From Penicillus capitatus (taxonomy: Eukaryota > Plantae > Chlorophyta), in the NCBI GenBank assembly GCA_965649825.1, contig OZ287695.1, forward strand, positions 911,081-975,080: a stretch of DNA of 64,000 bases, given 5' to 3'. Under the pieces are notes generated by a model. The model was given only the letters and a program-made list of their open reading frames with translations, was not told the origin of the DNA and searched no databases. The translations under genes were made by a program, and so were the position numbers. This document shows positions 1 to 64,000 of this stretch, one piece after another. Positions within the stretch are counted from its first letter, which is position 1. Every line of letters starts with the position of its first letter.

Positions 1-234
1 AGCTAGCTGCATAGCGCGATAGCATCCTTGGGCCTTTTCGCAAAAGAATGTCTGACAGGCGCCTCGTCATTTGTGACACAGACCTGGAACTGTTGAACTG
101 TTCGCCGTTTTCTGGCGATCAGGCCAGAGATTCGAATCTCGGTTTATGCATCGCAGATGTAGAGGATCATCTCGTGACTGCTCGACTAAGGGAAAATGTC
201 AGAATCCCAGATTCGTTGTCGGAATGCCATCAAG

Positions 235-836
235 AAATCCGATCGACCAGGTTGCGATGTTCTTTCAAGCGCAGTTGTTTCTTCGTTGTTGATGAAACCG
301 CTTTTGGAACGAATGCACTTAATGTAATGCAACGTCGAGATACATTCCTCTGCAAAGATGATAGAGGTTCGGATGCAGCTTAAAACAATCACCAAGTCCA
401 GTCTAATGGGAGTTAAGACTTCACAGTAAACAGGCATCGAAGACATTCCTGAACTCTGAATGCATGCCGCTCATTCATTCCACAACAAAGGTGAATAATA
501 TGCTTCTATACGAAATGTCGCGGATAGACAGAAAGAGTGAGAATGACGGTATTGTCATCAAACAACAGATGATGTTGAAATGCCTTTGATGTTTCAGTGT
601 CTGTCCTAAGATTCTCAGTCGATACATTGAATTCGTTAATCATCAACGTTCGATAACGGAGCCACGATACTAATGACCTCTCTCCTCTAGCATACAGAGA
701 AGCAATCAATCAATTGTTTGTTTATTCAAACGTGTTGCAGAAGTATTCGTCATAACATGTAAGCATGTGAGATAAAGTAAGGATTAGAGAGATGTAGATG
801 ACATGTTAACAGCCGAGAACATATTGGACGGCCCCC
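235..836 (-). repeat. Conserved 3' flank of protease-ankyrin gene 1; homologous to ~5560-5777, 55576-56110 (inverted) and 62490-63089
   Basis: Shared blocks such as gagatacattcc...gcaaagatg, cattcccacaacaaaggtga and aaagagtgaga...attgtcatca recur at all loci, in the same orientation relative to the ankyrin stop codon. Confidence 0.8.
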
Positions 837-3800
837 TCACGGACTCAGGAGTTTCTTAAGAAAAGGCCCTTCTGAGTTAGAGCAAATAGGGTCAGCGTGA
901 AAACAGATAACGTCAAAAGGCGTTTTACCATCGTTGTTCGTTATCGTCTTCGATGCTCCGGCATCCACCAGGACCTGAAAATACACAATCAAACTACATG
1001 ATGATCTCTCTGACTCGCCTTTGCTGTCTCTGATTCGCCTTCATCTGCTGCATAGTGAAGTGGAGTATCTCCATATATATCTACTGCATTGAGAGAGACA
1101 TCTTCTGCGATCAACAACTGCAACAGGGAAAATGGAAAAGGGCGTTAAGTTAGGAGTATACTTTCACGACTTCAGGATTCCCTCTAGCCACGGCAAGGTG
1201 AAGTGGTGTCATTTCATAATCGGTTTCATCGTCGGCGTTTGCTCCGTGTTCGAGAAGAACCTGGCAATCGGCAGATTTTGTCAACATGGCAACGAAGTGA
1301 ATCTACAACCGACCTCCACCATTTTAGCGCCTGCGTAACGTGCTGCAATATGCAGAGCAGTCCATCCATCGTCGTCGGCCTGTTCGATGTCCGCTCCGTT
1401 CTCGAGGAGCATCTGACAGTCGATAGATTCCGCTAGTAATGCAACGAAGTGAACACGTTACCGACCTTGACCATTTCAGCGCCTGCGTGACGTGCTGCAA
1501 AGTGCAGAGCAGTCGATCCATCGTCCGTCGCTGCGTTAACGTCTGCTTCGTGTTCGAGGAGAACCTATACGACAGCTTCTGCAAGTGTAGAAGAAGTGAA
1601 TACGTTACCGACCTTGACCATTTCAGCGCCTGCGTAACGTGCTGCAATATGCAGAGCAGTCCATTCATCGTCGTTGGCCTGTTCGATGTCCGCTCCGTTC
1701 TCGAGGAGGACCTGACAGTCGATAGATTCCGCTAGTAATGCAACGAAGTGATTGCATAACTGACCTTGACCATTTCAGCACCTGCCAAACCTGCTGCAAC
1801 ATGCAGAGCAGTCGATCCATCGTCCATCGCTGCGTTAACGTCTGCTTCGTGTTCGAGGAGAACCTATACGACAGCTTCTGCAAGTGTAGACGAAGTGATT
1901 GCATAACGGACCTTGACCATTTCAGCACCTGCCAAACCTGCTGCAATATGCAGAGCAGTCGATCCATCGTCCATCGCTGCGTTAACGTCTGCTTCGTGTT
2001 CGAGGAGAACCTATACGACAGCTTCTGCAAGTGTAGACGAAGTGATTGCATAACGGACCTTGACCATTTCAGCACCTGCCAAACCTGCTGCAATATGCAG
2101 AGCAGTCCTTCCATCGTCGTTAGCTGCGTTAACGTCTGCTTCGTGCTCGAGGAGAACCTGGCAATCGACAGATTCTGCCGTTGGGGCAACTAAGTGAATC
2201 TACAACCGACCTCCACCATTTTGGCGTCTGCGTATCGAGCTGCCAGATGCAAAGGAGTCTCTGTGTTGCTGTTCAGCTTGTCGACGGTTGCGTTATGTTC
2301 CAGAAGAACCTACAAAGCATGAGCACAGGGATTTGATAAACAGAAGCAATGCGTCTAGGCTCTGTAATCCAGAGTGGACTCGGAAGAGCGTGCTACCTCG
2401 GTGCTTTCTGTCGCACTGTAATACGCCGCCCAGTGCAGCAAAGTCAATTGCTGCCGTTTAGAGTACCATGGCATTCGAACCATGGCCTTGTAGAAAGAAT
2501 CTGGATCCAGTTCCTCCAAAAGAGCAGCTTCCAGCTTTAGGGCATTGTCATCCTTTATACAGCGAAACGCCTCCTACGGAACTGTCTGTCATTCCCAACG
2601 ATCTTCATTGTCAATGCAACCTTAATCAGCTCCTTCTGCGAAAGTCTTCTCATCTCTTCGCGCCATTCTTCACGTTCCTGTTGTTCCGACTTCTCCTCTT
2701 TCACTTTGTCGTCTACATGTTCATTTAACTCTGAAGATCTTACGTCATCTTCATCATCTTGCGAAGCTCCGTTAGTAACTTCCAATGTGTCTTGCACCTG
2801 CACTGAGCAATCAGGACAGAAAAGCAGATTTGGAGAACAGTTTACATCGTCTTCGCCAATTTCTTTTAGAATCCAGTCCCAGAACGCGCCGATACTTGTG
2901 TAAATGGAAGGTGATCCATCAACGCAATTCTTAGATCCCATGGATGTCACGCCGACAATCATGTCGAGTTCCGGATTTCCGGCAGCTACGTCTCCTTTAG
3001 GTTTGTTAGAGATCAACAGCGGACCACCAGAGTCTCCTACAACAAGAGAATCTCGGCAGAAATAGGTAATCTCATATCACCGTCCTAAACCTTCACATGT
3101 GTTTTCAGGCGAGAATCCAGCGCAAATTGAGTGACTCTTGACTGAGTTGCCCATGAGTTTCTTGCAGATGTGGTGTTCCACATGTACTAGATCATTCGTC
3201 ATCTGTAAAGAATTCGGATACTTTCCAGTCTTGTTTAGTCCCCATCCGAGTACGGTAAACATCTTCCCGGTAGGAAAATCGCCTCCCTGAGTGTCTAGTG
3301 ACGGCAGCGTGAGATTTGCCTCTTTATTCAATTTGACAACGGCGATGTCATATCCATCTTTCACGTCGCCGCTCCAAGATTCGTGAATGTGACTCTCTTC
3401 CCCGCTGAATACCTAATAACTTCCTTCTCGGTAAAGTGAATGGCCTTGAACAGATCACTTTGTCGGAGTCGATTGCGTCGAGCTCGTAAATACCGCAGCG
3501 GACAAGCGGATGTCTACCGAGACTGTTCAAAGATGGATCAACGCAATGTGCTGCAGTGACCACCCATTGTGGTCGAATGAGAAATCCGCCGCAGCGGTGG
3601 ACCTCTTCTTCTCGTGTCGCAAGACTGCAAACGTAAGGGAACCGTCCCTCAGGCGCCTCTTCGCCCTTCGTCAAGAAAAAAAGTTAGGTGCCGTCAGAGA
3701 ATCGTGCGACTTCACGATAATGTATGGAACGTGTTTCTTCGTGGAGTCTGGGTTTCCCGACTTCTCTGAACAATCACCCGTGTCGGAGTGTTAACCGACA

Positions 3801-3911
3801 GTAGTAATTTGTACTCTGAACTTTAGGACTGGGGTCGGCACAGATATGCAGCACGGATGCCAAGAGGAGCAAAGCTGCAATGGACTTTCTCGGCAACGAA
3901 AAAAGCAACAT
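837..3911 (-). CDS. Secreted S1 serine protease-ankyrin repeat fusion protein, paralogue 1 (multi-exon, 9 single-repeat exons)
   Basis: Signal peptide MLLFSLPRKSIAALLLLASVLHIC; triad motifs VVTAAHC, GYDIAVVKL, G|DSGGP; acidic linker; 47-nt phase-0 intron 2574-2620 joins ...ELIK to EAFRCIK; 99-nt ankyrin exons (e.g. 2211-2309, 1019-1117); stop TGA at 837-839. Confidence 0.85.
1019..2309 (-). repeat. Tandem array of ankyrin exon+intron units (~147-152 bp)
   Basis: Nine 99-nt exons of the form VLLEHEADVNAAxDDGxTALHxAA...AEMVK separated by 44-53 nt introns; several units near identical including the introns. Confidence 0.9.
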
Positions 3912-4289
3912 GTTTTGAGGTATAAGAAAGCGGATGTCTGTTGAAACGCCAACAGCCGTTTAAATAGATTCGGCGCCATCCATTTGTCACATCGCATTGA
4001 ACTAACCACCACGATGACTTCTGGACACCGCACAACGAGAGACGCTACCACGTGTCCAGTGCATTGCACCAAGTGTCCCCCGGTTTTATCAATCGCCACT
4101 TAAATAAAGTATTATTAAAACAGGCTCTGTGCCTTTATAGAATGAGTGAGTTCTCACGGCAGCATTCCTGAAATACGTTTACGGTCTGCTTTCTTCACAC
4201 AATGTTCGATTTCCGTCAAGGTCATTTACTTCGTAATCCCTTTGTTTCTCACTCTTCCTTCACGGGCATCGAGATGAGAATCGGACCGG

Positions 4290-4960
4290 AAGGGATGTTA
4301 GTCGAGCCTGAGGGTATTTGGATTCAAGTTCTTGATTCATGTCTTCGAGGATGAGCAGCTGTTTATTGAATTTTTTGACGTTTCGTTTCCACCGGCGGCT
4401 GTGTCCGCTCTCTTGTTCCTCCTTCTCCAGCTCTTCTCCCAGGATTTTTATTTTTCGTGCATGTTGCGCCAGGAAACGTGCTTGCTGTACGTATTCCGAT
4501 CAGCTGATGGTAAGAGTGGGACGTGCGAAGAAGGCGGAGATGAGATCCACTGGCAAAGAAGACAGTCCGATGCCGCCGCAGATGAGGAACGTCCACCATC
4601 CCACGGCCGAAAACAGGGCCACCGCGTGCGGCGGAATATCGTTCTCATTTTTCAGGTCTTTTATTTCACTACACCCCTCTTGGCATCACACTGAAGACAT
4701 CATGGAGACAGCAGGCCCATTGCGTCAGAGGCGAGGCGAGGCGCATTTGGTCTCCGGAAAAGGAGAGGGACGAGGCGTTTGAAAGGGAGAGAGACATGTC
4801 GATGTGTCCCTGGTTCCAGAAATTCTCGAAACTCATGCTGCCGAAGGCCAGCCTCGCTATTGAAAACTCCACGTATCCGGCCAGGGTCTAGGCAATGCCC
4901 AATATAAACCCGATGACAGTCATTGCTGTCAATTGGGACATTCACCTTTCTTAATTTGCA
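4290..4960 (-). pseudogene. LMBR1/LIMR-family membrane protein pseudogene fragment
   Basis: Translation GFILGIA*TLAGYVEFSIARL...KT*KMRTIF / AVALFSAVGWWTFLICGGIGLSSLPVDLISAFFARPTLTIS*SEYVQQARFLAQHARKIK...SRRWKRNVKKFNKQLLILEDMNQELESKYPQ matches my recollection of plant LIMR proteins; at least three in-frame stops and one frameshift. Confidence 0.75.
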
Positions 4961-5777
4961 CATGTCAAATCCTTCTGTGTTCACAACAAAGGATGCATGG
5001 TCGATACTAGACAAGCTATCGGCCTTATGGCGGTATACATTTTCATGTTTTGGAAAAGATGAATGAACTCCCTAAAGTATCGAACTGTCCTAGTTGCTGC
5101 TATTTACATTCGCCTTGAATCCAACTCAATCAATCACGTTCGTCAAAGTCTTGCAGATAAGCAAAAGAAAATAGAAACCATTATCACTTCGCCCGTCAAG
5201 AAAAATCTCGTGTCATATCGATATCTCTGCGGCCCATTCTGAATAATGATATCATGGCTTCATATGTCTCTCCCCTGTCACGAGCGCTCGTGTATCATGC
5301 AAAACATGTGTTCTAAAACAACCCTGGCAAATGGCGGACCTTCATATTGGGGTGATGATGCTCTATGACTCTACAGAGAAGTTTCTGCCAACGAGTCCTT
5401 ATGGCGATTCAGTGCGAGAGATCAAGGTCAACTTGTCAATGTGACTGCGAGGACATGTTCGCATCATAGACTCTCACGTACAGACTTCGAGAGAGAAACT
5501 CGAATGTGCCACAAGAAGCTGCTATCGCACTGTAGTTGCGGCGACGCTGGGTCGACAATACACTGAATTTGTCACTAATCAGCAATCGATAACATAGCCA
5601 TGATCCTAGTGACTTGTCTTTTCGTGCACACAGGAAATTAATCAATCAATTGTTCCCCCGCTCTAACGGGTCAACAGAAGTGTTCGTGAGAACACGTAGG
5701 TGTTGTAAAATCAACTAAGAATTAGACTGTTGTTCAGATGATATGTTTGAGAGTCGAGGACTCCATTGGACGACTCC

Positions 5778-8700
5778 TCATGGACGCAGGAGTCTCTCAA
5801 GGGCGAGTCGTGTCGATTTAGAACATTCAACGGAAGTACGCAGACAGATAACGCCAAAAGGCGTTTCTTTATCTTCGTTAGTTGCAGTCTTCGATGCCCC
5901 GGCATCCACTAGAACCTGAATGAAATGCACCGTCAAGCACTGATGTGCTACGTCTGACTTGCCTGTGCCATTTTTGGCTCTCCGTCACGTGCGGTTATGT
6001 GAAGTGGCGTTTCTCCATTGTCATCGACCGCATCGATATCGGCCCCTTCTTCAAGCAACAGCTACAGCAACAACAAACGTGGACAAGAAAACAAGAGCAA
6101 ATGAGCATGCACCTGCAAAATTTTGGGGTTACTGCTGTAGTTGGCGGCATCGTGTAGAGGAGTTTCTCCATTGTAAGCGACCGCATTGACCTCGGCCCCT
6201 TCTTTGAGTAACAGCTACATCCAACAACAACGTGGACAAAGAAACAGAAGCGAATCGCCAGGCACCTTCACAACTTCGTAGTTACTGCTGTAGGAGGCGG
6301 CATTGTGAAGAGGAGTATCTCCATCGTAATCGACCGCATTGACGTCAGCCCCTTCTTTAAGTAACAGCTACATCCAGCAACGTCCACAGGACAACAGAAG
6401 TAAAACGGCAAGCACCTTCACGTATTCGAGGTTAGCTGCATAGTCGACGGCAAAGTGAAGCGGAGTGTTTCCATCCTTGTCGACCGCAGTGATGTCGGCC
6501 CCTTTTCTAAGTAACAGCTACACCCAACGACAGACATGGACAAAAAACAGTAGCAAATCGCCAGGTACCTTCACAATGTCGGGATCATCATGGAAGGAGT
6601 CGAAGAAGAATACCAGCCTATCACCGTACCCGACGGCAAGGTGAAGTGGAGTTTCTCCATCGTCATTCACCTCATTGATGTCGATCCCTTCTTCAAGCAA
6701 TAGCTACAACCAACGACGGACGTAGACAAGAGAAGAGAAGCGAAGCGGTATGCACCTGCAGGATCTTGGCGTGATTACTGTGTTGGGCGGCAGAGTGAAG
6801 TGGCGTCCATCCGTCCTCGTCGACGACATCAACCTTCGCTCCGTGCTCGAGGAGTATCTGAAAAACGAAAGCTTCTGTCGATAAGACGACGAAGTGACCG
6901 TGGAGCCGACACCTTGACCACTTCGACTTCTGCGAAACTTGCCGCCCGATGCAAAACAGTAAACCCATCGTCCTTGGCCTGGTTGACATCCGCTCCGTGT
7001 TCAAGGAGAACCTTAACAGTCGAGTGTCTCTGGCAGAGGCGACGAAGTTAATGCGTAACTAACCTTGACCACTTCGGCGTCGTGGTTAGACACAGCTTCA
7101 TACAGAACAGACCATCCGCTGTCCGTGACCCTTTTAACCTTCGCTCCATTCTTGATAAGGAGCTGACAGTCGACAATATCTGTTGATCAGGTAACGAAAT
7201 GTATGCGGCACCTACCTCGACCAACTCGGCGTCTGCGTTGTTCGCTGCTTCAAACAGAGGAGTATCGTCTCCGTCGTCGACCTTATTGACGTCTGCTCCG
7301 TGATTAATGAGTACCTATCTCTCTAAGACACTTGCCGAGGCGCGCGGGAGCACATCAGATCTCGCCTGCGCAGTTTTCGTGTTTCCGTAATAAGCAGCAT
7401 CGTGTAGGGGTGTGTTTTGATAGTCATCAACGGCGTTCACTTTGGCTTCGTGATCCAGAAGAATCTGTGAACAGACATCTGAGCAGACGCGTGAGATGAC
7501 ATTGAAAGTTCACCTTTGCCATACTCGCGCGTCCGTTCACTGCTGCCACATGCAGCGGAGTATCGCCGTACTTGCTGGGTTTGTCCACTCTTGCACCATA
7601 TTCCAGAAGCACCTTCAAATAGAAAAAACATGGCTATAAATGGACAGAACCGAACAGTCTAAACTCTGTACTCCAAAGAACTTAGAGCATACCCACCTTC
7701 ATGCATTCTGAAGCATTATAATACGCCGACCAGTGCAACAAAGCAAACCGCTTCTGTTCCACAGAGGTCGAGAGAGCAGAGCGTCTTGTGGCGTATGTGT
7801 ATATATATACGGGCCATGGAACATAGGACTCGTAGGAGGAATCTGGATTCAGCTCCTCCAAAAGTACGGCTTCCAACTTCGGGGCATTGTTATCTTTAAT
7901 GGATTCAATAGCTTCCTACAGAACCATCAGTTCATTCACCGCGATCTCCATCGTCAGTGCAACCTCGATCATCTCTTTCCGTGAGAGTTTCGTCATCCTC
8001 GCGCGTTCCTTTTCAATCTTCCGCTTTTCCGACTGTTCCTTTTTCGTTTCATTGTCTGGCGATCGCTCTATTGCAGGAGGTTTTGCGTCCTCGTCACCAT
8101 CTGCTGATGGTTGCTCCACCGATTGCTGTCGATTTTTCTCCTGTTCTAGGCGATCAGACACGAGGAACGGATGTCTAAAACAGTTTACCTCTGGATCTTC
8201 GTCGATCTTCTCGAGAATCCAGCCCCAGAATGCACCGATGCTTGTATAGATGGTCGGCGATGTGTCGGTGCAGTCTTCGGACCCAAATGATGTTACACCA
8301 ACAAGCAGGTCGAATCTTGGACTCCCGGTGGCTATGCTGCCTCCAAATCTGTTGGGAATCAACAGTGGACCGCCAGAATCGCCTTCAGGAGAAGAGGCTT
8401 GGCAGAGAGCAATGCTAACGGGTAAGTGTTTAACCTTCGCATGTGTTCTCATTCTCACCCGAGAATCCAGCACAGATCGAGTGTTTCTTGACGGCGTCTT
8501 GCAGAAATCCTTCGCAGTGGCGGTGATTTACATAAATAAGGCTGTCTGCTATCTGTAGAGAGTTTGGATGATTTCCAGTCTCGTCCTGTCCCCAGCCCAG
8601 AGCGGTAAACAACTTACCCTCTCGGAATTCTCCTCCCTGAATGTCTATCGATGGCAGTGTGAGGTTCGCATTCCTGTCTAATTTGACCAAAGCGATGTCG

Positions 8701-9268
8701 TATCCATCCTTAACATCTCCGGCCCAGGATTCATGCCAGTAACTTGCCTCGCCGCTGAACACCTAGCAAGTATTCATTTCTACGCAGAACGCGTAGAAAC
8801 GCGAATGTGTTACTCTGCTGTGGTCACTATCATTAAGCTTGTGAATACCGCAGCGGACGAGCGGATTTCTTCCCAGGCTGTTAGAAGATGAGGGGTCGAC
8901 GCAGTGCGCTGCTGTGACCACCCACTGCTGTCGAATGAGCGTTCCGCCGCAGTGATGAGAACCCGTTTCTCGAGTGGATAGACTGCAAATGTAGGGGAAC
9001 CGTCCTTCAGGTGCCTCGTTTCCCTGTAAGAAGAACGAACGTCAAAATCTGAGTTCGTGCATCACGGACGATCTCACGATGACATAGGGAATGAGAAACT
9101 GCCCGGACGCCGATTTTTCTGCGACCTCTAACATACACGCGCGCCGGAAATGTCACCCGGAGAGGCACTACCTTTCTTTTTTTGGCATGCTGCCACGCAG
9201 AAGTGCAAGAAAAGCAGCAGAGAAAAATGAAAGCCGCGACGGCAAAGTGAAACAGAGAAACGTTTCAT
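5778..9268 (-). CDS. Secreted S1 serine protease-ankyrin repeat fusion protein, paralogue 2 (~11 repeat exons)
   Basis: Signal peptide MKRFSVSLCRRGFHFSLLLFLHFCVAAC; VVTAAHC, GYDIALVKL, GDSGGP; 48-nt junction intron 7916-7963; 33-34 codon ankyrin exons; stop TGA at 5778-5780. Confidence 0.85.
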
Positions 9269-10056
9269 GTCAACGGCAAGAATGTGTTTGTGGTAGAACG
9301 TGCGCTTAAGTAACGCGAACGGTTCAGTCATTAAATGCTTTCCCTTACCCGTCGCTGCGTGCTGGCCATTGAGGAAAGACGGATGGAACCGTTCGTACGT
9401 CTCCTTCGTAGATTTGGATTCCTAGACACCGAGATGACGCATGGGAGAGATCTAATGCTTCCCGCAATGCGTATGCATACACACTTCTCAACTGTGCTTA
9501 TCACTTTAAATACTGTTTATACATACAAGCAGTGGTTGATGGTAGATATGACATCGAACTGAGAAGAACGCAATCACGGAAGGAACACCGTCTCATGCTA
9601 CAAAACAGAGCTAAGCAGTAGATTCCGCCTAGGTTTAGGGTAGTAACGTTTCTATTTTGTTCACGGCATCGAGAAAAGCAATACCGAGCGTTGGGCCTGC
9701 CAGCGAGTTCTCCCGCAGCGTCGATAGAAACGAAGGCCTCTTCTGCTGGGATGCACATTAAAGATATGTTTGTCATCTGAACACTGTGTATGTCCTTAGG
9801 TAACCTGCCTATTTCACTCTTTGCGGATTCGTCTGTTTGGAGAAACAACGGTTCGAAGCTCGGAGTGGCGGTAATGGTTGAGAACTCTTTCAGTGGCGCA
9901 TTTTGACATTTGCGGTTTGTTTGAGTAATCGTCGATGCTGCACGACGATCAAAGGGATACTGAGGACGGTTTTTCCTATTTTATCAACTTCCATTCGTAT
10001 AAGATACACCTTTATGCTTTCCGCTCGTGCTGCATCTGGATTTCGTGTGTGAAACG

Positions 10057-12298
10057 ATGACCGTTCCCAGAATAATAGCTTTTCTAGCATTGGCACTTTT
10101 GTTGTCGACACACAGTAGCTTCGGTCAAATCATCGACTCCATTCCAAAACTCAGACGCTTCATAAGGTCACAGGAAGCCATTGTGAAAGACATCGCCGAG
10201 AACGCAACGAAATGGCATGCGGACAGAATCCGTCTCGTCCGCGACTGCGAATGCTCCAGACACGCCTGTTCTAATGACTTCCTAAACGTCGAGTGCGTCC
10301 ACCACCTCGGGGAACTGGACATTTGTAAAACCGACGGACGACGGGTGGACTACAACAACTCCATCTTCCGCACGCCTCGGGGCACGAATCCGAAGAGGCT
10401 CACCGACAGCCTCAAGGAGAGCATCTGCGTCTACAAGCAGTTAGAAGATGTCGTCAAGGAATACGGTCGCGATGAGATTGGATGGATTTACATCGGTAAG
10501 AGTAATTCTCAGTCCTTCGACGTTATCCAGTTCTACAGGAACACGAGATGGACACTTTCGACGGTATCCAGGCACGGCGGATTCGCGTCATGACGAGAAT
10601 GGAGATGAGTTGTGGAATTTATGCAGACTGTACGATCCTCGCCTTCGTCCATGGTATATCGGAGCCAGTACTGGACCGAAGGACCTCGTTCTGGTGGTGG
10701 ACAAGTCCGGCTCCATGCTGGACTACATAGATTTTGCGCAAACGAAGACCAAGTGGGATTTGATTTCTCGAGCTGTGTCCGAAATGATCGACACGTTTAC
10801 CTTTGCCGACTTCATCTCTCTAGTGACGTTTTCGGACTCGGCTGGGACAGCTTTGCATGGAACGGGTCTTGTCAGAGCCACCGAAGAAAATCGTCAGAGA
10901 CTGAAAGAAGCACTTCGAAATGAGACTGCCGTGGGGCAAACCAATTTTACAGCAGCATTTGAAGCAGCCTTCCCTTTGCTATGGGAGGGCTGCGACACCG
11001 AGCCGCCGCAATGTTCGAACTGCGAGAAGATCATTCTTTTTCTGACGGACGGCAGAGACACATCTGGAGAGAATCGAGCAAGCATCAAGCCGTCCAAGAT
11101 GGCCGCCGTCATTGAACGCCTTCAAACAGAACTTGCCAACAAAACAGGCAAACGTGCAACCATCTTCACCTATTCGATGTCCGACGATGCCGACGATGGC
11201 ATCCCCAGACAGATCGCCTGTGCGAACAATGGAGCCTGGGCCTTCATCGGGTTCCACACAAAGACACTGGACGCCTTGAACTCATACTACCTGTATGAGG
11301 CGGCCAAGCGCCGTACAGAATCGCCGTTCTGGATCGAGCCCTACGAGGATGCGAGCGGACTGGGACTCGTCACCACAGTGGCCATGCCTTTCTATGCCCG
11401 CGGAACGAACGATGTGCCTGATGTGTTCCTGGGCGTCGTGGGACACGACATCATTCTGAGCGAACTGGATTTCGAAGAAGTGACCAGAGATCAAGTGATC
11501 AGTGCTATTATACCCCGTTCAAAGGACTGTCATCTCGCAGACAACACTCCCTGCGAGTTGCAGGTCTACAGGAATGCGCACGATAGGAGATCGCGCTGTG
11601 CTGATCCCCATCACGACATATCCAAGCACTCTCCGTCTGCTAAGTCAAAGGAGCCGTACGTCCTGTGTCACGTGCATAAAGGTATGTACTACAAGAGATC
11701 GGTGGAAGAGGCGACCTGGAGAGAGGCCGTTTCCAAGTGCGAGGACATCGGAGGAAGCCTTGTGAGTGTCAAAGATGAAGAGGAGTTGGCTTTTCTGGCA
11801 AATCTGGCATCGATTGACGGATCTTGGATTGGCGCAGAGAAAACGCCAATGGCAAGCTTTGGCTGGCTGGACGACTCTTTACCGACTCTGTCACGGGACT
11901 CCGAGTTTTGGGGTATCCAGGAACCTCTGGCTGTACATGGAACCGAAAACTGTGTCGCCATCGACACGAGAGGCGTCATCGCCAACCTGAAAGCCATGCC
12001 ATGCAACAACCTCGCGACATACATCTGCAAGTTTGACACTGACGATACGTGTCCTGCCGGCATCGCCAGCCCAGGAGTAAAGGGATACTTCAAGGTTCCC
12101 CCTCTGGACAAGTGCGTCGACGAAATCGAAGCTCTCGATGAGACGAAGCCTGTCGAAGACGTCGAGGATCTGTCGACGGATGATGTCATGTGCCCCTTGG
12201 GCAGAAACAGAACGAACGCGGAACTTCAATGCTGCGGCGCCGACGACGATCTCTGCAGGACTATCTCCAAGAGAAGGTCTTTCAAGAAGCAATGTTAG
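10057..12298 (+). CDS. alpha2delta-like (Cache + VWA) secreted/membrane protein with C-type lectin domain, paralogue 1; C-terminus uncertain
   Basis: Signal peptide MTVPRIIAFLALALLLSTHSSFG; YDPRLRPWY; VWA with MIDAS DKSGS...TNF...FLTDG; Cache motif PYEDASGLGLVTTVAMP; CTLD C..IGGSLVSV...WIG...ENCVAI...YIC; one intron near 10496-10538. Confidence 0.8.
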
Positions 12299-13931
12299 TT
12301 TTGTCAACAGGAACGTCGATGGGAGTTGCGTAAGAGATCTGGCTGGATCTGTCTCTGCTGCAGTCACTCAAGACCGTCAGATTTTCGCTCTGTTCTACAT
12401 CATACTCTCAGAAAACAGAACGCTGTCTTCAATTTCTTGCTTGACCATTTCCAGGATAGCTTGTAAAATTCACACTTCAGTATTTGCTGCATTCATATCC
12501 AAAACATCATCATCGCTATAGGAAAACACGCTATTGTTAAACTTCTGCTAAAATGTAAATCGTTCAAGTACTTTATTTCTTTAGGTCATGCCCTTCTGTC
12601 GTATTTTACCGCGGAGAAAGCATCACGTATCTGAACCATGCCCTTGGTATTGTGCTGTTAAGGATTCCTCGGCCACTTCGTCGTACAGTCACGGAATTTG
12701 AGCCTACTTAAAGGTCCGCACAAGCGAAACGAACGCAGAGTGTGTCAAACGTGCATCATCACACCTTTGGAGTCGTGCAGTTATGCTTCGTATTAGCGCT
12801 ATCGAACAGAATCGTCATCGTTTGGTCTAATTGAGTGCATTGCGCTCGATCGATACAATCCATCAGCCGAGCGCTGCAGAATTAGGAAAGAGGGCCGAAG
12901 TTGTTGGCCGTCTACTGACGTCGTTCTGTGTCCATACCTGCTGACAGCGTTAGGAATGTACACGTCACATGAAAACGTCGTGCATGTTCGTTCTCTCCGT
13001 TCACCGAGTCTTTAAATCGTCGGATCCGACGAATGGACTCCTTCTGTAAGAAGATCTATCTGCAGGTTTACGGACAAAGAAATTAAACCAAGAGAAAACG
13101 GAAATAAACGCAGCATGCAATTCATGTCTAAAAGAGAAGAGTCAAGTCAAAATCCCATAAAAAGGCTGAGGAGAGCTCTACATCGTTCAGTTTCTCTGCG
13201 TATTCGCTTCATGGATGAAACAAATGACCAGATTTGAATCTGGTCTGTTTCTGTAGAAGATATCGAGATAGGACGAAGTTTCTTCATTCATTTGAAAGAA
13301 CGTTTGTCTTTGTTCTTGTGTCGAGAATCGACAGATGCTTGTCACGCACTACCAAGAATTCTGATGCAATACAGCGTCATCGACTCTTCGTCGTCACGAT
13401 CGAATCCGTGACAGACGATACCTGTATGAAGATCGACGGACGCTTCCTCTTTTCGCGACAGTCCAGAACAACGTCATTAGGAAAGCAAACTAATTGAATG
13501 GAGATAAGCTCGCTTTAGAAAGCACAAACGGTCGTTTCTTGAGAACGGAAGGTACACAAGGGCCGTTTTTTGATGTTTTACGTTCTTTTCATTCGACACA
13601 TGAACCTAACGGCTTCTATTCTGCGGCCTTCAGAACTATCCTTGACTTACAGACCGGGAAAACAAACGTCGTCAACTTGTGGAGCACGACTATTTCCAAA
13701 GACAACAGCAGAGCCAAGAACACACGTTGTCGCTACCCACACCCACACATCTGCCCAACGAAATAAACACGATTAATTGTTCACGAGGAAGCTCTGGACG
13801 CAAGTTTCAATGACTGTCATGAAAACCACAAGGGAGGTTACTCTGACGCTCCCCTAATCCCAATCCGTCAGGAGCACATAACCGAAGAACGGTTGAGGAT
13901 AGCCTCGCAATACGCAAGAGTTTTTTAGAAC

Positions 13932-16847
13932 ATGATACGTTTCACACTTTCGCGTCGACATCTCGGTCACTCACTTCTCTTACTACTTCTATTGCACTGC
14001 TCCACATCTACATGTCACTCAACAAACGGTAACGCGCCTTTGCTGAGACGTTGAACACGGTTCGGTTGCGACAGAGGCAACAACGAAGTCCGAGGCGAAA
14101 CAAACAAAACCACTCTACCTAAATGTGAACGCAATGACTCGCAGACAACGCTTGGTTGAGTTCGGATGGCTGACAGGCGGAAGAAGCTCCGGCCAGTCGG
14201 TTTCCATACACCTGTAGTCTATCTTCCAGAACATTAGGGATTCACGGTTGCGGTGGCGTACTGATTCGACCGCAATGGGTCGCGACGGCGGCGCACTGCG
14301 TTGACCCTAGTCTAACGGAATCTCTTGGTCGAAACCCCGTCGTGCATTGTGGTATTCACAAACTCGACTCTGAGAAAGGCGAAGTGAGGCAACCCTGTCT
14401 GATGACATCCCCTTTTGTAAAACAAGCGACGGTTGGCAGTTGTTGAGTGCTGAGGCGACCTATCTGCACAAGTTTTGGACAGGGAATCATAAAGACGGTT
14501 ATGATTTTGCTCTGCTCAAGCTAAAGGACAAAACGAAAATCCCATTGCCGTCTGTCGACATTCAGGGAGGCCATTTCAAGAACGGCAGTACGTTTACTGC
14601 ACTCGGTTGGGGAAAGAAGGAGGATGGACTCTTGCCGAATGCACTGCAAGTGGCTGAAATGGTCTATGTCGATCCAGAGGCCTGTAAGGAAGTCTACATC
14701 AGTCAAGTCACGAATCACACCATCTGCGCCGGATTCGATCAGAATGCCTGTGAGGGTTCGTTCCTGCATTCTCTTCTGTATCGCGAGTAAGCGCTGCGGT
14801 TAGGTGATTCCGGTGGACCATTGATCGTTCCCAACGCTCCTGGCCGGAAAGTCTTTGCCGGAGACCCCACCATTGACCAGGTCATTGGTATCACTTCAGC
14901 AGGACCCGACGACTGCGCCGATGGATACCCAACACTCTATACCAGTATTGGATCGGTCTGGGACTGGGTGCTCGAGACGATTGGCGAATCTTCGTCGGTA
15001 AGAGAATGGCTACACACGTCTATGGTCTTAGACACCTCCGTGCTGTACTAGCCATCTTCGTGCCCCGTATCCTGTCCGGATCCGTCCGATCTCGAAGAGG
15101 TCTGCCGCAACTACTGTGATGGAGAGAAGGGAGATGAAGAAACGATCGAAACGGAGCGCAAACGTTTAAGGAACCTGACAGAGAAGGAACTGCTCTATGT
15201 CGTTTCCTCTTCGAAATACGAGAGGAGAGTTGATGATGTGACATGTGCAGGAAGCTTTCATGTCAACAGTGGATGACAATGCACTGACGTTGGAAGCTGC
15301 TCTCGAAAAGGGACTGCATCCCGATGCAAACTATGGCGATGGTTATTCTTCGGATTATCCATTGGTGGCACAATCGACGTTGCTTCACTGTTCTGCTGCC
15401 TACAATGCATCAACGTGTGCCAAGGTCACATACCTATCTGCCACTCTTGCATTGCTGACGGCGGATGTGTTGTCACTCCATTCTGTCTCGCCAATAGATT
15501 CTGGTAAACAGCGATGCTGACGTTAACAGTGTCAACGCAGCAAACTTGACGCCTCTGCATATTGCCGCCATGACTGGATCCGCGTCCGTTGCAAAGGTGA
15601 GACCAGAGTCCCGACCCGATCGGCATCTCTTCTCGTATTCTCGATGCACGATAACGACATAACGGATCTAGATCCTTCTGGATGCTGAGGCTGACACAGA
15701 TTTGGCAGATGACATGGGGGCCACGGCATTGCACATCGCAGCGAGGAAAGGGCATACCACCATCGCCAAGGTGCGAAATTCAATCGGTCGGCGCTGCCAG
15801 TCTCAACGTCCAATTCAGATGCTGATGTCGAAAGGCGCTGACCTCGAAGCACTGGACGATTCGGATCAAACACCACTGCACGAAGCGGTCAACAATGGCC
15901 ACGTCGGAATGGTCAAGGTCGATGCAGCATTTCTCCTTCTCCATCTAAAAGGGACGATCAGGTTCTCTTGGATTTCGGCGCAGAGACAGATGCTGCGGAG
16001 AAGGGTGGGAATACTCCCCTTCATATCGCGGCACACTATGGACATACATCCATCGTCAAGGTAATCCCTCGGAAGAGTCGTACACTTGGCGACATTCAAA
16101 GCCGAAATCTGTGAACAGCTTCTCCTTCGCGACGGAGCGGATGTCAATGCAATCGATGATGAGGCGTGGACTGCCCTGCACACGGCATCGCGTTTTGGAC
16201 ACGTTGAGATCGCGAAGGCACGGCATCGGATATTTCTCTCTAAATCAACGTGGACTGTTGGCAGATTCTGCTGGATCACGATGCAGATGTCGATGCCGTC
16301 AAGGCCAACTCATGGAATGCACTCCACTTGGCTTCGCGCTATGGACACGCCAAGATCGTGAAGGTTCTTCTCTGGATCCATCTCCGCACCTAGTAGCAGA
16401 GTGCATCGACAGGACCTCCTCCAACACGGAGCAGATGTGAATGCCGCAAAGAACGATGGATGGACGGCGATGCACTTGGCGATTCTTGGCAAACATATCG
16501 AAGTCGTGAAAGTACATCCAACGTTTCGTCAATGTCGATCGCATCTCTGCATTTGTCGCAGATTCTTATCGACGAAGGAGCAGATTTTGACGAGGTCACA
16601 GAATCTGGGCATACTCCTCTTCATACCGCAGCCGGTTTCGGACTGTTGAACATCGTTAAGGTGCATCTAGGTCGCCTCTTATCGTCTCCACACCGCATCA
16701 TCTATCCAGGTCCTGCTGGATGCCGGAGCTTCGAAGACGGTGACCGACGTCGATGGATTGACGCCTCTGGATGTCGTGTGCGCCGAACACCATATTATTT
16801 GCTCCGAAGAGACACGGACTTCCATCAGGAAACTTCTGTCTCCATAA
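13932..16847 (+). CDS. Secreted S1 serine protease-ankyrin repeat fusion protein, paralogue 3 (8 divergent repeat exons)
   Basis: Signal peptide MIRFTLSRRHLGHSLLLLLLLHC; WVATAAHC, GYDFALLKL, G|DSGGP; junction intron 15199-15250; eight 99-nt ankyrin exons; stop TAA at 16845-16847. Confidence 0.85.
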
Positions 16848-17729
16848 CTGTTTGCCTGCTCCGTTGATAGCATAGCACACAACCTCATGACAACTCAGTC
16901 GTATTCTTCTAATGGACGCCGTTGTGGCATCAATCATGCGTGTCCTGTATCTCTTGTAGAGATCGTAGATATGGAAATGGTGATTGAGGTACTGTTTGAA
17001 AGACTTAAGGGTAGGTGGTGGGATACATGTATTGGTTGGCGAGTTGCTTGACATTGGAATGTTGCCTAGCTGGAAGGTTAGAGATGCTTCGACAGTTTCA
17101 CATGTTGATAGGTCATTTGGCACAGCTCGAGAGGTCACTTCGCGGCAAAAGGCGCCATCGAGATGCAACGAGAAGTGAGATGAACGTGCTGGTTAAGCCA
17201 GCGATGGATTCGTCCGCACATCAAGAGAAGATGCGAATCGCGTATCGTTACAAAACGATCTCCGCGCCGAAAGACGTCGTCTACTTATTCTGTCCACGAG
17301 AGCGGCAGACAGTCTGACCAAAGTATAGAGCATGAGAGATCAGATGACAAAAGACAGAGCGACCGGGTTTAACATAACGAAAGAGTGTTGGTACATAGCG
17401 TACCGCCGATCCGCCCATGTCCACAACCACCACGCCGATCACAGAGCGCGTTTGCCCTAATCGTCGACTGCCGGTTGAATAGACGACCGTGTTGCGCGTT
17501 CGACTTGTCTTCGATAAATTCGCCGGCTTTCAAGAGTAGCGGGGCATCGTCCGTCTACATGGGGACACTGAAACACGAACGTGATGTGTGTCGCTGCTAT
17601 ACAGTCGGTTGGAAATCGGTTATGTTAACTGAGAGTGTGTCAACCAATTGCCCCTTGACTGTGTCGGTTGTCATCAGATGTTCTAGTTGAAAGAGCAACC
17701 ATACACGCACAAAATCCAATACTCGTGAA

Positions 17730-19902
17730 ATGAAGTTTGTTTGGAAAAACAATGCACTTCGAACGTTGCTGCTCCTGTTGTTCGTTCATGGGGTTCTGAC
17801 CGAAGAGCTCAACGAGTTCATTAAAGAGCAAGAAAAGGTTGTAAAGGGTCTGGCCAAGAACGCAACGAAATGGCATGCGGACAGAATCCGTCTCGTCCGC
17901 GACTGCGAATGCTCCAGACACGCCTGCTCCAACGACTTCCTGGACGTCGAGTGCGTGCATAACCTCGGAGAGCTGAAGATGTGCGAGGCCGATGGACGAC
18001 GGGTGGACTACGGCAATTCCATCTTCCGCACGCCCTTTGGTACAGACCCAGAGACGTTGACTGGCAACCTCAAGGAGAGCACCTGTGTCTATAAGCAGCT
18101 GGAAGATGTCGTCAAAGACTACAGTCGCGATGAGATTGGATGGATATACATCGGTAAGGGCAATTCTCACTCCTTCGATTTTGACATGGTCTGCAGGAAC
18201 ACGGGATGGTCACTTTCGCCGATACCCAGGCACGGCAGATTCGCGTTATGTGGATAATGGAGACGACCTGTGGAACTCATGCAGATTGTACGATCCCCGT
18301 ATTCGTCCATGGTACATCGGAGCCAGCACTGGACCGAAAGATATTGTTCTGGTGGTGGATAAGTCTTGGTCTATGCTGGACTACATTGGTTCCGAGAAAA
18401 AGACAAAATGGGATTTGGTATTGGATGCCGTGACAAAGATCCTTGATACCTTTACTTTTGCCGATTTTGTTAGCGTCGTTACGTTCTCTGACGAGGCTGA
18501 TACCGTTCTGAAGGGGCCAAGTCACGTCAGAGGACAGCGAGAGAGCCTGAATCTCTTGAAAGAAGCATTGAAGGAAGAAATTCCGGTCGGCAGAACGAAT
18601 TTCAGTGCTGCATTCGACGCAGCGTTTCCCGAACTGTGGGAAGGATGCGATGAGGAACCTACACAGTGTTCCAACTGCGAGAAGATCATTCTCTTCCTCA
18701 CCGATGGCCAAGATACGTCAGGCGATGACAGGGAGAGCATCAAGCCCTCTCAGATGGCGATCAAGATCGAAAAGCTTCAGCAGACGCTCATGGAGAAAAC
18801 AGGCAAACGTGCATCGATCTTTACCTACTCAATGTCCAATGAAGCCGACGATGGCATCCCTAGACAGATCGCCTGTGCGAACAACGGCGCATGGGCGTTC
18901 ATCGGACCAGATACAAACGTACTGGACTCCTTGAATTCATACTCTCTGTATGAGGCGGCCAAGCGCCGTACAGAAACGCCGTTCTGGATTGAGCCCTACG
19001 AAGATGCCAGTGGACTGGGGCTCGTCACCACAGTGGCGATTCCTTTCTACGCCCGCGGAACGAATGATGTGCCAGATGTGTTCCTGGGCGTCGTGGGTCT
19101 CGACATTATTCTGAGCGAACTGGACTTCGAAGGAATGACCCAGGAAGCTATCTTCAATGCGTTTTTTGATCGTTCCAGTCGCTGTGTCCTTGCCGATACG
19201 ACGCCCTGTGAGATCCAGGTCTACAGAAACTCCCATGATGAAAGATCTGTCTGTGCCGATCCTTATCCCAATGTCCTGGACGCGCCTCCCGTTGCCGAAT
19301 CCTATGAACCTTATGTTCAATGCTACGAGCACAATGATCATTACTATAAGAGATCGTCCGAAGAGTTGCCATGGGACGAGGCCTTATCAAAGTGTGAGGA
19401 CAGTGGAGGCGAATTGGTCAGCGTCAAGGACAAAGAGGAGCTTGCGTTTCTGGCAAATCTGGCCTCGCACGATGGATCATGGATTGGTGCTCGGAGAGAT
19501 CGGTCAGGAGACTTTGCCTGGCGTGATCGATTTCTGACAAAACTGAAGAGCAGCTCCGATTTCTGGGGATTGCTGGGAGCCAGTCGTGGAAATGATAAGG
19601 ATGCAGATTGCGTGGCCATCGATACGAGAGGCGTCATCGCCAACCTAAAATCCCGGCCATGCAAAAATCTCGCGACGTACATCTGCAAGTTTGACAGCGA
19701 TGATGCGTGTCCTGCCGGCGTTGCCAGTCTAGGAGTAAGGGGGTACTTCAAGGTTCCCCCTCTAAACGAATGTGTCGATGAAGTCGAAGCCCTCGATGAG
19801 ACGACGCCTGTCAAAGACGTCAAGGATCTGTCGACGGATGATGTTATGTGCCCCTTGGGCAGAAACAGAACGAACGAGGAGCTTCAGTGCTGCGATGTAT
19901 GA
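17730..19902 (+). CDS. alpha2delta-like (Cache + VWA) protein with C-type lectin domain, paralogue 2; C-terminus uncertain
   Basis: Signal peptide, YDPRIRPWY, DKSWS MIDAS, FLTDG, PYEDASGLG and CTLD; colinear with 10057-12298 including the intron position. Confidence 0.8.
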
Positions 19903-20625
19903 GATGATGTCTGTTAGAAGACCACCAAAAGTGCGTGTCTTTCATACTACCCTGGTCATTTCTGTAAACGAAGATGCTGTCGGAAACGTCGATAGAGATC
20001 AGGATCTGTGTGGTTTGTTCGCCGATGGCATCATCACTCTTTTTTTGTCGTCGCTGGTTGGAAGCGAATTTCAAGTATGGCAACTTTCCCCCATGACATT
20101 GCTAAGTTGATATTGGTTCATTGCCTCACGTTAGAACTCAATCTACTGATTGTTCGCATAATCTACTTTCTCGAGTGAGATTCTCATCTGTGGTGGGGGT
20201 ACATATGAGACATCTGTCCGTCTTCTTTCCTTTCTGACTTTTATATTCTTGTACTTTGCACAGTGCTGGCTAATATCCTATGTTGTAGAAACATACAACT
20301 CTTCTTAACAGATCCCATTGTCAAAGGGAATTCATGCAGATCACATCATGCATCCTCTGCCCAACATCCATTTCGCGTCATGAGAATGCGCCCGATCAGA
20401 CAGGATAAAACGAATATCTCGATCGGATCGAAGTTGTGTTGTGTGATCGATTCGCTTTCGGAGTCGAAAAGTCTGATCGATTTCGATTCTTTCGATCGCG
20501 TTTCGGCAGATCGATCGACGCTGAGCAATCATCGTTACCATACGCCTGCAAGGCCGTACAACAATGATGCAGGTGTACGATGACGCAATCGTCATTACTC
20601 GTCGCATCGCGCGAGCGTCTGCGGG

Positions 20626-21933
20626 ATGTCTTGCGTCTTGTACAAACGCGAAGAGGCATGGGGACTGCCGTCCTTGTCCTGCGCATGTATCCAAGCCGAG
20701 GTGCACGACAAACGTCTCGATCGGCATCGCGCATCTGTCTGCTCTGTCTTGCTCTTCTCCTAGGCACTGCTGCGTTTTTCTGGAGCAGATTTTCGCGTCG
20801 TCGTTCAGCAGGAACCCGGTCGTTCTCCGACAGGTCAAGCCTCTGAGCACACTAGGCGGCTCGTCGACGTGGGGTGTCTCCAGGTTTTCATCCGGCCTTT
20901 GAGAAGGACCAGAAATTGGCATCGACGGAAGATTGCGTCACCGAATTCGATTGCGTTCGCCAGATCCATGCCTTTCTGAAATCCACGAGTGCTGATGTCG
21001 ATGCGCATCTCGCGCAGAAGGCGGCTGCAATGTCCAAAGCCATGACGACCTTCATCGAGCAGGATCTCGAACCGGCCACTCTTTTTACGACGTGGTGTGA
21101 GAAGGAAGGATTCAAACACTATAAAGTACATGAACCATCTCACTCTCGTTCTCACTCTTTCTACTATCGGTTCAGGATGCATTTGGTGGGAAACTGCTCT
21201 TCCCCCTGAACTTTATTGTGGCAAAGACAGAGCAGCGCAGCATGAGTGGCCGGGTTTCTAAATCGCAGCCCGACGATGTCAGGTCCGCTGTGTTAGCGTC
21301 CTTCTCTGATGTGACGTTTGGCAGATTTATCGCAAAGCGTGTGATCTACTGGATGCCGTTTCGCATCTATTGGACGGGCAGAACTCGTACCTCTTTGGTG
21401 ATATCCCCTGCAGCACGGATGCCTATCTCTACGGTCATCTTCTCTTCTACCGCCTGTCTCCCGTCACATCACCTGTCCTTCAACGCAAGGTCCTTCCTGA
21501 TGACGGCGTGATGGACGCCACTCGATTGGGTGTTTCTCTCTGCAGCTGAATGCACTGGAGAATGTCAAGAGCTACGTACAGAGGATTACGGCAAACTATT
21601 TTGCCCAAGGCGTTCCAGCTCTAGAGTCTGTTGATGTGACAGCTCCTGCAGAAGAAGAGGAAATGTCATCGGCATGGTCCACCTCCCCAGCGGTGGTCTC
21701 CACTCCCTCCACTCTCGCCAACGTGATGTATGTGAGCGTGTCTGTAGAGTGCGACCCTGTGGAGTGCACAGAAGCTGTGGAATGAGCTGCAGAAGATGGA
21801 TAAAATGAGCAGGTGGTGGCTAGGCAGCGCAACAACTCTCTTGCTTCTTTACTCCTGGTTTCGTCCCCCCTTCGTCGTCATCGTAGAAAATGGCGACGCT
21901 TTTGCTGACGATGGGGACGAAGATGCAGACTGA
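20626..21933 (+). CDS. MTX1: Metaxin-like mitochondrial outer membrane protein
   Basis: N-terminus MSCVLYKREEAWGLPSLSCACIQAE; GST-C-like DLLDAVSHLLDGQNSYLFGDIPCSTDAYLYGHLLF; C-terminal TM followed by acidic tail DDGDEDAD*. Confidence 0.7.
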
Positions 21934-22447
21934 ACATGCCTGTGAAAACACGTCTCCCACAAGAAGGGTCTCTCTTAGGGAACAGCCTCGACGCACTTCA
22001 GCACCAGCAGATTCAACTAGTGCCGTACTCTAACGTTCGCCCCGTCAGAACGAAAACAGGACTTCGTCAACGAGATGTATAACAGACACACGCTTCACAG
22101 CAGCGACTGTTTAGGAATGGAGAGCGAGTTAGGAAGCGATATCCTGGGTACATAGATGTCAGGCACGATGATATGCGATCCACTTTCCACTCCTTGCAAA
22201 ACGGACAGATCCATCTCTGCACGACTCAAACAGATTCCATAGCAAAAATACGAAGAGACAGGATATCTGATGCTAGAAAAGACGTAAGGATGGGTGTTAC
22301 ATGAGAAAAGGAAAAAGAGTAAGAACATAGAGTGCTGCATTGAATATCGCGTAACCGTCCGAAACTCAAAGAGCACGATCAGCAACAGCAGTCCTCTTGG
22401 ATGATGTCCTCGGCAGTTACATGAGACGAGATCGTACCAACGTCACA

Positions 22448-23543
22448 TCACAACTCTGTTGCTTTGCTGTCCGAAATCTGACGCGATGGATCGTCAACGG
22501 CCTCGTCTGGCAAGCGACGATAGATAGCCTTAAACACCTAATGCAATGACATACTCCATACCAGACGTCCATAGCAAGGCTGTACTTGGCCTCTATTGCG
22601 TGCCACTTTGCGTCCCTCCTCCGAAGTGTCGGGCAGGAGTGCGGCAATGGGATCTGCCTCGATCTCCTCCGCCGTCAGCGCCTGAAAGAGCGGATGCGCC
22701 TCGAGCTTCTCTTTCTAAACAGAAGCGCTAAATCGAGACCTGCCGATCAAATAGCAATCCCACCATCCACTCCGCCAGGCCCTCCACATCCGTGGTGGTG
22801 TACAAACGCCCATTTGGTTTCAAGAAATGCGCATAGACCGTGAGCAGATGTGTATTGATGATGCGACGTCGATGGTTGGCAGCTTTAAAGTGCGGATCCT
22901 ATACACAGCCCATCCTCAATCAAGGCCGTCCTCTTTCCCCCGTCCATCGGCCTTACCGGAAAGAGAAAGAACATGCGTTCCAATTGGGCTCGGCAAAAGT
23001 AGTTTGGCAAATGCTTCATCGCGTTGGCTCTGACGCACGCCACATTACGATACGCCCCTGGACTCTCCTCTCTCAAAAACTCTGCAAACAGATGCGGATC
23101 TCTCGACGGTTAATCGTGCGGACGAGAGAACCGATCCTCTGCTTGACAAACTCGGCGATGCTGTCACGCAGTTCCATTCCGAGTGTGCAGATCTGTGGAA
23201 ACACAGATGCCAATCTGCAGCCATGGCATGCCACACGGTGCCAATGTCGCCGCCGATGGGGTTGCTCACTTCACGGTCAGTCCTCCATAGCCGCATCCGA
23301 CATCCAAAAATCGCACGGGCGATCTGTCTGGCGCCTCTGGAAAGAGTGCCGACCAGTCGATGTCATCCGGCGTGGCAGGCACCGGAAAGACGGCATCATT
23401 CAAGGGGTTTCCGTGCGCCCGTGCTCGATAGAGTCGCTTTCTCGGATAGCTCGGCCCATCGGGTACCTATCCAACTGGTCGTCCGCAAAGGTCGGTCCGT
23501 TGTCGAGCGGACGTACCTGACCTCTTGTGGCACGTTTACCCAT
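22448..23543 (-). CDS. TRM8: tRNA (guanine-N7)-methyltransferase catalytic subunit
   Basis: [18 protein letters not shown] motif [29 protein letters not shown]...MFFLFP; spliced model. Confidence 0.92.
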
Positions 23544-23610
23544 TTAGCCGCATTCAATCGTCGCATTGTTTTCCACTCGCCCGTTCCTCGTTGCCATGCG
23601 GTCGTCTGTC

Positions 23611-25434
23611 ATGTGGCAGCTGCGTATTTTTTCGGCATTACTGGGTTTGGTGGGTTGTTTCTTGACGGCTTATCTGTGGCTGCCACATCTGGCAAACGCG
23701 GAGATCCGAAAACAAGTCCACGACTTCATTGTCATGCGACCTGGAGCGGCGCGAGACGCTTATGGTAGAGCACGGATATCCCATCCTTGCTGTGCAAAGG
23801 GCCCGCTGTCTAGAGCGATTTGTGAATAGTTCGGTCCCGGAGGAATCATCCGACTACACGCGCTTCTATTTTTTTAATATTACAAATTTGGAAGACGTTC
23901 GAAAGACAGGAGCAAAACCTGAACTGGTAAGATTCTTGATCACCGATCGATGAACACGAGCTCAATGCCCGACGTCTGTAGCAAGAACTTGGCCCATACA
24001 CCTACCGAACCGTCAGTCAGAAGTATGATTTGAGCTTCTACTGGAATGGCTCCCTGTCCTACAAAGTGAGAGATCTCACTCTTTTACACGGACATAAATG
24101 TGTGAGATATCTATTGCAGGAGAGGACACTGTACTTCCGAGAACCGGAGCTGACAAATGGCAGCTTCGATGATGTGATCGTGACACTGAACCTGGCATTG
24201 GTCGGTGTTCTTGAACGTATCCAGAACGAATTCAACTCATGGGTTCTTGGAAGCATGCTGAGTCGAGTCGCCACAATGATTGATCGAATTGGAGATGGCA
24301 CGCACGAAGGGCTGTTCATGGCGAGAAGCGTAGAGGAGCTGCTGTTGGGATACGACGATCCCATTCTCAAAACAATCTCCAGATTTACAAAGTGCGGAAC
24401 GCGATTCGGTCTCATGCTCAATGGGACGAACGAGGAGAATGGCTATGACCTGGCACACAGCTCTATGATCAATACTGGCATCATGGATATCCATCAGATA
24501 GGACAAGTACGCACTCTTTTGCGCATTTTTGGATGATGTGACGTTTGCTGTGCAGTTCGAGAAGTGGAACGGGCAAAAAGAAATCGCCAGTTGGAATAAT
24601 CATTCAGAAATCGTCCACGGCACCAGCGGCTACTTTTTTCAACCATTCTTAAAGGGAAGCGAGAAGCTGTGGGTATGGGTCCCCGAAATGTATCGTGCCA
24701 TGCCGCTGCGTAAAGAGTCCGAAGCCGATCTCGATGATGTCCACATGTTTCGATATCGCATCGTGCGTGCGATCGATCGATCCTGCGAAGCGTGCCTGTA
24801 TGTTCGTTTTCATAGGATCCTGAATTCTGGCAGAAAGATGAGCGATACTACAGTCGCTACAATGGTCTCATCAATGTCACGAGCAGCAGCGTCGACGGTA
24901 ATGCAGGTCCACCCATTTACTTTTCCCCTCCACATTTCTGCGGCTCGGATCCGATTCTCAAAGAACGCGTTATTGGTATGGACTGCGACTCCAGTGAGAA
25001 CCAGCGAGACTTCTACATTGATGTCGAGCCGTTCACGGGTGCGTCTTTCCCTGTGATCAAAACGATCAGGAAGCGCGCCCCTGTCTCTAGGCATTTCGTT
25101 GAGGGCTGCCGTACGATTCATGATTAGCACCGAGTATTCATCCAAATTCCCATCCATCGATCCCGATCTAACGAACACGGTGTTGCCCGTGTTCTGGCTA
25201 GAAATGTACCGTCAGGCGACGAAGAAGCAGACAGAGCCCATTCGCAATGAGCTTTACTGGGCAATGGATTTGCGAGATAACCTCACTTTCGCTTCATTTA
25301 TTCTGACATTTGTCTTTACGATCCTAACCCTCAGTTACTCTCTTAGGCAGGCAGCAAACCATATCCGACGTCATCGACGCAGAATTCCGTTGGAGTACAG
25401 AAACGACCACAGACTTCTTGCTTTCATGGTGTGA
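23611..25434 (+). CDS. CD36 / scavenger receptor class B (LIMP-2-like) family protein
   Basis: N- and C-terminal TM segments; FYFFNITN, ELGPYTY, GLFMARSVEELLLGYDDP, VHGTSGYFFQPF, IDVEPFTG, VLPVFW motifs. Confidence 0.85.
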
Positions 25435-25624
25435 GTTCTGTAAAAGCGACATTTGTACTTCCATCCTGATGGATGCAGGCATGAGTATCTAGGCACTTGC
25501 AGTACCGCGGATCAAACATGGGTTATGTGTACAGACGGTGTTTAACCCTCAAAAAGACAAGTGCTTCTGCAGATACGCCCTTTCTTGCCTCAACACAACC
25601 ACAACCACGTGCACTCGCAACCAC

Positions 25625-27160
25625 TCACGCGTCCTCCTGCAGTGCATGGATGAGCTGAGCCTCCACATTGACCAGGTCCATGACGGTCTCTCTGAGAGAG
25701 AGATCTGTCGATCGAGGTGTCGTCGAGCCATCCACTCGCGCAGCAGGTTCTTCTGCCAGACGGGCCAATTGGAAGACAGCATCCAGTAGGAACCCCTCGG
25801 CAGAGGGCGTAGCCAAGCCCAGCTGCTGTTCATCGCGTATCAGTGTCTGATAAGACGGCTCGGAATCTTGTGCCTGACTCAACTTGAGGGCCCACAGATA
25901 GAGCGTCCTCAGACTAGGAGGGCACTCGCCTGAGGATCGGATACATTTCATACTCTCGCCCGGATCCATCTGGACGGTCTTATGTAGATCTAGTCTCAGA
26001 AACTCCAGCCAGCACTCGGCATCGGTCGGGTCTTCGATAAGCTTCGCCACGTGCGGCGTCAGTTGCTCAACGATCGACAGATCCATATCACGAAACCGAA
26101 CGCGGAGGTAAAGACTCAAATCATGTCTCCACGAACCCGTCTCGGCACTCAGCCTCTCCAACAGTCCCTATCATTTCCAACACCGTCTTGCACAGAATAC
26201 AAGACACAATGCCGGAGACCTGTTTCAGAGACTGGCCTGATCTCGAGAGTCGTTTCTGCCGAGGCGTCTGAGAACGTCCCCTTGTCGATGATCGACGCGG
26301 ACCGCTGCTTCTCTTGGCAGACCCGGATCTTCTTCTCGCACTGAAAGCTGGATCGATCTCCGTTTGGGATCTCTGTGGCGTCCGTTGTCCGTTCGCGTCT
26401 GGCTTCGATTCCTTGTCCCCATCTAGGTCCATCATATCTGTCATGTCTCTGTTGGGCAGATCGTCTTTCGATCGCCGGACGCTCTTGACAGAGACTCTCT
26501 GGCGTTCTGCGTTCTCGCCGGTATCTCTTTCCACGACTCCCTGGACGGGAGACGATGCTTCTGCCTCCTCCATCGATGTCCGATCCAAATGTGTTGTTAA
26601 CGGCGTAGGTCGGCTCTTGGTCGATATCGTCAAGAAAGAGTGACCTGTAGCACGCGTCGATCGATGTGTCTCATCCATCTCGGCAACGGGAGAGAGTGGC
26701 GCTCCGTGCACCAACAACGAATCGAACACGGCTTCGGCTTCTTTACCCTCGTGCCCTGCTGACAGCAAAGTGGCCCTTTCATCCTCGGCGCCGCCCTCCA
26801 TTTCTGGAACTGCATAGCGCAAGTCGTTGCCCACCATCTCCCAAGATGAAAGATCTCACTTTCCATCGAGAGTGTGTCGCGTTTTCCCACTTCCCCGTCG
26901 AAACGCACCGGACGGCACTCTACACCACCTTCCGTTCGTAGAGAGGCTGCCGATCGTGTATGGCGTCGATGGTTTTTACCGGAGTCGTCAGGATGCTCAG
27001 CCGTCAGCGTCAAAGAAGGCGTCGGTGTTTTCTTGCAAAGCGCAAGGTGATCTTCGAGTTCATATGTTACCGATTCGGGTGCTTCGGTCGAAGGCGTCTG
27101 GCGGCATTTCGCTGAGGAGGAAGAGGAGGACGCCTCGTTCTCTGCCTCCGCCGTCGACAT
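25625..27160 (-). CDS. Hypothetical protein: long low-complexity/charged N-terminus and helical C-terminal domain
   Basis: Three overlapping minus-strand ORFs joinable by short introns; C-terminal CWLEFLRLDL...RTLYLWALKL; no family recognised. Confidence 0.55.
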
Positions 27161-27345
27161 GATGCGGCGGAAACAGCAATGTCCAGCCGATTGACCGTAT
27201 TCCGACCGTAGACAGCGCATCGCTCTGTGGCCAGAATCGAATTGCGAAAACCGATTTCCATTCAATTGCCATAAACAGTAGCGCCGACCGTTCGTGCCAT
27301 AGCAAGCATTGCCGTCGTCGTCGGAACAGTGAGCTCACGGACGTC

Positions 27346-29132
27346 ATGCGCAGGCGCTACTCTCCAGCTGCCCTTCGGGACCGCCACCCTCTCACGTTAG
27401 CATTGTGCCTTTCATTGTGCGTTTCAGCAGGTATCCCGTCGTGCGTTTCGTACCGTTATCTGACCGGGTTGGCGGTTTTCGTAGTTGTCCTCTTTGTCTT
27501 CTACCTCGCCGAGCCACAATCGGTTCGCGATGCATTGCGTCGTATGGTTGGAAAAGATACATCGGACAAGTCAGAAGGCATCACAATTCCGACACGCGAA
27601 AGACCTATCAAGGCGACCACAGTGTCCGAAGTGGGCGAAAGAATCGGCGAAGTGACACCACAGTCCGGATGGTTCTCCGAGGACAACCAACCATTTCATT
27701 CGGCCATTCTTATTGCTGGTTCATCCGGCTATGCAAACTACAGACATCAAGCAGACGCGTGTCATGCATTTCAATTACTAAAGCATCTGGGCATACCATT
27801 GGACCAGATTATTACGTTTATATTTGACGACATCGCACACCATCGAGACAACCCATACCCTGGTCAGATCTTTAACCGTCCAGGTAAGGGCGGCGCGATC
27901 GTCATCGATACAGATCGCAAGACGGCGACGTGTTGTTAGGTGGGCAGAATGTCTATCCTGGATGTGCGAAGGACTATAGAGGATGGGATGTGAACAAGGC
28001 GACGGTGTTTGCTGTGCTAAGGGGCGATGCCAGAGCTGTGAGAGGTGTCGGAAGTGGTCGAGTGATTAAAAAAGACCCGCGGCAACGGATCTTCTTTTTC
28101 TATTCAGATCACGGTTCAGCGGGAACCATTTCCATGCCAGTGGGACCGCCGATCTTTGCAGACGAGCTGCAGCATGTTCTCAAGATAATGGCCGATAAGA
28201 ATACCTTTCGTGAGATGGTGATCTATCTGGAGGCCTGTAACGCTGGATCCATGTTTCGAGGATTTCATATGGACAAAGTCTACGCTGCGACGGCGGCTGA
28301 TGCTTATGAGAGCTCGTTTGCAACGTACTGTCCCGATTATGGCCACAAGACACGACACATAGAGCCAAACGCCACTTACGTTGGCGCATGTCTGGGCGAT
28401 CTTTTCAGTGTCTCCTGGATGGAAGATACAGAAGACCACGACGTCTCAATGGAGAAAGTCGAGTCTCAAGTCGGTCGCGTGACCGAAAGAACGAGCAACG
28501 CCCGCACGTATTACTATGGCAGTCACGTCAAGACCTACGGCGACAAGAGAGAGAACATCCGACAGCAGGTTCTGGGCAACTACCTGTCCTATTTCGCTGC
28601 GCCTTCTGGATGGACACGGTCTGACTCAGAAAGGCTGTTCTCCAAGATGAAGAGACCAACCACAAATCATCGAGATCATTCGAAGAGGGAGATCCACTAT
28701 GATCAGCGAAGCGCTGATTTACTATTTTATTATCAGAAGGCTCTGCAGATGGCCAACGATGGTGATGCTGTCCAACAATTGGAGGCAGAAGTGACGAGAC
28801 GATATCAAGTGGACACACTCGTCCGCCGTGTCATCCAAGATCAGTTTGATCAGAACCGTCTACCAATGGACGCCTCTGTTGAAGCCTATGCCACCCAAGA
28901 AGTCTTTTTTCGGGAGAATCGTCCCGTCGTCGACGATTGGGATTGTCTAAGGGGTATGTTGCAGGTTTTTGAAGAGAATTGCGTCAAACTCGACGACTAC
29001 TCGCGTCAATACACATGTACCTTTGCCAATTTCTGCAATGCTGGTCTCAGTCCTGTGGATATCGTGCCGGGTCTATTGGCGCATTGTCCGTTTATCCATA
29101 CCTCGACGAACACTGTCCCTGTTATGCGTTAA
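27346..29132 (+). CDS. Legumain / vacuolar processing enzyme (peptidase C13), paralogue 1, with N-terminal hydrophobic anchor
   Basis: [22 protein letters not shown], catalytic SDHG and [17 protein letters not shown]-terminal VVDDWDCL; start uncertain. Confidence 0.9.
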
Positions 29133-30234
29133 TAATCGATGCATCATCAACATGATTCAAATGAAACGCCTGTGCCATCTATGTTGGGTAGGGGACGTGC
29201 CTGCAGGCAGACACTTATGCGCATGCGAACAAGCAGTTCTGTGCCCTTGTACAGTTAGATGCATCTGTCCTGTTAAATCAGACCCCTTAATAAGACGTGT
29301 CAGTAAAGGAAGTGACCATACTGTGGCAACCAAAGGCCGTGGCCGTTAGGAGGTTGGTGTTGTCTCGTTTTTATTGCTTCCACTGATCAGGATGGCCACT
29401 TTGAGGCTTAGTTCATCGCTGCTTTGAAGATGTGACGGTAGAGATCTGTTCGACGATGCGTTTTGGTAGGTGTGTGCTGCATCTTAATGAGCCCTCTTGT
29501 GTGTCCGTTTACACATCATGTGTGTATCGCTGTTGGATGGTAGCCGAGCACTGTGCAGTGTTCGTAGAAACTAGAACGACTCCCAGGTCACTTCTCTCTG
29601 GGAACTCGGTGCGTTAGATGCGCCACTGAGCATTCATGTGTTTGACACGGCGAATAGAAATTTTGATTCGGCCTTTCGCTTTGTTGACACAAAAGACGGT
29701 CAAACTGCCGTTATCAGGCAGATGTCTGTCATGCCGATCGCATTCTGCGCAAAGGTGGTTTTGAAGATGATAACGTCATCACTTTTGTCGGTGGTGACGT
29801 CACAGCAGCCTTAGTCCCTATGAAGAGCAGATCGTCAACGCGTCGGGTCCAGTGCCCTCTCGATCGCTGCGATGTTGACCTGACGTGACGGGTGGCGTTG
29901 ACATGTGTCCTGGATGCGCAAAGAACGACACAGGCGCCGCTTCTTGTGCACAGGATTAACATCGTGACGGTTCTGAAAAGCTACGCTGATGCAACAAGCG
30001 GCGTCGTAAGTAGCTGTGTTCGCGATCTGCGTCCTGATCGATGCGTCTTCGTGTTCGATTTGCGAACGTGGCTCCGTCGACTGGCTCCAATTGCCGACAG
30101 GACTGCTCTTGTATACCCGTGATCTGAAGAGCATATTCGATCGAACGAGCCACACAATGTTCTCGAAGACTGGTGTTCGATCTCGAAGCCTGTAATGCTA
30201 GCGGTGTCGTTCAAAGATTCGGCCATGAGAATAC

Positions 30235-30364
30235 ATGGAAGATAGTAACAGTGGCGGCGGATGGAAGATAGTAACAGTGGCGGCGGATGGAAGATAGTAA
30301 CAGTGGCGGCGGATGGAAGATAGTAACAGTGGCGGCGGATGGAAGATAGTGACAGTGGCGGCGG
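30235..30364. repeat. Minisatellite, 5 x 26 bp (atggaagatagtaacagtggcggcgg)
   Basis: Direct reading; four perfect copies and one copy with a single substitution. Confidence 0.95.
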
Positions 30365-31999
30365 CATCTGGAATTGGGTCGACGGTTTAGCAAGGGCAAC
30401 TGTAGCAGGACGGGAGATGAGGAGGAGTGCAGGGCTATTCTTCGATTCCCTTGTGTGATTCAATGGACGACGTGTCGTTGTCCAATCAGTTTCGGATACC
30501 ATCACTCTTGATGCTGTCGGTCGGCCCTGTTCGACTGAATAGCATGCCGTATAGACATGAATCTAGTGAGCTTTGTTGGTAGTGAGAATGCCTAACGCAA
30601 ACTGAGCAGCTTTGTAACATCTGGTACAAGCAGAGATGAAAACCGGTGCCATTCAATTTGACGCTTTCTGTTAATGGTCCAAAATCTAAAGCAGAGGGCC
30701 AGTGTCGTGTCGTCGTGGGTCAGTCACATCATCATCTTCTGTTCAGTCACAAGACGGCCGAGAGATGGTGACTTTGTTTGGTCTGCTGTTCTTGATCAGC
30801 ACCATTCCTTCTCGCAGGCTAACCGACCCACCAATTCTTCTGCCTCTTCACATCGATGGCAATGGTATTGCAGATCGTGGTTATCAGAGAATAGCAATGG
30901 CAACTGCATGGCTGGCATCCGGCACCGTATGGATAGCCTAAATGTGACATACTATCATCCCTGGCTTGAAGTGTCTATTCTTCTCTTTTAACAGTACCAC
31001 CAGATCTTTTCTGGCGTTGGAGTGTTCGATGCCATCGATCGAAACGCGTCAGTTTCAAAGGCAATCGGAAAGAGGAGCTCTTTCATGTTGTCTACTGGGG
31101 ACACACGAATGTACTTCCTCTTCAAGAAGGATCTTTTGTGGTCTGCATCTTTCGATGACAGTCACCTTTGCAGTTTCACTTGACCCAACTCTCCGAGCGT
31201 CGATGGATTCTATGGGAGCACATCTCTGAGATGCTCGGGGCTGTCACATCAATGTTGGCAAACGGGGGACCCTTTGCAAGGAAGCGGGTGCCTTTACCGT
31301 CTTTCACTGAACACGCTATGCCAACAACGACCTCTGCGTCTAAAGCATTATTCCGGACGGTCTATACTCCAAGCATCGACATCCCTCGAAAATGATGTAC
31401 CCCATTCGTCCGATGCCGTCGGCTATTTCGGAAACGGGCACCATTCGACGAAGGATCTCGTTTCGCATGCTCGATCGAACGCGTCGCGGAGGAGCCCGCG
31501 AGATACACGGAACCGCCGAAACCGCGGCGCGATATCTCTCCGACGCATCTCAAGGAACGCACACCACTGGACTGCGTTCTCAAACAATCAACGCACCGCC
31601 TAAAAAGCGACCTCCAAACGAAGCAAAGGACAAGGACGTTCCTTTCAGCACTGGGTCCTGGCGCACAGTCCGACTCACGGTCCTATAACGGCACACTTGA
31701 CACGACGTTTCATTTCTCGACGTTTTCCTTCTGCCACGGAGGCAATTGCGTCGACGACTCTCCTGTCGTGACCCTTCATCGACGGATTCCCGATCAAACG
31801 AGATACGGCGTCGATGACACACCGGGCTCCGTTCCAGACGGCGTTCCAATTTCGGGATTCTGCTTATCGCAACGGGTCATTGATGACGTGACGATGACTG
31901 AGCCGTACGCGACGCGACGTCACGCGGGCATTTACCCTTGTCCTTTCATTCTCCCCTATAAAAGAGCGTTGCTGCTTTTGCCTTTGCGTTGCCTTTACG

Positions 32000-33736
32000 A
32001 TGCACTCGTTCAGTCTGCCTCGTTTGTTGCTCCTTGTCGGACTTTGTTCGCTGTCCGCCACCACCTTTGCGCGTAAGCATCCACTCGTACCCTTTGCGTT
32101 CGTTTGTCGACCGATACATCACAGGTCCTGTGCGCGACTTTTGGCCCTTCCCGTGGTTTTTCCCGCCGCCGGAACCCACTGTCAAGCCGCACACCATTCC
32201 CAAACTCCGTATCAAAGAACTTCCGGCGCCATCTGCACCGTCGACGGTGAATTGGTTTTCCGCTTTTAACAAGAAATACCACTCAGCGGTGCTCATCGCC
32301 GGTTCGAACGGATACCGCAATTACCGCCATCAAGCAGATGTCTGCCACGCCTACCGCATTCTCCGCGAACGTGGGCTCAAGGATGATAACATCATCACCT
32401 TTGTTTACGACGACATTGCTTACAACAGCCTCAACCCATATGAAGGGCAACTCTTCAACAGCCCAGGTATGTGTGTGTGTTCGCACTCTGTCTGTGATGT
32501 TGACCTGATGTGACAGGTGGAAAGGATGTGTATCCCGGCTGCGCTAAGGACTACACAGGCAGAGATGTGAACAAGGATAACGTCTTGGCAGTGCTGACTG
32601 GACGAGCCGACATCGTCAAAGGTGTTGGAAGCGGCCGCGTTCTGTTTCCCAATCCCAAGCAGCGCGTCTTTATGTTCTACAGCGACCACGGCTCCGTTGG
32701 CAGTATCGGAATGCCGACTGGACGTCCATTGACTGCCAAGGAATTGAACAATGCATTTGCTTACATGCTCAATATGGATTTCTTTCACGAATTGGTATTC
32801 TACCTGGAGTCGTGTGAGTCGGGGAGCATGTTCCACGGCTTCAACTATGATCAGCAGTCAAAGGTGTTGGCCGTATCTGCATCGTTGCCGGATGAGAGCT
32901 CGTACGCCACGTACTGCAGAGCGGATAAAAGCCACCCGATCTCGCCCAATGCCAGCTACATTGGCGCGTGTATGGGTGACCTGTTCAGTGTATCGTGGAT
33001 GGAATACGCAGAAGCGCACGATGCCGCAGAGGAGACGATCGATAAGCAACTGAGATACACGAACGATCGCACCAGCGATTTCAAGAAGTATGCCATGGGC
33101 AGTCATATGATGATCTACTGTCGCAAAACGATGCCCATACTGCAAGAAGTCATTGGCAATTTCTTGTCCTACTTCACTGTGCCCAGCGGACTATCTAAGA
33201 AGGATGCCTATTCAGCATCGCCGTCCTTGGAAGAAAACTCTTCGCGTGATACCTCTGTCCGCGACATCTCTGAGAGTAACGGAGATGAATACATGACGAT
33301 GGCGCAGAGAGATGCCGATCTGATGTTCTTGGTGAAGCGCTCGATGAGCAACGACTTCAAAGTTCGAGAAACTGCGACGAAAGAACTTCAGGAGACCTTG
33401 CAACAACGAGAGGAAGCAGACCGATCCATCCGATCCATCGTCCAGATGCTCATGGACAACGGTTTGCTGGAAAACAAGAAGAACGATGCAGATGTCGAGG
33501 CATATGTCACCAAGTTGTTTCTCAGAGGGGAAGACAAACAAGTCGTTGACGACTGGGATTGTTTTGAAAGCTTTTTGGATGTGTGGTATCAAATGTGTGG
33601 AGAGATGGATGATTACTCCAGACAATACACCAGAGCCTTTGCCAATCTATGCAATGCTGGCATCGGCGTTGCGGATTTTGCGCAGGCCACAATGAATGCT
33701 TGCGCAACGAACAGAATCACGTACTCGGCGACATAA
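32000..33736 (+). CDS. Legumain / vacuolar processing enzyme (peptidase C13), paralogue 2, with cleavable signal peptide
   Basis: [24 protein letters not shown], intron, then [18 protein letters not shown]; SDHG; ESCESGSMF; [12 protein letters not shown]; VVDDWDCF. Confidence 0.9.
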
Positions 33737-33894
33737 CCGTCGTGATGGGTGTATTCAAGAGAAGAGGAAAGATCAAGTCCTTGGGTTTTTGACATAAACA
33801 CGCAGACTGGTTTCCTGCTTGCTTAAGTTCCAAAGATAAGTGCGATTATACAGAGCTGAACGCAAAGTCTGTTGGACGCCAGAGTTTTAAAGTA

Positions 33895-36783
33895 TTAAGA
33901 TGACGTGCGTGAGCGTTTCGATCGCCGCGATTGTTGTTTGGCTACTTGCTTCTCCTGCTGGAGTCTCTTCAGATTCTTGGCATGGCGGCCTATCCCTCGC
34001 ATACGTTTGTCCGATTTGAGGCGTTTGTCTTTCAGTGGCATCCGACGCATCGCTCCGAGTCGCTTGCGGCGTCCCATCTTCTGGAGCTGGTCTTTGGTGA
34101 CGAAGGTACTGTTGTTCTCTTTCTTCCGAGCCTTGTTCATCACTTTGGCCATCTGACGCATCTGAGCACGATGTGACAGCTCCTCCTGATTGGCGATGCC
34201 TTCGGCGCGTTTCATGGCTGTACGTAAGCGATTGGCCAGGCGCTTCGCTTTACGCGACTTGGCCTCTGCGACTTTTTTGATCGGGCGACTGTCCATCGCA
34301 CGCAGCATCTCTTTCTCGGCCTCGATCTCGGCACGTGTGACCATCCGCTGGGGCCTAGATGACAGCCGCCGCCATCACAAACGTCACATCACGCGTTGCA
34401 TCGAGCGACCTGTTGTAGATATCGTTGTCCTGCTCGAACCATTTCGGAAGGTGGCGATCGTGGAAGACATACCGACTGTAGGCGGCATCAATGATATTCT
34501 CTTTCTCTTTCCTTCGAAGCATCTTACGTGCCATAGCCAAAATCTCAGCCTTGCCATCCACATCCAGCATACGGAACTCATCCTCCGTATCCGTCCCTGA
34601 CAACGCAGAAATGCACGTCTGCTTATGACAGCGACCCGAAAGCGTCACCTCGATCCTCCTCTTTCATCTGCGATGCAGCCTCTCTCCCCACGACTTCGAA
34701 ATCGGAGACATCTGCATCGGTTTTGACGTCTGCCGCTGCCTGTTCTTTGAGCTCCTTATAGTCAGATGCCTCACTCATGACCTCCTCAGCCATCGCTGCG
34801 TCAGCTATCCTGTGACGGGTCGCGGGGATGGAAGCAGCATTCGGCATCTCTTCTTCCATCAAATCGGCATCCTGGAAGAGCTTCTGGCTGAACCATTGAG
34901 CGGAGATGGCATCTGGTGTCGTTGCAATACCAGCTCTGTCTGAATCTAGCTTAACCAACAGGCCGCCTCCCGGTGTCATAGCTGTCGCATCTTCATAACC
35001 GTCGTCATCCTTGGGCACTTGTGTCCATTCCATCTCTCTGTTGTCCTCCTCCGACAGCTCCCCTTTCTCATCCAATCTCTTCCGTCTCTGTATTTCACCT
35101 TCTTCCAGATTCGCACTCGCCACTTCGCGTTTGAGAAAGCGCTGATAGGAGTTTTCCAAATAGTCCTCCAGCAGCAGCTCATGCTTCAGTTCATCGTCAT
35201 CCTCTTCCGTTTCGCTATCGGATGCCGGACCTTCGCTTCCTCCCGAGTCCGCCTCCAGATCTGCAGACCATCGTCGCTGCTGCTCGATCTCTGTCTCTTT
35301 CTGAAACATGTCGAGGCTAAAGAGATCTGGGTCTGCCACCGCGTCTTCCCCTAATCCTTCCGTCTGCTTAAACTGCGCCAATCGTTTCTTGGCGTGTTTC
35401 TTCATCTCGCGCTGTTTCTTTGCTCTCTTCTTGGCTTTGTGCTCAATGCGTTCCTGAATCGCCGCCATCTCTCGCATCATCCTCTCTTCTGGATCGACGA
35501 CAGCCGCCACTGTCTCTTGTGCTGCTTTGGAAGGCTTCTGTGCCTCGATGTCTTTGAGAATGCACAACCGCCTGGAACGCAAAACAGTAACCACCTCTGA
35601 TGTTTGCCAGAGTAGGGCACCATTTGAGGAGTTTCTTGAATTCTTTCTTTCCCAGCACGAGCAGATCTTGACACGATTCGCGTATCTCATCGGTCGTCTT
35701 TGGATGATGCATCACTGTCTGGTATGCCATCTCCGTTGCTTTCTGCTTCTCTTCTTCCATTTCGGTAGCCGAAGTGTCGACGGGTTCAAACGTAAACTTC
35801 GTGTACAGTCCCAGCGTCTCGACTGGATCGGCAGATTGGATGAAGGTCACGATCGACGTCGACTTAAAAGTCGTCGAGGCTCCCTCTTCATATCCCTCAC
35901 GGAATTTTCGGTGCATCTTCTTGGACTGTTTCTTCTGCATGACGACGGGTCCATGTATTCTGGACGTAGATGTGTATTCCTGCAGCACATGACGTGCATC
36001 CAGGAGTCTCGGATCGATCTGCGCCGGAGCCTTGTAGTTCTGACAGACCAAGAAGATCTCGGCCGAAGCGTGGCGCGAGGCACTGGGCTTTGTGGCTTCC
36101 ACTTTGCCAAACAGCTGGTTGCAGACATAGAGCAACGCATTGTAATCCTTCGATCGGAAGACCTACATCACACATGACATCTCTCGTGGCGGATCACACT
36201 TTTCTCACACTTTTGTGATGAACCATCCCTTTGGCGCAAGGAACGCTGTGGCAAGTTTCATGGCATCGAGGACGAGAATGGCCTGAGAGATAGATTCGCT
36301 GTGCCATGCGCCTCCAACGTTCGGCGATCCATCGTTCAGGACGACGTCAAACAGATGCCCCTGCGATTCCTTGTCGATCAGCTTTTTGCATTTCTCTGTG
36401 GTGATATCGGCCACGAGACTCGTCGCCCCATGGATCGGTCGAATCGGCACCAGATCCACGCCCACAATCAAATGGTGCACCGGCATGTGTTTAGCCGCCA
36501 CTTGCATCCAACCCCCTGAAAACCATCTCCATCCACTGCCACCACTACCCATGACTGGCGGGATTACCCGGAGCGGCGCAGAGATCCAAAACGGAACGAC
36601 ATTCGGCAAAGAAGTTGTATTTCTTGTTGAGCTGGATCAACTTGAACGCGGCTCGAGACCGAAACCTGAAATCGCAGAGAATCGATCTGGGCTCTGCGTT
36701 GAGTGACCGGCATCCGACCCCTGTTCTTTTGCAAGGTGATAGAATCTGTCGAGGCGGCTCTTGCCCTTCGATGATTTCACCAT
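33895..36783 (-). CDS. SPB1: Pre-rRNA 2'-O-ribose methyltransferase SPB1/FTSJ3
   Basis: [60 protein letters not shown]; C-terminal [13 protein letters not shown]. Confidence 0.95.
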
Positions 36784-36848
36784 CCCGCCGAACGAACGCA
36801 CCAACGCGGCGGCAGCTGACAGTACGACGCGTCACGCCACTGCTGAAG

Positions 36849-37879
36849 ATGGCACTGCGTCGTCTCACCAGACTTCGGTCTGCCTTGAAGCCGATGGTGG
36901 GGCGGGAGATGCCGTGGACGTGTGAGAGATCTTCTGTCCCACGTCTCCTCCAGGGCGTCCTGCAGCAGGAAGCTCATCTCTGGATTCGCAGTTTCGCTTC
37001 CACGACGTCCTTTCCCACGAATCTTCCCCTGTTCTCCTCCACGCTGTACGCGCACTCGGTCATGCATCCCGTGGGGTACAGATGTCACACAAGATGTGTG
37101 GAGATCTACTGTTTTGCAGTGGCTTCTCATTTCTCGGCCCTTCTCGACAGAATTCTCATCCGGAGGAGACAAGAAAAACGCCCAGCAATCCGCCGGGAAG
37201 AAATCTCTGATGATCGAAGAAGAGGAGTACGAGAGCATCACCGATAAAATCCCGGAGAAGCCGATGACGGCAGCGGAAGGCATCTCCTATACCTTCATCA
37301 TTCTGGCTGCCTTCGCTGTCCATCTCACGCACTCCAATCGACGGACGCGCTCGATGGCGTAAAGTATAGGTGTTGGCGATGTGTCTCTGGGCGTTTATCG
37401 TCAACTATGTTTGGGATCCCATCGAGTACACCTGTTTCAACATCACGCTCGAAAAACTGCGTTCCGATCCACGGGTCACCGTCCGAGTTGGAGACGTCAT
37501 CAAAGGTCATCTCTCACTCTTCTCACACTTTTTCGTAGATGGCGGCTATCGCAGGATACGGAACGGATTCGATGAATCGTCGGCAGCGGCACGTGATCCG
37601 GAATCGAAAATATCGAGACGCCAACGGCACGGATCACACTCAAGTGCGTCCTCTTACTCGGTGTCTTCGGTAGAGACGTGGCACTCGTATGCGCAGATTC
37701 AGTTCAACATTCGAGGATCGGGTGGCGTCGGGATCGTTTACGCCGATATGTTTCAGGATGCGTCCAAACAATGGCAATACACGTATCTTTATGTGGATAT
37801 CCCAGAAAAGGGCAAGAATGCCTCGCAGCGATTGGCCATCGTCACACCTCCCCTCCACAACGTCCCATCAAGTCTCTAG
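36849..37879 (+). CDS. TIM21: Mitochondrial import inner membrane translocase subunit Tim21
   Basis: Arg-rich presequence, [13 protein letters not shown], then [39 protein letters not shown]. Confidence 0.8.
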
Positions 37880-38182
37880 ATTTGCAAAAAGCGCCTCCCA
37901 GTCTGGCGTTCTTGACTGCCCCGATCGAATCCAACGTCGCTTCAGCTCTTCGAACACCGACTCGTTGTTACTGTGTCGAAGCACGGATCGTTTTGTATCG
38001 CGAGATGGGATGGGGGGTACTAGTGCCGTAGACAGGTGTCGAGTGCACGAAGCTTGGCTCGGCATTTCCACACCACGGATATCATCTTGTCCTGCGTACA
38101 GGCGACATACGCTTCGATGGAGTCCTTGCATTGCGCCACGGCGTGTTGCTTGAGACGGTAGCGCAATCCTAAGCCATCCCTA

Positions 38183-38424
38183 CGTCTTTGTGCGACGCGG
38201 GATTCTCAATCGTCACCTTGTTCGGCGCGTTTGGAGATCGTGGGTGTTTGCGCCATTGTGTTGCGGACGTCACATCACGTTACGACGTCGATCGATGGCA
38301 CACCACGGCTTCACGCTTCCCCATGGAAGCCATCCCCCGCGTTGCTCCTCCGTCGCCTCACGTCCCGGACGACCTTTTCGCAGCAGTCGGGTTCCGCGAG
38401 TACCACTGGTACGCGTTAAGAAAC
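38183..38424 (+). repeat. Diverged duplicate of the 5' region (upstream + transit peptide) of the kinase-like gene at 46178-46414
   Basis: Direct alignment of ~240 bp with scattered substitutions and small indels. Confidence 0.9.
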
Positions 38425-39504
38425 ATACCGGGCTCAAGTGGCCACTGTCTGCTTCTTCAACATATCAACTTCTTATTTCAATTCCACCACTCTTTCCATA
38501 TCGTGGAGATGTCTCTCGAGGGAATCTTCTATTGCTTACCTTGCGAAAGATGCGTTGTCCTCACGGCCTGATGAAACCGTGCGAATTCATGTGCTTATTA
38601 CCTGAATCCATTGTATCCTGGCTGCTGCACTCAGCTGTCGGTTAGCAGCTACGGTGCTTTGGAAGCTCTGTGCCAGAGTTGGCAAATACAGGACCACGAT
38701 TTTCGGGAAATAGTTGATTGTGTCATAATCTTGCACTATTAATCAAACGTCGTACGGAACGTGAGGTGTTCAAGCGTATTTCTCACCACCGCCACCTACT
38801 CGGAAAGACGGCAAGGAAGTGTCTTTTCGGCATCTGACGAAGTAAACGCAAACAGTCGCTGCAACCGTGTCGGAGGGAGATAAGGAATTCGGCTATGCGA
38901 CTCGTCAAACCGATATCCCGTCGACACGCTGTGTGTTCGTTACGTAACTGAAATAGCCCCTGAAACACACACCTCAGCACAACTGAAGAGCGCGTGCCTT
39001 GGATTCCCGTTGTTCGGTGACCTGCTGCGATTGAGGTCCTGCCGCCGCCATTCTGAACTGTCGTCCTTGCACTTAATTTTTCGTTTACAGACGCCGTCTG
39101 CCTTCTCTGAACAAAAACGCTTTCAAAGACCGACCGTGTCGACGTTTCTTCTGAGACCACATTTTCGGCACGACACACCACCACAATTCGAGTCGCGCAC
39201 TGCTGACGCATATTCTTTCTTGTCAACTTCTCTCCGTGCCGGAAAAAGGAGTCAAAGGAAGTTGCTATGAGAGTCCGACGCATGCATCGGCGTCACAGTC
39301 CAATCAAAGCAGACGCTCCGCAGCCAACAAGATATCACTCGATTGGCTAGCGCTGACGCAGACTCGATGCCAGTTACCATACAAAAGGTCACCGCGCAGC
39401 AACTTTTCACCAATGTTCGTTTTTGCCTTTCCCTCTTCTATCGACACTGTTTACGCTGGTCTCTGAAGACTTGACGCGCTCTTCTCGTCCCTATCCAATC
39501 GAAG

Positions 39505-40351
39505 ATGAGATTCGCATTCGGTCTCCTTGTCTGTCTGTTCTTCGCGGTGCGAACATTGCGCCGTTGAAGAGAGGACGTTGACTCTGATGCGTATATGTCG
39601 CAGGGGGTCTATTCGCGTCCGGACGAAGGTCTTTCCCGACGCGGAAGAGAACTGTGCGCAGGTTTGAATATCGACCCGTGTCGCGTACTCGACAGACTGT
39701 TTCCTGTGCACGTATAGACTGCGACCACATCTTCGTCGGCACAACTTGGCCGGGTGGCGACACATCCGATTCTCCCATTCCGGGCATTGACAACGCACGC
39801 GACTGCTGTGCGGTGTGCCAGAGCATGCGTACCCCATATCCAAGACGAAGTAACATACATTTTTGTTGTTTTTTTTCGATGACACGAATGTCATGTCAAT
39901 GCGCCAGTATGCGCGGCTTCCGTTTTCCAGTCTGGCCAGTGTTATCTCAAGAACATAGTCTATCAGCCCACAGATTGCATGACCTGCGAAAGCGTTAACT
40001 TTAATGAGCCGGTAGGTCGTTTCCTGTGCTCGAATTCAGACAAACGTCGTGCCGTAGGATTTGGACCCGAAATACAATCCTGATTACGGGCACGACAGAT
40101 ACGGCGGAGACATTCCCGGTCCGTTTCCCACGTACGAAGGCGTCAGTGACCCCAACGTTTGCGGCCAGTACTGCGAAGACAATCCTGGTCCTTCTGTCTC
40201 TGTTCTGTTCTCAGATGGCTAATTCCGCTTTGCGTGCGTAGAGTGCATTGCGTTCATTTGGAGAAGAGATCATTGGCATTGCTGGCTCAAGAATCAGTTG
40301 AATAGTCTGACGGAGTGCCCGGCATGTGTTCTGGGCTATCGCCCAGAGTAG
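39505..40351 (+). CDS. Small secreted protein with two PAN/Apple-like domains
   Basis: Signal peptide MRFAFGLLVCLFFA; WPGGD...DNARDCCAVCQ...GQCYLK and YGGDIP...CGQYCEDNP...ECIAFIW...HCWLK; spliced model. Confidence 0.75.
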
Positions 40352-41788
40352 CTTTTGCTCTGACACTGTTTATCTATCTCAGCCACTCTCGTGTCTGTTT
40401 AGGTAACACGGTTTGCTCGGGAAACAAGTGGCGACTCTGGCACAAATGATGCCCTTCTGTAAACTCTTTCTGTCGCCGCTTTTGTTCTTGTTTCGTTGTT
40501 CTTTATAAACGTACCTTTCTCTTTCCTGAACTCAAATGTATATGGATCAATGAAAACGAATGGCGTGAAGTGTTTTGTAACAATCTGTAAGGATCGCGTG
40601 AATTGCTGCAATTGACAGCGACTCGCAGCATAGACGATAACAGAAATAAAGACGCGACCAAAAAATGCAAACCGATCTTCTTAGTCGATGCACTGGGTGC
40701 ATCTAAAACCTGTCGTCTCAAGGAAACCGAAAACAAAAGACCGAGTTCAGTCCATGCAACAGTTCTTCGTACTTTGCTGATAGGGCCGCAGGAACTGGGC
40801 GTAACGCTGCTGGCCGATGTGCCGACGTCGCCAGCGACGAAAATCCAATCACTACTCGCGGCAAAGAACTTCGTCCTTTCAGACAACGTGCACATCTGTT
40901 GTCTCTGTATCCTCTCTGTCACAGCTCGATGCTGTACCTGCTGCCCTTTGAGCAGGAGTTTGTCGCGTCAGTCTGTTGAGACGTGTTGCAAACCGGCACT
41001 GATCTTCGAAGGTCCGAGGAGTCAACGCATCTGAAAACCTGTATCCAATGGATCTTCCTGCCAAGTAGCATTCTGCTCTGCTACTCTAAGAGTGATGCGA
41101 GAGCGTCTTCGACTATGTCCTTGGCGTCGTGGATGTAGCTGTCAAGATCGGGACGCTCAGCAATCTAGACAACAATAGTGATGGCTGCATTGCCGGTCTC
41201 TCCATGACAAGCACAGACACCACATTCATTCACACCGCTACTCAAGCAGCACGTTTCTGATGCATCCGAGGCCTAAACAGACAACTAAGGATATGCTAGG
41301 ACAAACAGACGACAGGCATCGGACTCCACAACATAGACCAGCAGTATCTTGAAAGCAGGATTCATCGCTAACGGGCTTTCTGCGGCCATCCAGTGGTTTC
41401 CCACATAGCAGTTTACATCGGTGTCGATTTAGGTGTCTCCATTCCGTCGTCCATCACATCACCTCCGGATTGATAAAAGACACCAGAACGGCAGCACACC
41501 TCTTTGCCATTCAGCAGTGATGGGGTCCAAGTTCGGATGCCGAGCATCTGCCCCGAAAACTAAAACTAGGCATGCGGATCAGAAGAGATCGGCGAGGACA
41601 GCGATTCTCGTTCGCTTTTCATGTTCGTCAGAGGCGGCACGCGTCGTTAGACCGGATTCAAAAAACGGCTCCGATGCTCATTAAACCAAACATTGTCAGA
41701 TACCCGGATTGTTCAGAGAGTCATGCAAAATCTCCAGAACTCATACCGGAAAGAATACGATCGGCTTCTCGTCCGTTAAGCGACGCAT

Positions 41789-42289
41789 TTAATAACAATC
41801 GCCTCGATACCATCCAGGTATCGTAAGAGGGGGAGACTCGGAAGTGAATCCCCTGCACAGCGTATCTCCCGCTGGGGTGTAGTCCCATGATTTATACCCT
41901 ACACAGCGCCAAACCCATTCGACATTCGGTTGAATCGACTAGGCAACGTACCATGGCTGCACATGTAATTTTTACATCCCCACCAAAGAGCCTCCTTCTT
42001 CGTGTATGTAGGAGTACCCGTATACTTCTGGCCAGAGGCCGAACCTACACAAACATAGCAAACGTGAGATTTTGCTGCAGAACCATACGTATTAGATTGT
42101 CGAGTCCCTCTTTCAAGAACAGTTTGTCGATGACGTCTTCGTCGACGACGGACTCTGTGGTTGGGCGGTAAGCACTCGCCTACCAAAACAGCAAACAGTC
42201 GCATCATAGGTTTCTGGTGGACGAAGGGATCTTGCTGCGTGGAGGCAGAAAAGTGCGGCAAAAACGAACAGGGCTGCGTTAGCGGACAT
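41789..42289 (-). CDS. Orphan small secreted cysteine-containing protein (~125 aa, 4 exons)
   Basis: Signal peptide MSANAALFVFAALFCLHAA; three GT-AG phase-1 introns give a continuous frame ending ...PGWYRGDCY*. Confidence 0.65.
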
Positions 42290-43881
42290 GGTGCTGGGAA
42301 CGGAGTTCGAAGAACTTCGGAGGTACAGAAGACACAAACGCGCAAAGGGGATTGGCAGTGGTCGAAAATTGTGCTCGAGTTTGTACCATGCAGCTGGAAG
42401 TCGCGTTCTTAATCCAGACAGCAAAAGCGAAGTGACGTGTCCAGATTCGGCACTGCCTCGTCAGCTGACGAACACTGATTCCGATTCGATCGTATCCGCC
42501 ACCTGCGATCTAGCAACTGGTGTTGCATGGAGAGCTTGCTGATGATTCTCATGCACGCATTCGGGAACAGCCACGATGTGACTGCCTCTGGTTGGCGCGC
42601 ATGCGCTAGACGGTTAGCGTCTATTTACCTTTCAGCACGAACCGAAGCAGTCTCCCTGGGAGACGAGACGCAGTCCACCATCTAGCACGCTTAACGTGCA
42701 GAAGAGGGGCTTCACCTTCACTTCACGGGGACTGAGTTGACTGCTCGGACGGAAGGATGCAGTCGTCTGGTGCCATTTATCGCTGATGCCGTCGCAACAG
42801 AGAATATCTTGTAAGTAAGGCATTTGCAAAAAGGAACTTAGGTGCGCTGTCAAAGGTGGCTGACGAGAGATCTCTGCGCGAAAGAAACCTAAAGTCGAAG
42901 GTATTCTGCGTCGCCAGATTCAGTCGGACACGTCACCTGGGCGAATAATCTAGATCGCAAGGAGAAGGAACAGGATGCTTCGCATCTTGTCCATGGCAAC
43001 TGCTGCCCTGTCGACGGCACTGGCAACGGTCATATCTCCTTCGCCACGGCTTACCACGATGATGCGTGACAGCGCGTAGGGGATAGACGTGCAGAGGCAA
43101 GGACAGTCACATCCATGATGGCTGAAGGAATGCTAAAGACGCAGTCGATATCAGCCGTTAACGGTCGCCGTATTCTGTCAAACAGCATCCAGCAAATCAG
43201 ACAGACATTCAAACAGGTCACACTTTCTATCCGATATCGCCAAGAGAAACTCTATGAGTTTCGAATTGTATTTCATCGTGATGATAAATACTCTATGCAG
43301 CAGCATCGATGTCAGTCCTTCCCACATAGGCCATAACCATTCTGGCAGAAGCTGCAGCAGGTCACATCATAAAGAGACGGGTTAAGCATGCATGCATGGA
43401 TGTGTAAACGTCATGTCGCAGTTTTCGATCTTCGCGGGCGAAGGAAAGCATTTAGACGACGTTATGGGTTTCCTTGTCCGCTGCGTCTTGCCTAAAACAG
43501 CAGAGACGATGGCATGAGGTGACGTTGCTTTGCAGACATGCCTGCCAGCTGTGCGAAGGAAGATGGCTGGTCACCGCGAAAGTTTATAGGAAGATCTTCT
43601 GTCTGACACGTCGCCTAAGGACACAGCGCCGTCAAACATGATACCGTTCCATCGACGAGCACGGCAAAGCACTTCGCGTCTCGCCGCAGGAGTTAATTCT
43701 CATGGTCGCCATCAACACGACGCACAGCGTGTCTGGATCGTGAGACAATGTGAAAAGACGTGGCGCGTGCGAATCTAAAAGAGAGGGCCTCCGATGGCGT
43801 TTTTTGCATCGCGCTTTTTTGTGCCGCATTGGCATAGACGTCAGCAAATGGATCACTACGGCGGTTTACAAGATCTGCAGA

Positions 43882-45024
43882 TTACAACGCATCTCCTCGC
43901 TCTTCAATTATTCCGATGCCTTCGGCATCCGTGTCGATATTCTCTTCCACCGATCCATCCGTCGTTGTCGGTTTGGCGTTTTCGATGCGCTCACAGACGA
44001 TCACGCGCGTCGTCTCCTGTCACACAATGGCGTTGGTTTCTGGAGAGACAAAAGCGAAGGGACTTGTGTCTTGAACGCCGGATGTTGGCAAAGGAGAGGC
44101 GAGTTGACGTTCACGGTGTAGTGACAGGTTGGGCCTTCGGTGACGGATGCCAAAAGAGTGGCACTCAACTGACTCTGCTCCTCGCAGACAAAACGCACCT
44201 GATGGACACACGTGGAATAACAGGCGTTGTCGAGGTAATATGTGTGACCTCCGTCGTGCGTTTCTCCTTCGTTTCGTCACAGATGTCGCCGTTTCTATAG
44301 AGCTGTCGGATGTACTTAACCGTCTTGCCCCCCGCGATATCCTCCTAAGAGCGGCGAAGGCAGTGGGTCAGGTGCGATTGGACAGGTTGGTTGACCTTAC
44401 TCGGATCTCGTTGTCAGGTTCCTGGGTTGGATCGAAGAACCCGAGAGCGTAATCCGCCTTCATCGACTCCTCTTTATCGTCATGGTATTGACGCACGTGA
44501 CGACCGAAACAGAATTTGTACGTCCACCAAAGCTCAATGCGCTTGAAACATGCCGACTCTGGCAGGCACAAAGGCATACATGATCATTATCCACTTCATC
44601 TGCCTCCTTACCGAGAGGAGCCAGGAAATCGAATGGGCTCTTCTCCGCAACACCAGTCGCCTGAGTGATGATAGAGAAAAAGAGTGAGATTGGTATCGAG
44701 GCGTACGTGCGTTGATGTGACTGTTTCGGTAGAAGGCCGTTCGGGTATGGCGCAGGAATAGACGTTGCCTTCGGCGGACGTCAGGACGACGCGTTGAGAT
44801 GACGTCCCTGGAACGAAGGCACCCTGAGAGGTCTCCTCTTCCGCTTCTGCCGATGTTAGGGCGACGATATAGTTGAAGGCATCGCGCTCGAAGCTCGGGA
44901 TGCCGTCTGAGCCCAAAAAAACGTCACATCACAGGTGAGGACGATCGTCGGCGCGACCTGGAATGACTGCCGTGTAGCAGAGAACGGCCGAAAAGCAGAA
45001 GGGTAACCAAAGCAAGACAGTCAT
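43882..45024 (-). CDS. OS9: OS-9/YOS9-like ER lectin (MRH domain)
   Basis: Signal peptide; WWTYKFCFGRHVRQYH; VRFVCE...VTEGPTCHYTVNVNSPLLCQHP; ends ...RGDAL*. Confidence 0.85.
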
Positions 45025-45070
45025 GACGATGCGCCGCAGGGTGGAATGATGTGACGTGAGTTTGCAGACG

Positions 45071-45709
45071 ATGGCATCATCGAAGGTCAGCCGCCCATCC
45101 GTTTGCCTTTTACAAGCGCAGAGATGAGGTTGCGATACAGGTCGGCGAATCGCTGCCAGATGTGACCCTCTGGGGCGCACAGCCGGACGAGGCTGTGGAG
45201 ATTCGAAAGGTATGCGCCGGAAAACGATGCATCATTGTCGGTATCCCTGGCCCCTTTACACCCGTCTGTAGTGCGGTAAGAACGACGCCTCGTCGCATGT
45301 GTGATAAAAAGAGTGAGACAGGCGCACTTGCCTGGATACCTCGCATCTTATGAAAAACTCAAAGAGCTGAATGTGGATATCATTGCCTTCGTATCCGTGG
45401 CCGATACGTTTGTTATGACGGCGTGGGGCAAGGATCAGAATGTAGAGGACAAGGTCGGCCACAGATGTGCGGAATCTGAGTGCGATGGGTCTGTTGCGTT
45501 AGATTTCGATCTGGGCAGATAAGCACATGGAATTGACAAAAGCATTGGACGTGGTGTTGGACGCCGAAGCGGTCTTTGGCACGAAACGCAGTCACAGATT
45601 CTCGATGTTCGTGGAAGACAATGAGATCAAAGCGTTCTTCTTGGAGGAGGACCCTGGAAAGCTGACGGTCACATCAGCGGAAGAGATGATCAAGTTTCTG
45701 AGTGCCTGA
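45071..45709 (+). CDS. Type II peroxiredoxin (PRX5-like)
   Basis: IQVGESLPD, GIPGPFTPVCS (peroxidatic Cys), HLPGY, SVADTFVMTAWG, RSHRFSMFVED. Confidence 0.9.
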
Positions 45710-46284
45710 AACGCCGGCGCCTTGTTTTGTCTGGACCAGGGACTGTGGTGTCACCGGGATCGGTGATGTAAAGGCTTCGTGGCAGTGTCTCTTCATCTAA
45801 AAGACTCTGCACACGAGTTGCTCCTTATTGTTGAATGAGCTGCGCCCAATCGTGTCCTGAAGGACTGGCCGTCACAGGCGATCGCTATCGATCTAAGTCG
45901 CGTGCATCCCGAGCTTCACGCGAAGCAACGATCCCTGTATATACTGAACGCGTGCAGGGATTCCGAAAAAGCCGTTTATGGCGAACGTCTTCGCAATCAG
46001 TCGGTATACGACAGGTTGAAGAGTAGTTCTAGAGTCGAGGTTCTACTAGTTTTGTCCGTAGCTGAACTCTCACATCTCAACAGTCCATTCTCCAACAACT
46101 ATCGGATGGACATCTATAAAAACTCCTCTGGTGTATCTTTCTATATCTTAAGGAATCTAAGTTTCGTTTCTGGCCACCGTCTCTGTGCGACGCAGGATTC
46201 TCAATCGTCACCTTACGGCGCGTTTGGAGATCGTGGGTGTTTGGGCCATTGTGTTGCGGACGTCACATCACGTTACGACGATCG

Positions 46285-47776
46285 ATGGCGCTGCACTGCT
46301 TCACGCTTCCCCATCGAAGCCATCCCCCGCGTCGCTCCTCCGTCACCTCACGTCCAGGACGGCCTTTTCGCAGCAGTCGAGTCTCACGAGTGCCACTGAG
46401 ACGCGTAAAGAAACGTCGCGTCAACAGTTTGAGTGAAAATGGAGGCGATGGAGAGCCTGTGGATATCGACCAGTTAGCTAAACAGCTTTCCAATGCCGCC
46501 CGTCGGCGTCGCTCTCTCAACCAATCCCCATTCGCCGACCGCAAAGAAGACTTTGACGTCGACGAGTTCGAAATCGTCCAGTCGCTGGGATACCTGAGTG
46601 TCAAGGTAACCCGTCCGAAAACGCTGTTAGAGGACCCGCCTGTCTCGGAGTCTGCTTCTGACAGCACAGCCGTCCTCGCTTTTGTGGCTCGCTATTTCAG
46701 TGGAAAGCCTTATCAGTATCCTGTGTACACTCTTCTGAAAGAGTATCTCCCACCTGCACGGCCGATTGCGGAGAATGAGTTTCGAGCGTTGATGCGACTA
46801 TCTGCCATTCCGAGAGACAAATGGGAGGTAGAGTGATCGCCACCGAGAGAACGCATACATCTCTGGGAGTGATGCCAGGCAGCGAGTGCGTCAGGTGACA
46901 GAACGGCACCTGTCGTGCAGCTTCTCGGTTATTTTCGTGGCGCTCCGGCAGACAACGCCGAGGAACGCTGTTCGGAGAGGCAATGCAGTTTGTGGTTTGT
47001 CTACAAATGGGAGGAAATGAAGCCACTGAGTGCTTACTTTATGGCAGAGCAGTCACATCCAGGTATCATCTGGCCATGGGCCAAATCCAAACAAAAAGAA
47101 ATCCAGTCGCGGCACCGAATGATACGGTCATTGAATACGGTTCGCTCGAAGGTGATGTGACAGCTGTGTGGATCAGGTCGATTCTGAGAGGAGTGATGGA
47201 GGCCGTTATCTACTGCCATACGAAAGGCGTTGTGCATGGATCACTTGGATCTGGGTCGGTGCTGCTGAGCACATTCGATGACTACGCTGCCGATTCTCTC
47301 AAAATCCAACTCGACAATTTTGGCTTCGCTGCTTACCTGCCTCCCATCAAGGGTACACCTTCTCTCGCTTCACCTGTAGCTTCTCCACAGCTTCTGCGGA
47401 TCAGGGAATCTGGTAGACGAGAATGTCGCCATGGCAATGAGACAAGACTCGCAAGCAGTGGGCCTGCTCCTGCTGGAGACGGTGATCTTGGCATTGACAG
47501 AAGACAAAGATGCCACGGCAGCGTCTTTCGTCGAGCGCCTGGTGATGGAGATTTTCAGAGACGATTTTGCCGGACTAAAGTACGACCACAACAGACTTCC
47601 TTCCTTCATACCGCTGTCTGTACAGAGAATACTGCATTAGCGAGTCGAATTGGACACGAGCCGTGCTGTATATGAACGGACGAGAGGAAGCTGGATGGAA
47701 GCTGCTTCAAGAGCTGCTCGATGGAAAATTCTGCCCATCGCTGTTGCAGCATCGATTTCTCGCAGATGTAAAATGA
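46285..47776 (+). CDS. Probable plastid-targeted protein kinase-like protein (likely pseudokinase)
   Basis: Ser/Arg-rich transit-like N-terminus; YCHTKGVVHGSLG where HRD is expected; LDNFGF where DFG is expected; C-lobe GWKLLQELL. Confidence 0.65.
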
Positions 47777-47851
47777 AGTGACGTCTGCCGCTGTTCCCTT
47801 AATGGCCGTGCCGCGATCGACAGAATCGTTCCCGTATTGATTCGCAGCGTC

Positions 47852-50159
47852 ATGAGCGCAAACAATAACCCCGATGGAAGTGCGTATTGCCGCCTGGCGT
47901 CGCCGCTTTCGATTTCGCGTTCTGCAGGTGGGCAAGGCAGCGACAGTCGACAGTCGCTTTTCGGTTTTGGCCAGGCCACTCCAACCTCTGCACCGCAACG
48001 TGAGATGCCGCACGATCGTGTGTCCGAAACCCATCGACGGTGTGTGCGCGACAGAGGGCGGTTTTGCGAACGCATCCTCGGCGCATCCGTTCGCATCGGG
48101 GTCCGCTCCGCTCTTTAGCGGGAGCTCGCCGTTTGGTGTCCCGGCTTCCGGCGGTACGTCGTCTGTGACGTGTTCGCTTCCGACGATCGATATTGTGTGC
48201 GTAGGCGGGCTGTTTGGGAACACGACGGGGTCAGTTTTTGGGCCGCCCGGCAATGCCCCCGCCTCATCTTCCTTCCCCGCTTTCGGCATCACCTCACAGG
48301 CGCCATCGTTAACGACGCCGACCCTGAGCAGTTTCAACCCTGCATCTGCGGGGTCTCCTCTGGGCTCTGCGGCGACAACGGGGTTTGGATCGGGATCGGC
48401 AGTGGGATTTGGTGTTGGTCAGGGAACAGCGACGACCATGTCGACACCGACTTACTTCGGAGTGACGTCTGGAGGGACGGGCGCGTTTGCGAGCGCCCCA
48501 TCTCAGAGCAGTCTCTTCCCAGTGCCCTCGAGTGCACCGTCCGCAATTCCCTTCAGTGTCCTCGGCGGATCGACAACGAGTGGAATCGCCTCTGGATCGG
48601 GAGGATTGCCGAGTGGAATGTCGTCATCGTCGACGCCTCTCTTTCCTTCGCAACCGAGCTCCACTCCCTTAGGATTTGTCCCGTCGACCGTGCAGAGCTC
48701 TGGATCCAGTTTCCTGGGCGGTTCATTGGCGACATCAACGCCAATGCTCTTTGCCGGCGTGAGCGGGACACAAGCCGGCATCGGCGTCGGTGGCAATAGT
48801 TTCTCTTTGGGAACGGGCAGCTCGTCGAGTGGAGTGGCTTTCCCATCCGCTTCTTCTTCCTCACTCTTTCAGCCGACAATGAGTGGAGGGTTTGGATTCG
48901 GGCCCACATCTGCCGCCAGTACATCCAGTGTCCCATCGGAGACGCCGACCTTCAACTTGGGCTCCACTTCTGGAAGCAGTTTCCTCAGCGGGGCCACTAT
49001 CTTCTTTTCCTCATCTACCTCATCCTTTGCACCGAGTGCCTCCTCTCCCGCGATGCCAAGCAGCAGTTCCACGGCGAATCCCTTTTCGACAACATCGACT
49101 GGGAGCTTTCAGTGGACAGCAACCCAACCGTCGCCACGATCTCCCGGAAACAGAGCCACAGGCAGTGCCTTTTCAGCAGCTCAGCCAGCGCAGCCTAATG
49201 TGACATCCAGCCCTGGCATCAGTCCATTAGTCTCTTTGGCAGCGGCGACGCCTATTCCAAACATTGGATCCCAAGGAGCAATGCCGCATAGATGGTCCCC
49301 TTCAAGGTCGCCGCCTTCAGAGATTCGTCCAGAAACGTCGTCTCCCCCTACAGCTGCACAGTCACCGCCTGTATCTTCGCCTCCGGTCGCGAGCTCCCCG
49401 CCGTCACCGCAGACCAATGCGTTCTCCAGTGGACCTGCTGTTCAGCCGTCAGCCCCCGTGGCCTCATCTGCTCCGGTTGCACTGTCGAGTGCTTCCCAGT
49501 CAGCTGCCGCAGCCTCCTCCGCTGCTCTGGCAGCACCTGCAAGAGGACAAGAGATTGGCAGCATCTTGCACGTGGCGCTTCCATTGGGCCACCAAATGGA
49601 AGATGACTTCCGCTTCATCTCAGGTCATACATCCTCATAGACGATGCCGTTGCCGATGGGACTGTTGTGCAGATCGATTAGCGGAACGGGATGTCGATAT
49701 CATCGAACGCGGACAACAGCTTAATAAGGTCATCGAAGAGTACAAAGATCTCGTTTCCCGTCAAAAATACTGCGAACAAGAGATGCAGCGTCTGGAAGCC
49801 CTTGTCAATGTACGCCTCCTTATTCCTCACCTCTCCTCTCACCTCTCCGTTTCCCTCTGTAGCATACGCAGCAAGTCAGCAAGGTCTTTATGGAACGGAT
49901 GAAAAATCATGCCGGCGGAACGCAAGCGGCATTGAGAGCCGTCTTCGATCGTATGTACGATGGACTGATCGAGTGCAATGCAACGTTTTCTGAACTGGAA
50001 GATATCATGGAGAAAGTCTATAGCGAACGAACAGGTCCGATAGAAGCGCGTACAGCGCCCGAAGCCCCTTCCATCTTGGAAGTCGAAGAAATCATGGTGG
50101 CGATCAAAGATTTCGAAGAACGACGCAAGAGAATAGCAAACATGCTCAATATGGTGTAA
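47852..50159 (+). CDS. FG-repeat nucleoporin, Nup62/Nsp1-like
   Basis: Long Ser/Gly/Ala-rich region with LFG/PFG/FGFG/FSLG motifs followed by spliced coiled-coil exons (DIIERGQQLNKVIEEYKDLVSRQKYCEQEMQRLE). Confidence 0.65.
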
Positions 50160-50213
50160 GCAAACCATCAACACCTTATCGTACTCACGACACGACACAG
50201 CGGCGCGTCCGTT

Positions 50214-51194
50214 TCATTTCTCCACCGGGAGATTAGGATCTTGTGCCCACGATTTCCATGAATCTGCATAGTTCTTCACATTTTCGTAGCCGGCCCACTG
50301 AAAAACAGAATAGAGAAAGGCGGCGCGGATGCCTCTGGTGCAGTAGATGACGATGTCATCATCTGTGTCCTGTGCACCGAGATCTTCGAATTCTCGCGTG
50401 AGGTTTTGGATGGGTTTGAGATTGCCGGAGTTGTCTGGATCGAATACCCATTTCCAACGATAATGCATGGCTGTAGGGATGTGACCCCCACGTGAAGAGC
50501 CATACGGTGTATCCCCAATGTACTCGTTCTCAGCCCTGGCGTCCACGATCGTGACATCTGCATTGTTGTTCAACAGATTCTCAATCTCGGCTGCCGAGGC
50601 ATAGCGTTCAGGTACAGGACGAGCGACAAAGTCTCCGGGCCCGTTACGGCCCCGTCCGGTGAATGCTGTTTCTGTCCAGGCAAAGATGCCGCCGTACAGA
50701 ATGTAAGCCTGCGTGTGGTTCAGCCAGTCCAGCTGCCAGAAAATACGTCCTTCCTCGCCCCACCCCTCTTTCCATATACCGAACACAACAACGGGGACAT
50801 CATTCGAGACGCCTCGATCGCGAAAGAGCTGTTGGATGTCGTCGACAGACTTGAGCTCTCCACCATCGGTGAAGTCTTGCCAAGGCGAGATGCGAGCACC
50901 TGTGCGGTATTTGAAGTAGACACGGACAACATGGGCGGTATCTCTACCTTCGATGCTGCTCCCATGACCCGGTCTCATGTGCTTGAGCAATGCACTGTCG
51001 CGTGTTCGGGCATCGAGCACAGTGGCGCCCGTTTCGGAATTGAGCAGTTGTTCGAGTTCTTCAGCATGAATGAAGATCTTGCGTTCGGCTGTTGGTATCT
51101 CTCTGAGGTCGTAGTCAGGGTCTGAAGCTCTTAGTGACACGAACCATACGATAGAGAAGACAGCGAAGAGGAGGAGCAAAAGAGTGACGATCAA
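50214..51194 (-). CDS. Two-domain rhodanese / sulfurtransferase, intronless, with N-terminal TM or signal
   Basis: Single 326-aa ORF; VLDAR, GWGEEGRIFW, IVDARAENEY, RGGHIP, active-site loop YCTRGIRA. Confidence 0.9.
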   Translation of the reverse strand: MIVTLLLLLFAVFSIVWFVSLRASDPDYDLREIPTAERKIFIHAEELEQLLNSETGATVLDARTRDSALLKHMRPGHGSSIEGRDTAHVVRVYFKYRTGARISPWQDFTDGGELKSVDDIQQLFRDRGVSNDVPVVVFGIWKEGWGEEGRIFWQLDWLNHTQAYILYGGIFAWTETAFTGRGRNGPGDFVARPVPERYASAAEIENLLNNNADVTIVDARAENEYIGDTPYGSSRGGHIPTAMHYRWKWVFDPDNSGNLKPIQNLTREFEDLGAQDTDDDIVIYCTRGIRAAFLYSVFQWAGYENVKNYADSWKSWAQDPNLPVEK

Positions 51195-51346
51195 ACACAG
51201 ACAGCGCAGTCTTTTCTTGAACGGCCTGCGGAACAGAACTCGCGACAGAATAGAGACCCCGCGCGTCGCTTACGTGCAGAGACACATGTTGACAACAAAA
51301 CTGAACGCATCGCGTCATGCTTTAGACGAATATCAAAACCATGACG

Positions 51347-52289
51347 TTATGTCGTCGATGATTCGACAGGGAGATGCAGACTGGCAGCGTATTCGAAAAA
51401 GGATCCGGCGTAATTCGCGACGTTCCGGAATCCGATCGACTTGAGCACGGCGTAGAGAAAAGCGGAACGAATACCGCAAGCACAGTAGACGATGATGCGT
51501 TTCTCCGGTAAGATCCCTGCCTCACTCAGCGCAGTCCGAAGCATATCATAAGGAAGCATCTCAGGACCTTGCATCCCGCTAAAAACATTGCGCCTGCAGA
51601 CGGGAGAGCCTGAGAGAGAGAGACGCGATGCGATTTGGTCGAGTACCAATCGTAATGTATGGCTGTGGGAATGTGTCCGTGTCGTTTGTATCTGAGATCA
51701 TCGACGCCGTTGAACTCATCGAGCGTACGTGTGTCGACGATTGTGACCGCATGTGTTTGCAGCGCTGCTTGTTGGATGTCATCGCAAGTGGCAAGGCATT
51801 CGAGACGTAGCACTGCAGTCAGATCTCCTTTCCCAAGGCGTCCTCGTCCACTGAGGCCTGACTGCAGCCAAGCACCGATACCGCCCGCCAGAATGCGCGT
51901 GTGCTTGTGGCCGAGGTAATCCAGTTGCCAGTAGATGCGTGCCTCGTCGCCGTCTCCATGATGCCAACGGCCAAAGACGACCACGGGGACGTCATTGCAA
52001 ACCCCGTATTCCCGAAAGAGATCAATCATGTCGCTGGTCGACTTCATCTGCGTCAGTGGTGGTGGGTCCTTTAGGAACGCTTCCCAAGAACAACGAATGG
52101 ATCCTTCGGTATCATTGAAATGGAGGGGCCCACTGCGGGTATCCGGTTACCTGGTATCGTCCCGCTGAAACCGGGTTCGTCTCCCGAATGCCTGAAATCG
52201 GCGTGACGGGCGTCAAGAATGGTCACGCCGACGTCGGAATGCATGAGTCGATGGAGATCGGCAGGAGTGACAAAGACGTCGTCGTTCAT
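51347..52289 (-). CDS. Two-domain rhodanese / sulfurtransferase, intron-containing paralogue
   Basis: ILDAR, GDEARIYWQLDYLGH, IVDTRTLDEF, RHGHIP, active-site loop YCACGIRS; two apparent introns. Confidence 0.85.
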
Positions 52290-52784
52290 TTGGCAGCATT
52301 GGCAGCGCCATTCTCGCCTTCGACTAAGAAGCGACTGGGGTCCACGTCGCTTAGAAAATACTGAAGTTCCTAACCAACGTAGAATCTGGATGCGTGTTTC
52401 GTGCGACATGATCGCCGACCAGAGTGTGTATCGATAATGCGTACATCATGCTTGAACAAATGAAACACTAGACGAGAAGTTTGAAAGAGGAACACTGCGT
52501 ACCAGCCACCGAGGCACTTTCACGTATCAGTGGAGAATGGGACATTGCGATGCATTTGGCGAAGAGCGAGTATTATTCAAAAAACTTGCGATGTGTGCTT
52601 GACCTTGCGATGCATGCTAGCTTCGAACAGGAAGCATACACCCAAGAAGGAGATACATCAGCGGTTTCTTTCCTCCAACGTCTAACGGTCGCTGAGACGC
52701 TGCAAAGAAGCAAGTGCGTAAATGGCAATTACCCACATTACTTAAGCGCCCGCCATTGCTGCAGAACGCATTTTAGCCTTGAGT

Positions 52785-55575
52785 ATGAAACGGTTTTGTG
52801 TTTCGCGTTACCGTTTCCGCTTTCGGTTTTCGTTACTGCTTCTCGTGCACCTCCACCTAGCAAAATGTCAAGAAAAAGAAGGTACTGTCACCCAGGTTGG
52901 CATTTCCGATGCGGATATGTCCTTTAACGGTTCAGGAGCATCGGCCTCTGAGCCACGAGTCACTTCCTATATCATCGTGAGTTTGTATAGCGTGCATTAG
53001 TTCAAGTTTCACGCCCGTTTTTCTCATAGGGAGAAGAAGCACCTGAGGAACGGTTCCCTTACGTTTGCAGTCTCTCAAGACGCGAAGATGGAATCCACCG
53101 CTGCGGTGGAACACTCATTCGACAACAGTGGATCGTCACAGCGGCACACTGCGTCGACCCCGCCTATCCAAATAGCATCGGCAGAAATCCCCTTATCCGT
53201 TGCGGTATTCACAGGCTCGACTCAAGTGATCCCGGCAAGGTAACCTATTCGCGGCCATTCACTTTCCTACCAAGATGGAAGCTGCTAGCTGTTCAGCGGA
53301 GAGGAGAGTCACTGGCCCGAGTCTTGGACCGGCGACGTGAAGGACGGATACGACATCGCAATCGTCAAACTAAACAGAGAAGCGAACCTCAAATTGCCGT
53401 CGATAGACACTCAGGCAGGCGAATTCCGCCCAGGCAAAATATTCACTGCACTCGGTTGGGGACGGAACAAGACTGGGCACTTTCCAACCTCTCTACACAT
53501 GGCAGACAGCCTTGTGTATGTGAGTAATGACCAGTGCAAAGAATCTCTGAAAGACGCCGTCAAGACGCATTCGATTTGTGCTGGATTCTCGGAGGAGAAT
53601 GAGAACACATGCAAAGGTTCAATGATTGCTTGCGGGCATAACTTTCTTCTAAGACTCTTCTGCTGAAGGTGATTCTGGCGGTCCACTGTTGATTCCTAAC
53701 AGTTTTGGAGTCTACACAGCAGCTGGAAACCCAGAATTCGACCTGCTTGTCGGCGTGACATCCATGGGATCCAAGAATTGCTCCGATGGATCTCCTTCCA
53801 TCTATACAAGTATCGGTGCATTCTGGGATTGGATTCTAAAAGAAATTGGCAAAGAAGATGTAAATTCTTCACCAAATCTCTTGTTCTGTCCTGATCGCTT
53901 TGTGCAGGTGCCAGACCCATCAGAAGAACCTTCACCAACTGTTATGCCATTTTCAGAGGCAGATGAAGTCGCAGATGATGAACTGAAAGAGGAGTTGGAA
54001 CAGCAAGAACTTGAAGAATGGCGCAAAGAGATAAGAGGACTCTCGCAAGAACAGTTGATCAAGGTTGCATTAATAATGAAGATCGTTGCGAATCGACAGA
54101 CGGCTTTGTAGGAAGCGTATCGCTGCATAAAGGATGACGATGCCCTTAGGCTAGAAGCTGCATTCCTGGAAGGACTGGATCCAGATTCTTTCTACAAGAC
54201 CTTTCTTCAGATGCCATGGGGGAGTGAATGGGACCGCCTTGCGTTATTGCACTGGTCGGCAGTTTACAATGCGTCAGAAAGCACCGAGGTAGCACTCTCA
54301 TTCGAGTCCACTCTGGACTACAGAGTCTATATGATTCCCTTCTGTCTACTAAATCCTTGTACTCATACTTTGAAGGTTCTTCTAGAATATAACGCAACCG
54401 TTGACAAGCTCAACAGCATCAAAGAGACTCCTTTGCATCTGGCGGCTGGAAAAGGACACGCCAAGGTAGCAAAGGTAAATCTACAAAACAAGCTTCATCG
54501 TCTGCTTCGACGTCCATACTCAGATTCTCCTCGACCACGGTGCCGACGTTAAACTGGAACTGGTTGATAGATGGACTGCTCTGCATCTGGCAGCCCGTTA
54601 CGCAGACGCCGAAATGGTGGAGGTTTGTATCCCGTGCACTTCGTTGCCTCATCGACAGACAGCCTCGGTTGACTGCCAGATCCTCCTCGAGCACGGAGCC
54701 GACGTTAACCTGAAATTGGCTAACGGATGGACTGCTCTGCATCAGGCAGCCCGTTACTCAGACGCCGAAATGGTGGAGGTTTGTATCCCGTGCACTTCGT
54801 TGCCTCATCGACAGACAGCTTCTGTCGACTGCCAGGTCCTTCTCGAGCACGGAGCCGACGTTAAACTGGAATTGGTTAATGGATGGACTGCTCTGCATCA
54901 GGCAGCCCGTTACGCAGACGCCGAAATGGTGGAGGTTTGTATCCCGTGCACTTCGTTGCCTCATCGACAGACAGCTTCTGTCGACTGCCAGGTCCTCCTC
55001 GAGCACGGAGCCGACGTTAACCTGAAATTGGTTGATGGATGGACTGCTCTGCATCTGGCAGCCCGTTACTCAGACGCTGAAATGGTGGAGGTTTGTATCC
55101 CGTGCACTTTGTTGCCTGCCTCGTTGACAGACAGCTTCTGTCGACTGCCAGGTCCTTCTCGAGCACGGAGCGGACGTCGACGACGTAACCGCTTACGAAC
55201 AGACACCACTTCACCTTGCTGCGTCCGGAGGGAACCTTGAAGTCGTGAAGGTATACTTCTAATCTAACGCCGTTCTCCATTTTTCCTGTTGCAGTTGTTG
55301 ATCGCAGAAAATGTCTTTCTCAACGCAACAGATGTGGATGGAGATACTCCGCTTCACTATGCAGCAGAGGATGGCGAGTCAGAGACGGCAAAGGCGAGTC
55401 AGAGACAGCATTTTACAGTTTCATGATGCATTTCCAGGTTCTGGTGGATGCCGGGGCCTCGAAGACGATAACCAGCGATAGCGGAGACACGCCTTTTGAC
55501 GTTATTTGCACTGAAACTGACACTAAATGTTCTGCAGCGAAACGGTCCTCTCTTAAGAGACTCTTGCGACCATAA
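52785..55575 (+). CDS. Secreted S1 serine protease-ankyrin repeat fusion protein, paralogue 4 (7 repeat exons)
   Basis: Signal peptide [28 protein letters not shown]; [17 protein letters not shown]|DSGGP; junction intron 54064-54111; stop TAA at 55573-55575. Confidence 0.88.
54530..55155 (+). repeat. Four tandem ~156-bp ankyrin exon+intron units
   Basis: 99-nt exon + 57-nt intron (gtttgtatcccgtgcact...gactgccag) repeated; visible as the 52-aa period of ORF 54614-55240. Confidence 0.92.
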
Positions 55576-56230
55576 GGGGCCGTCTAATGAAGCACTCGGC
55601 TGTAAACCATATCATCTGGATAACTGTCTAGTCTTTAGTTGATCTAACAATACTTAATATTCTGAAAGAAACATTCCTGAAAAGTTCGAATGGAGGAAGA
55701 GTCGACTGATTGCTTTCTTGTATGCAAGAGGAGAGAGGTCACTAGGACCGTGGCTTCTGTTATTGATTGTCGACGATTGACGAACTCAATGCATTTGATT
55801 GAGAATCTCAGGTCAGAAACTGAAACATCAAAGGCATTTCAACATCATCTGTTGTTTGATGACAATAGCGACATTCTCACTCTTTCTGTCTATCAGTGAC
55901 ATTTCGTATCGAAGCACATTATTCACCTTTGTTGTGGGAATGAGTTAGCGGCATGTATCCAGAGTTTAGCAATATCTTCACTTTTGCTCACACTGTAAAG
56001 CCTGAACTCGCATTCGATTGGGATTGGCGATTGATTTAGGCTACGACCAAGTCTCTAGGCATCTTTCCAAAGGAATGTATCTCGACGGCGCGATTCGCGT
56101 GATCCTGAATAGGTGAGAGAAGAATACACGGAGAGGAACCCGCAGTCTGTTTCACATTGACTTAAGAAAATAAGCGTGTGTACAAAACTGTCGGATTTTT
56201 CCACAAGAAAACCAAACATCGATTGCGAAA

Positions 56231-58399
56231 TCAGATCCCCAACACACTTGTGGTGGATTCGATCAGGGGAATCGCCAGGAACTTCACCACGACCAACGTG
56301 ACTGTGATGCAGGCCACTGGAAATAGCACCACACGCATGCACGTGAAATGAGATGATCATTTGAGGAGTAGGTTTACTTGCGAAGAGGGAGGCGTTACGT
56401 CGAACAATGAACAGTGCTTGAGTGGCGCTGATTTCTCCTGCGTTGTATCGGTAGCCGAAGTCTTTTGAGACCACCAGCTTTGGAAACATTTGGCGCAGTT
56501 TCAGTGTCACATTTTTGTACACCCAGCCGACGAAGTAATCAGCGAAGTCTGCCGGTGGGTAGTGAAACTGCTCAAAAGCCATAGCCTACACCACAGCACC
56601 GACATCAATTTCAACAATGAGAACAAGGGTAACCTGTTGCGCTTGTTGCAGGGCGCGCATTTCATCCCATCGCTGATCATGAAACGCCTTTCCTACTGCT
56701 TCGACATCTCCGTCTGCCGCCTTCAGAGCATCGCCGAGTACTTTTGCGTCAAAGATGGCCGAGTTGGCTCTGCAGAATTCGCGTCAGGTCTGCGTCAGGT
56801 GCAGATCAGGAACAAACCCGATCCCGATATTTGGACTGAAGCTATGGGCAGCGTCCCCAAGAAGAACTGTCGAGGGACCGTACATCTTGGACACGAGAAT
56901 GACGTCAGCATTCCTCGTCATGGGAGCCGTCTTCAACTGGTCGGCGATCTCTGTGATCCACTCCTGAAACCCGTCGAGATCGCAATGCAGGCGCTGTGAA
57001 AACGTCATACCTGCGGAAAGTAGGGAGGTGCGACATCTCTCAGCCACTGGCGTTCCTTTCCTTCGATGGCTTTGTATGTCTCTACATTCATTGAAATCGA
57101 TGCGTTCATCATGGTCTCTTCTGATTGATACACAACAAGCACTATTAATTCACCCATTCCCCTCGTCACAGGAGATCTGCGACTCAGTCCTCCCATCAAA
57201 ATGAATCCAGGTTTCACAGATTCAGACACCGAATCTGCAAGACATGATGGTGTTTAATCGCAGCGCAGGTCTGGTGGAAGCCACTACCTCCGTCCAAGAA
57301 AGGAAGGTTACGAATTGACTTGTACCCTCTTTTGGAGCGATAACGCTTAGTCACTATGGACTCGCCGAGTTTCTCCATCTCCTGTCGAACGACTGAATTG
57401 TAGCCGTCAGCCCCGACGAGCAAATCATAGCACATGGCGATGTCTTCGCCCTTGGCGTCTTCAAAGAAAACAGTCTTTGCTTCAAAGTCAATCCTCTGAC
57501 GAAGCACCTCGGGATCAGAGGTATGAGAGAAGGGAGAAGCAATACGTGCCTTGCAGCTGCAGTTGTAGTGGAAGGTGATCTGATCTTTGAACTTGTCCTC
57601 TGCGTCTCTCAGAATCAGCTCAGCAATGCTTTGCCTTTCTCCCATATAGACTCTTCTCGGATTATCTGGCGGCCCGATCTTCACATTTTCCAATCCAAGT
57701 GCAACAAAGCCTGCACTTCATCAACACACTCAAGACTGTTTCCCGTGCCATGAGCAAAAGTTGAACCACGGAGCGCGTGAACGCCGGATTTGAAACCTTC
57801 TTCGGGAAACTCGACACCGACATCTCGCATGGCATCCACGGCGTACGACTGCAAGCTAAGGAGGTTCGCACGAGTGCGGGGATAGGGATTCTCTCGCGGA
57901 TCGTTTCGTTTCTCGAACACCTGCTCAGCGCAGTTCCTCGTCTGCACGCCGACAGACCTGACACGGAAGTGTGACCTTGACGGAGAATCCTTCTCTTGCG
58001 AGATAGAGTGCCGTCACCGTGCCTGCAGGTCCGGCCCCGATCACCAGTGCTGTCTTTCCACGATATCTGAGAGAGCTGCCAGCCGGTAGCCTGGATCCAG
58101 ACAGCTCGGTCTGATCGGCACATGCTGATGGCTCACTCGTCGCTGGATGGATGGCTCTCATCTCGGGTCACCGTTTCGTCGGTAACAGCACCTGTTGCGT
58201 TCATCGATTGCCTAAAGCTGTCTGTGTGCCCTTCGAGTTTGCTTCGGGAACGGTCGAACGCAGTGTGCTTCGTCGAGATGCGACGCTGCGGCGTTTGGCG
58301 CTCGACGCCGTTCGAAGCTCTCCTACCAAAGCCATACGTCGCCGCAGAAACCGCACAGCGCCGAGGAGTCGAATGTCTGCAGGCTAGCAGCTGGGACAT
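56231..58399 (-). CDS. FAD-dependent monooxygenase (kynurenine 3-monooxygenase-like family) with transit-like N-terminus and C-terminal TM; end uncertain
   Basis: VIGAGPAG dinucleotide fold, LVGADGYNSVVR (DG motif), VLLGDAAHSFSPNIG (GD motif). Confidence 0.8.
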
Positions 58400-58559
58400 A
58401 TTAACGACTGTCTGCTAATGGAAATTTGTGGCGGGTATTCGCGATGTACGGAATTCTCTGCAATTTGCTCTCGACAGACTGCGTGGTGATGTATTCTCTT
58501 TGACTGCATCAGTCTCGCCCGCCGGCGAACCATTATACGTTTGGACGAGAGATGGCGTA

Positions 58560-60750
58560 GACTCGACGCTCTTCTGTGAACCTCATTCTTAGCCGAAAAT
58601 TGAAGATACTGCCCGAAGCGCAGTTCAGATTTCGAAAACACAGATCGACACTGCAACCTCTATGGAGACTCACAACCGATGCGATGGATGCCATAAATCG
58701 AAGACAAAGAATGCTGGCGATCAGTTTTGATTTGGAAGGGGCATACGATCGAGTCTGTCTAACCATCCTTTGGAAGAAGCTACATGATGCACACTTTCCG
58801 GCTTATTTGCTCCGCATTCTCTGGAACATGACACACAAGCGATCGGCGCTGATAAGTTCACAAAGAGAATAACATCAGTTTAGACCGGAACGAGGACTGG
58901 TCCAGGGAAGCCCCCTCGGCCCTATCCTATATGCCATCTACCCAAAAGACATTGCAGAGGAAATTCCCCCAGAGGTACACCCGCTCTTGTATGCAGACGA
59001 TTTGTTGATCTACACCCTGGACACTGACGACAATCGTAGACGACTGCAGCAAGCCATTGGCACTAACGAAGCATGGTGCTCCAAGCACGGAATGCAACTG
59101 AACGCTTCGAAGACTCAGGCCATTATCTTCCGACGCAACTTTGACTCTTCTACTCCTCCCTCAAGTGTCCTTGGAGAAAACATCACATATCGGCCAAAAA
59201 TGAAGTACTTGGGCGTCCTACTTGACTCGAAACTCTATTTCGATCACCACATGCAGGAAAGGGTCACCAAGAGCTTACAACGATTGAACACAATTCGAAG
59301 ATTAACTCGTGTCCACTGGGGCGCCCAGCCAGGAATTATTCGGAGACTCTTTCTTCAATGTGTCCAACCAATGATACTATACGCAAGTCCGATATGGGCC
59401 CATCGTGTGAGAATTCTCTCTGACCAAAAAGCGCTGGACCGTACTACCAGACATGCCGGAATCGCAATCGGCGGAGTACTCGCCACAGCTTCACTGGAAG
59501 CAGTCACTCAACTTGCACATCTACATCCTCTATCAGACCTCGCCATGTGGACGCTAGTGATTCACGCCGCCTCGTCGACAGCGCTGGCTGAGGATTTCAA
59601 TCGATCCTCTTCCGGAGGAGGAGAATTCCTCTTTTACATGGTGCGCTCTTAGAGCATGTTCCATGGTTCTGTGCATTTACTTACAGTGGCATTCACATTT
59701 ACCACCCGACGCCCATTGTCAATTCACCGTTCAATCGTTCAATTAGGAGACTCGTGCTTCCATCCGTCGCTTCACATGTCTCACAGCGTCTGCGACGATT
59801 CGTCGTCCACCTCACGTCTAACCGCATGCTCCGGTCTGGACTTGACCCGCGTCTTTTTAATTGCCCAATCTTCCGATTTTCTTGATCATGATGAGTCGCC
59901 GCTTCACCCTCCGGCCAGTCACTATCACCCGAGTGACTCACGGGGCGCCTCGGCGGGATTCGAACCCACGCCTCTTGAGAAAACCTCAAGTGTGCCAACC
60001 ATTACACCACGAGGGCGATCCTCTTCCGGAGCTATTCACCTTACGTCTACGGACTTCCTTAGAGCTGAGTTAATGCGTATCCAGAAATCCCAGTTACCAT
60101 TAGACAGAAATGGCTCTGTCGAGACGATTTCAATACTTATCAAAACTCGGTTAGGACGACGACGATTCAAACAACAGACGTGGCAGTTCTATGAATAGCA
60201 AGCTTCAAGACAATGGCACAACAGTGACCGGGGTACTCTCTTGAAACAATTGAACTGTAAATATTGTATCCACCAACGTCCATGGTTCCAAGATCTGAGC
60301 TGGACCATGGCAAGTATCTCACACATCAATCAATTACTCTCGGGACATCTCCCAACGTTAGAATACCTACGAAACAAGGAAATCGAGATAGACACCGGAC
60401 GGATTATGCAGAGGGTGTGGGAAGCAAAGAGAAGCAATGGATCACCTTCTCCAGTGCGAATCCTTGAGAGAGAAACGAAGACAGCTGTTCTACCAAGACG
60501 ATCCGCCAATTAATGAACTAGTAGGAACGCTGGTCCAAGAAGCCCGACTTTACTTTCGTTTTGCAGCATTCTGCAAAGACATCTTCCGTATACTCAGGAG
60601 AGAAGCAAAATGAAACAACTGTCTCGAACCGAGCCTGCATGTACTTTTAAAACAACGTAATGCACACAAACAGTAAGAACCTAACCAATTATGTACGAAC
60701 CACCAGGAGAACATGGGCGATATGCCACTGGCGAAGCCCCTCCTGGATTT
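58560..60750 (+). mobile_element. 5'-truncated, decayed non-LTR retrotransposon (LINE) ORF2 with reverse transcriptase; interrupted by a SINE
   Basis: QFRFRKHRST, SFDLEGAYDRV, QGSPLGPILY, YADD, KYLGV, LYASPIW, late QLLSGH; in-frame stops at 58870 and 60196. Confidence 0.9.
59618..60015 (-). mobile_element. tRNA-derived SINE (398 bp) flanked by a 16-bp target-site duplication
   Basis: A box TGGTGTAATGG and B box GGTTCGAATCC in a cloverleaf-like head at ~59946-60017; cgatcctcttccggag at 59602-59617 and 60016-60031. Confidence 0.85.
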
Positions 60751-62099
60751 AAAAATCTCTCCCGACGCTCTTCTGTCGCGCGAGAGCCCTTAGCTTCTTC
60801 TAGTCTAAAATGTCGTCGTTTTGTCTTTCCAGTGGCACTTCGGGGCCGCTGCTGCTTTCAAGGTCGTTTAAGCGGCACTGTTTTAGCCATCTGATGATGC
60901 AGGTGAGCTTATTAAACACCCTCGTCTGCATTCGAGTTTGTTGCGCAGGGCTGAGACGAGGTTAACGATGGTATCCTGCCGAAATATGTTTTCTGCGACT
61001 CTGCTCTTCCATTCTCGGCGGCAAGAATCGCTGTCCACTTTCCCGTTCATCCTTCTTGAAGCCGTCGGATGCTTTGAAAACCTGGTGTTAGTTCCGGAGA
61101 CACTCGACTATTATGGAACTGAGTGATAGTTGCATTTGACACTTCAATATGGTTGCCGAGAGCGAGACTCTGCAACGAGTAACGATTTTCAAAAAGCCAG
61201 GTCGAAAGTGTCGGCTTTCTTTTTATTCTCACGACCTCACAAGGGAAACGAGCGTTTCTGCAAAGTCTTTTTTCCATTACTGAACAGATAGACATGCCTC
61301 TCGTAGTGTAGAAGAGGCCACTCGACTTGATATTTGTTCGCCGACATGCAATACGTGTCGTAGAGGGAATCCGTTTCTCTGACGCGAGTCTGCATGAGGC
61401 AGTCATCTATCCACACGGAGTCGAAACGGCACGCGTCGGAGGACGCGAAAGTGGAAGAACGCTTTAGGAAAGGAGGGATGGTTCGTCCACTGTCGCCGAT
61501 AGCAGACGCTTGCCGATCACTAACAGAGCATCAGTCGATATGTGAAAACTGCCTTGGCGACTGAACGGCGCTTAAGCCAAAGCACGATGGATTGGGTAAA
61601 CAAACGGATCGTAAGAAAAACAGCATGCTTCAAACACTTTCTGTTCGATTTCAAGCATCCCATTTCAATCCTTGCTTATCAGATACGATTCCTTGATATG
61701 CGTTGCAAAAACTCCTTACGAGGGAAGTCTACTGTATGAGCTACATTTATACGCGACAAAGTGCCGAGAGTGCTTAGACCAAAATTGTTGGAAATGTAGC
61801 ATCCTATCCACTGTTCGTAGCCGTCTGAAGCGGTTCGTTTCAGGGTAACCACCTTTGGCGCGCTGTCCATCAGATGCGACGGGTGCTAACCTCCGAGCCG
61901 ATTTCTTCATAACAGTCGGGCGATGGTTTTCGAACGTGCCCTGAAGTTCGCGACTGATAGCTGTTGGGGTTAGGAAATCCACAACCATCGTGGGTATTTA
62001 AAGACCGACAATCCTCTTGTAATTATCCTGAGTTCTTGGTGCTATCTCTGAGCGTTCATTGCCATCGTCGTCGCGTCGTTTCGACTCGTGTTTTGTTTC

Positions 62100-62420
62100 T
62101 CGTTGTGCAGAAGATTCCCAACAAAAATACATCAGTCTAGTCCAGAAACCGCCGATATACCGAATTTCATCTAGTTGTTTATTGTTCGTCCATATATGCC
62201 TGACGTTTCGAACGACAAAAGAATCGTGGTCATCCTATTTTCCACGTTTCTTCATCCACAGCGCGTCTCTCGAAATCGCACTGGAGACCTCATAGAGGCA
62301 GGCCCATCTTGTCAGAGGTGGCGAGCACTTGATTTCCGAAAAGAGGCGCGACGAGGCGTTTAAAAGGGAAGAGAGACAGGCGTCGATGTGTTTGTTTCCT
62401 TGCTCCAAAAATCTTTGAAG
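62100..62420 (-). pseudogene. More decayed second copy of the LIMR fragment
   Basis: 62281-62420 aligns with 4690-4840 (gacgaggcgttt.aaaggga.agagaca..gtcgatgtgt...tccaa/gaaa); left boundary approximate. Confidence 0.55.
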
Positions 62421-62489
62421 CTCACGATTGGTTGGCTAACCATAGATGTCAAACTTCCGGATCTGCACGTGAGGCGGTTTAATGAAGTC

Positions 62490-63089
62490 CGATCAATTTA
62501 GGTGCGATGTCCTTTTAAGCACAGTTGATTCTTCTTTAACGAAACCACTTTGGAACAAATGCGTTTAATGTGATGTAATGTCGAGATACATTCTTTTGCA
62601 AAGATGTCTAGAGATTAGAATGCAGCTTAGAATGAAATGATTACCAAGTCCAACCGAATGGTAGTTCAAACTTCACTGTAAACAAACAGCGAAACCTTGA
62701 TGGACTCTGGGCAGATGCCACTCACTCATTCCCACAACAAAGGTGAGTAATGTAACGTTGATACGAAATGTCACTGATAGAAAGAGTGAGATTGTCACTA
62801 TTGTCATCAGAAAGCAGAGGATGTTTGAACGTCACAGATGTTTTAGTTACGGTCTCAGAATTTTTTAGGCAATGCATTGAATTCGTCAATCATCATTTGA
62901 TAACTGAGCCACGGCCATAGTGACCTCTCTCATCTTGTACAGGAAAGCAATCAATCGACGGTGTCTCCATTTAGACTTTTTCAGAAGTGTTTCTTTCAAA
63001 ACATTAAGTGTTGTAAGTTCAGCTAAAGGTCGGATAGACAGTTATGCAGATGATATGTTTTGCAGCCGAGGACTCCATTTGACGACCCC
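62490..63089 (-). repeat. Conserved 3' flank of ankyrin gene 5, homologous to 235-836
   Basis: Colinear blocks from gtccgatc...gcgatgt through gagatacattc, cattcccacaacaaaggtga and aatcaatc. Confidence 0.8.
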
Positions 63090-64000
63090 TCATGGTCGCA
63101 AGAGTCTCCTAAGAGAAGGTCCTTCTGAGTTAGCGCAATCAGGGTCAGCATAAAGACAGATAACGTCAAATGGCGTTTCTCTGCTGTTGTTGGTTACCGT
63201 CTTTGAAGCTCCGGCATTCACCAGAACCTATATGAAATGCACCGTGAACATTAACATGCTACCTCTGACTCGCCTTTGTTGTCTTTGACCGACCGTACAT
63301 CGCGGCTTTGTGAAGTGGAGTTTGTCCAGATTCATCGACCGCATCGACATCGGCCCCTGCGTCTAGCAGCAGCTACAACCAACAACTACGTGGACAAGAA
63401 CAGAAGGAGATTGGAGTGCACCTGTACAACTTCGGGGCTTCCATTGAAGCCGGCGGCTTCATGAAGTGGAGTTTCTCCATATTTATCGACCGCATCGACA
63501 TCGGCCTCTGCGTCTAGCAGCAGCTACAACCAGCGACAACGTGGACATAAGAACTAAGGCAAATCGACATGCACCTGTACAACTTCGGGGTTTTCATTGA
63601 AGCCGGCGGCTCTATGAAGTGGAGTTTGTCCAGATTCATCGACCGCATCGACATCGGCCCCTGCGTCTAGCAGCAGCTACAACCAGCAACAACGTGAACA
63701 AGAACAGAAGGAGATTGGAGTGCACCTGTACAACTTCGGGGCTTCCATTGAAGCCGGCGGCTCTATGAAGTGGAGTTTGTCCAGATTCATCGACCGCATC
63801 GACATCGGCCCCTGCGTCTAGCAGCAGCTACAACCAGCAACAACGTGAACAAGAACAGAAGGAGATTGGAGTGCACCTGTACAACTTCGGGGCTTCCATT
63901 GAAGCCGGCGGCTCTATGAAGTGGAGTTTGTCCAGATTCATCGACCGCATCGACATCGGCCCCTGCGTCTAGCAGCAGCTACAACCAACAACTACGTGAA
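63090..64000 (-). CDS. 3' part of an ankyrin-repeat gene of the same family (paralogue 5); 5' end outside the window
   Basis: 102-nt exons LLLDAGADVDAVDESGQTPLHRAAGFNGSPEVVQ in ~151-bp units; same GC-AG last intron and C-terminal cap (VICLYADPDC...LLRP*) as the other paralogues; protease domain not visible here. Confidence 0.8.

What the first reader, a model, noticed from the sequence alone, without database searches (positions are those of the whole stretch)
837..16847. Family of secreted serine protease-ankyrin array fusions: a candidate variable-recognition plus protease effector system
Seen: three genes here plus 52785-55575 share one architecture: signal peptide, S1 protease with intact His/Asp/Ser motifs, acidic linker, N-cap exon, 7-11 ankyrin exons and a two-Cys C-cap. 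A short phase-0 intron joins protease and ankyrin parts in each, and no promoter space or consistent ATG exists for a separate ankyrin gene. Established: ankyrin repeats are mostly cytosolic or nuclear binding scaffolds whose turn and first-helix residues set specificity. Inference: a secreted protease guided by a rapidly diversifying DARPin-like array could target varied extracellular ligands (defence, wound response or microbiome control). I do not recall a functional description of this architecture, but I cannot check novelty.
Basis: partly seen in the sequence, partly recalled or inferred. Interest (0 to 1): 0.85.

Follow-up and report, generated by a model that had tools for sequence, protein, structure and literature searches.

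The report
Algal secreted protease-ankyrin fusion gene family
Four complete genes and one partial gene in this green-alga-like window each encode a chymotrypsin-type protease with a secretion signal, tethered to a long ankyrin-repeat array; the design is real, also expanded in the giant-celled alga Bryopsis, and undescribed in the papers I could search.

Summary
Splicing short GT-AG or GC-AG introns (44-87 nt) gives four complete paralogues: g1 3911-837 (-), g2 9268-5778 (-), g3 13932-16847 (+) and g4 52785-55575 (+). A fifth, partial copy lies at 64000-63090 (-). Each has a hydrophobic N-terminus, a propeptide, an S1 protease with an intact His/Asp/Ser triad, an acidic linker, a phase-0 junction intron, 7-11 one-repeat ankyrin exons and an invariant two-Cys C-cap.

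The fusion is not a modelling artefact. Relatives carry the whole architecture as single uninterrupted ORFs on gene-sized, transcript-like contigs. At least 12 Bryopsis sp. KO-2023 "hypothetical proteins" share it. Both halves are under purifying selection.

My best reading is a secretory-pathway zymogen, activated within the family, whose tethered ankyrin solenoid selects substrates or partners. The S1-pocket residue 189 co-varies with the residue before the predicted activation cleavage, which supports intra-family activation.

"Rapid diversification" is only partly supported. Arrays grow by duplication of exon-intron units and vary on the canonical binding face, but dN/dS stays below 1. Secretion, substrate and biological role are untested. 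I rate it a new variant of a known kind, of moderate interest.

The parts
837..3911 (-). g1: complete protease-ankyrin gene, 16 exons, 765 aa
   Evidence: Curated model. Pfam Trypsin E 8e-41 plus Ank_2 E 9e-111.
3716..3911 (-). g1 exons 1-2 (97 + 50 nt) and the intron between them: signal-peptide-like N-terminus and propeptide, ending ...VPY before IIGEEAP
   Evidence: Best 10-residue window (IAALLLLASV) has Kyte-Doolittle hydropathy (KD) 2.85.
2621..3665 (-). g1 exons 3-5: S1 protease domain (His motif at 3557, Ser motif at 3037) and acidic linker
2574..2620 (-). g1 junction intron, 47 nt, GT-AG, phase 0
837..2573 (-). g1 ankyrin part: N-cap exon 2573-2397, nine 99-nt repeat exons 2309-1019, two-Cys C-cap exon 974-837
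   Evidence: Tandem Repeats Finder (TRF) period 147/299 at 1289-2259.
5778..9268 (-). g2: complete gene, 18 exons, 865 aa. Junction intron 7916-7963; N-cap 7915-7697; eleven repeat exons 7612-5963; C-cap 5915-5778
   Evidence: TRF period 153 at 5999-6576.
13932..16847 (+). g3: complete gene, 16 exons, 704 aa. Junction intron 15199-15250; N-cap 15251-15424; eight repeat exons 15498-16660; C-cap 16710-16847. One extra intron in the linker at 14998-15051
   Evidence: Pfam Trypsin E 1e-40 plus Ank E 1e-72.
52785..55575 (+). g4: complete gene, 14 exons, 692 aa. Junction intron 54064-54111; N-cap 54112-54288; seven repeat exons 54376-55393; C-cap 55438-55575
   Evidence: TRF period 156, 4.1 copies, 92% matches at 54527-55177.
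63090..64000 (-). g5: 3' part of a fifth family member, cut by the window end. Five ankyrin exons (63978-63274) and C-cap exon 63227-63090
   Evidence: TRF period 151 at 63302-64000.

Best explanation
These are paralogous nuclear genes of an unidentified chlorophyte green alga, plausibly a siphonous (giant-celled) one. They encode mosaic S1A (chymotrypsin-fold) serine-protease zymogens that enter the secretory pathway.

Shown:
- One gene encodes, in order, a signal-like N-terminus, a short basic propeptide, a disulfide-bearing catalytically intact protease, a 50-80-residue acidic linker, and a capped ankyrin solenoid. The solenoid has an N-cap, 7-11 internal repeats and a C-cap with two invariant cysteines.
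- In the structure model of a relative, the two domains are confident rigid bodies on a low-confidence linker, with no predicted docking between them.
- Arrays change length by duplication of exon-plus-intron units.

Inferred:
- The zymogen is activated by cleavage just before (I/V/L)(I/N)(G/A)(E/N)EAP, after a conserved Tyr. A family member probably makes this cut, because the S1-pocket residue 189 co-varies with that P1 residue across the family.
- The very acidic ankyrin array acts as a tethered exosite. It either picks the protein to be cut or holds the enzyme on a partner or surface. It would thus play the role that LysM, PAN or FG-GAP modules occupy at the same C-terminal position in sister proteases.

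The final destination (seawater or cell wall versus vacuole) and the substrates are unknown.
For: - Gene models, with exon sizes and intron phases conserved across four paralogues.
- Pfam Trypsin plus Ank.
- The triad, six protease cysteines and two C-cap cysteines are invariant in 23 sequences.
- Full-length uninterrupted fusion ORFs lie on gene-sized contigs: JGI 3300008031 (L002, L005) and Logan SRR6256312 and SRR6255880 (L004, L006).
- At least 12 Bryopsis sp. KO-2023 proteins share the architecture, and two such genes are adjacent there.
- Both halves are under purifying selection.
- N-terminal hydrophobic stretches are present and internal transmembrane-like segments absent.
- Residue 189 co-varies with the activation-site P1: N with Tyr, D with Arg/Lys, G/A/S/T with Phe/Leu.
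- AlphaFold2 model of relative P0001: protease and ankyrin parts confident, linker pLDDT below 40, pTM 0.46.
- The two halves match elastase/chymotrypsin and DARPins separately. No solved structure covers both.
- Sister proteases carry LysM, PAN or FG-GAP at the same position.
- Variability peaks at the binding-face positions.
Against: - There are no transcript data for this genome itself. The closest database relatives of the window genes (P0004, P0006) are only genomic ORFs.
- No signal-peptide predictor was available. The hydrophobic cores of g3 and g4 are short and interrupted by His.
- g3 has LNA instead of I-I-G at the predicted new N-terminus, so its activation may differ.
- The residue-189/P1 co-variation has exceptions (P0011, P0013) and rests on 22 sequences from a few lineages.
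- Variation on the ankyrin binding face is typical of any ankyrin family, so it does not show ligand diversity.
- AlphaFold2 could not be run on the window proteins themselves. The tool refuses spliced sequences.
Confidence: 0.5

Rival explanations
1. The protease is a bulk extracellular digestive enzyme. It would be part of the S1 peptidase expansion already reported for Bryopsidales. On this view the ankyrin array gives only solubility, spacing or non-specific adhesion, for example of a very acidic tail to mineral or cell-wall surfaces, and not specific target choice.
For: - The Ostreobium genome paper reports 189 S1 peptidase genes, about 40% of them with signal peptides. It interprets them as external protein degradation.
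- The ankyrin parts are strongly acidic, with net charge -28 to -46.
- dN/dS is below 1 everywhere.
Against: - The caps, the two-Cys motif and the repeat framework are conserved across distant lineages.
- Changes after duplication concentrate on the binding face.
- Sister proteases carry dedicated ligand-binding modules (LysM, PAN) at the same position.
Confidence: 0.17
2. The ankyrin array regulates the protease rather than targeting it. It could act as an intramolecular inhibitor or chaperone, or as an oligomerisation scaffold. Alternatively it could be removed by cleavage in the linker, so that it works like a large C-terminal propeptide or sorting domain (for example to the vacuole).
For: - The long, exposed, low-confidence linker would be easy to cleave.
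- The C-terminal helix and the ...LL(S/R)P end are conserved.
- Retaining the junction intron would give a protease-only product, which suggests the protease can work alone.
Against: - AlphaFold2 predicts no docking of the array on the protease (pTM 0.46).
- Repeat number varies from 7 to 11 and surface residues vary, which is unexpected for a fixed intramolecular partner.
Confidence: 0.15
3. The fusion is an artefact of my gene models. The protease and the ankyrin array would then be separate, adjacent genes.
For: - There are no transcripts from this genome.
- If the junction intron is read through, the ORF stops within 0-10 codons after it.
Against: - The same 47-52-nt phase-0 intron lies at the same column in four diverged paralogues.
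- There is no room for a terminator and promoter, and there is no conserved ATG in the N-cap exon.
- Relatives have uninterrupted fusion ORFs on transcript-like contigs.
- The Bryopsis gene models, which that genome paper says combined RNA-seq-based, homology-based and ab initio prediction, have the same architecture.
Confidence: 0.03

Closest known systems
Uncharacterised Trypsin+Ank 'hypothetical proteins' of Bryopsis sp. KO-2023 (for example BSKO_04809, 04685, 04812) and of unidentified organisms in JGI sample 3300008031 and Logan runs
   Same: Same order of parts: signal-like N-terminus, S1 protease with the (G)RFPY motif, linker, ankyrin array, and a C-cap with two invariant cysteines and a terminal helix. 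They are clustered and multi-copy, with many introns.
   Different: - Identity is only 28-40%.
- Residue 189 and the activation-site P1 differ: G/A/S/T with Phe/Leu in Bryopsis, D with Arg/Lys in the unidentified group, N with Tyr here.
- Bryopsis introns are longer, and its last exon holds several repeats.
- None has a described function.
Mosaic S1 zymogens of animal clotting, complement and CLIP cascades (plasma kallikrein and factor XI with apple/PAN domains)
   Same: - They are secreted, disulfide-bonded chymotrypsin-fold zymogens joined to non-catalytic recognition modules and activated by cleavage at the new N-terminus.
- The best sequence matches among solved structures are plasma kallikrein, factor XI and elastase.
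- A sister algal protease even carries PAN domains.
   Different: - The animal modules are N-terminal. Here the module is C-terminal.
- I know of no ankyrin repeats in those cascades (own knowledge).
- There is no evidence of a cascade here beyond the residue-189/P1 co-variation.
HtrA/DegP proteases (S1C protease plus C-terminal PDZ)
   Same: A PA-clan serine protease with a C-terminal protein-binding domain that governs substrate access (own knowledge).
   Different: - It belongs to a different subfamily (S1C).
- It has no zymogen activation.
- It works as an oligomeric cage.
- It uses PDZ, not a repeat solenoid.
Designed ankyrin repeat proteins (DARPins) and natural ankyrin binding domains
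   Same: - The ankyrin half of the model superposes on DARPins with TM-score 0.88-0.89, normalised by the target.
- The most variable positions here are the positions randomised in DARPin libraries, plus their neighbours.
   Different: - Natural ankyrin domains are almost all cytosolic or nuclear (own knowledge).
- These ones follow a signal peptide and carry an invariant Cys pair in the C-cap.
Ankyrin arrays used as substrate receptors for degradative enzymes (ASB ankyrin-SOCS box ubiquitin-ligase adaptors; bacterial effectors that pair ankyrin repeats with a protease, such as Legionella LegA7)
   Same: They follow the same working logic: a repeat array picks the target and an attached or recruited enzyme destroys or modifies it. 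This rests on my own knowledge; the LegA7 paper (10.1101/2024.03.17.585421) appeared and I did not read it.
   Different: - They act in the cytosol.
- Their chemistry differs (ubiquitin ligase, cysteine protease).
- They have no evolutionary relationship to this family.

Membership tests
Peptidase S1A (chymotrypsin family, clan PA) | Match to the family profile above the curated threshold | tested here: met
   PF00089 scores 140 bits against a cut-off of 20.6, covering profile positions 4-220. There are 442 solved S1 structures at E <= 1e-10.
Peptidase S1A (chymotrypsin family, clan PA) | Catalytic His57, Asp102 and Ser195 in their conserved motifs | tested here: met
   TAAHC, DGYD(I/F)A and GDSGGP are present in all four genes. 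H, D and S are invariant in 23 sequences.
Peptidase S1A (chymotrypsin family, clan PA) | Conserved disulfides (42-58, 168-182, 191-220) | tested here: met
   All six cysteines are invariant columns. Their pairing is inferred from homology, not observed.
Peptidase S1A (chymotrypsin family, clan PA) | Zymogen activation that creates an Ile/Val N-terminus to pair with Asp194 | tested here: inconclusive
   Asp194 is present. g1, g2 and g4 have Y|(I/V)IG(E/N)EAP, one residue shorter than IVGG. g3 has Y|LNAEEAP. Cleavage itself is not testable here.
Peptidase S1A (chymotrypsin family, clan PA) | Proteolytic activity | not testable with these tools
   This needs recombinant enzyme.
Ankyrin-repeat proteins | Tandem 33-residue repeats matching the Ank profiles, with the TPLH motif and helix-turn-helix fold | tested here: met
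   Ank_2 E 9e-111 and Ank E 5e-76. There are 30 repeats of exactly 33 aa. In the AlphaFold2 model of a relative, the ankyrin half has pLDDT above 95 and paired helices. It matches DARPins with TM-score 0.88.
Classically secreted proteins | Cleavable N-terminal signal peptide and no other membrane anchor | tested here: inconclusive
   There is a basic n-region followed by a hydrophobic stretch (best 10-residue window has Kyte-Doolittle hydropathy, KD, of 2.2-2.9). No internal 19-residue window exceeds KD 1.6. No dedicated predictor was available and no experiment was possible. Support is indirect: invariant cysteines in the protease and C-cap, and an NxS/T sequon in the N-cap of g2, g3 and g4.
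Diversifying recognition-receptor families (arrays under positive selection) | dN/dS above 1, or a significant excess of replacement changes at ligand-contact positions | tested here: not met
   Regional dN/dS is 0.2-0.76. Recent duplicates give 0.4-1.0 on very few changes. Replacements are enriched at contact positions, 9/24 against 17/109, p = 0.019. Exon divergence versus intron divergence is not significant, p = 0.10.
Bryopsidales Trypsin+Ank clade | Shared architecture, including the two-Cys C-cap and terminal helix | tested here: met
   Invariant G-A...C...C...L columns are shared by the window proteins, 12 Bryopsis proteins and the other relatives aligned.
Bryopsidales Trypsin+Ank clade | The source organism belongs to Bryopsidales | tested here: inconclusive
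   - The best named hits of the fusion are all Bryopsis.
- The legumain neighbour is only 37-38% identical to Ostreobium, Bryopsis and land plants.
- The best named hit of Spb1 is Asterochloris at 47%.
- The organism is chlorophyte-like. Its order is not established.

The most novel reading that the evidence does not exclude
The family could be a clotting-like or surveillance-like zymogen system of giant coenocytic algae.

The proteases would be stored in the secretory or vacuolar compartment. On wounding, compartments mix and cytoplasm is extruded into seawater. The proteases would then meet proteins that their ankyrin arrays recognise, either the alga's own cytoplasmic proteins or proteins of invading microbes. 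They would activate one another through the matched pocket and activation site, and drive wound plugging, protoplast re-enclosure or defence.

Ankyrin repeats would then be serving as extracellular recognition modules of a proteolytic cascade, evolved independently of animal clotting and complement.
Probability: 0.1. Interest if true: 0.85.

Novelty: new variant of a known kind. Interest (0 to 1): 0.5.

Why it matters
Ankyrin repeats are among the commonest protein-binding modules, but they work almost entirely inside the cytosol and nucleus. Here a whole family routes them through the secretory pathway on the tail of a chymotrypsin-type zymogen. This would widen the known uses of the fold. 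It would also give a natural counterpart to engineered protease-binder fusions.

The family is multi-copy and clustered, both here and in Bryopsis. Bryopsis belongs to a group of single-celled giants known for sealing wounds and rebuilding cells from extruded cytoplasm, and reported to have a large, unexplained expansion of S1 peptidases.

The matched S1-pocket and activation-site residues point to self-activation or mutual activation, which can be tested directly. The paper title seen (PMC12961179) indicates that RNAi now works in Bryopsis, so the function can be approached experimentally.

Tried and rejected
- Naive gene modelling failed. A longest-ORF dynamic programme and a low intron penalty read through in-frame introns or invented tiny exons. 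I replaced them with codon-usage and splice-site scoring plus curation against the paralogues.
I did not work around this and modelled the closest database relative, P0001, instead.
- The look-up of encoding contigs with the 616-aa VWA-lectin ORF found no record.
- A metagenome-contig scan with the g4 junction peptide found no relative, so I have no transcript from a close relative.
- Attempts to name the organism through legumain and Spb1 gave only distant named hits.
- The test for faster change in exons than in introns between duplicated units was not significant.
- Region-level dN/dS gave no sign of positive selection.
- I rejected a Dasycladales origin. TAA ends g4 at exactly the position where the g1 ORF ends with TGA, so the standard code applies.
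- I rejected a membrane-spanning topology, with the ankyrin part in the cytosol. There is no hydrophobic segment between the domains.
- The animal Trypsin+Ank hit P0108 has the opposite domain order, so I take it as independent.

Full report
**What the window is**

The window is eukaryotic. GC content is about 0.50 throughout. Genes are broken by very short introns. A motif scan finds TAAHC and GDSGGP once at each of four loci, each followed on the same strand by 7-11 TPLH/TALH ankyrin motifs. It also finds a fifth ankyrin run at 63321-63927 on the minus strand.

**Gene models**

A simple longest-ORF splicing programme failed. I then scored codons against the window's own long ORFs, scored donor and acceptor sites, favoured introns of 44-56 nt, and curated the result against the paralogues. 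The models are:

| Gene | Coordinates | Strand | Exons | Length |
|---|---|---|---|---|
| g1 | 3911-837 | - | 16 | 765 aa |
| g2 | 9268-5778 | - | 18 | 865 aa |
| g3 | 13932-16847 | + | 16 | 704 aa |
| g4 | 52785-55575 | + | 14 | 692 aa |

The structure is conserved in detail:
- Exon 1 is 97 nt, ending in phase 1, in all four genes. Exon 2 is 50 nt (41 nt in g4).
- The junction intron between the protease-linker exon and the N-cap exon is 47, 48, 52 and 48 nt. It is GT-AG, phase 0, and lies at the same alignment column.
- After the N-cap exon, each ankyrin repeat is one exon of 99 nt (a few are 102 or 135 nt), bounded by phase-0 introns.
- The last exon is 138 nt in all four.
- The donor before that last exon is GC(G/A)AGT in g1, g2 and g4, and apparently in g5.

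A fifth gene, g5, is cut by the window end. Five ankyrin exons and a C-cap exon are visible at 63978-63090 on the minus strand.

**What the proteins are**

- Pfam gives Trypsin (PF00089, E about 1e-40, nearly full profile) and the ankyrin families (E 1e-70 to 1e-111).
- The four proteins align end to end.
- In an alignment with 20 database relatives, these columns are invariant:
  - the catalytic His, Asp and Ser
  - the six cysteines of the three canonical S1 disulfides
  - a C-cap pattern G-A...C...C...L
- The protease domain is closest in sequence to plasma kallikrein, factor XI, elastase and chymotrypsin among solved structures (E about 1e-24).
- All four models start with a basic stretch followed by a hydrophobic run. 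No other segment is hydrophobic enough to span a membrane.
- The linker is acidic (pI 4.1-5.3). The ankyrin part is strongly acidic, with net charge -28 to -46.

**Is the fusion real?**

This genome has no transcript data. Its own proteins are in the searched collection only as prokaryote-style ORF calls on a 74,663-nt contig (P0121). Four kinds of evidence still support one gene per locus.

1. The junction intron is conserved in position and phase in four paralogues whose synonymous divergence is 0.5 to saturated. Both sides are under purifying selection. dN/dS is 0.15-0.22 for the protease and 0.2-0.76 for the N-cap, first repeat, last repeats and C-cap.
2. A 47-52-nt gap leaves no room for a terminator and a promoter. 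The N-cap exon also has no conserved ATG.
3. Relatives with the same architecture occur as single uninterrupted ORFs on gene-sized contigs with short flanks:
   - P0003, 757 aa, on a 2587-nt contig of JGI sample 3300008031
   - P0001, 578 aa, on a 1952-nt contig of the same sample
   - P0002, 562 aa, on a 2044-nt contig of Logan run SRR6256312
   - P0025, 670 aa, on a 2713-nt contig of Logan run SRR6255880

. The genomic copies here and in Bryopsis are full of introns, so these contigs look like spliced transcripts. I could not confirm the library types.
4. At least 12 annotated proteins of Bryopsis sp. KO-2023 have Trypsin plus Ank. That genome paper says its nuclear gene models combined RNA-seq-based, homology-based and ab initio prediction. 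At one Bryopsis locus two such genes sit side by side, each with many introns.

A second contig of unknown origin carries two more family members in tandem (ENA ERZ25074695, 613 kb, GC 0.50). One of them is 76% identical in DNA to the g4 protease.

**How it probably works**

*Activation.* The residue at the base of the S1 pocket (189, six residues before the catalytic Ser) co-varies with the residue just before the predicted new N-terminus:

| Group | Residue 189 | Predicted activation site |
|---|---|---|
| Window proteins | Asn | ...Y\|(I/V/L)(I/N)(G/A)(E/N)EAP |
| Relatives P0001, P0002, P0022, P0026, P0029, P0034 | Asp | R or K before I-x-G-G |
| Bryopsis proteins | G, A, S or T | mostly F or L before (I/V)-x-G-G |

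Two Bryopsis proteins are exceptions. P0003 also has Asp189, but its site (...VR|GEKEAP) lacks the I-x-G-G motif. This pattern is what one expects if family members activate themselves or each other. It is an inference from 22 sequences, not a demonstration.

*Domain arrangement.* The AlphaFold2 model of the closest relative I was allowed to submit (P0001) has these features:
- a confident protease (residues 41-280)
- a very confident ankyrin solenoid (334-578, pLDDT about 95)
- a linker with pLDDT below 40
- pTM of 0.46, so no docking between the domains is predicted

Foldseek matches the two halves separately, to elastase/chymotrypsin and to DARPins. No solved structure covers both.

*Role of the array.* Close relatives of this protease carry other binding modules at the same C-terminal position:
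- two LysM domains (P0023)
- PAN domains (P0027)
- FG-GAP repeats (P0031, Bryopsis)

These are typical extracellular ligand-binding modules. That supports reading the ankyrin array as a tethered recognition or anchoring module outside the cytosol.

**Diversification**

- Across the 30 canonical repeats, variability is highest at the positions that form the binding face. These are the positions randomised in DARPin libraries, plus neighbouring helix-1 positions. Mean entropy is 2.7 bits there against 1.5 elsewhere. This is true of ankyrin families in general.
- Arrays clearly grow by tandem duplication of exon-plus-intron units. Tandem Repeats Finder reports periods of 147/299, 153, 156 and 151 nt at 77-92% identity. 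Some duplicated units have identical introns.
- Among recent duplicates, amino-acid changes are enriched at the six a-priori binding positions: 9 of 24 against 17 of 109, one-sided p = 0.019.
- Exons do not diverge significantly faster than introns (p = 0.10), and dN/dS never exceeds 1.
- So array length and surface do vary, but rapid adaptive diversification is not shown.

**Organism and context**

- The best named relatives of the fusion are all from Bryopsis.
- The neighbouring legumain is only 37-38% identical to Ostreobium, Bryopsis and land-plant enzymes.
- The best named hit for Spb1 is a trebouxiophyte at 47%.
- The standard code applies: TAA ends g4 at exactly the position where the g1 ORF ends with TGA.
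- I conclude that the source is a chlorophyte green alga, plausibly siphonous. Its species and order are unknown.

The rest of the window is rich in secretory-pathway genes: two VWA + C-type-lectin genes, two legumains and a CD36-family gene.

**Novelty**

- The Bryopsis genome paper does not mention ankyrin or protease.
- The Ostreobium genome paper reports a large S1 peptidase expansion (189 genes, about 40% with signal peptides). It reads this as external protein degradation and does not mention ankyrin.
- A survey of trypsin domain architectures did not sample green algae and does not list this one.
- Other searches found nothing relevant.
- The searchable library is incomplete, so this is absence of evidence.
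- One animal protein has ankyrin repeats N-terminal to a trypsin domain. That is the opposite order and presumably arose independently.

**Verdict**

The architecture is real, conserved, multi-copy and uncharacterised. It rests on inference for three points: secretion, targeting and diversification.

It is a new variant of a known kind, namely mosaic S1 zymogens. Interest is moderate. It would be high if the wound-response or surveillance reading were borne out.

Noticed in passing
window 10027-12298 (+) and 17730-19902 (+): Two paralogous genes with a signal-like N-terminus, a VWA domain, a weak Cache/PDC-like match and a C-type lectin domain. C-type lectin domains are mainly an animal feature. 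The Bryopsis genome paper reports finding no animal-type lectins.
   Followed up: partly
window 27346-29132 (+) and 31989-33736 (+): Two legumain / vacuolar-processing-enzyme genes (Peptidase_C13 plus legumain prodomain), 44% identical to each other. A EukProt relative has about ten with near-consecutive gene numbers (g2311-g2333), probably a tandem cluster. An 85%-identical copy lies on another ENA contig of 279 kb.
   Followed up: partly
window 2574-2620, 7916-7963, 54064-54111; L001 about 10800: If the junction intron is retained, the ORF ends after a conserved tail VAL(T/I)M(K/E)I... In g2 and g4 the TAG of the acceptor is itself the in-frame stop. The junction intron is also more conserved between paralogues (71-83% identity) than introns 1-4 (about 51-73%). 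A protease-only isoform by intron retention is therefore possible.
   Followed up: partly
window 975-1018, 5916-5962, 55394-55437, about 63228-63273; also 7315-7365 and 16218-16264: GC-AG introns. The donor GC(G/A)AGT before the C-cap exon is conserved in g1, g2 and g4 and apparently in g5. Two further GC donors occur inside the arrays of g2 and g3.
   Followed up: partly
window 1912-2157 and 54680-54991: Some duplicated ankyrin units have identical introns (0/48 and 0/57 differences) while their exons differ at 6-7 of 99 bases. Pooled over all recent duplicates the excess in exons is not significant (p = 0.10).
   Followed up: yes
L001 9400-17500 (ENA ERZ25074695 ctg340412, 613 kb): Two more protease-ankyrin genes lie in tandem on a contig with the same GC content. 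One has only about four ankyrin repeats. It is either the same organism or a close relative.
   Followed up: partly
window 30235-30364: A 26-nt unit (ATGGAAGATAGTAACAGTGGCGGCGG) is repeated five times at 99% identity.
   Followed up: no
window 58987-59652 (+): A reverse-transcriptase fragment (RVT_1, partial), probably a decayed retroelement.
   Followed up: no
window 24030-25056 (+), 34623-36135 (-), 47874-49640 (+), 50214-52047 (-): Other genes in the window: a CD36-family fragment, the Spb1 rRNA methyltransferase, a long Ser/Gly/Phe-rich low-complexity ORF with no Pfam match, and two rhodanese-domain genes.
   Followed up: partly

Follow-up and report, generated by a model that had tools for sequence, protein, structure and literature searches.

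In solenoid proteins, internal repeats expand while capping repeats are conserved, and DARPins carry randomised positions on designed ankyrin repeats. In vertebrates, most of the 24 repeats in the membrane-binding domains of ANK1, ANK2 and ANK3 are said to sit on single 99-bp exons; a literature search for this ankyrin exon structure retrieved no paper. Genes of Ectocarpus and other brown algae devote one exon to each solenoid repeat, in the form of 72-nt LRR or 126-nt TPR exons (PMC3341825; Teng et al. 2024, PMC11378527). The WD repeats of the fungal NLR-type genes het-e, het-d and hnwd of Podospora undergo concerted evolution and repeat shuffling (PMC2873952, PMC12222747, PMC5100051).

Here we analysed a 64-kb window (the whole stretch of DNA under study, in whose positions all coordinates are given) that holds a gene, P1, with one ankyrin repeat per exon, along with four paralogous arrays. 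The first-pass annotation had likened P1 to the ROCO genes of Ectocarpus, and as an analogy this is apt: the P1 family shares with ROCO genes and NB-ARC-TPR genes of Ectocarpus repeat exons of fixed length with symmetric intron phases, clustering of genes, birth and death, and variability focused on exposed residues. The likeness does not extend to the dispersed, inverted or inactivated spare exons of the Ectocarpus type, some of which lie on the opposite strand, whereas all 40 of the 40 nhmmer matches in our window lie on the coding strand inside the five arrays, leaving no stray repeat exon there. The P1 family also differs in encoding ankyrin repeats on 99-nt phase-0 exons, whereas brown-algal LRR exons are in phase 2, in pairing them with a trypsin-like protease and signal peptide instead of a ROC-COR GTPase or NB-ARC domain, in having mini-introns of 44–61 nt that are homogenised together with the exons, and in finding its best matches among green rather than brown algae. 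Positive selection and alternative splicing have been reported for the Ectocarpus type.

The other systems overlap with P1 in different ways. Like P1, the vertebrate ankyrins ANK1, ANK2 and ANK3 equate a 33-residue repeat with a symmetric 99-nt exon, but their repeats are ancient and positionally conserved, lie between long introns, display no recent homogenisation and belong to a cytoskeletal adaptor. As in the solenoid-expansion model, terminal exons in the P1 family are orthologous between paralogues and internal exons are array-specific, and, as in DARPins, the most variable positions coincide with canonical contact positions; P1 is unusual against this background only in the exact match of the duplication unit to an exon plus a mini-intron. 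The Podospora genes likewise have highly similar internal repeats that unequal crossover or conversion homogenises and reshuffles, both within a paralogue and between clustered ones, with variation focused on interaction positions and an unstable repeat number. Their repeats, however, lie within a single intronless exon, whereas those of P1 are separated by introns, and for the Podospora genes selection and non-self recognition have been demonstrated experimentally. In the P1 family, only exon 1 and 3' tails show exchange between paralogues.

Gene architecture

P1 runs on the minus strand from about 3911 to 837 and comprises at least 14 exons, which encode a signal-peptide-like N-terminus, an intact trypsin domain and an ankyrin domain. 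The ankyrin domain occupies positions 2309–1019, where a regex and translation scan and the gene model delimit nine exons (E1–E9), each exactly 99 nt long, in phase 0 and coding for one ankyrin repeat, as the first-pass annotation had proposed correctly to the base. Every one of these exons is preceded by AG, and no stop interrupts the translation when they are joined to the exons on either side. Independently of the gene model, TRF reports a 147-nt period with 6.5 copies in the array. The introns that follow E1 to E9 (I1–I9) measure 53, 48, 48, 53, 48, 53, 53, 44 and 44 nt; since the 48-nt introns end with an in-frame TAG and the 53-nt ones shift the frame, splicing has to remove them.

The 5' end of the gene (3666–3911, all P1 coordinates being on the minus strand) opens with an ATG at 3911–3909 and a hydrophobic, signal-peptide-like N-terminus (MLLFSLPRKSIAALLLLASVLHIC...). 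Its exon–intron layout is ambiguous: by enumeration, the frame stays open under many combinations of splice sites, and the putative zymogen activation site, where cleavage would create a new Ile or Val N-terminus, reads YII followed by GEEAPEG in one model and SPK followed by GEEAPEG in another. A signal peptide on an ankyrin-repeat protein is unusual. In the gene model, the trypsin domain is spread over three exons, at 3459–3665 (GEEAPEGRFPY...TAAHC, with the catalytic His), 3091–3412 (DGYDIAVVKL, catalytic Asp) and 2621–3036 (GDSGGP, catalytic Ser, plus an acidic, charged linker). The catalytic triad is hence readable in the translation as the motifs of an S1 serine peptidase, and the Pfam Trypsin profile (PF00089) matches with E=1.5e-40 over positions 4–220 of 220. 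A linker exon at 2397–2573, which encodes a degenerate N-terminal capping ankyrin repeat (LTLLHWAAYYSATESTE), and the 87-nt intron I0 (2310–2396) lead into the nine-exon array. Downstream, the 44-nt I9 (975–1018, gcgagtcagag...ttttcag) is a GC–AG intron, the donor of exon 9 being GC and not GT, and the last exon (837–974) adds a C-terminal capping half repeat that ends in LLSP before a TGA stop at 839–837.

Pfam scores the product as ankyrin (families PF00023 and PF12796), with Ank_2 at E=1.4e-111 and 365.8 bits (cut-off 27.3) and Ank at 247.5 bits over 9 stretches. A single-sequence AlphaFold2 model of moderate confidence (mean pLDDT 74.6, pTM 0.68) predicts helix pairs with a 33-residue period that crosses every exon junction of the array, each intron cutting the second helix of a repeat; the linker exon is also helical in this model.

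A family of trypsin–ankyrin genes

Four further arrays were identified in the window by nhmmer, TRF and an exon survey. P2 (5963–7612, minus strand) is old and diverged, with 11 ankyrin exons of 90–102 nt, and P3 (15498–16660, plus strand) is a diverged array of 8 exons of 99 nt. P4 (54376–55393, plus strand) has 7 exons of 99 nt, including four internal units that are 91–94% alike with conflicting site partitions, and P5 (63274–64000, minus strand), which is cut by the window end, has at least 5 exons, four of them 102 nt long and nearly identical. P4 and P5 show patchiness of the same kind as P1. Eight more genes lie on related metagenome contigs, so that the design can be read across 95 exons, which belong to 13 genes of three genomes: 76 of the 95 are 99 nt long, and all are multiples of 3 in phase 0. 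The two related metagenome assemblies are ERZ26696514 and ERZ25074695. Introns within the P1 array range from 44 to 53 nt against the wider span of the family, and the lengths of 81 family introns divide 27/27/27 by remainder modulo 3, as expected for non-coding sequence. A reading of the P1 spacers as coding sequence was rejected on their stops and frame shifts and on the lack of a multiple-of-3 bias in family lengths; among spacers, only the 57-nt introns of P4 are open in frame.

A full-length relative, P0001, which is an uninterrupted, mRNA-like 757-aa ORF found on a JGI contig, shares the architecture of P1, and the conceptual P1 protein aligns to it end to end. The start of P0001 is also signal-peptide-like, the linker exon of P1 aligns to the same region of it, the P1 C-terminus is conserved in it, and it agrees with the position of the I9 junction. 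Because the sole gap in the ankyrin region is one whole 33-residue repeat, no P1 splice junction is disturbed by the comparison. Among the matches listed from a collection of 5.8 billion proteins, only P0001 shared the full-length architecture of P1, generic ankyrin proteins dominating the rest; of the JGI metagenome scans, one contained no relative and the other only P0001 and generic ankyrin loci. The best named match of the trypsin domain (39%) is a double trypsin of Bryopsis that has no ankyrin repeats, and a literature search for trypsin–ankyrin fusions in algae retrieved none. SPB1 has its best named matches, at about 54%, in the chlorophytes Enallax, Chlorella, Chlamydomonas, Apatococcus and Tetraselmis. 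The trypsin–ankyrin genes have vWA/C-type-lectin and legumain genes as neighbours, and an NB-ARC-TPR gene adjoins only in a relative's contig (L005).

No gene proved to be a one-to-one orthologue of P1 among the sequences covered, the related genes on contigs L005–L008 being many-to-many paralogues at 66–79% identity. Neighbouring syntenic genes are 80–85% identical to related contigs; the part of the syntenic contig L002 covered here does not include the position of P1. Two of the contigs, L007 and L008, come from independent long-read metagenome assemblies and contain comparable arrays, each with homogenised units of its own, and the closest related genes have 4–6 internal units. Position in the array separates two classes of P1 exon. 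For E1, E8 and E9, the nearest neighbour is the P4 exon in the corresponding position (81–87%): E8 (1162–1260), which is followed by the 44-nt I8 (1118–1161), is the positional homologue of the P4 exon at 55152–55250 (81%), and E9 (1019–1117, LLIAEDV...ESETAK) that of the exons at 55295–55393 in P4 and 9128–9226 in L008. Internal P1 exons, in contrast, find their nearest neighbours inside their own array (92–99%).

Mosaic units

Exons and flanking introns of P1 sort into a small set of half types, and these match the exon–intron listing exactly as first quoted. In E3, E4 and E6, the HEADVNAA type of 5' half (a1) follows an intron ending in ...gcagaagctgtcgtatag, and in E5 and E7 the NGADIEQA type (a2) follows one ending in ...gcggaatctatcgactgtcag. 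Among 3' halves, GLAGAEMVK (b1) leads into an intron starting with gtccgttatgc or gtcagttatgc, whereas RYAGAEMVK and RHAGAEMVK (b2) lead into gtcggtaacgt. The b2 type (RYA.A.MVK plus gtcggtaacg) is also carried by the related contig L008 and is therefore old. A third intron type, ending in ...gattgccag, lies upstream of both E2 and E8. The longest invariant run over E2–E7 is GACTGCTCTGCA, 12 nt at exon nt 51–62, and the intronic TCACTTC forms a 7-nt invariant run. At the amino-acid level no 3' half is common to both 5' types, and the mosaic becomes visible only in nucleotides and introns.

Along the array, E1 (2211–2309), which had been read as a chimera of exons 1 and 2 of P4, is a hybrid at the nucleotide level, being of the first-exon type of the family to about nt 66–72 and of the internal type thereafter, as seen site by site against P4 exon 1, P4 exon 2 and E7. 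It is followed by I1 (53 nt, 2158–2210), which is of the I7 type with a b3 start and a ...gattgccag end. E2 (2059–2157, HEADVNAAN...GLAGAEMVK) shows 0/57 differences from E3 in its 3' segment and 16/80 in its 5' segment (Fisher p=1.8e-4). E3 (1912–2010) and E4 (1765–1863) are both of type a1+b1 and differ at one site (99% identity), and the 48-nt I2 (2011–2058) and I3 (1864–1911) are identical. I4 (53 nt, 1712–1764) joins a b1-type start to an a2-type end with the switch at tcacttc, E5 (1613–1711) is of type a2+b2 (NGADIEQA...RYAGAEMVK), and I5 (48 nt, 1565–1612) joins a b2-type start to an a1-type end. I6 (53 nt, 1413–1465) has a b2 start and an a2 end, so that all four intron-half combinations are seen: b1 with a1 in I2 and I3, b1 with a2 in I4, b2 with a1 in I5 and b2 with a2 in I6. 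E7 (1314–1412) is a2+b2 up to nt 87 and then takes an E1-type tail (AAAATGGTGGAG) that runs on into I7 (53 nt, 1261–1313, I1 type).

The clearest mosaic is E6 (1466–1564), which resembles E3 and E4 from its upstream intron to exon nt 50 and E5 from nt 73 into the next intron. Its 36 informative sites are perfectly separated, with 27 E3-like ones preceding 9 E5-like ones (P=2e-8); it differs from E3 at 2/78 sites in the first segment and 13/57 in the second, and from E5 at 29/80 and 4/57 (p=8e-5). Synonymous divergence follows the same boundary, with dS between E3 and E5 of 1.08 in the 5' half against 0.12 in the 3' half, a roughly tenfold gap, and between E3 and E6 of 0 and 0.39. A PHI permutation test on the P1 units gives p=5e-5, and the two halves of the P1 units, whose congruence in unit trees had been named as a possible counter-argument, are incongruent. 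Silent and non-coding sites are homogenised too: I2 equals I3, the halves of introns move along with those of exons, and dS is 0 in shared halves.

Selection and function

Across the family, all six of the canonical contact positions of ankyrin repeats fall within the 8 most variable of the 33 (Mann–Whitney p=2.5e-4). Within the internal units of P1 only three of the six vary (17, 25 and 26), and dN/dS is 0.3–0.9 in well-sampled pairwise comparisons and 0.3–0.6 in older ones; the few estimates of 1 or more each rest on about four to seven substitutions. These values do not show the proposed shuffling of binding residues in P1 to be adaptive. The ankyrin stack may act as a target-binding module that directs the protease, and changes to its units may alter specificity.

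Symmetric exons could in principle serve regulated skipping or somatic recombination that yields many specificities per gene, as proposed for brown-algal ROCO genes. All exons being multiples of 3 in phase 0, any skip keeps the frame, the intron motifs CACTTCGTTGC and TCTGTCGACTGYCAG are conserved across paralogues and species, and one-repeat exons of Ectocarpus ROCO genes are alternatively spliced (PMC11378527). We consider such programmed diversity very unlikely here: searches turned up no transcript of this organism, the sole mRNA-like relative has a regular full array, the window contains no spare, inverted or inactivated exons, the 33-residue repeat alone gives a constant exon size, and homogenisation together with splicing constraints on introns of about 50 nt can account for the conserved motifs. 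A broader version, by which the trypsin–ankyrin cluster and its neighbours form a fast-diversifying recognition or defence repertoire, probably green-algal, with exon skipping or frequent mitotic recombination generating many protease-targeting specificities per locus, has similarly little chance of being correct.

That P1 is a duplicate, whether young, redundant or decaying, whose mosaic units are neutral by-products with no functional effect is also highly improbable. Birth and death in the family, where P1 lacks a clear one-to-one orthologue and relations to related contigs are many-to-many, and the absence of an excess of non-synonymous change would fit such a duplicate, as would the related gene L008_g1, which lacks a clean exon at one position (L008 8987–9083 is the only candidate decayed exon, and lies in a relative). 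In P1 itself, however, the frame is intact across 14 exons, all splice sites are present, the catalytic triad is preserved, an ankyrin fold is predicted, and the older comparisons retain their low dN/dS.

Origin of the array

The copy number, unit order and splicing of P1 rest on a single assembly, and E3, E4 and their introns are 99–100% identical, a kind of repeat that is error-prone in short-read assemblies. That the array, its unit order or its hybrids arose by collapse or mis-joining of near-identical 147-nt repeats is still extremely unlikely, given that frame and splice sites are intact in every hybrid, that the entire array spans only about 1.3 kb, and that similar arrays occur in the independent long-read assemblies of relatives. 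Moreover, E6 has private substitutions relative to its putative parents, at nt 63, 64 and 76 and at intron nt 12, which a chimeric consensus would not make. An origin with no recombination, through unequal divergence rates of the halves or convergence under amino-acid selection, is barely credible: the exon-centred frame, with three of four combinations per half-type pair, formally permits a tree with strongly clustered substitutions, but the intron-centred frame has all four, synonymous sites and flanking introns (which differ in length by 5 nt) segregate along with the half types, both the PHI test and the segregation test reach significance, and dS differs tenfold between halves of one pair.

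In-register recombination between P1 units, by gene conversion or unequal crossover, as the first-pass annotation had also suggested, is by contrast well supported, as a germline process, by the incongruent halves, the site segregation in E6, the PHI test, the intron-half combinations and the dS contrast; the two processes are not separable from one haplotype. We therefore estimate at roughly 80% the probability that P1 is an intact trypsin-like protease gene in whose ankyrin domain the internal exon-plus-intron units were amplified and homogenised by recombination in the germline.

The P1 array consists of tandem units of 147–152 nt, each a 99-nt phase-0 exon, encoding one 33-residue repeat, plus a mini-intron of 44–53 nt. 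Under this germline reading, the six internal units E2–E7 would have been amplified and then repeatedly homogenised in the germline through homologous recombination of misaligned or neighbouring units, as short-patch gene conversion or unequal crossover. Because recombination acts on DNA, intron sequence is carried along; and because the unit is one exon with one mini-intron and junctions are visible in both, the process is clearly DNA-level and in register. Its products are the hybrid exons E1, E2, E6 and E7 and the hybrid introns I4 and I5, with junctions in the TALH-coding stretch and at nt 87/88 of E7 within exons and at tcacttc within introns. In the simplest history for E6, a unit of the E5 type would have received from one of the E3/E4 type a patch of about 80–110 nt, from the intronic tcacttc to TALH, a single event that accounts for the junctions of both I5 and E6. 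At the protein level, such exchange re-pairs loop residue 17 with helix residues 25/26 (S+GL, R+GL, W+RY and S+RH), and repeat number can alter with the frame kept.

The switch points had been placed at TALH and the intronic cacttc. Junctions do occur there in E6 and I4, whereas the further switch in E7 lies at nt 87/88, away from TALH, and the mapping is partly circular because switches map only to stretches identical between parents. A recombination hotspot at these motifs was accordingly rejected, the data also being too few.

Significance

The mosaic array of P1 is a clean but ordinary example of tandem-repeat-domain evolution, one that carries an established principle over to a new repeat type, partner domain and lineage and does not reveal a new one. 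It is at the same time an unusually legible case, at base resolution, of repeat domains rebuilt by recombination, and it brings out an uncharacterised gene family that combines a signal peptide, a trypsin domain and an ankyrin stack. Were the repeats to guide the protease towards its targets, the family would amount to a naturally occurring set of interchangeable recognition modules in an alga-like eukaryote, comparable to the exon arrays that encode LRRs and TPRs in brown algae.

A trypsin gene with one ankyrin repeat per exon

Most repeats of vertebrate ANK genes lie on single 99-bp exons. Within P1, the gene under study (minus strand, about 3911-837), scanning and translation identified nine open 99-nt segments on the minus strand at 1019-2309, each encoding one 33-residue ankyrin repeat in the register VLLEHxADVNA...TALHxAA...EMVK. 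These exons, numbered in coding order, lie at 2309-2211 (E1), 2157-2059 (E2), 2010-1912 (E3), 1863-1765 (E4), 1711-1613 (E5), 1564-1466 (E6), 1412-1314 (E7), 1260-1162 (E8) and 1117-1019 (E9), and are followed by spacers of 53, 48, 48, 53, 48, 53, 53, 44 and 44 nt, respectively. Every segment has AG before it and GT (E1-E8) or GC (E9) after it. The spacers must be introns, since translation would meet an in-frame TAG at the end of each 48-nt spacer and lose its frame in each 53-nt one. Tandem Repeats Finder described 6.5 copies of a 147-nt period, with higher-order periods of 299 and 446 nt, unit order and copy number being those of one assembly. The coordinates, exon count, phase and intron ends and starts given in the first-pass annotation were all right according to the exon scan and the exon/intron listing.

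Joining the array exons with the flanking exons yields an open frame of 716 codons (3665 to 837, minus strand). Upstream of the array, three minus-strand exons encode a trypsin domain (Pfam E=1.5e-40; TAAHC, DIAVV and GDSGGP present), followed in the gene model by a charged linker and by a degenerate capping repeat on its own exon; after E9, a final capping exon ends in LLSP and a stop codon. An ATG at 3911 starts a hydrophobic, signal-peptide-like segment, with an ambiguous splice pattern across 3911-3666. The locus contains nothing viral and no toxin. P0001, an uninterrupted 757-aa ORF on a 2.6-kb JGI contig, shares the layout of P1 from the signal-peptide-like start through the trypsin domain, linker and ankyrin repeats to the C-terminus, and aligns end to end with the conceptual P1 protein at 38% identity. 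Since the sole gap in the ankyrin region of this alignment is one entire 33-residue repeat, the predicted junctions, including the GC-AG intron at 1018-975, are undisturbed; P0001 cross-validates the P1 gene model. In an AlphaFold2 model of the linker and ankyrin part, a single-sequence prediction of moderate confidence (mean pLDDT 74.6), helix pairs recur at a 33-residue period and all exon junctions fall within the second helix of a repeat. Best matches are from green algae, and the trypsin-ankyrin architecture appears rare, with one full-length relative among the protein-search matches listed. Among named proteins, the best match to the protease domain, P0243 from Bryopsis sp. KO-2023 (GMH36881.1), is a tandem double trypsin without ankyrin repeats, and the ankyrin fusion is therefore not common to P1 and this alga.

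A family of related arrays

Searching the window with a DNA profile of the exons gave 40 repeats, all on coding strands and within five arrays: P1 (minus strand, nine repeats) and the paralogous arrays P2 (5963-7612, minus, 11 repeats), P3 (15498-16660, plus, eight), P4 (54376-55393, plus, seven) and P5 (63274 to the window end, minus, at least five). Related contigs were drawn from two ENA long-read metagenome assemblies, and include L002, in synteny with the window and 80-85% identical to it in nucleotide sequence, and L005-L008, which carry eight further arrays of the P1 kind, most of them adjoining a trypsin domain, in the same architecture. Family exons (n=95) measure 99 nt in 76 cases and 102 nt in 15, all lengths being multiples of 3; family introns (n=81) span 43-96 nt (median 51), and their lengths modulo 3 (27/27/27) match the expectation for non-coding sequence.

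P1 exons E1, E8 and E9 are nearest to P4 exons 1, 6 and 7, respectively (81-87% identity), whereas internal exons are nearest to mates in their own array (92-99% in P1, 91-94% in P4). Terminal exons are thus positional homologues between paralogues, and their contrast with the internal exons is one that classically marks internal-repeat expansion and concerted evolution. P1 is not unique in its mosaicism, since the four internal units of P4 hold three mutually incompatible site partitions and the differences among P5 units are clustered as half-unit patches; P2 and P3 are old, diverged arrays without recent homogenisation. Internal units of P1 combine two 5'-half types with their upstream intron ends (a1, HEADVNAA; a2, NGADIEQA) and two 3'-half types with their downstream intron starts (b1, b2). 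Type b2 (RYA.A.MVK followed by gtcggtaacg) is present in L008 too, which makes it older than the species split. In the family comparison, only P1 has the a1 intron end (...gcagaagctgtcgtatag). No one-to-one orthologue of P1 was found among L005-L008. In L008, whose gene is nearest to P1 among the relatives, a profile match at 8987-9083, at the position homologous to P1 exon 8, lacks a clean open 99-nt exon and coincides with an apparent intron of 198 nt; it may be a decayed repeat exon.

A GC donor, mostly GCGAGT, follows 16 of the 95 family exons. Its array positions are fixed: it comes behind the second exon type, which ends in ...TAQ, and behind the final 99-nt exon, which ends in ...TAK. 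Such GC-AG introns lie at 975-1018 in P1, from 55394 onward in P4, from 63273 down in P5 and from 7365 and 5962 down in P2, and occur in L005-L008; P0001, the mRNA-like relative, is consistent with where the junction is placed. A 20-nt tandem duplication spans the exon/GC-donor border in P4 (55373-55410, GGCGAGTCAGAGACAGCAAA x1.9) and P1 (about 1000-1040), so that the last seven exon codons resemble the intron start; a second donor copy lies upstream, and its use would shift the frame. At 54614-55240 in P4, 57-nt introns are in frame and stop-free, leaving a 208-codon ORF through three introns. Retention of such an intron would add 19 residues between repeats; the in-frame introns are probably a coincidence of copied units. 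Two conserved intron motifs are common to P1, P4, L007 and L008, namely CACTTCGTTGC at intron nt 15-25 and, at the 3' end, TCTGTCGACTGYCAG, which holds the palindrome GTCGAC (window examples of intron motifs: 1289-1300, 1441-1452, 1740-1751 and 54636-54647). These may be splicing signals of mini-introns, or merely homogenised sequence.

Interleaved with the trypsin-ankyrin genes are two paralogous genes (10027-12298 and 18085-19902, plus strand) whose products each join a vWA and a C-type lectin domain, a pairing found again at L007 16330-17853. Two tandem legumain (peptidase C13) genes (27346-29132 and 32510-33736, plus) adjoin an SPB1/FtsJ3 rRNA methyltransferase gene (34623-36900, minus) in an arrangement syntenic with L002 at 80-85% nucleotide identity, and a perfect 26-nt tandem repeat x5 (ATGGAAGATAGTAACAGTGGCGGCGG, 30235-30364) separates the legumain genes. 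A 588-codon ORF at 47874-49640 (plus), rich in Ser/Gly/Phe/Thr and resembling FG-repeat nucleoporins, lies in the GC-richest part of the window. A fragment of a reverse-transcriptase-like ORF (58987-60198) has close by an Rfam match to a tRNA (59946-60016, minus, 40.7 bits) that ARAGORN did not call; this may be a retroelement or tRNA-derived element. On L005, an uninterrupted NB-ARC and TPR ORF of >1576 aa (16336-20669) lies about 4-5 kb from a trypsin-ankyrin gene, and a neighbouring minus-strand gene contains TPR pieces.

Recombination between repeat units

The first-pass annotation had read the P1 units as half-exon mosaics produced by unequal crossover or conversion, and both the mosaics and the recombination were borne out. 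Each unit was divided into an A segment, made up of the 3' portion of the preceding intron and exon nt 1-50, and a B segment, made up of exon nt 63-99 and the 20 intron nt that follow. In A and B, respectively, E6 differs from E3/E4 at 2/78 and 13/57 positions (Fisher p 4e-4) and from E5 at 29/80 and 4/57 (p 8e-5), and E2 differs from E3 at 16/80 and 0/57 (p 1.8e-4). Site by site, E6 displays 27 E3-type states and then nine E5-type states with 0 exceptions (P=2e-8, still about 1e-6 when corrected for about 60 possible triplets), which places the switch between exon nt 50 and nt 73. E7 is E5-like through nt 87 and E1-like in the last 12 exon bases and first 20 intron bases. When the 35 parsimony-informative sites of E2-E7 were permuted in a PHI-type test, p was 5e-5. 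Synonymous divergence within one exon pair shows an about tenfold contrast between halves, with dS of 1.08 in the 5' half vs 0.12 in the 3' half for E3-E5, and of 0 vs 0.39 for E3-E6. With introns numbered by the preceding exon, all four pairings of a start type (b1 or b2) with an end type (a1 or a2) occur: b1 with a1 (I2, I3), b1 with a2 (I4), b2 with a1 (I5) and b2 with a2 (I6). The 5' and 3' halves of P1 units have separate histories. Selective convergence as the source of this mosaic is ruled out, because each half type brings with it its intron sequence, its intron length (a 5-nt difference) and its silent sites.

Nucleotide comparison likewise confirmed E1 as a chimera of P4 exons 1 and 2, and added that its tail and intron start are of the P1 E7 type. 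Elsewhere in the family, all first array exons end in ...G(K/R)GHxKV(A/V)K, then gta[ag]at.tacaa. P1 E1 follows the P4 first exon (54376-54474) from the upstream intron through about nt 66-72 and is of the internal type thereafter: nt 1-51 are 88% identical to the P4 first exon, nt 61-99 are 92% identical to the P4 second exon, and the sequence from nt 88 into the intron equals P1 E7 save one base. Such a hybrid resembles the product of unequal exchange in which a first exon paired with an internal one.

The best explanation for the P1 mosaic is germline homologous recombination between 147/152-nt exon-plus-intron units. For E6, the most economical course would be one conversion patch, some 80-110 nt long, that reaches from tcacttc in the intron to the codons for TALH and has an E3/E4-type donor and an E5-type recipient; this single event would make hybrids of intron I5 and exon E6 together. 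Further events would be needed for the E2 B segment, the common tails of E1 and E7, and the E1 hybrid. With one haplotype, conversion and unequal crossover are inseparable. Switch points had been placed at TALH and the intronic cacttc, and the switch intervals do overlap invariant runs (GACTGCTCTGCA, the longest at 12 nt, and TCACTTC, 7 nt), as is expected for homology-dependent exchange. However, E7 switches elsewhere (nt 87/88), and a switch at an invariant run is partly circular because mapping is possible only where the parents are identical. For both reasons we make no hotspot claim.

Known systems and the variability of contact positions

The suggested parallel is with Ectocarpus-type genes, which have one exon per repeat (72-nt LRR and 126-nt TPR exons), are clustered and undergo birth and death (PMC3341825); brown-algal LRR exons are in phase 2 and undergo alternative splicing (PMC11378527). 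That unequal crossover makes repeats evolve in concert is well established, an example being the Podospora het/hnwd genes (PMC5100051, PMC2873952). Unlike the brown-algal LRR/TPR genes, the P1 family has an ankyrin repeat in phase 0, a protease as partner domain and mini-introns homogenised along with the exons, and the DNA profile found no spare or inverted exons in the window; both selection and alternative splicing are hypothetical for this family. Exon skipping in P1 is possible by arithmetic alone, and searches of public assemblies and JGI metagenomes turned up no transcript of the source organism.

The first-pass annotation proposed a shuffling of binding residues. Recombination at TALH has re-paired residue 17 with residues 25/26 (S+GL, R+GL, W+RY, S+RH), a re-pairing that, we infer, might affect specificity or be favoured by selection. 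However, only three of the six contact positions (17, 25 and 26) vary among internal P1 units, and their well-sampled pairwise dN/dS values are 0.3-0.9, with a few estimates >=1 that each come from about four to seven substitutions. Across the 76 family exons of 99 nt, variability is highest at residues 25, 22, 15, 26, 14, 17, 28 and 12. The six contact positions, those that designed ankyrin proteins (DARPins) have randomised, all rank within the top 8/33 (p=2.5e-4), a distribution of variability that fits a binding module.

Follow-up and report, generated by a model that had tools for sequence, protein, structure and literature searches.

SINEBase defines a SINE as a short (<1 kb) interspersed repeat that is found in at least 100 copies (a number that is relaxed for repeat-poor genomes), is transcribed by RNA polymerase III (Pol III) and depends on a LINE, and for a head to count as tRNA-derived it asks for an identity to a tRNA of 60% or more across 60 nt or more (PMC3531059). 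In green algae, SINEs and LINEs commonly end in simple repeats other than poly(A) (PMC3747384). Most of the SINEX elements of Chlamydomonas reinhardtii terminate in (ATT)n or (CTTT)n, and the RandI/Dualen or L1 LINEs with which they are paired also end in simple repeats (PMC3747384); among the families tabulated there after Cognat et al. (2008), SINEX-3_CR and SINEX-5/6_CR are tRNA-derived. Pairs of a tRNA-derived SINE and a LINE of the stringent type with tails other than poly(A) are represented by UnaSINE1/UnaL2 of the eel, with (TGTAA)n, and by TS/RTE of tobacco (PMC3747384). By their description, the SINEX elements come closest in kind, among known families, to the element described here.

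The whole 64 kb stretch of algal DNA that was analysed (the window) harbors an element of about 400 nt which is very probably a non-autonomous non-LTR retroposon of the tRNA-derived SINE type that was recently inserted in antisense orientation into a dead LINE. It consists of a tRNA head with A- and B-box motifs, a unique body and, at its 3' end, a short tail of (TCC)n type (Table 1). The original prediction had described a tRNA-derived SINE lying antisense in a LINE, and this arrangement was recovered, with the tRNA head on the minus strand and the LINE on the plus strand. The unit comprises 398 nt (positions 59618-60015, minus strand) between two exact 16-nt direct repeats, and on the minus strand the layout is ...GCTCCGGAAGAGGATCG / CCCTCGTGGTGTAATGG ... 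GGAATTCTCCTC / CTCCGGAAGAGGATCG ATTG..., where slashes mark the limits of the unit. At up to two mismatches, the repeat CTCCGGAAGAGGATCG had no matches in the window beyond these two, and two matches were obtained in none of 100 shuffles, which substantiates the 16-bp target-site duplication (TSD) that had been proposed. Each duplication closes with a G that probably represents the first base of the element. The G at position 60016 is common to both copies of the SINE (the second copy is described below), and the Rfam tRNA alignment starts there. With the G as base 1, the unit would measure 399-403 nt and the TSD 12-16 nt in the window and 12-15 nt in the second copy.

Table 1. Features of the element and of the LINE that it interrupts, in positions of the 64 kb window.
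Feature	Position	Strand	Basis
Host LINE, 5'-truncated, degenerate, interrupted by the SINE	58576..60763	+	RVT_1, L1 ORF2p matches, in-frame stops, alignment with L003
3' (downstream) TSD copy	59602..59617	-	exact repeat; single homologous target CAACCCTCTTATGGAG in L003
3' tail TTCTCCTCCTCC, (TCC)3-like	59614..59625	-	copies identical through the tail and diverging right after it
Unique body, ~320 nt	59626..59945	-	no similarity elsewhere in the window or fetched loci; no Rfam family
tRNA-derived head, 71 nt, degenerate cloverleaf	59946..60016	-	Rfam RF00005, fold, alignment with tRNA-Gln(UUG)
B-box motif GGTTCGAATCC, perfect	59956..59966 (head positions 51-61)	-	T arm of the Rfam alignment
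A-box-like motif TGGTGTAATGG	59999..60009 (head positions 8-18)	-	read from the sequence
5' (upstream) TSD copy CTCCGGAAGAGGATCG	60016..60031	-	exact 16/16 repeat; last base G at 60016

The head matched the Rfam tRNA family RF00005 over its full length (40.7 bits with a gathering score of 29, E 1.4e-6 locally) and was the sole Rfam match above threshold across the window. A weak match of the element to YrlA was rejected, as its 16.9 bits fall far below the gathering score (69) and it is a by-product of the T arm. RNAfold drew the head as a cloverleaf whose anticodon stem has 6 bp and whose anticodon loop has 5 nt, in line with the earlier description. The 5-nt anticodon loop that had been noted is present in the RNAfold structure, whereas Infernal gives the canonical drawing with a 5-bp stem (CTTGA/TCAAG) and a 7-nt loop (GGTTTTC). 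This loop is without U33, and the acceptor stem has a 1-nt deletion in its 3' strand. ARAGORN called no tRNA in the head. Therefore, given the negative ARAGORN result, the acceptor deletion, the missing U33 and the 5-nt loop of the minimum-free-energy fold, a functional tRNA gene was rejected.

The Pol III A and B boxes of the original prediction are present as motifs, TGGTGTAATGG and GGTTCGAATCC, and lie at tRNA spacing. A metagenome search with a pattern that included the A-box 11-mer returned 120 stretches of tRNA-Gln/His type, 114 of which were called as tRNAs by ARAGORN (mostly tRNA-His and tRNA-Gln), and the A-box 11-mer of the head is identical to that of real tRNA genes. In the best alignment with a real eukaryote-type tRNA-Gln(UUG) gene, 54 of 75 columns were identical (72%), and identity to a tRNA in locus L105 was 78.9% over 57 nt; the comparison set was picked by a pattern taken from the head itself, which biases the identity between head and tRNA-Gln upwards. 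No tRNA gene that might be the parent was found in the fetched loci. Judging from its sequence, the head resembles tRNA-Gln most and has ceased to function as a tRNA.

The body, for which about 325 nt had been estimated, is unique as claimed and slightly shorter (Table 1), and Rfam found nothing in the element beyond the tRNA head. Tandem Repeats Finder located an 8-nt tandem duplication in the body (ATTGAACG twice, positions 59728-59743), and the fold of the whole element was unremarkable (z = -1.6). Two ORFs of 99 aa and 180 aa that run across the element were considered spurious, with no homologues but themselves in a collection of 5.8 billion proteins, and a unit of 403 nt has no room for a reverse transcriptase gene. 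Both copies of the SINE end in ...GAGGAATTCTCCTCCTCC, with TTCTCCTCCTCC as the tail. The element had been described as having no poly(A), which is correct, but it is not tail-less. As tails of the SINEX type are common in green algae, a tail other than poly(A) is expected here and is not an oddity. In the window copy, the last 4 nt of the tail overlap the start of the downstream TSD, a microhomology that recurs in the second copy: the last 2-4 nt of the (TCC)3-like tail equal the first bases of each duplication, which are CTCC... and CCCCTCTCC..., respectively.

The host LINE retains the reverse transcriptase, the C-terminal region and the 3' UTR, and its 5' limit is uncertain and lies between 58124 and 58576. 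Its translation matched Pfam RVT_1 at 97 bits and, among PDB entries, L1 ORF2p only, and it contains in-frame stops. The LINE ends in ...GGATTTAAAAATCTCTCC and has no poly(A); the ends of the LINE family are CT-rich, ...AAAAATCTCTC(C). Among the 5.8 billion proteins, the lone close relative of the LINE protein was P0004 (72% identity), which is encoded at locus L003, on a third contig of this assembly. Positions 7626-9136 of L003 align to positions 58823-59617 and 60020-60761 of the window with 83-90% nucleotide identity. In L003 these two blocks abut, overlapping by ~12 nt, and similarity stops at ~60763. The LINE in L003 thus runs uninterrupted through the insertion site and carries a single target copy, CAACCCTCTTATGGAG. 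Excision of the element together with one repeat from the window restores the LINE frame to ...AEDFNRSSSGAIHLTSTDFL..., and the L003 protein reads AEDFNQPSYGATHLTSADFL there, so that the restoration of the frame that had been reported is now confirmed by a paralogue. L003 is a paralogous empty site at the DNA as well as the protein level. No TSD was recognisable for the LINE copy in L003. Because the insertion lies in an already dead LINE, a functional consequence or an effect on a host gene is not expected.

Apart from the LINE, the nuclear contig of L003 encodes an L29 ribosomal protein whose PDB matches are solely to solved L29 of chloroplast ribosomes and begin after an N-terminal extension of ~35-45 residues. 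For the green lineage, it is typical that the plastid L29 is encoded in the nucleus.

Further copies of the SINE were looked for through called ORFs. The three open frames of the element were translated, concatenated and searched against the 5.8-billion-protein collection, which includes the gene calls of this assembly, and two matches only were obtained, the window's own ORF (P0001) and P0002, which marks the second copy; old or degenerate copies would escape a search of this kind. BLASTN with word size 7 found no further copies in the window. A back-translated scan of JGI metagenomes gave 170 pattern matches, none of which was confirmed, and a scan of GTDB genomes for exact 24-mers gave 0 matches. 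The second copy lies at positions 9963-10360 of locus L001 on contig ctg340429_39x_l of the same assembly (ENA ERZ25074695). Counted from the first G of the head, it is identical to the window copy at 402 of 403 positions, the lone difference being at position 269. It has the same termini, a different TSD of 15 nt (CCCCTCTCCAACGAG) and unrelated unique flanks, indicating that the SINE is a discrete, retroposed unit. These same features exclude a segmental duplication. A 5'-truncated piece of a longer element was excluded as well, as truncated copies would vary at the 5' end. With regard to the check on copy number and TSDs that accompanied the original prediction, the element thus has at least two copies, the second with a duplication of its own.

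The duplications also bear on the class of the element. TSDs of LTR elements measure 4-6 bp and those of MITEs 2-10 bp, whereas the duplications found here measure 12-16 bp and vary in length (maximally 16 and 15 nt). In principle, the unit could be a solo LTR, or else a non-autonomous LTR element with tRNA-like sequence, as in the small-RNA-derived Helenus/Ajax and Cassandra types, and sequences that resemble small RNAs are present in the LTRs of certain non-autonomous LTR elements (PMC10886601). Nevertheless, its termini are GCCCTCG...CTCCTCC and not TG...CA, and neither the 64 kb window nor 20 kb of L001 contains a second copy with which it might be paired as LTRs. A MITE-type DNA transposon would carry terminal inverted repeats and short TSDs of constant length, but the 5' end reads GCCCTCGTGG and the 3' end, when reverse-complemented, GGAGGAGGAG, so that the two do not form an inverted repeat. 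Both classes of element are therefore very improbable here.

The two contigs and the haplotypes speak to the integrity of the locus. The contigs stem from a metagenome assembly, and coverage of the window contig is 20x, half that of its neighbours and of collapsed contigs (36-39x), which might suggest an assembly artefact or a chance tRNA pseudogene between fortuitous repeats. This is hardly credible, as two independent contigs carry the 403-nt unit, each with a clean TSD of its own, no shuffled sequence attained the 16/16 repeat and excision restores the LINE frame exactly, with the paralogue in agreement. Moreover, the half coverage is explained by an allelic contig. Relatives more than 90% identical to the two legumain genes of the window were found on contig ctg340449_36x_l, 21 kb of which (L128) are collinear with positions 22513-43736 of the window at 98.4% identity. 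Together with the half coverage, this identity shows that the window contig is a haplotig of a heterozygous diploid.

Five ORFs of the window near the SINE site had matches on the window's own contig only. A search of the protein collection with the reconstituted, uninterrupted LINE ORF returned no near-identical read-through ORF anywhere, an indirect hint that the other haplotype is probably without this LINE copy or very different in this region. In the genes of the window, long exons alternate with introns of ~57 nt, and GC content is ~50%. The best named relatives of the legumain are those of Caulerpa lentillifera (47% identity), Ostreobium and Bryopsis, with vacuolar processing enzymes of land plants next in line. 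Together with the plastid-type L29, this makes it probable that the host is a green alga, which may be ulvophycean or bryopsidalean.

The two copies of the SINE differ by 0.25% (1/403), while the two haplotypes of the genome differ by 1.6%. As the copies are closer to each other than the haplotypes are, the insertions are young, in keeping with the recent insertion that had been suggested earlier. The LINE copies, with 10-17% difference between them, are old.

Several steps can be proposed for the way in which the SINE reached its sites. From its sequence motifs, Pol III would start at the internal promoter and read through the element. An endonuclease/reverse transcriptase encoded by a LINE would then nick a CT-rich target, and the nicked strand might pair with the UCC-repeat tail at the 3' end of the transcript and prime reverse transcription. 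A staggered second nick would give rise to the 12-16 bp TSD. The bases that the tail shares with the beginning of the TSD are the footprint expected from target-primed reverse transcription. Mobilisation by LINE machinery, as claimed originally, is thus supported by the variable TSDs, the tail/target microhomology and the paralogous empty site, but no partner LINE was found. In local alignments, the 3' end of the SINE matched the 3' end of the host LINE (last 60-200 nt) no better than shuffled sequences did, and the comparison of the tail with LINE ends that had been recommended hence gave no significant match to the 3' end of this degenerate copy. No intact close relative of the host LINE was present in the 5.8-billion-protein collection, and both known copies are degenerate. 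Two distant reverse transcriptase matches on large contigs, P0014 and P0023, were dropped as partner candidates because they come from other samples.

A further question is whether the two copies are themselves able to give rise to new ones. The only run of at least four T in the element is located in the anticodon loop. A T4 run in this loop also occurs in genuine tRNA-Lys(UUU) genes. Downstream, the first T-runs lie 184 nt and 541 nt past the element in the two copies, and a T-run terminator within 180 nt is absent for either copy. Neither copy is obviously a good source gene. The copies might hence be retropseudogenes of a single-copy Pol III master gene, a tRNA-headed non-coding RNA comparable to BC1 RNA and the ID elements, and would then not propagate from their own genomic positions. 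That just two copies were found, that they are nearly identical and that no Pol III terminator is nearby agrees with such an origin. Nonetheless, the search of the protein index that found both copies revealed no third, TSD-free locus, the head is too degenerate for a tRNA, and the succession of head, body and simple-repeat tail is the layout of a SINE (PMC3531059). An origin of the two copies from a master gene is the single serious alternative but is considered improbable, and the distinction between a SINE and a retrocopy of a master gene is in part one of definition.

We therefore retain the assignment to a SINE. It is conceivable, though rather unlikely, that this family is near its birth, i.e. 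a very low-copy but active, tRNA-Gln-derived SINE with a (TCC)n tail in a siphonous/ulvophycean alga without a described SINE/LINE system. In that case, the genome must contain a LINE that is still active and uses CT-rich targets for priming, with no need of poly(A). On this view, the insertion in the window may also be hemizygous, a polymorphism that still segregates.

The family is likely to be uncatalogued and undescribed, because the host has neither a close reference genome nor a close relative in the 5.8-billion-protein collection. The Halimeda genome paper contains nothing useful on SINEs. If confirmed, a family of SINEs that ends in (TCC)n in place of poly(A) would join a very short green-algal list, which so far essentially consists of Chlamydomonas, and would document recent LINE-driven retroposition in the alga. 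Being nearly identical and flanked by clean TSDs, the copies would serve well as presence/absence markers and offer a way to trace the active partner LINE. There is no sign of a new mechanism; the element is of an ordinary kind.

Taken together, the locus can be set against the described systems as follows. With regard to the SINEBase definition, the element is a non-tandem unit of 398-403 nt that occurs on two contigs, with a head that is 72% identical to tRNA-Gln over 75 columns and with the signatures of target-primed reverse transcription, while two copies were seen through an index of called ORFs, where 100 or more are usually asked for. It resembles a generic tRNA-derived SINE (PMC3531059) in its length below 700 bp, its head with tRNA identity, its modular build of head, body and tail and its dispersed copies. 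With the SINEX elements it has in common that these are green-algal, short and of Pol III type, that several of them are tRNA-headed and that their tails are mostly not poly(A). It differs from them in its (TCC)n-like tail, in the two copies seen and in that no partner LINE was found, and its host seems to be an ulvophycean or bryopsidalean-like alga, while that of SINEX is a chlorophycean. Whereas UnaSINE1/UnaL2 and TS/RTE have a demonstrated 3' region of 30-100 nt that is shared between SINE and LINE, and no LINE matching the element was found here, it is like these pairs in combining a tRNA head and a unique body with a short tail that probably pairs with the nicked target, and in TSDs whose sequence varies from copy to copy.

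Across 21 kb, window 22513-43736 is collinear with a second contig of the metagenome assembly ERZ25074695 (ctg340449_36x_l) at 98.4% identity. ctg340449_36x_l is the allelic contig to the window contig (ctg338153_20x_l); the latter has a coverage of 20x, half the full depth, and represents one haplotig of a diploid, heterozygous eukaryote within the metagenome assembly. By fetched-locus coordinates, window position 1 falls at position 75436 of ctg338153_20x_l, while the record gives this contig a length of 74663. Window 1-773, i.e. its initial ~770 nt, seems to lie past the recorded contig end.

The main clue to a green-lineage plastid in the host was obtained from L003, the contig with a LINE copy that spans the SINE site uninterrupted. 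The same contig harbors a nuclear-encoded gene for a chloroplast-type ribosomal protein, uL29.

Features located in the window and on contig L003
Feature	Location	Remarks
uL29 gene, chloroplast-type, nuclear-encoded	L003 1999-2391	minus strand; N-terminal extension
VWA + C-type-lectin domain protein genes	window 10448-12298; 18085-19902	paralogous tandem pair
Legumain genes (peptidase C13 + prodomain)	window 27930-29132; 32510-33736	tandem pair
Ankyrin-repeat gene arrays	window 5937-6864; 54521-55240; 63302-64000	
26-nt tandem repeat ATGGAAGATAGTAACAGTGGCGGCGG	window 30209-30364	near-perfect, about 5-6 copies
588-aa ORF	window 47874-49640	Ser/Thr/Gly/Pro-rich
8-nt tandem duplication ATTGAACG x2	window 59728-59743	sense strand; SINE body

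The duplication in the SINE body is common to both copies of the element. The D arm of the SINE type, GGTGTAATGGTTAGCAC, was further found in 114 tRNAs on metagenome contigs (loci L006-L125, JGI/ENA), 16 of which carry a CUA anticodon. These 16 were labeled 'Pyl' by ARAGORN; they are amber-suppressor-like tRNAs with a body of the Gln/His type.

The ankyrin-repeat arrays have a period of 150-156 nt, and apparently each exon corresponds to one 33-aa repeat, with GT..AG introns of ~57 nt in between. Paralogous blocks are located at each end of the window in inverted orientation (833-3667 versus 53007-55579). The 588-aa ORF encodes a product resembling an FG-nucleoporin or a low-complexity protein. 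Tandem gene pairs were also observed: the VWA/C-type-lectin genes are spaced by 7.66 kb and share 83-88% nucleotide identity, and the legumain pair has its nearest named relatives in Caulerpa lentillifera, among the expanded arrays of legumain genes in this species.
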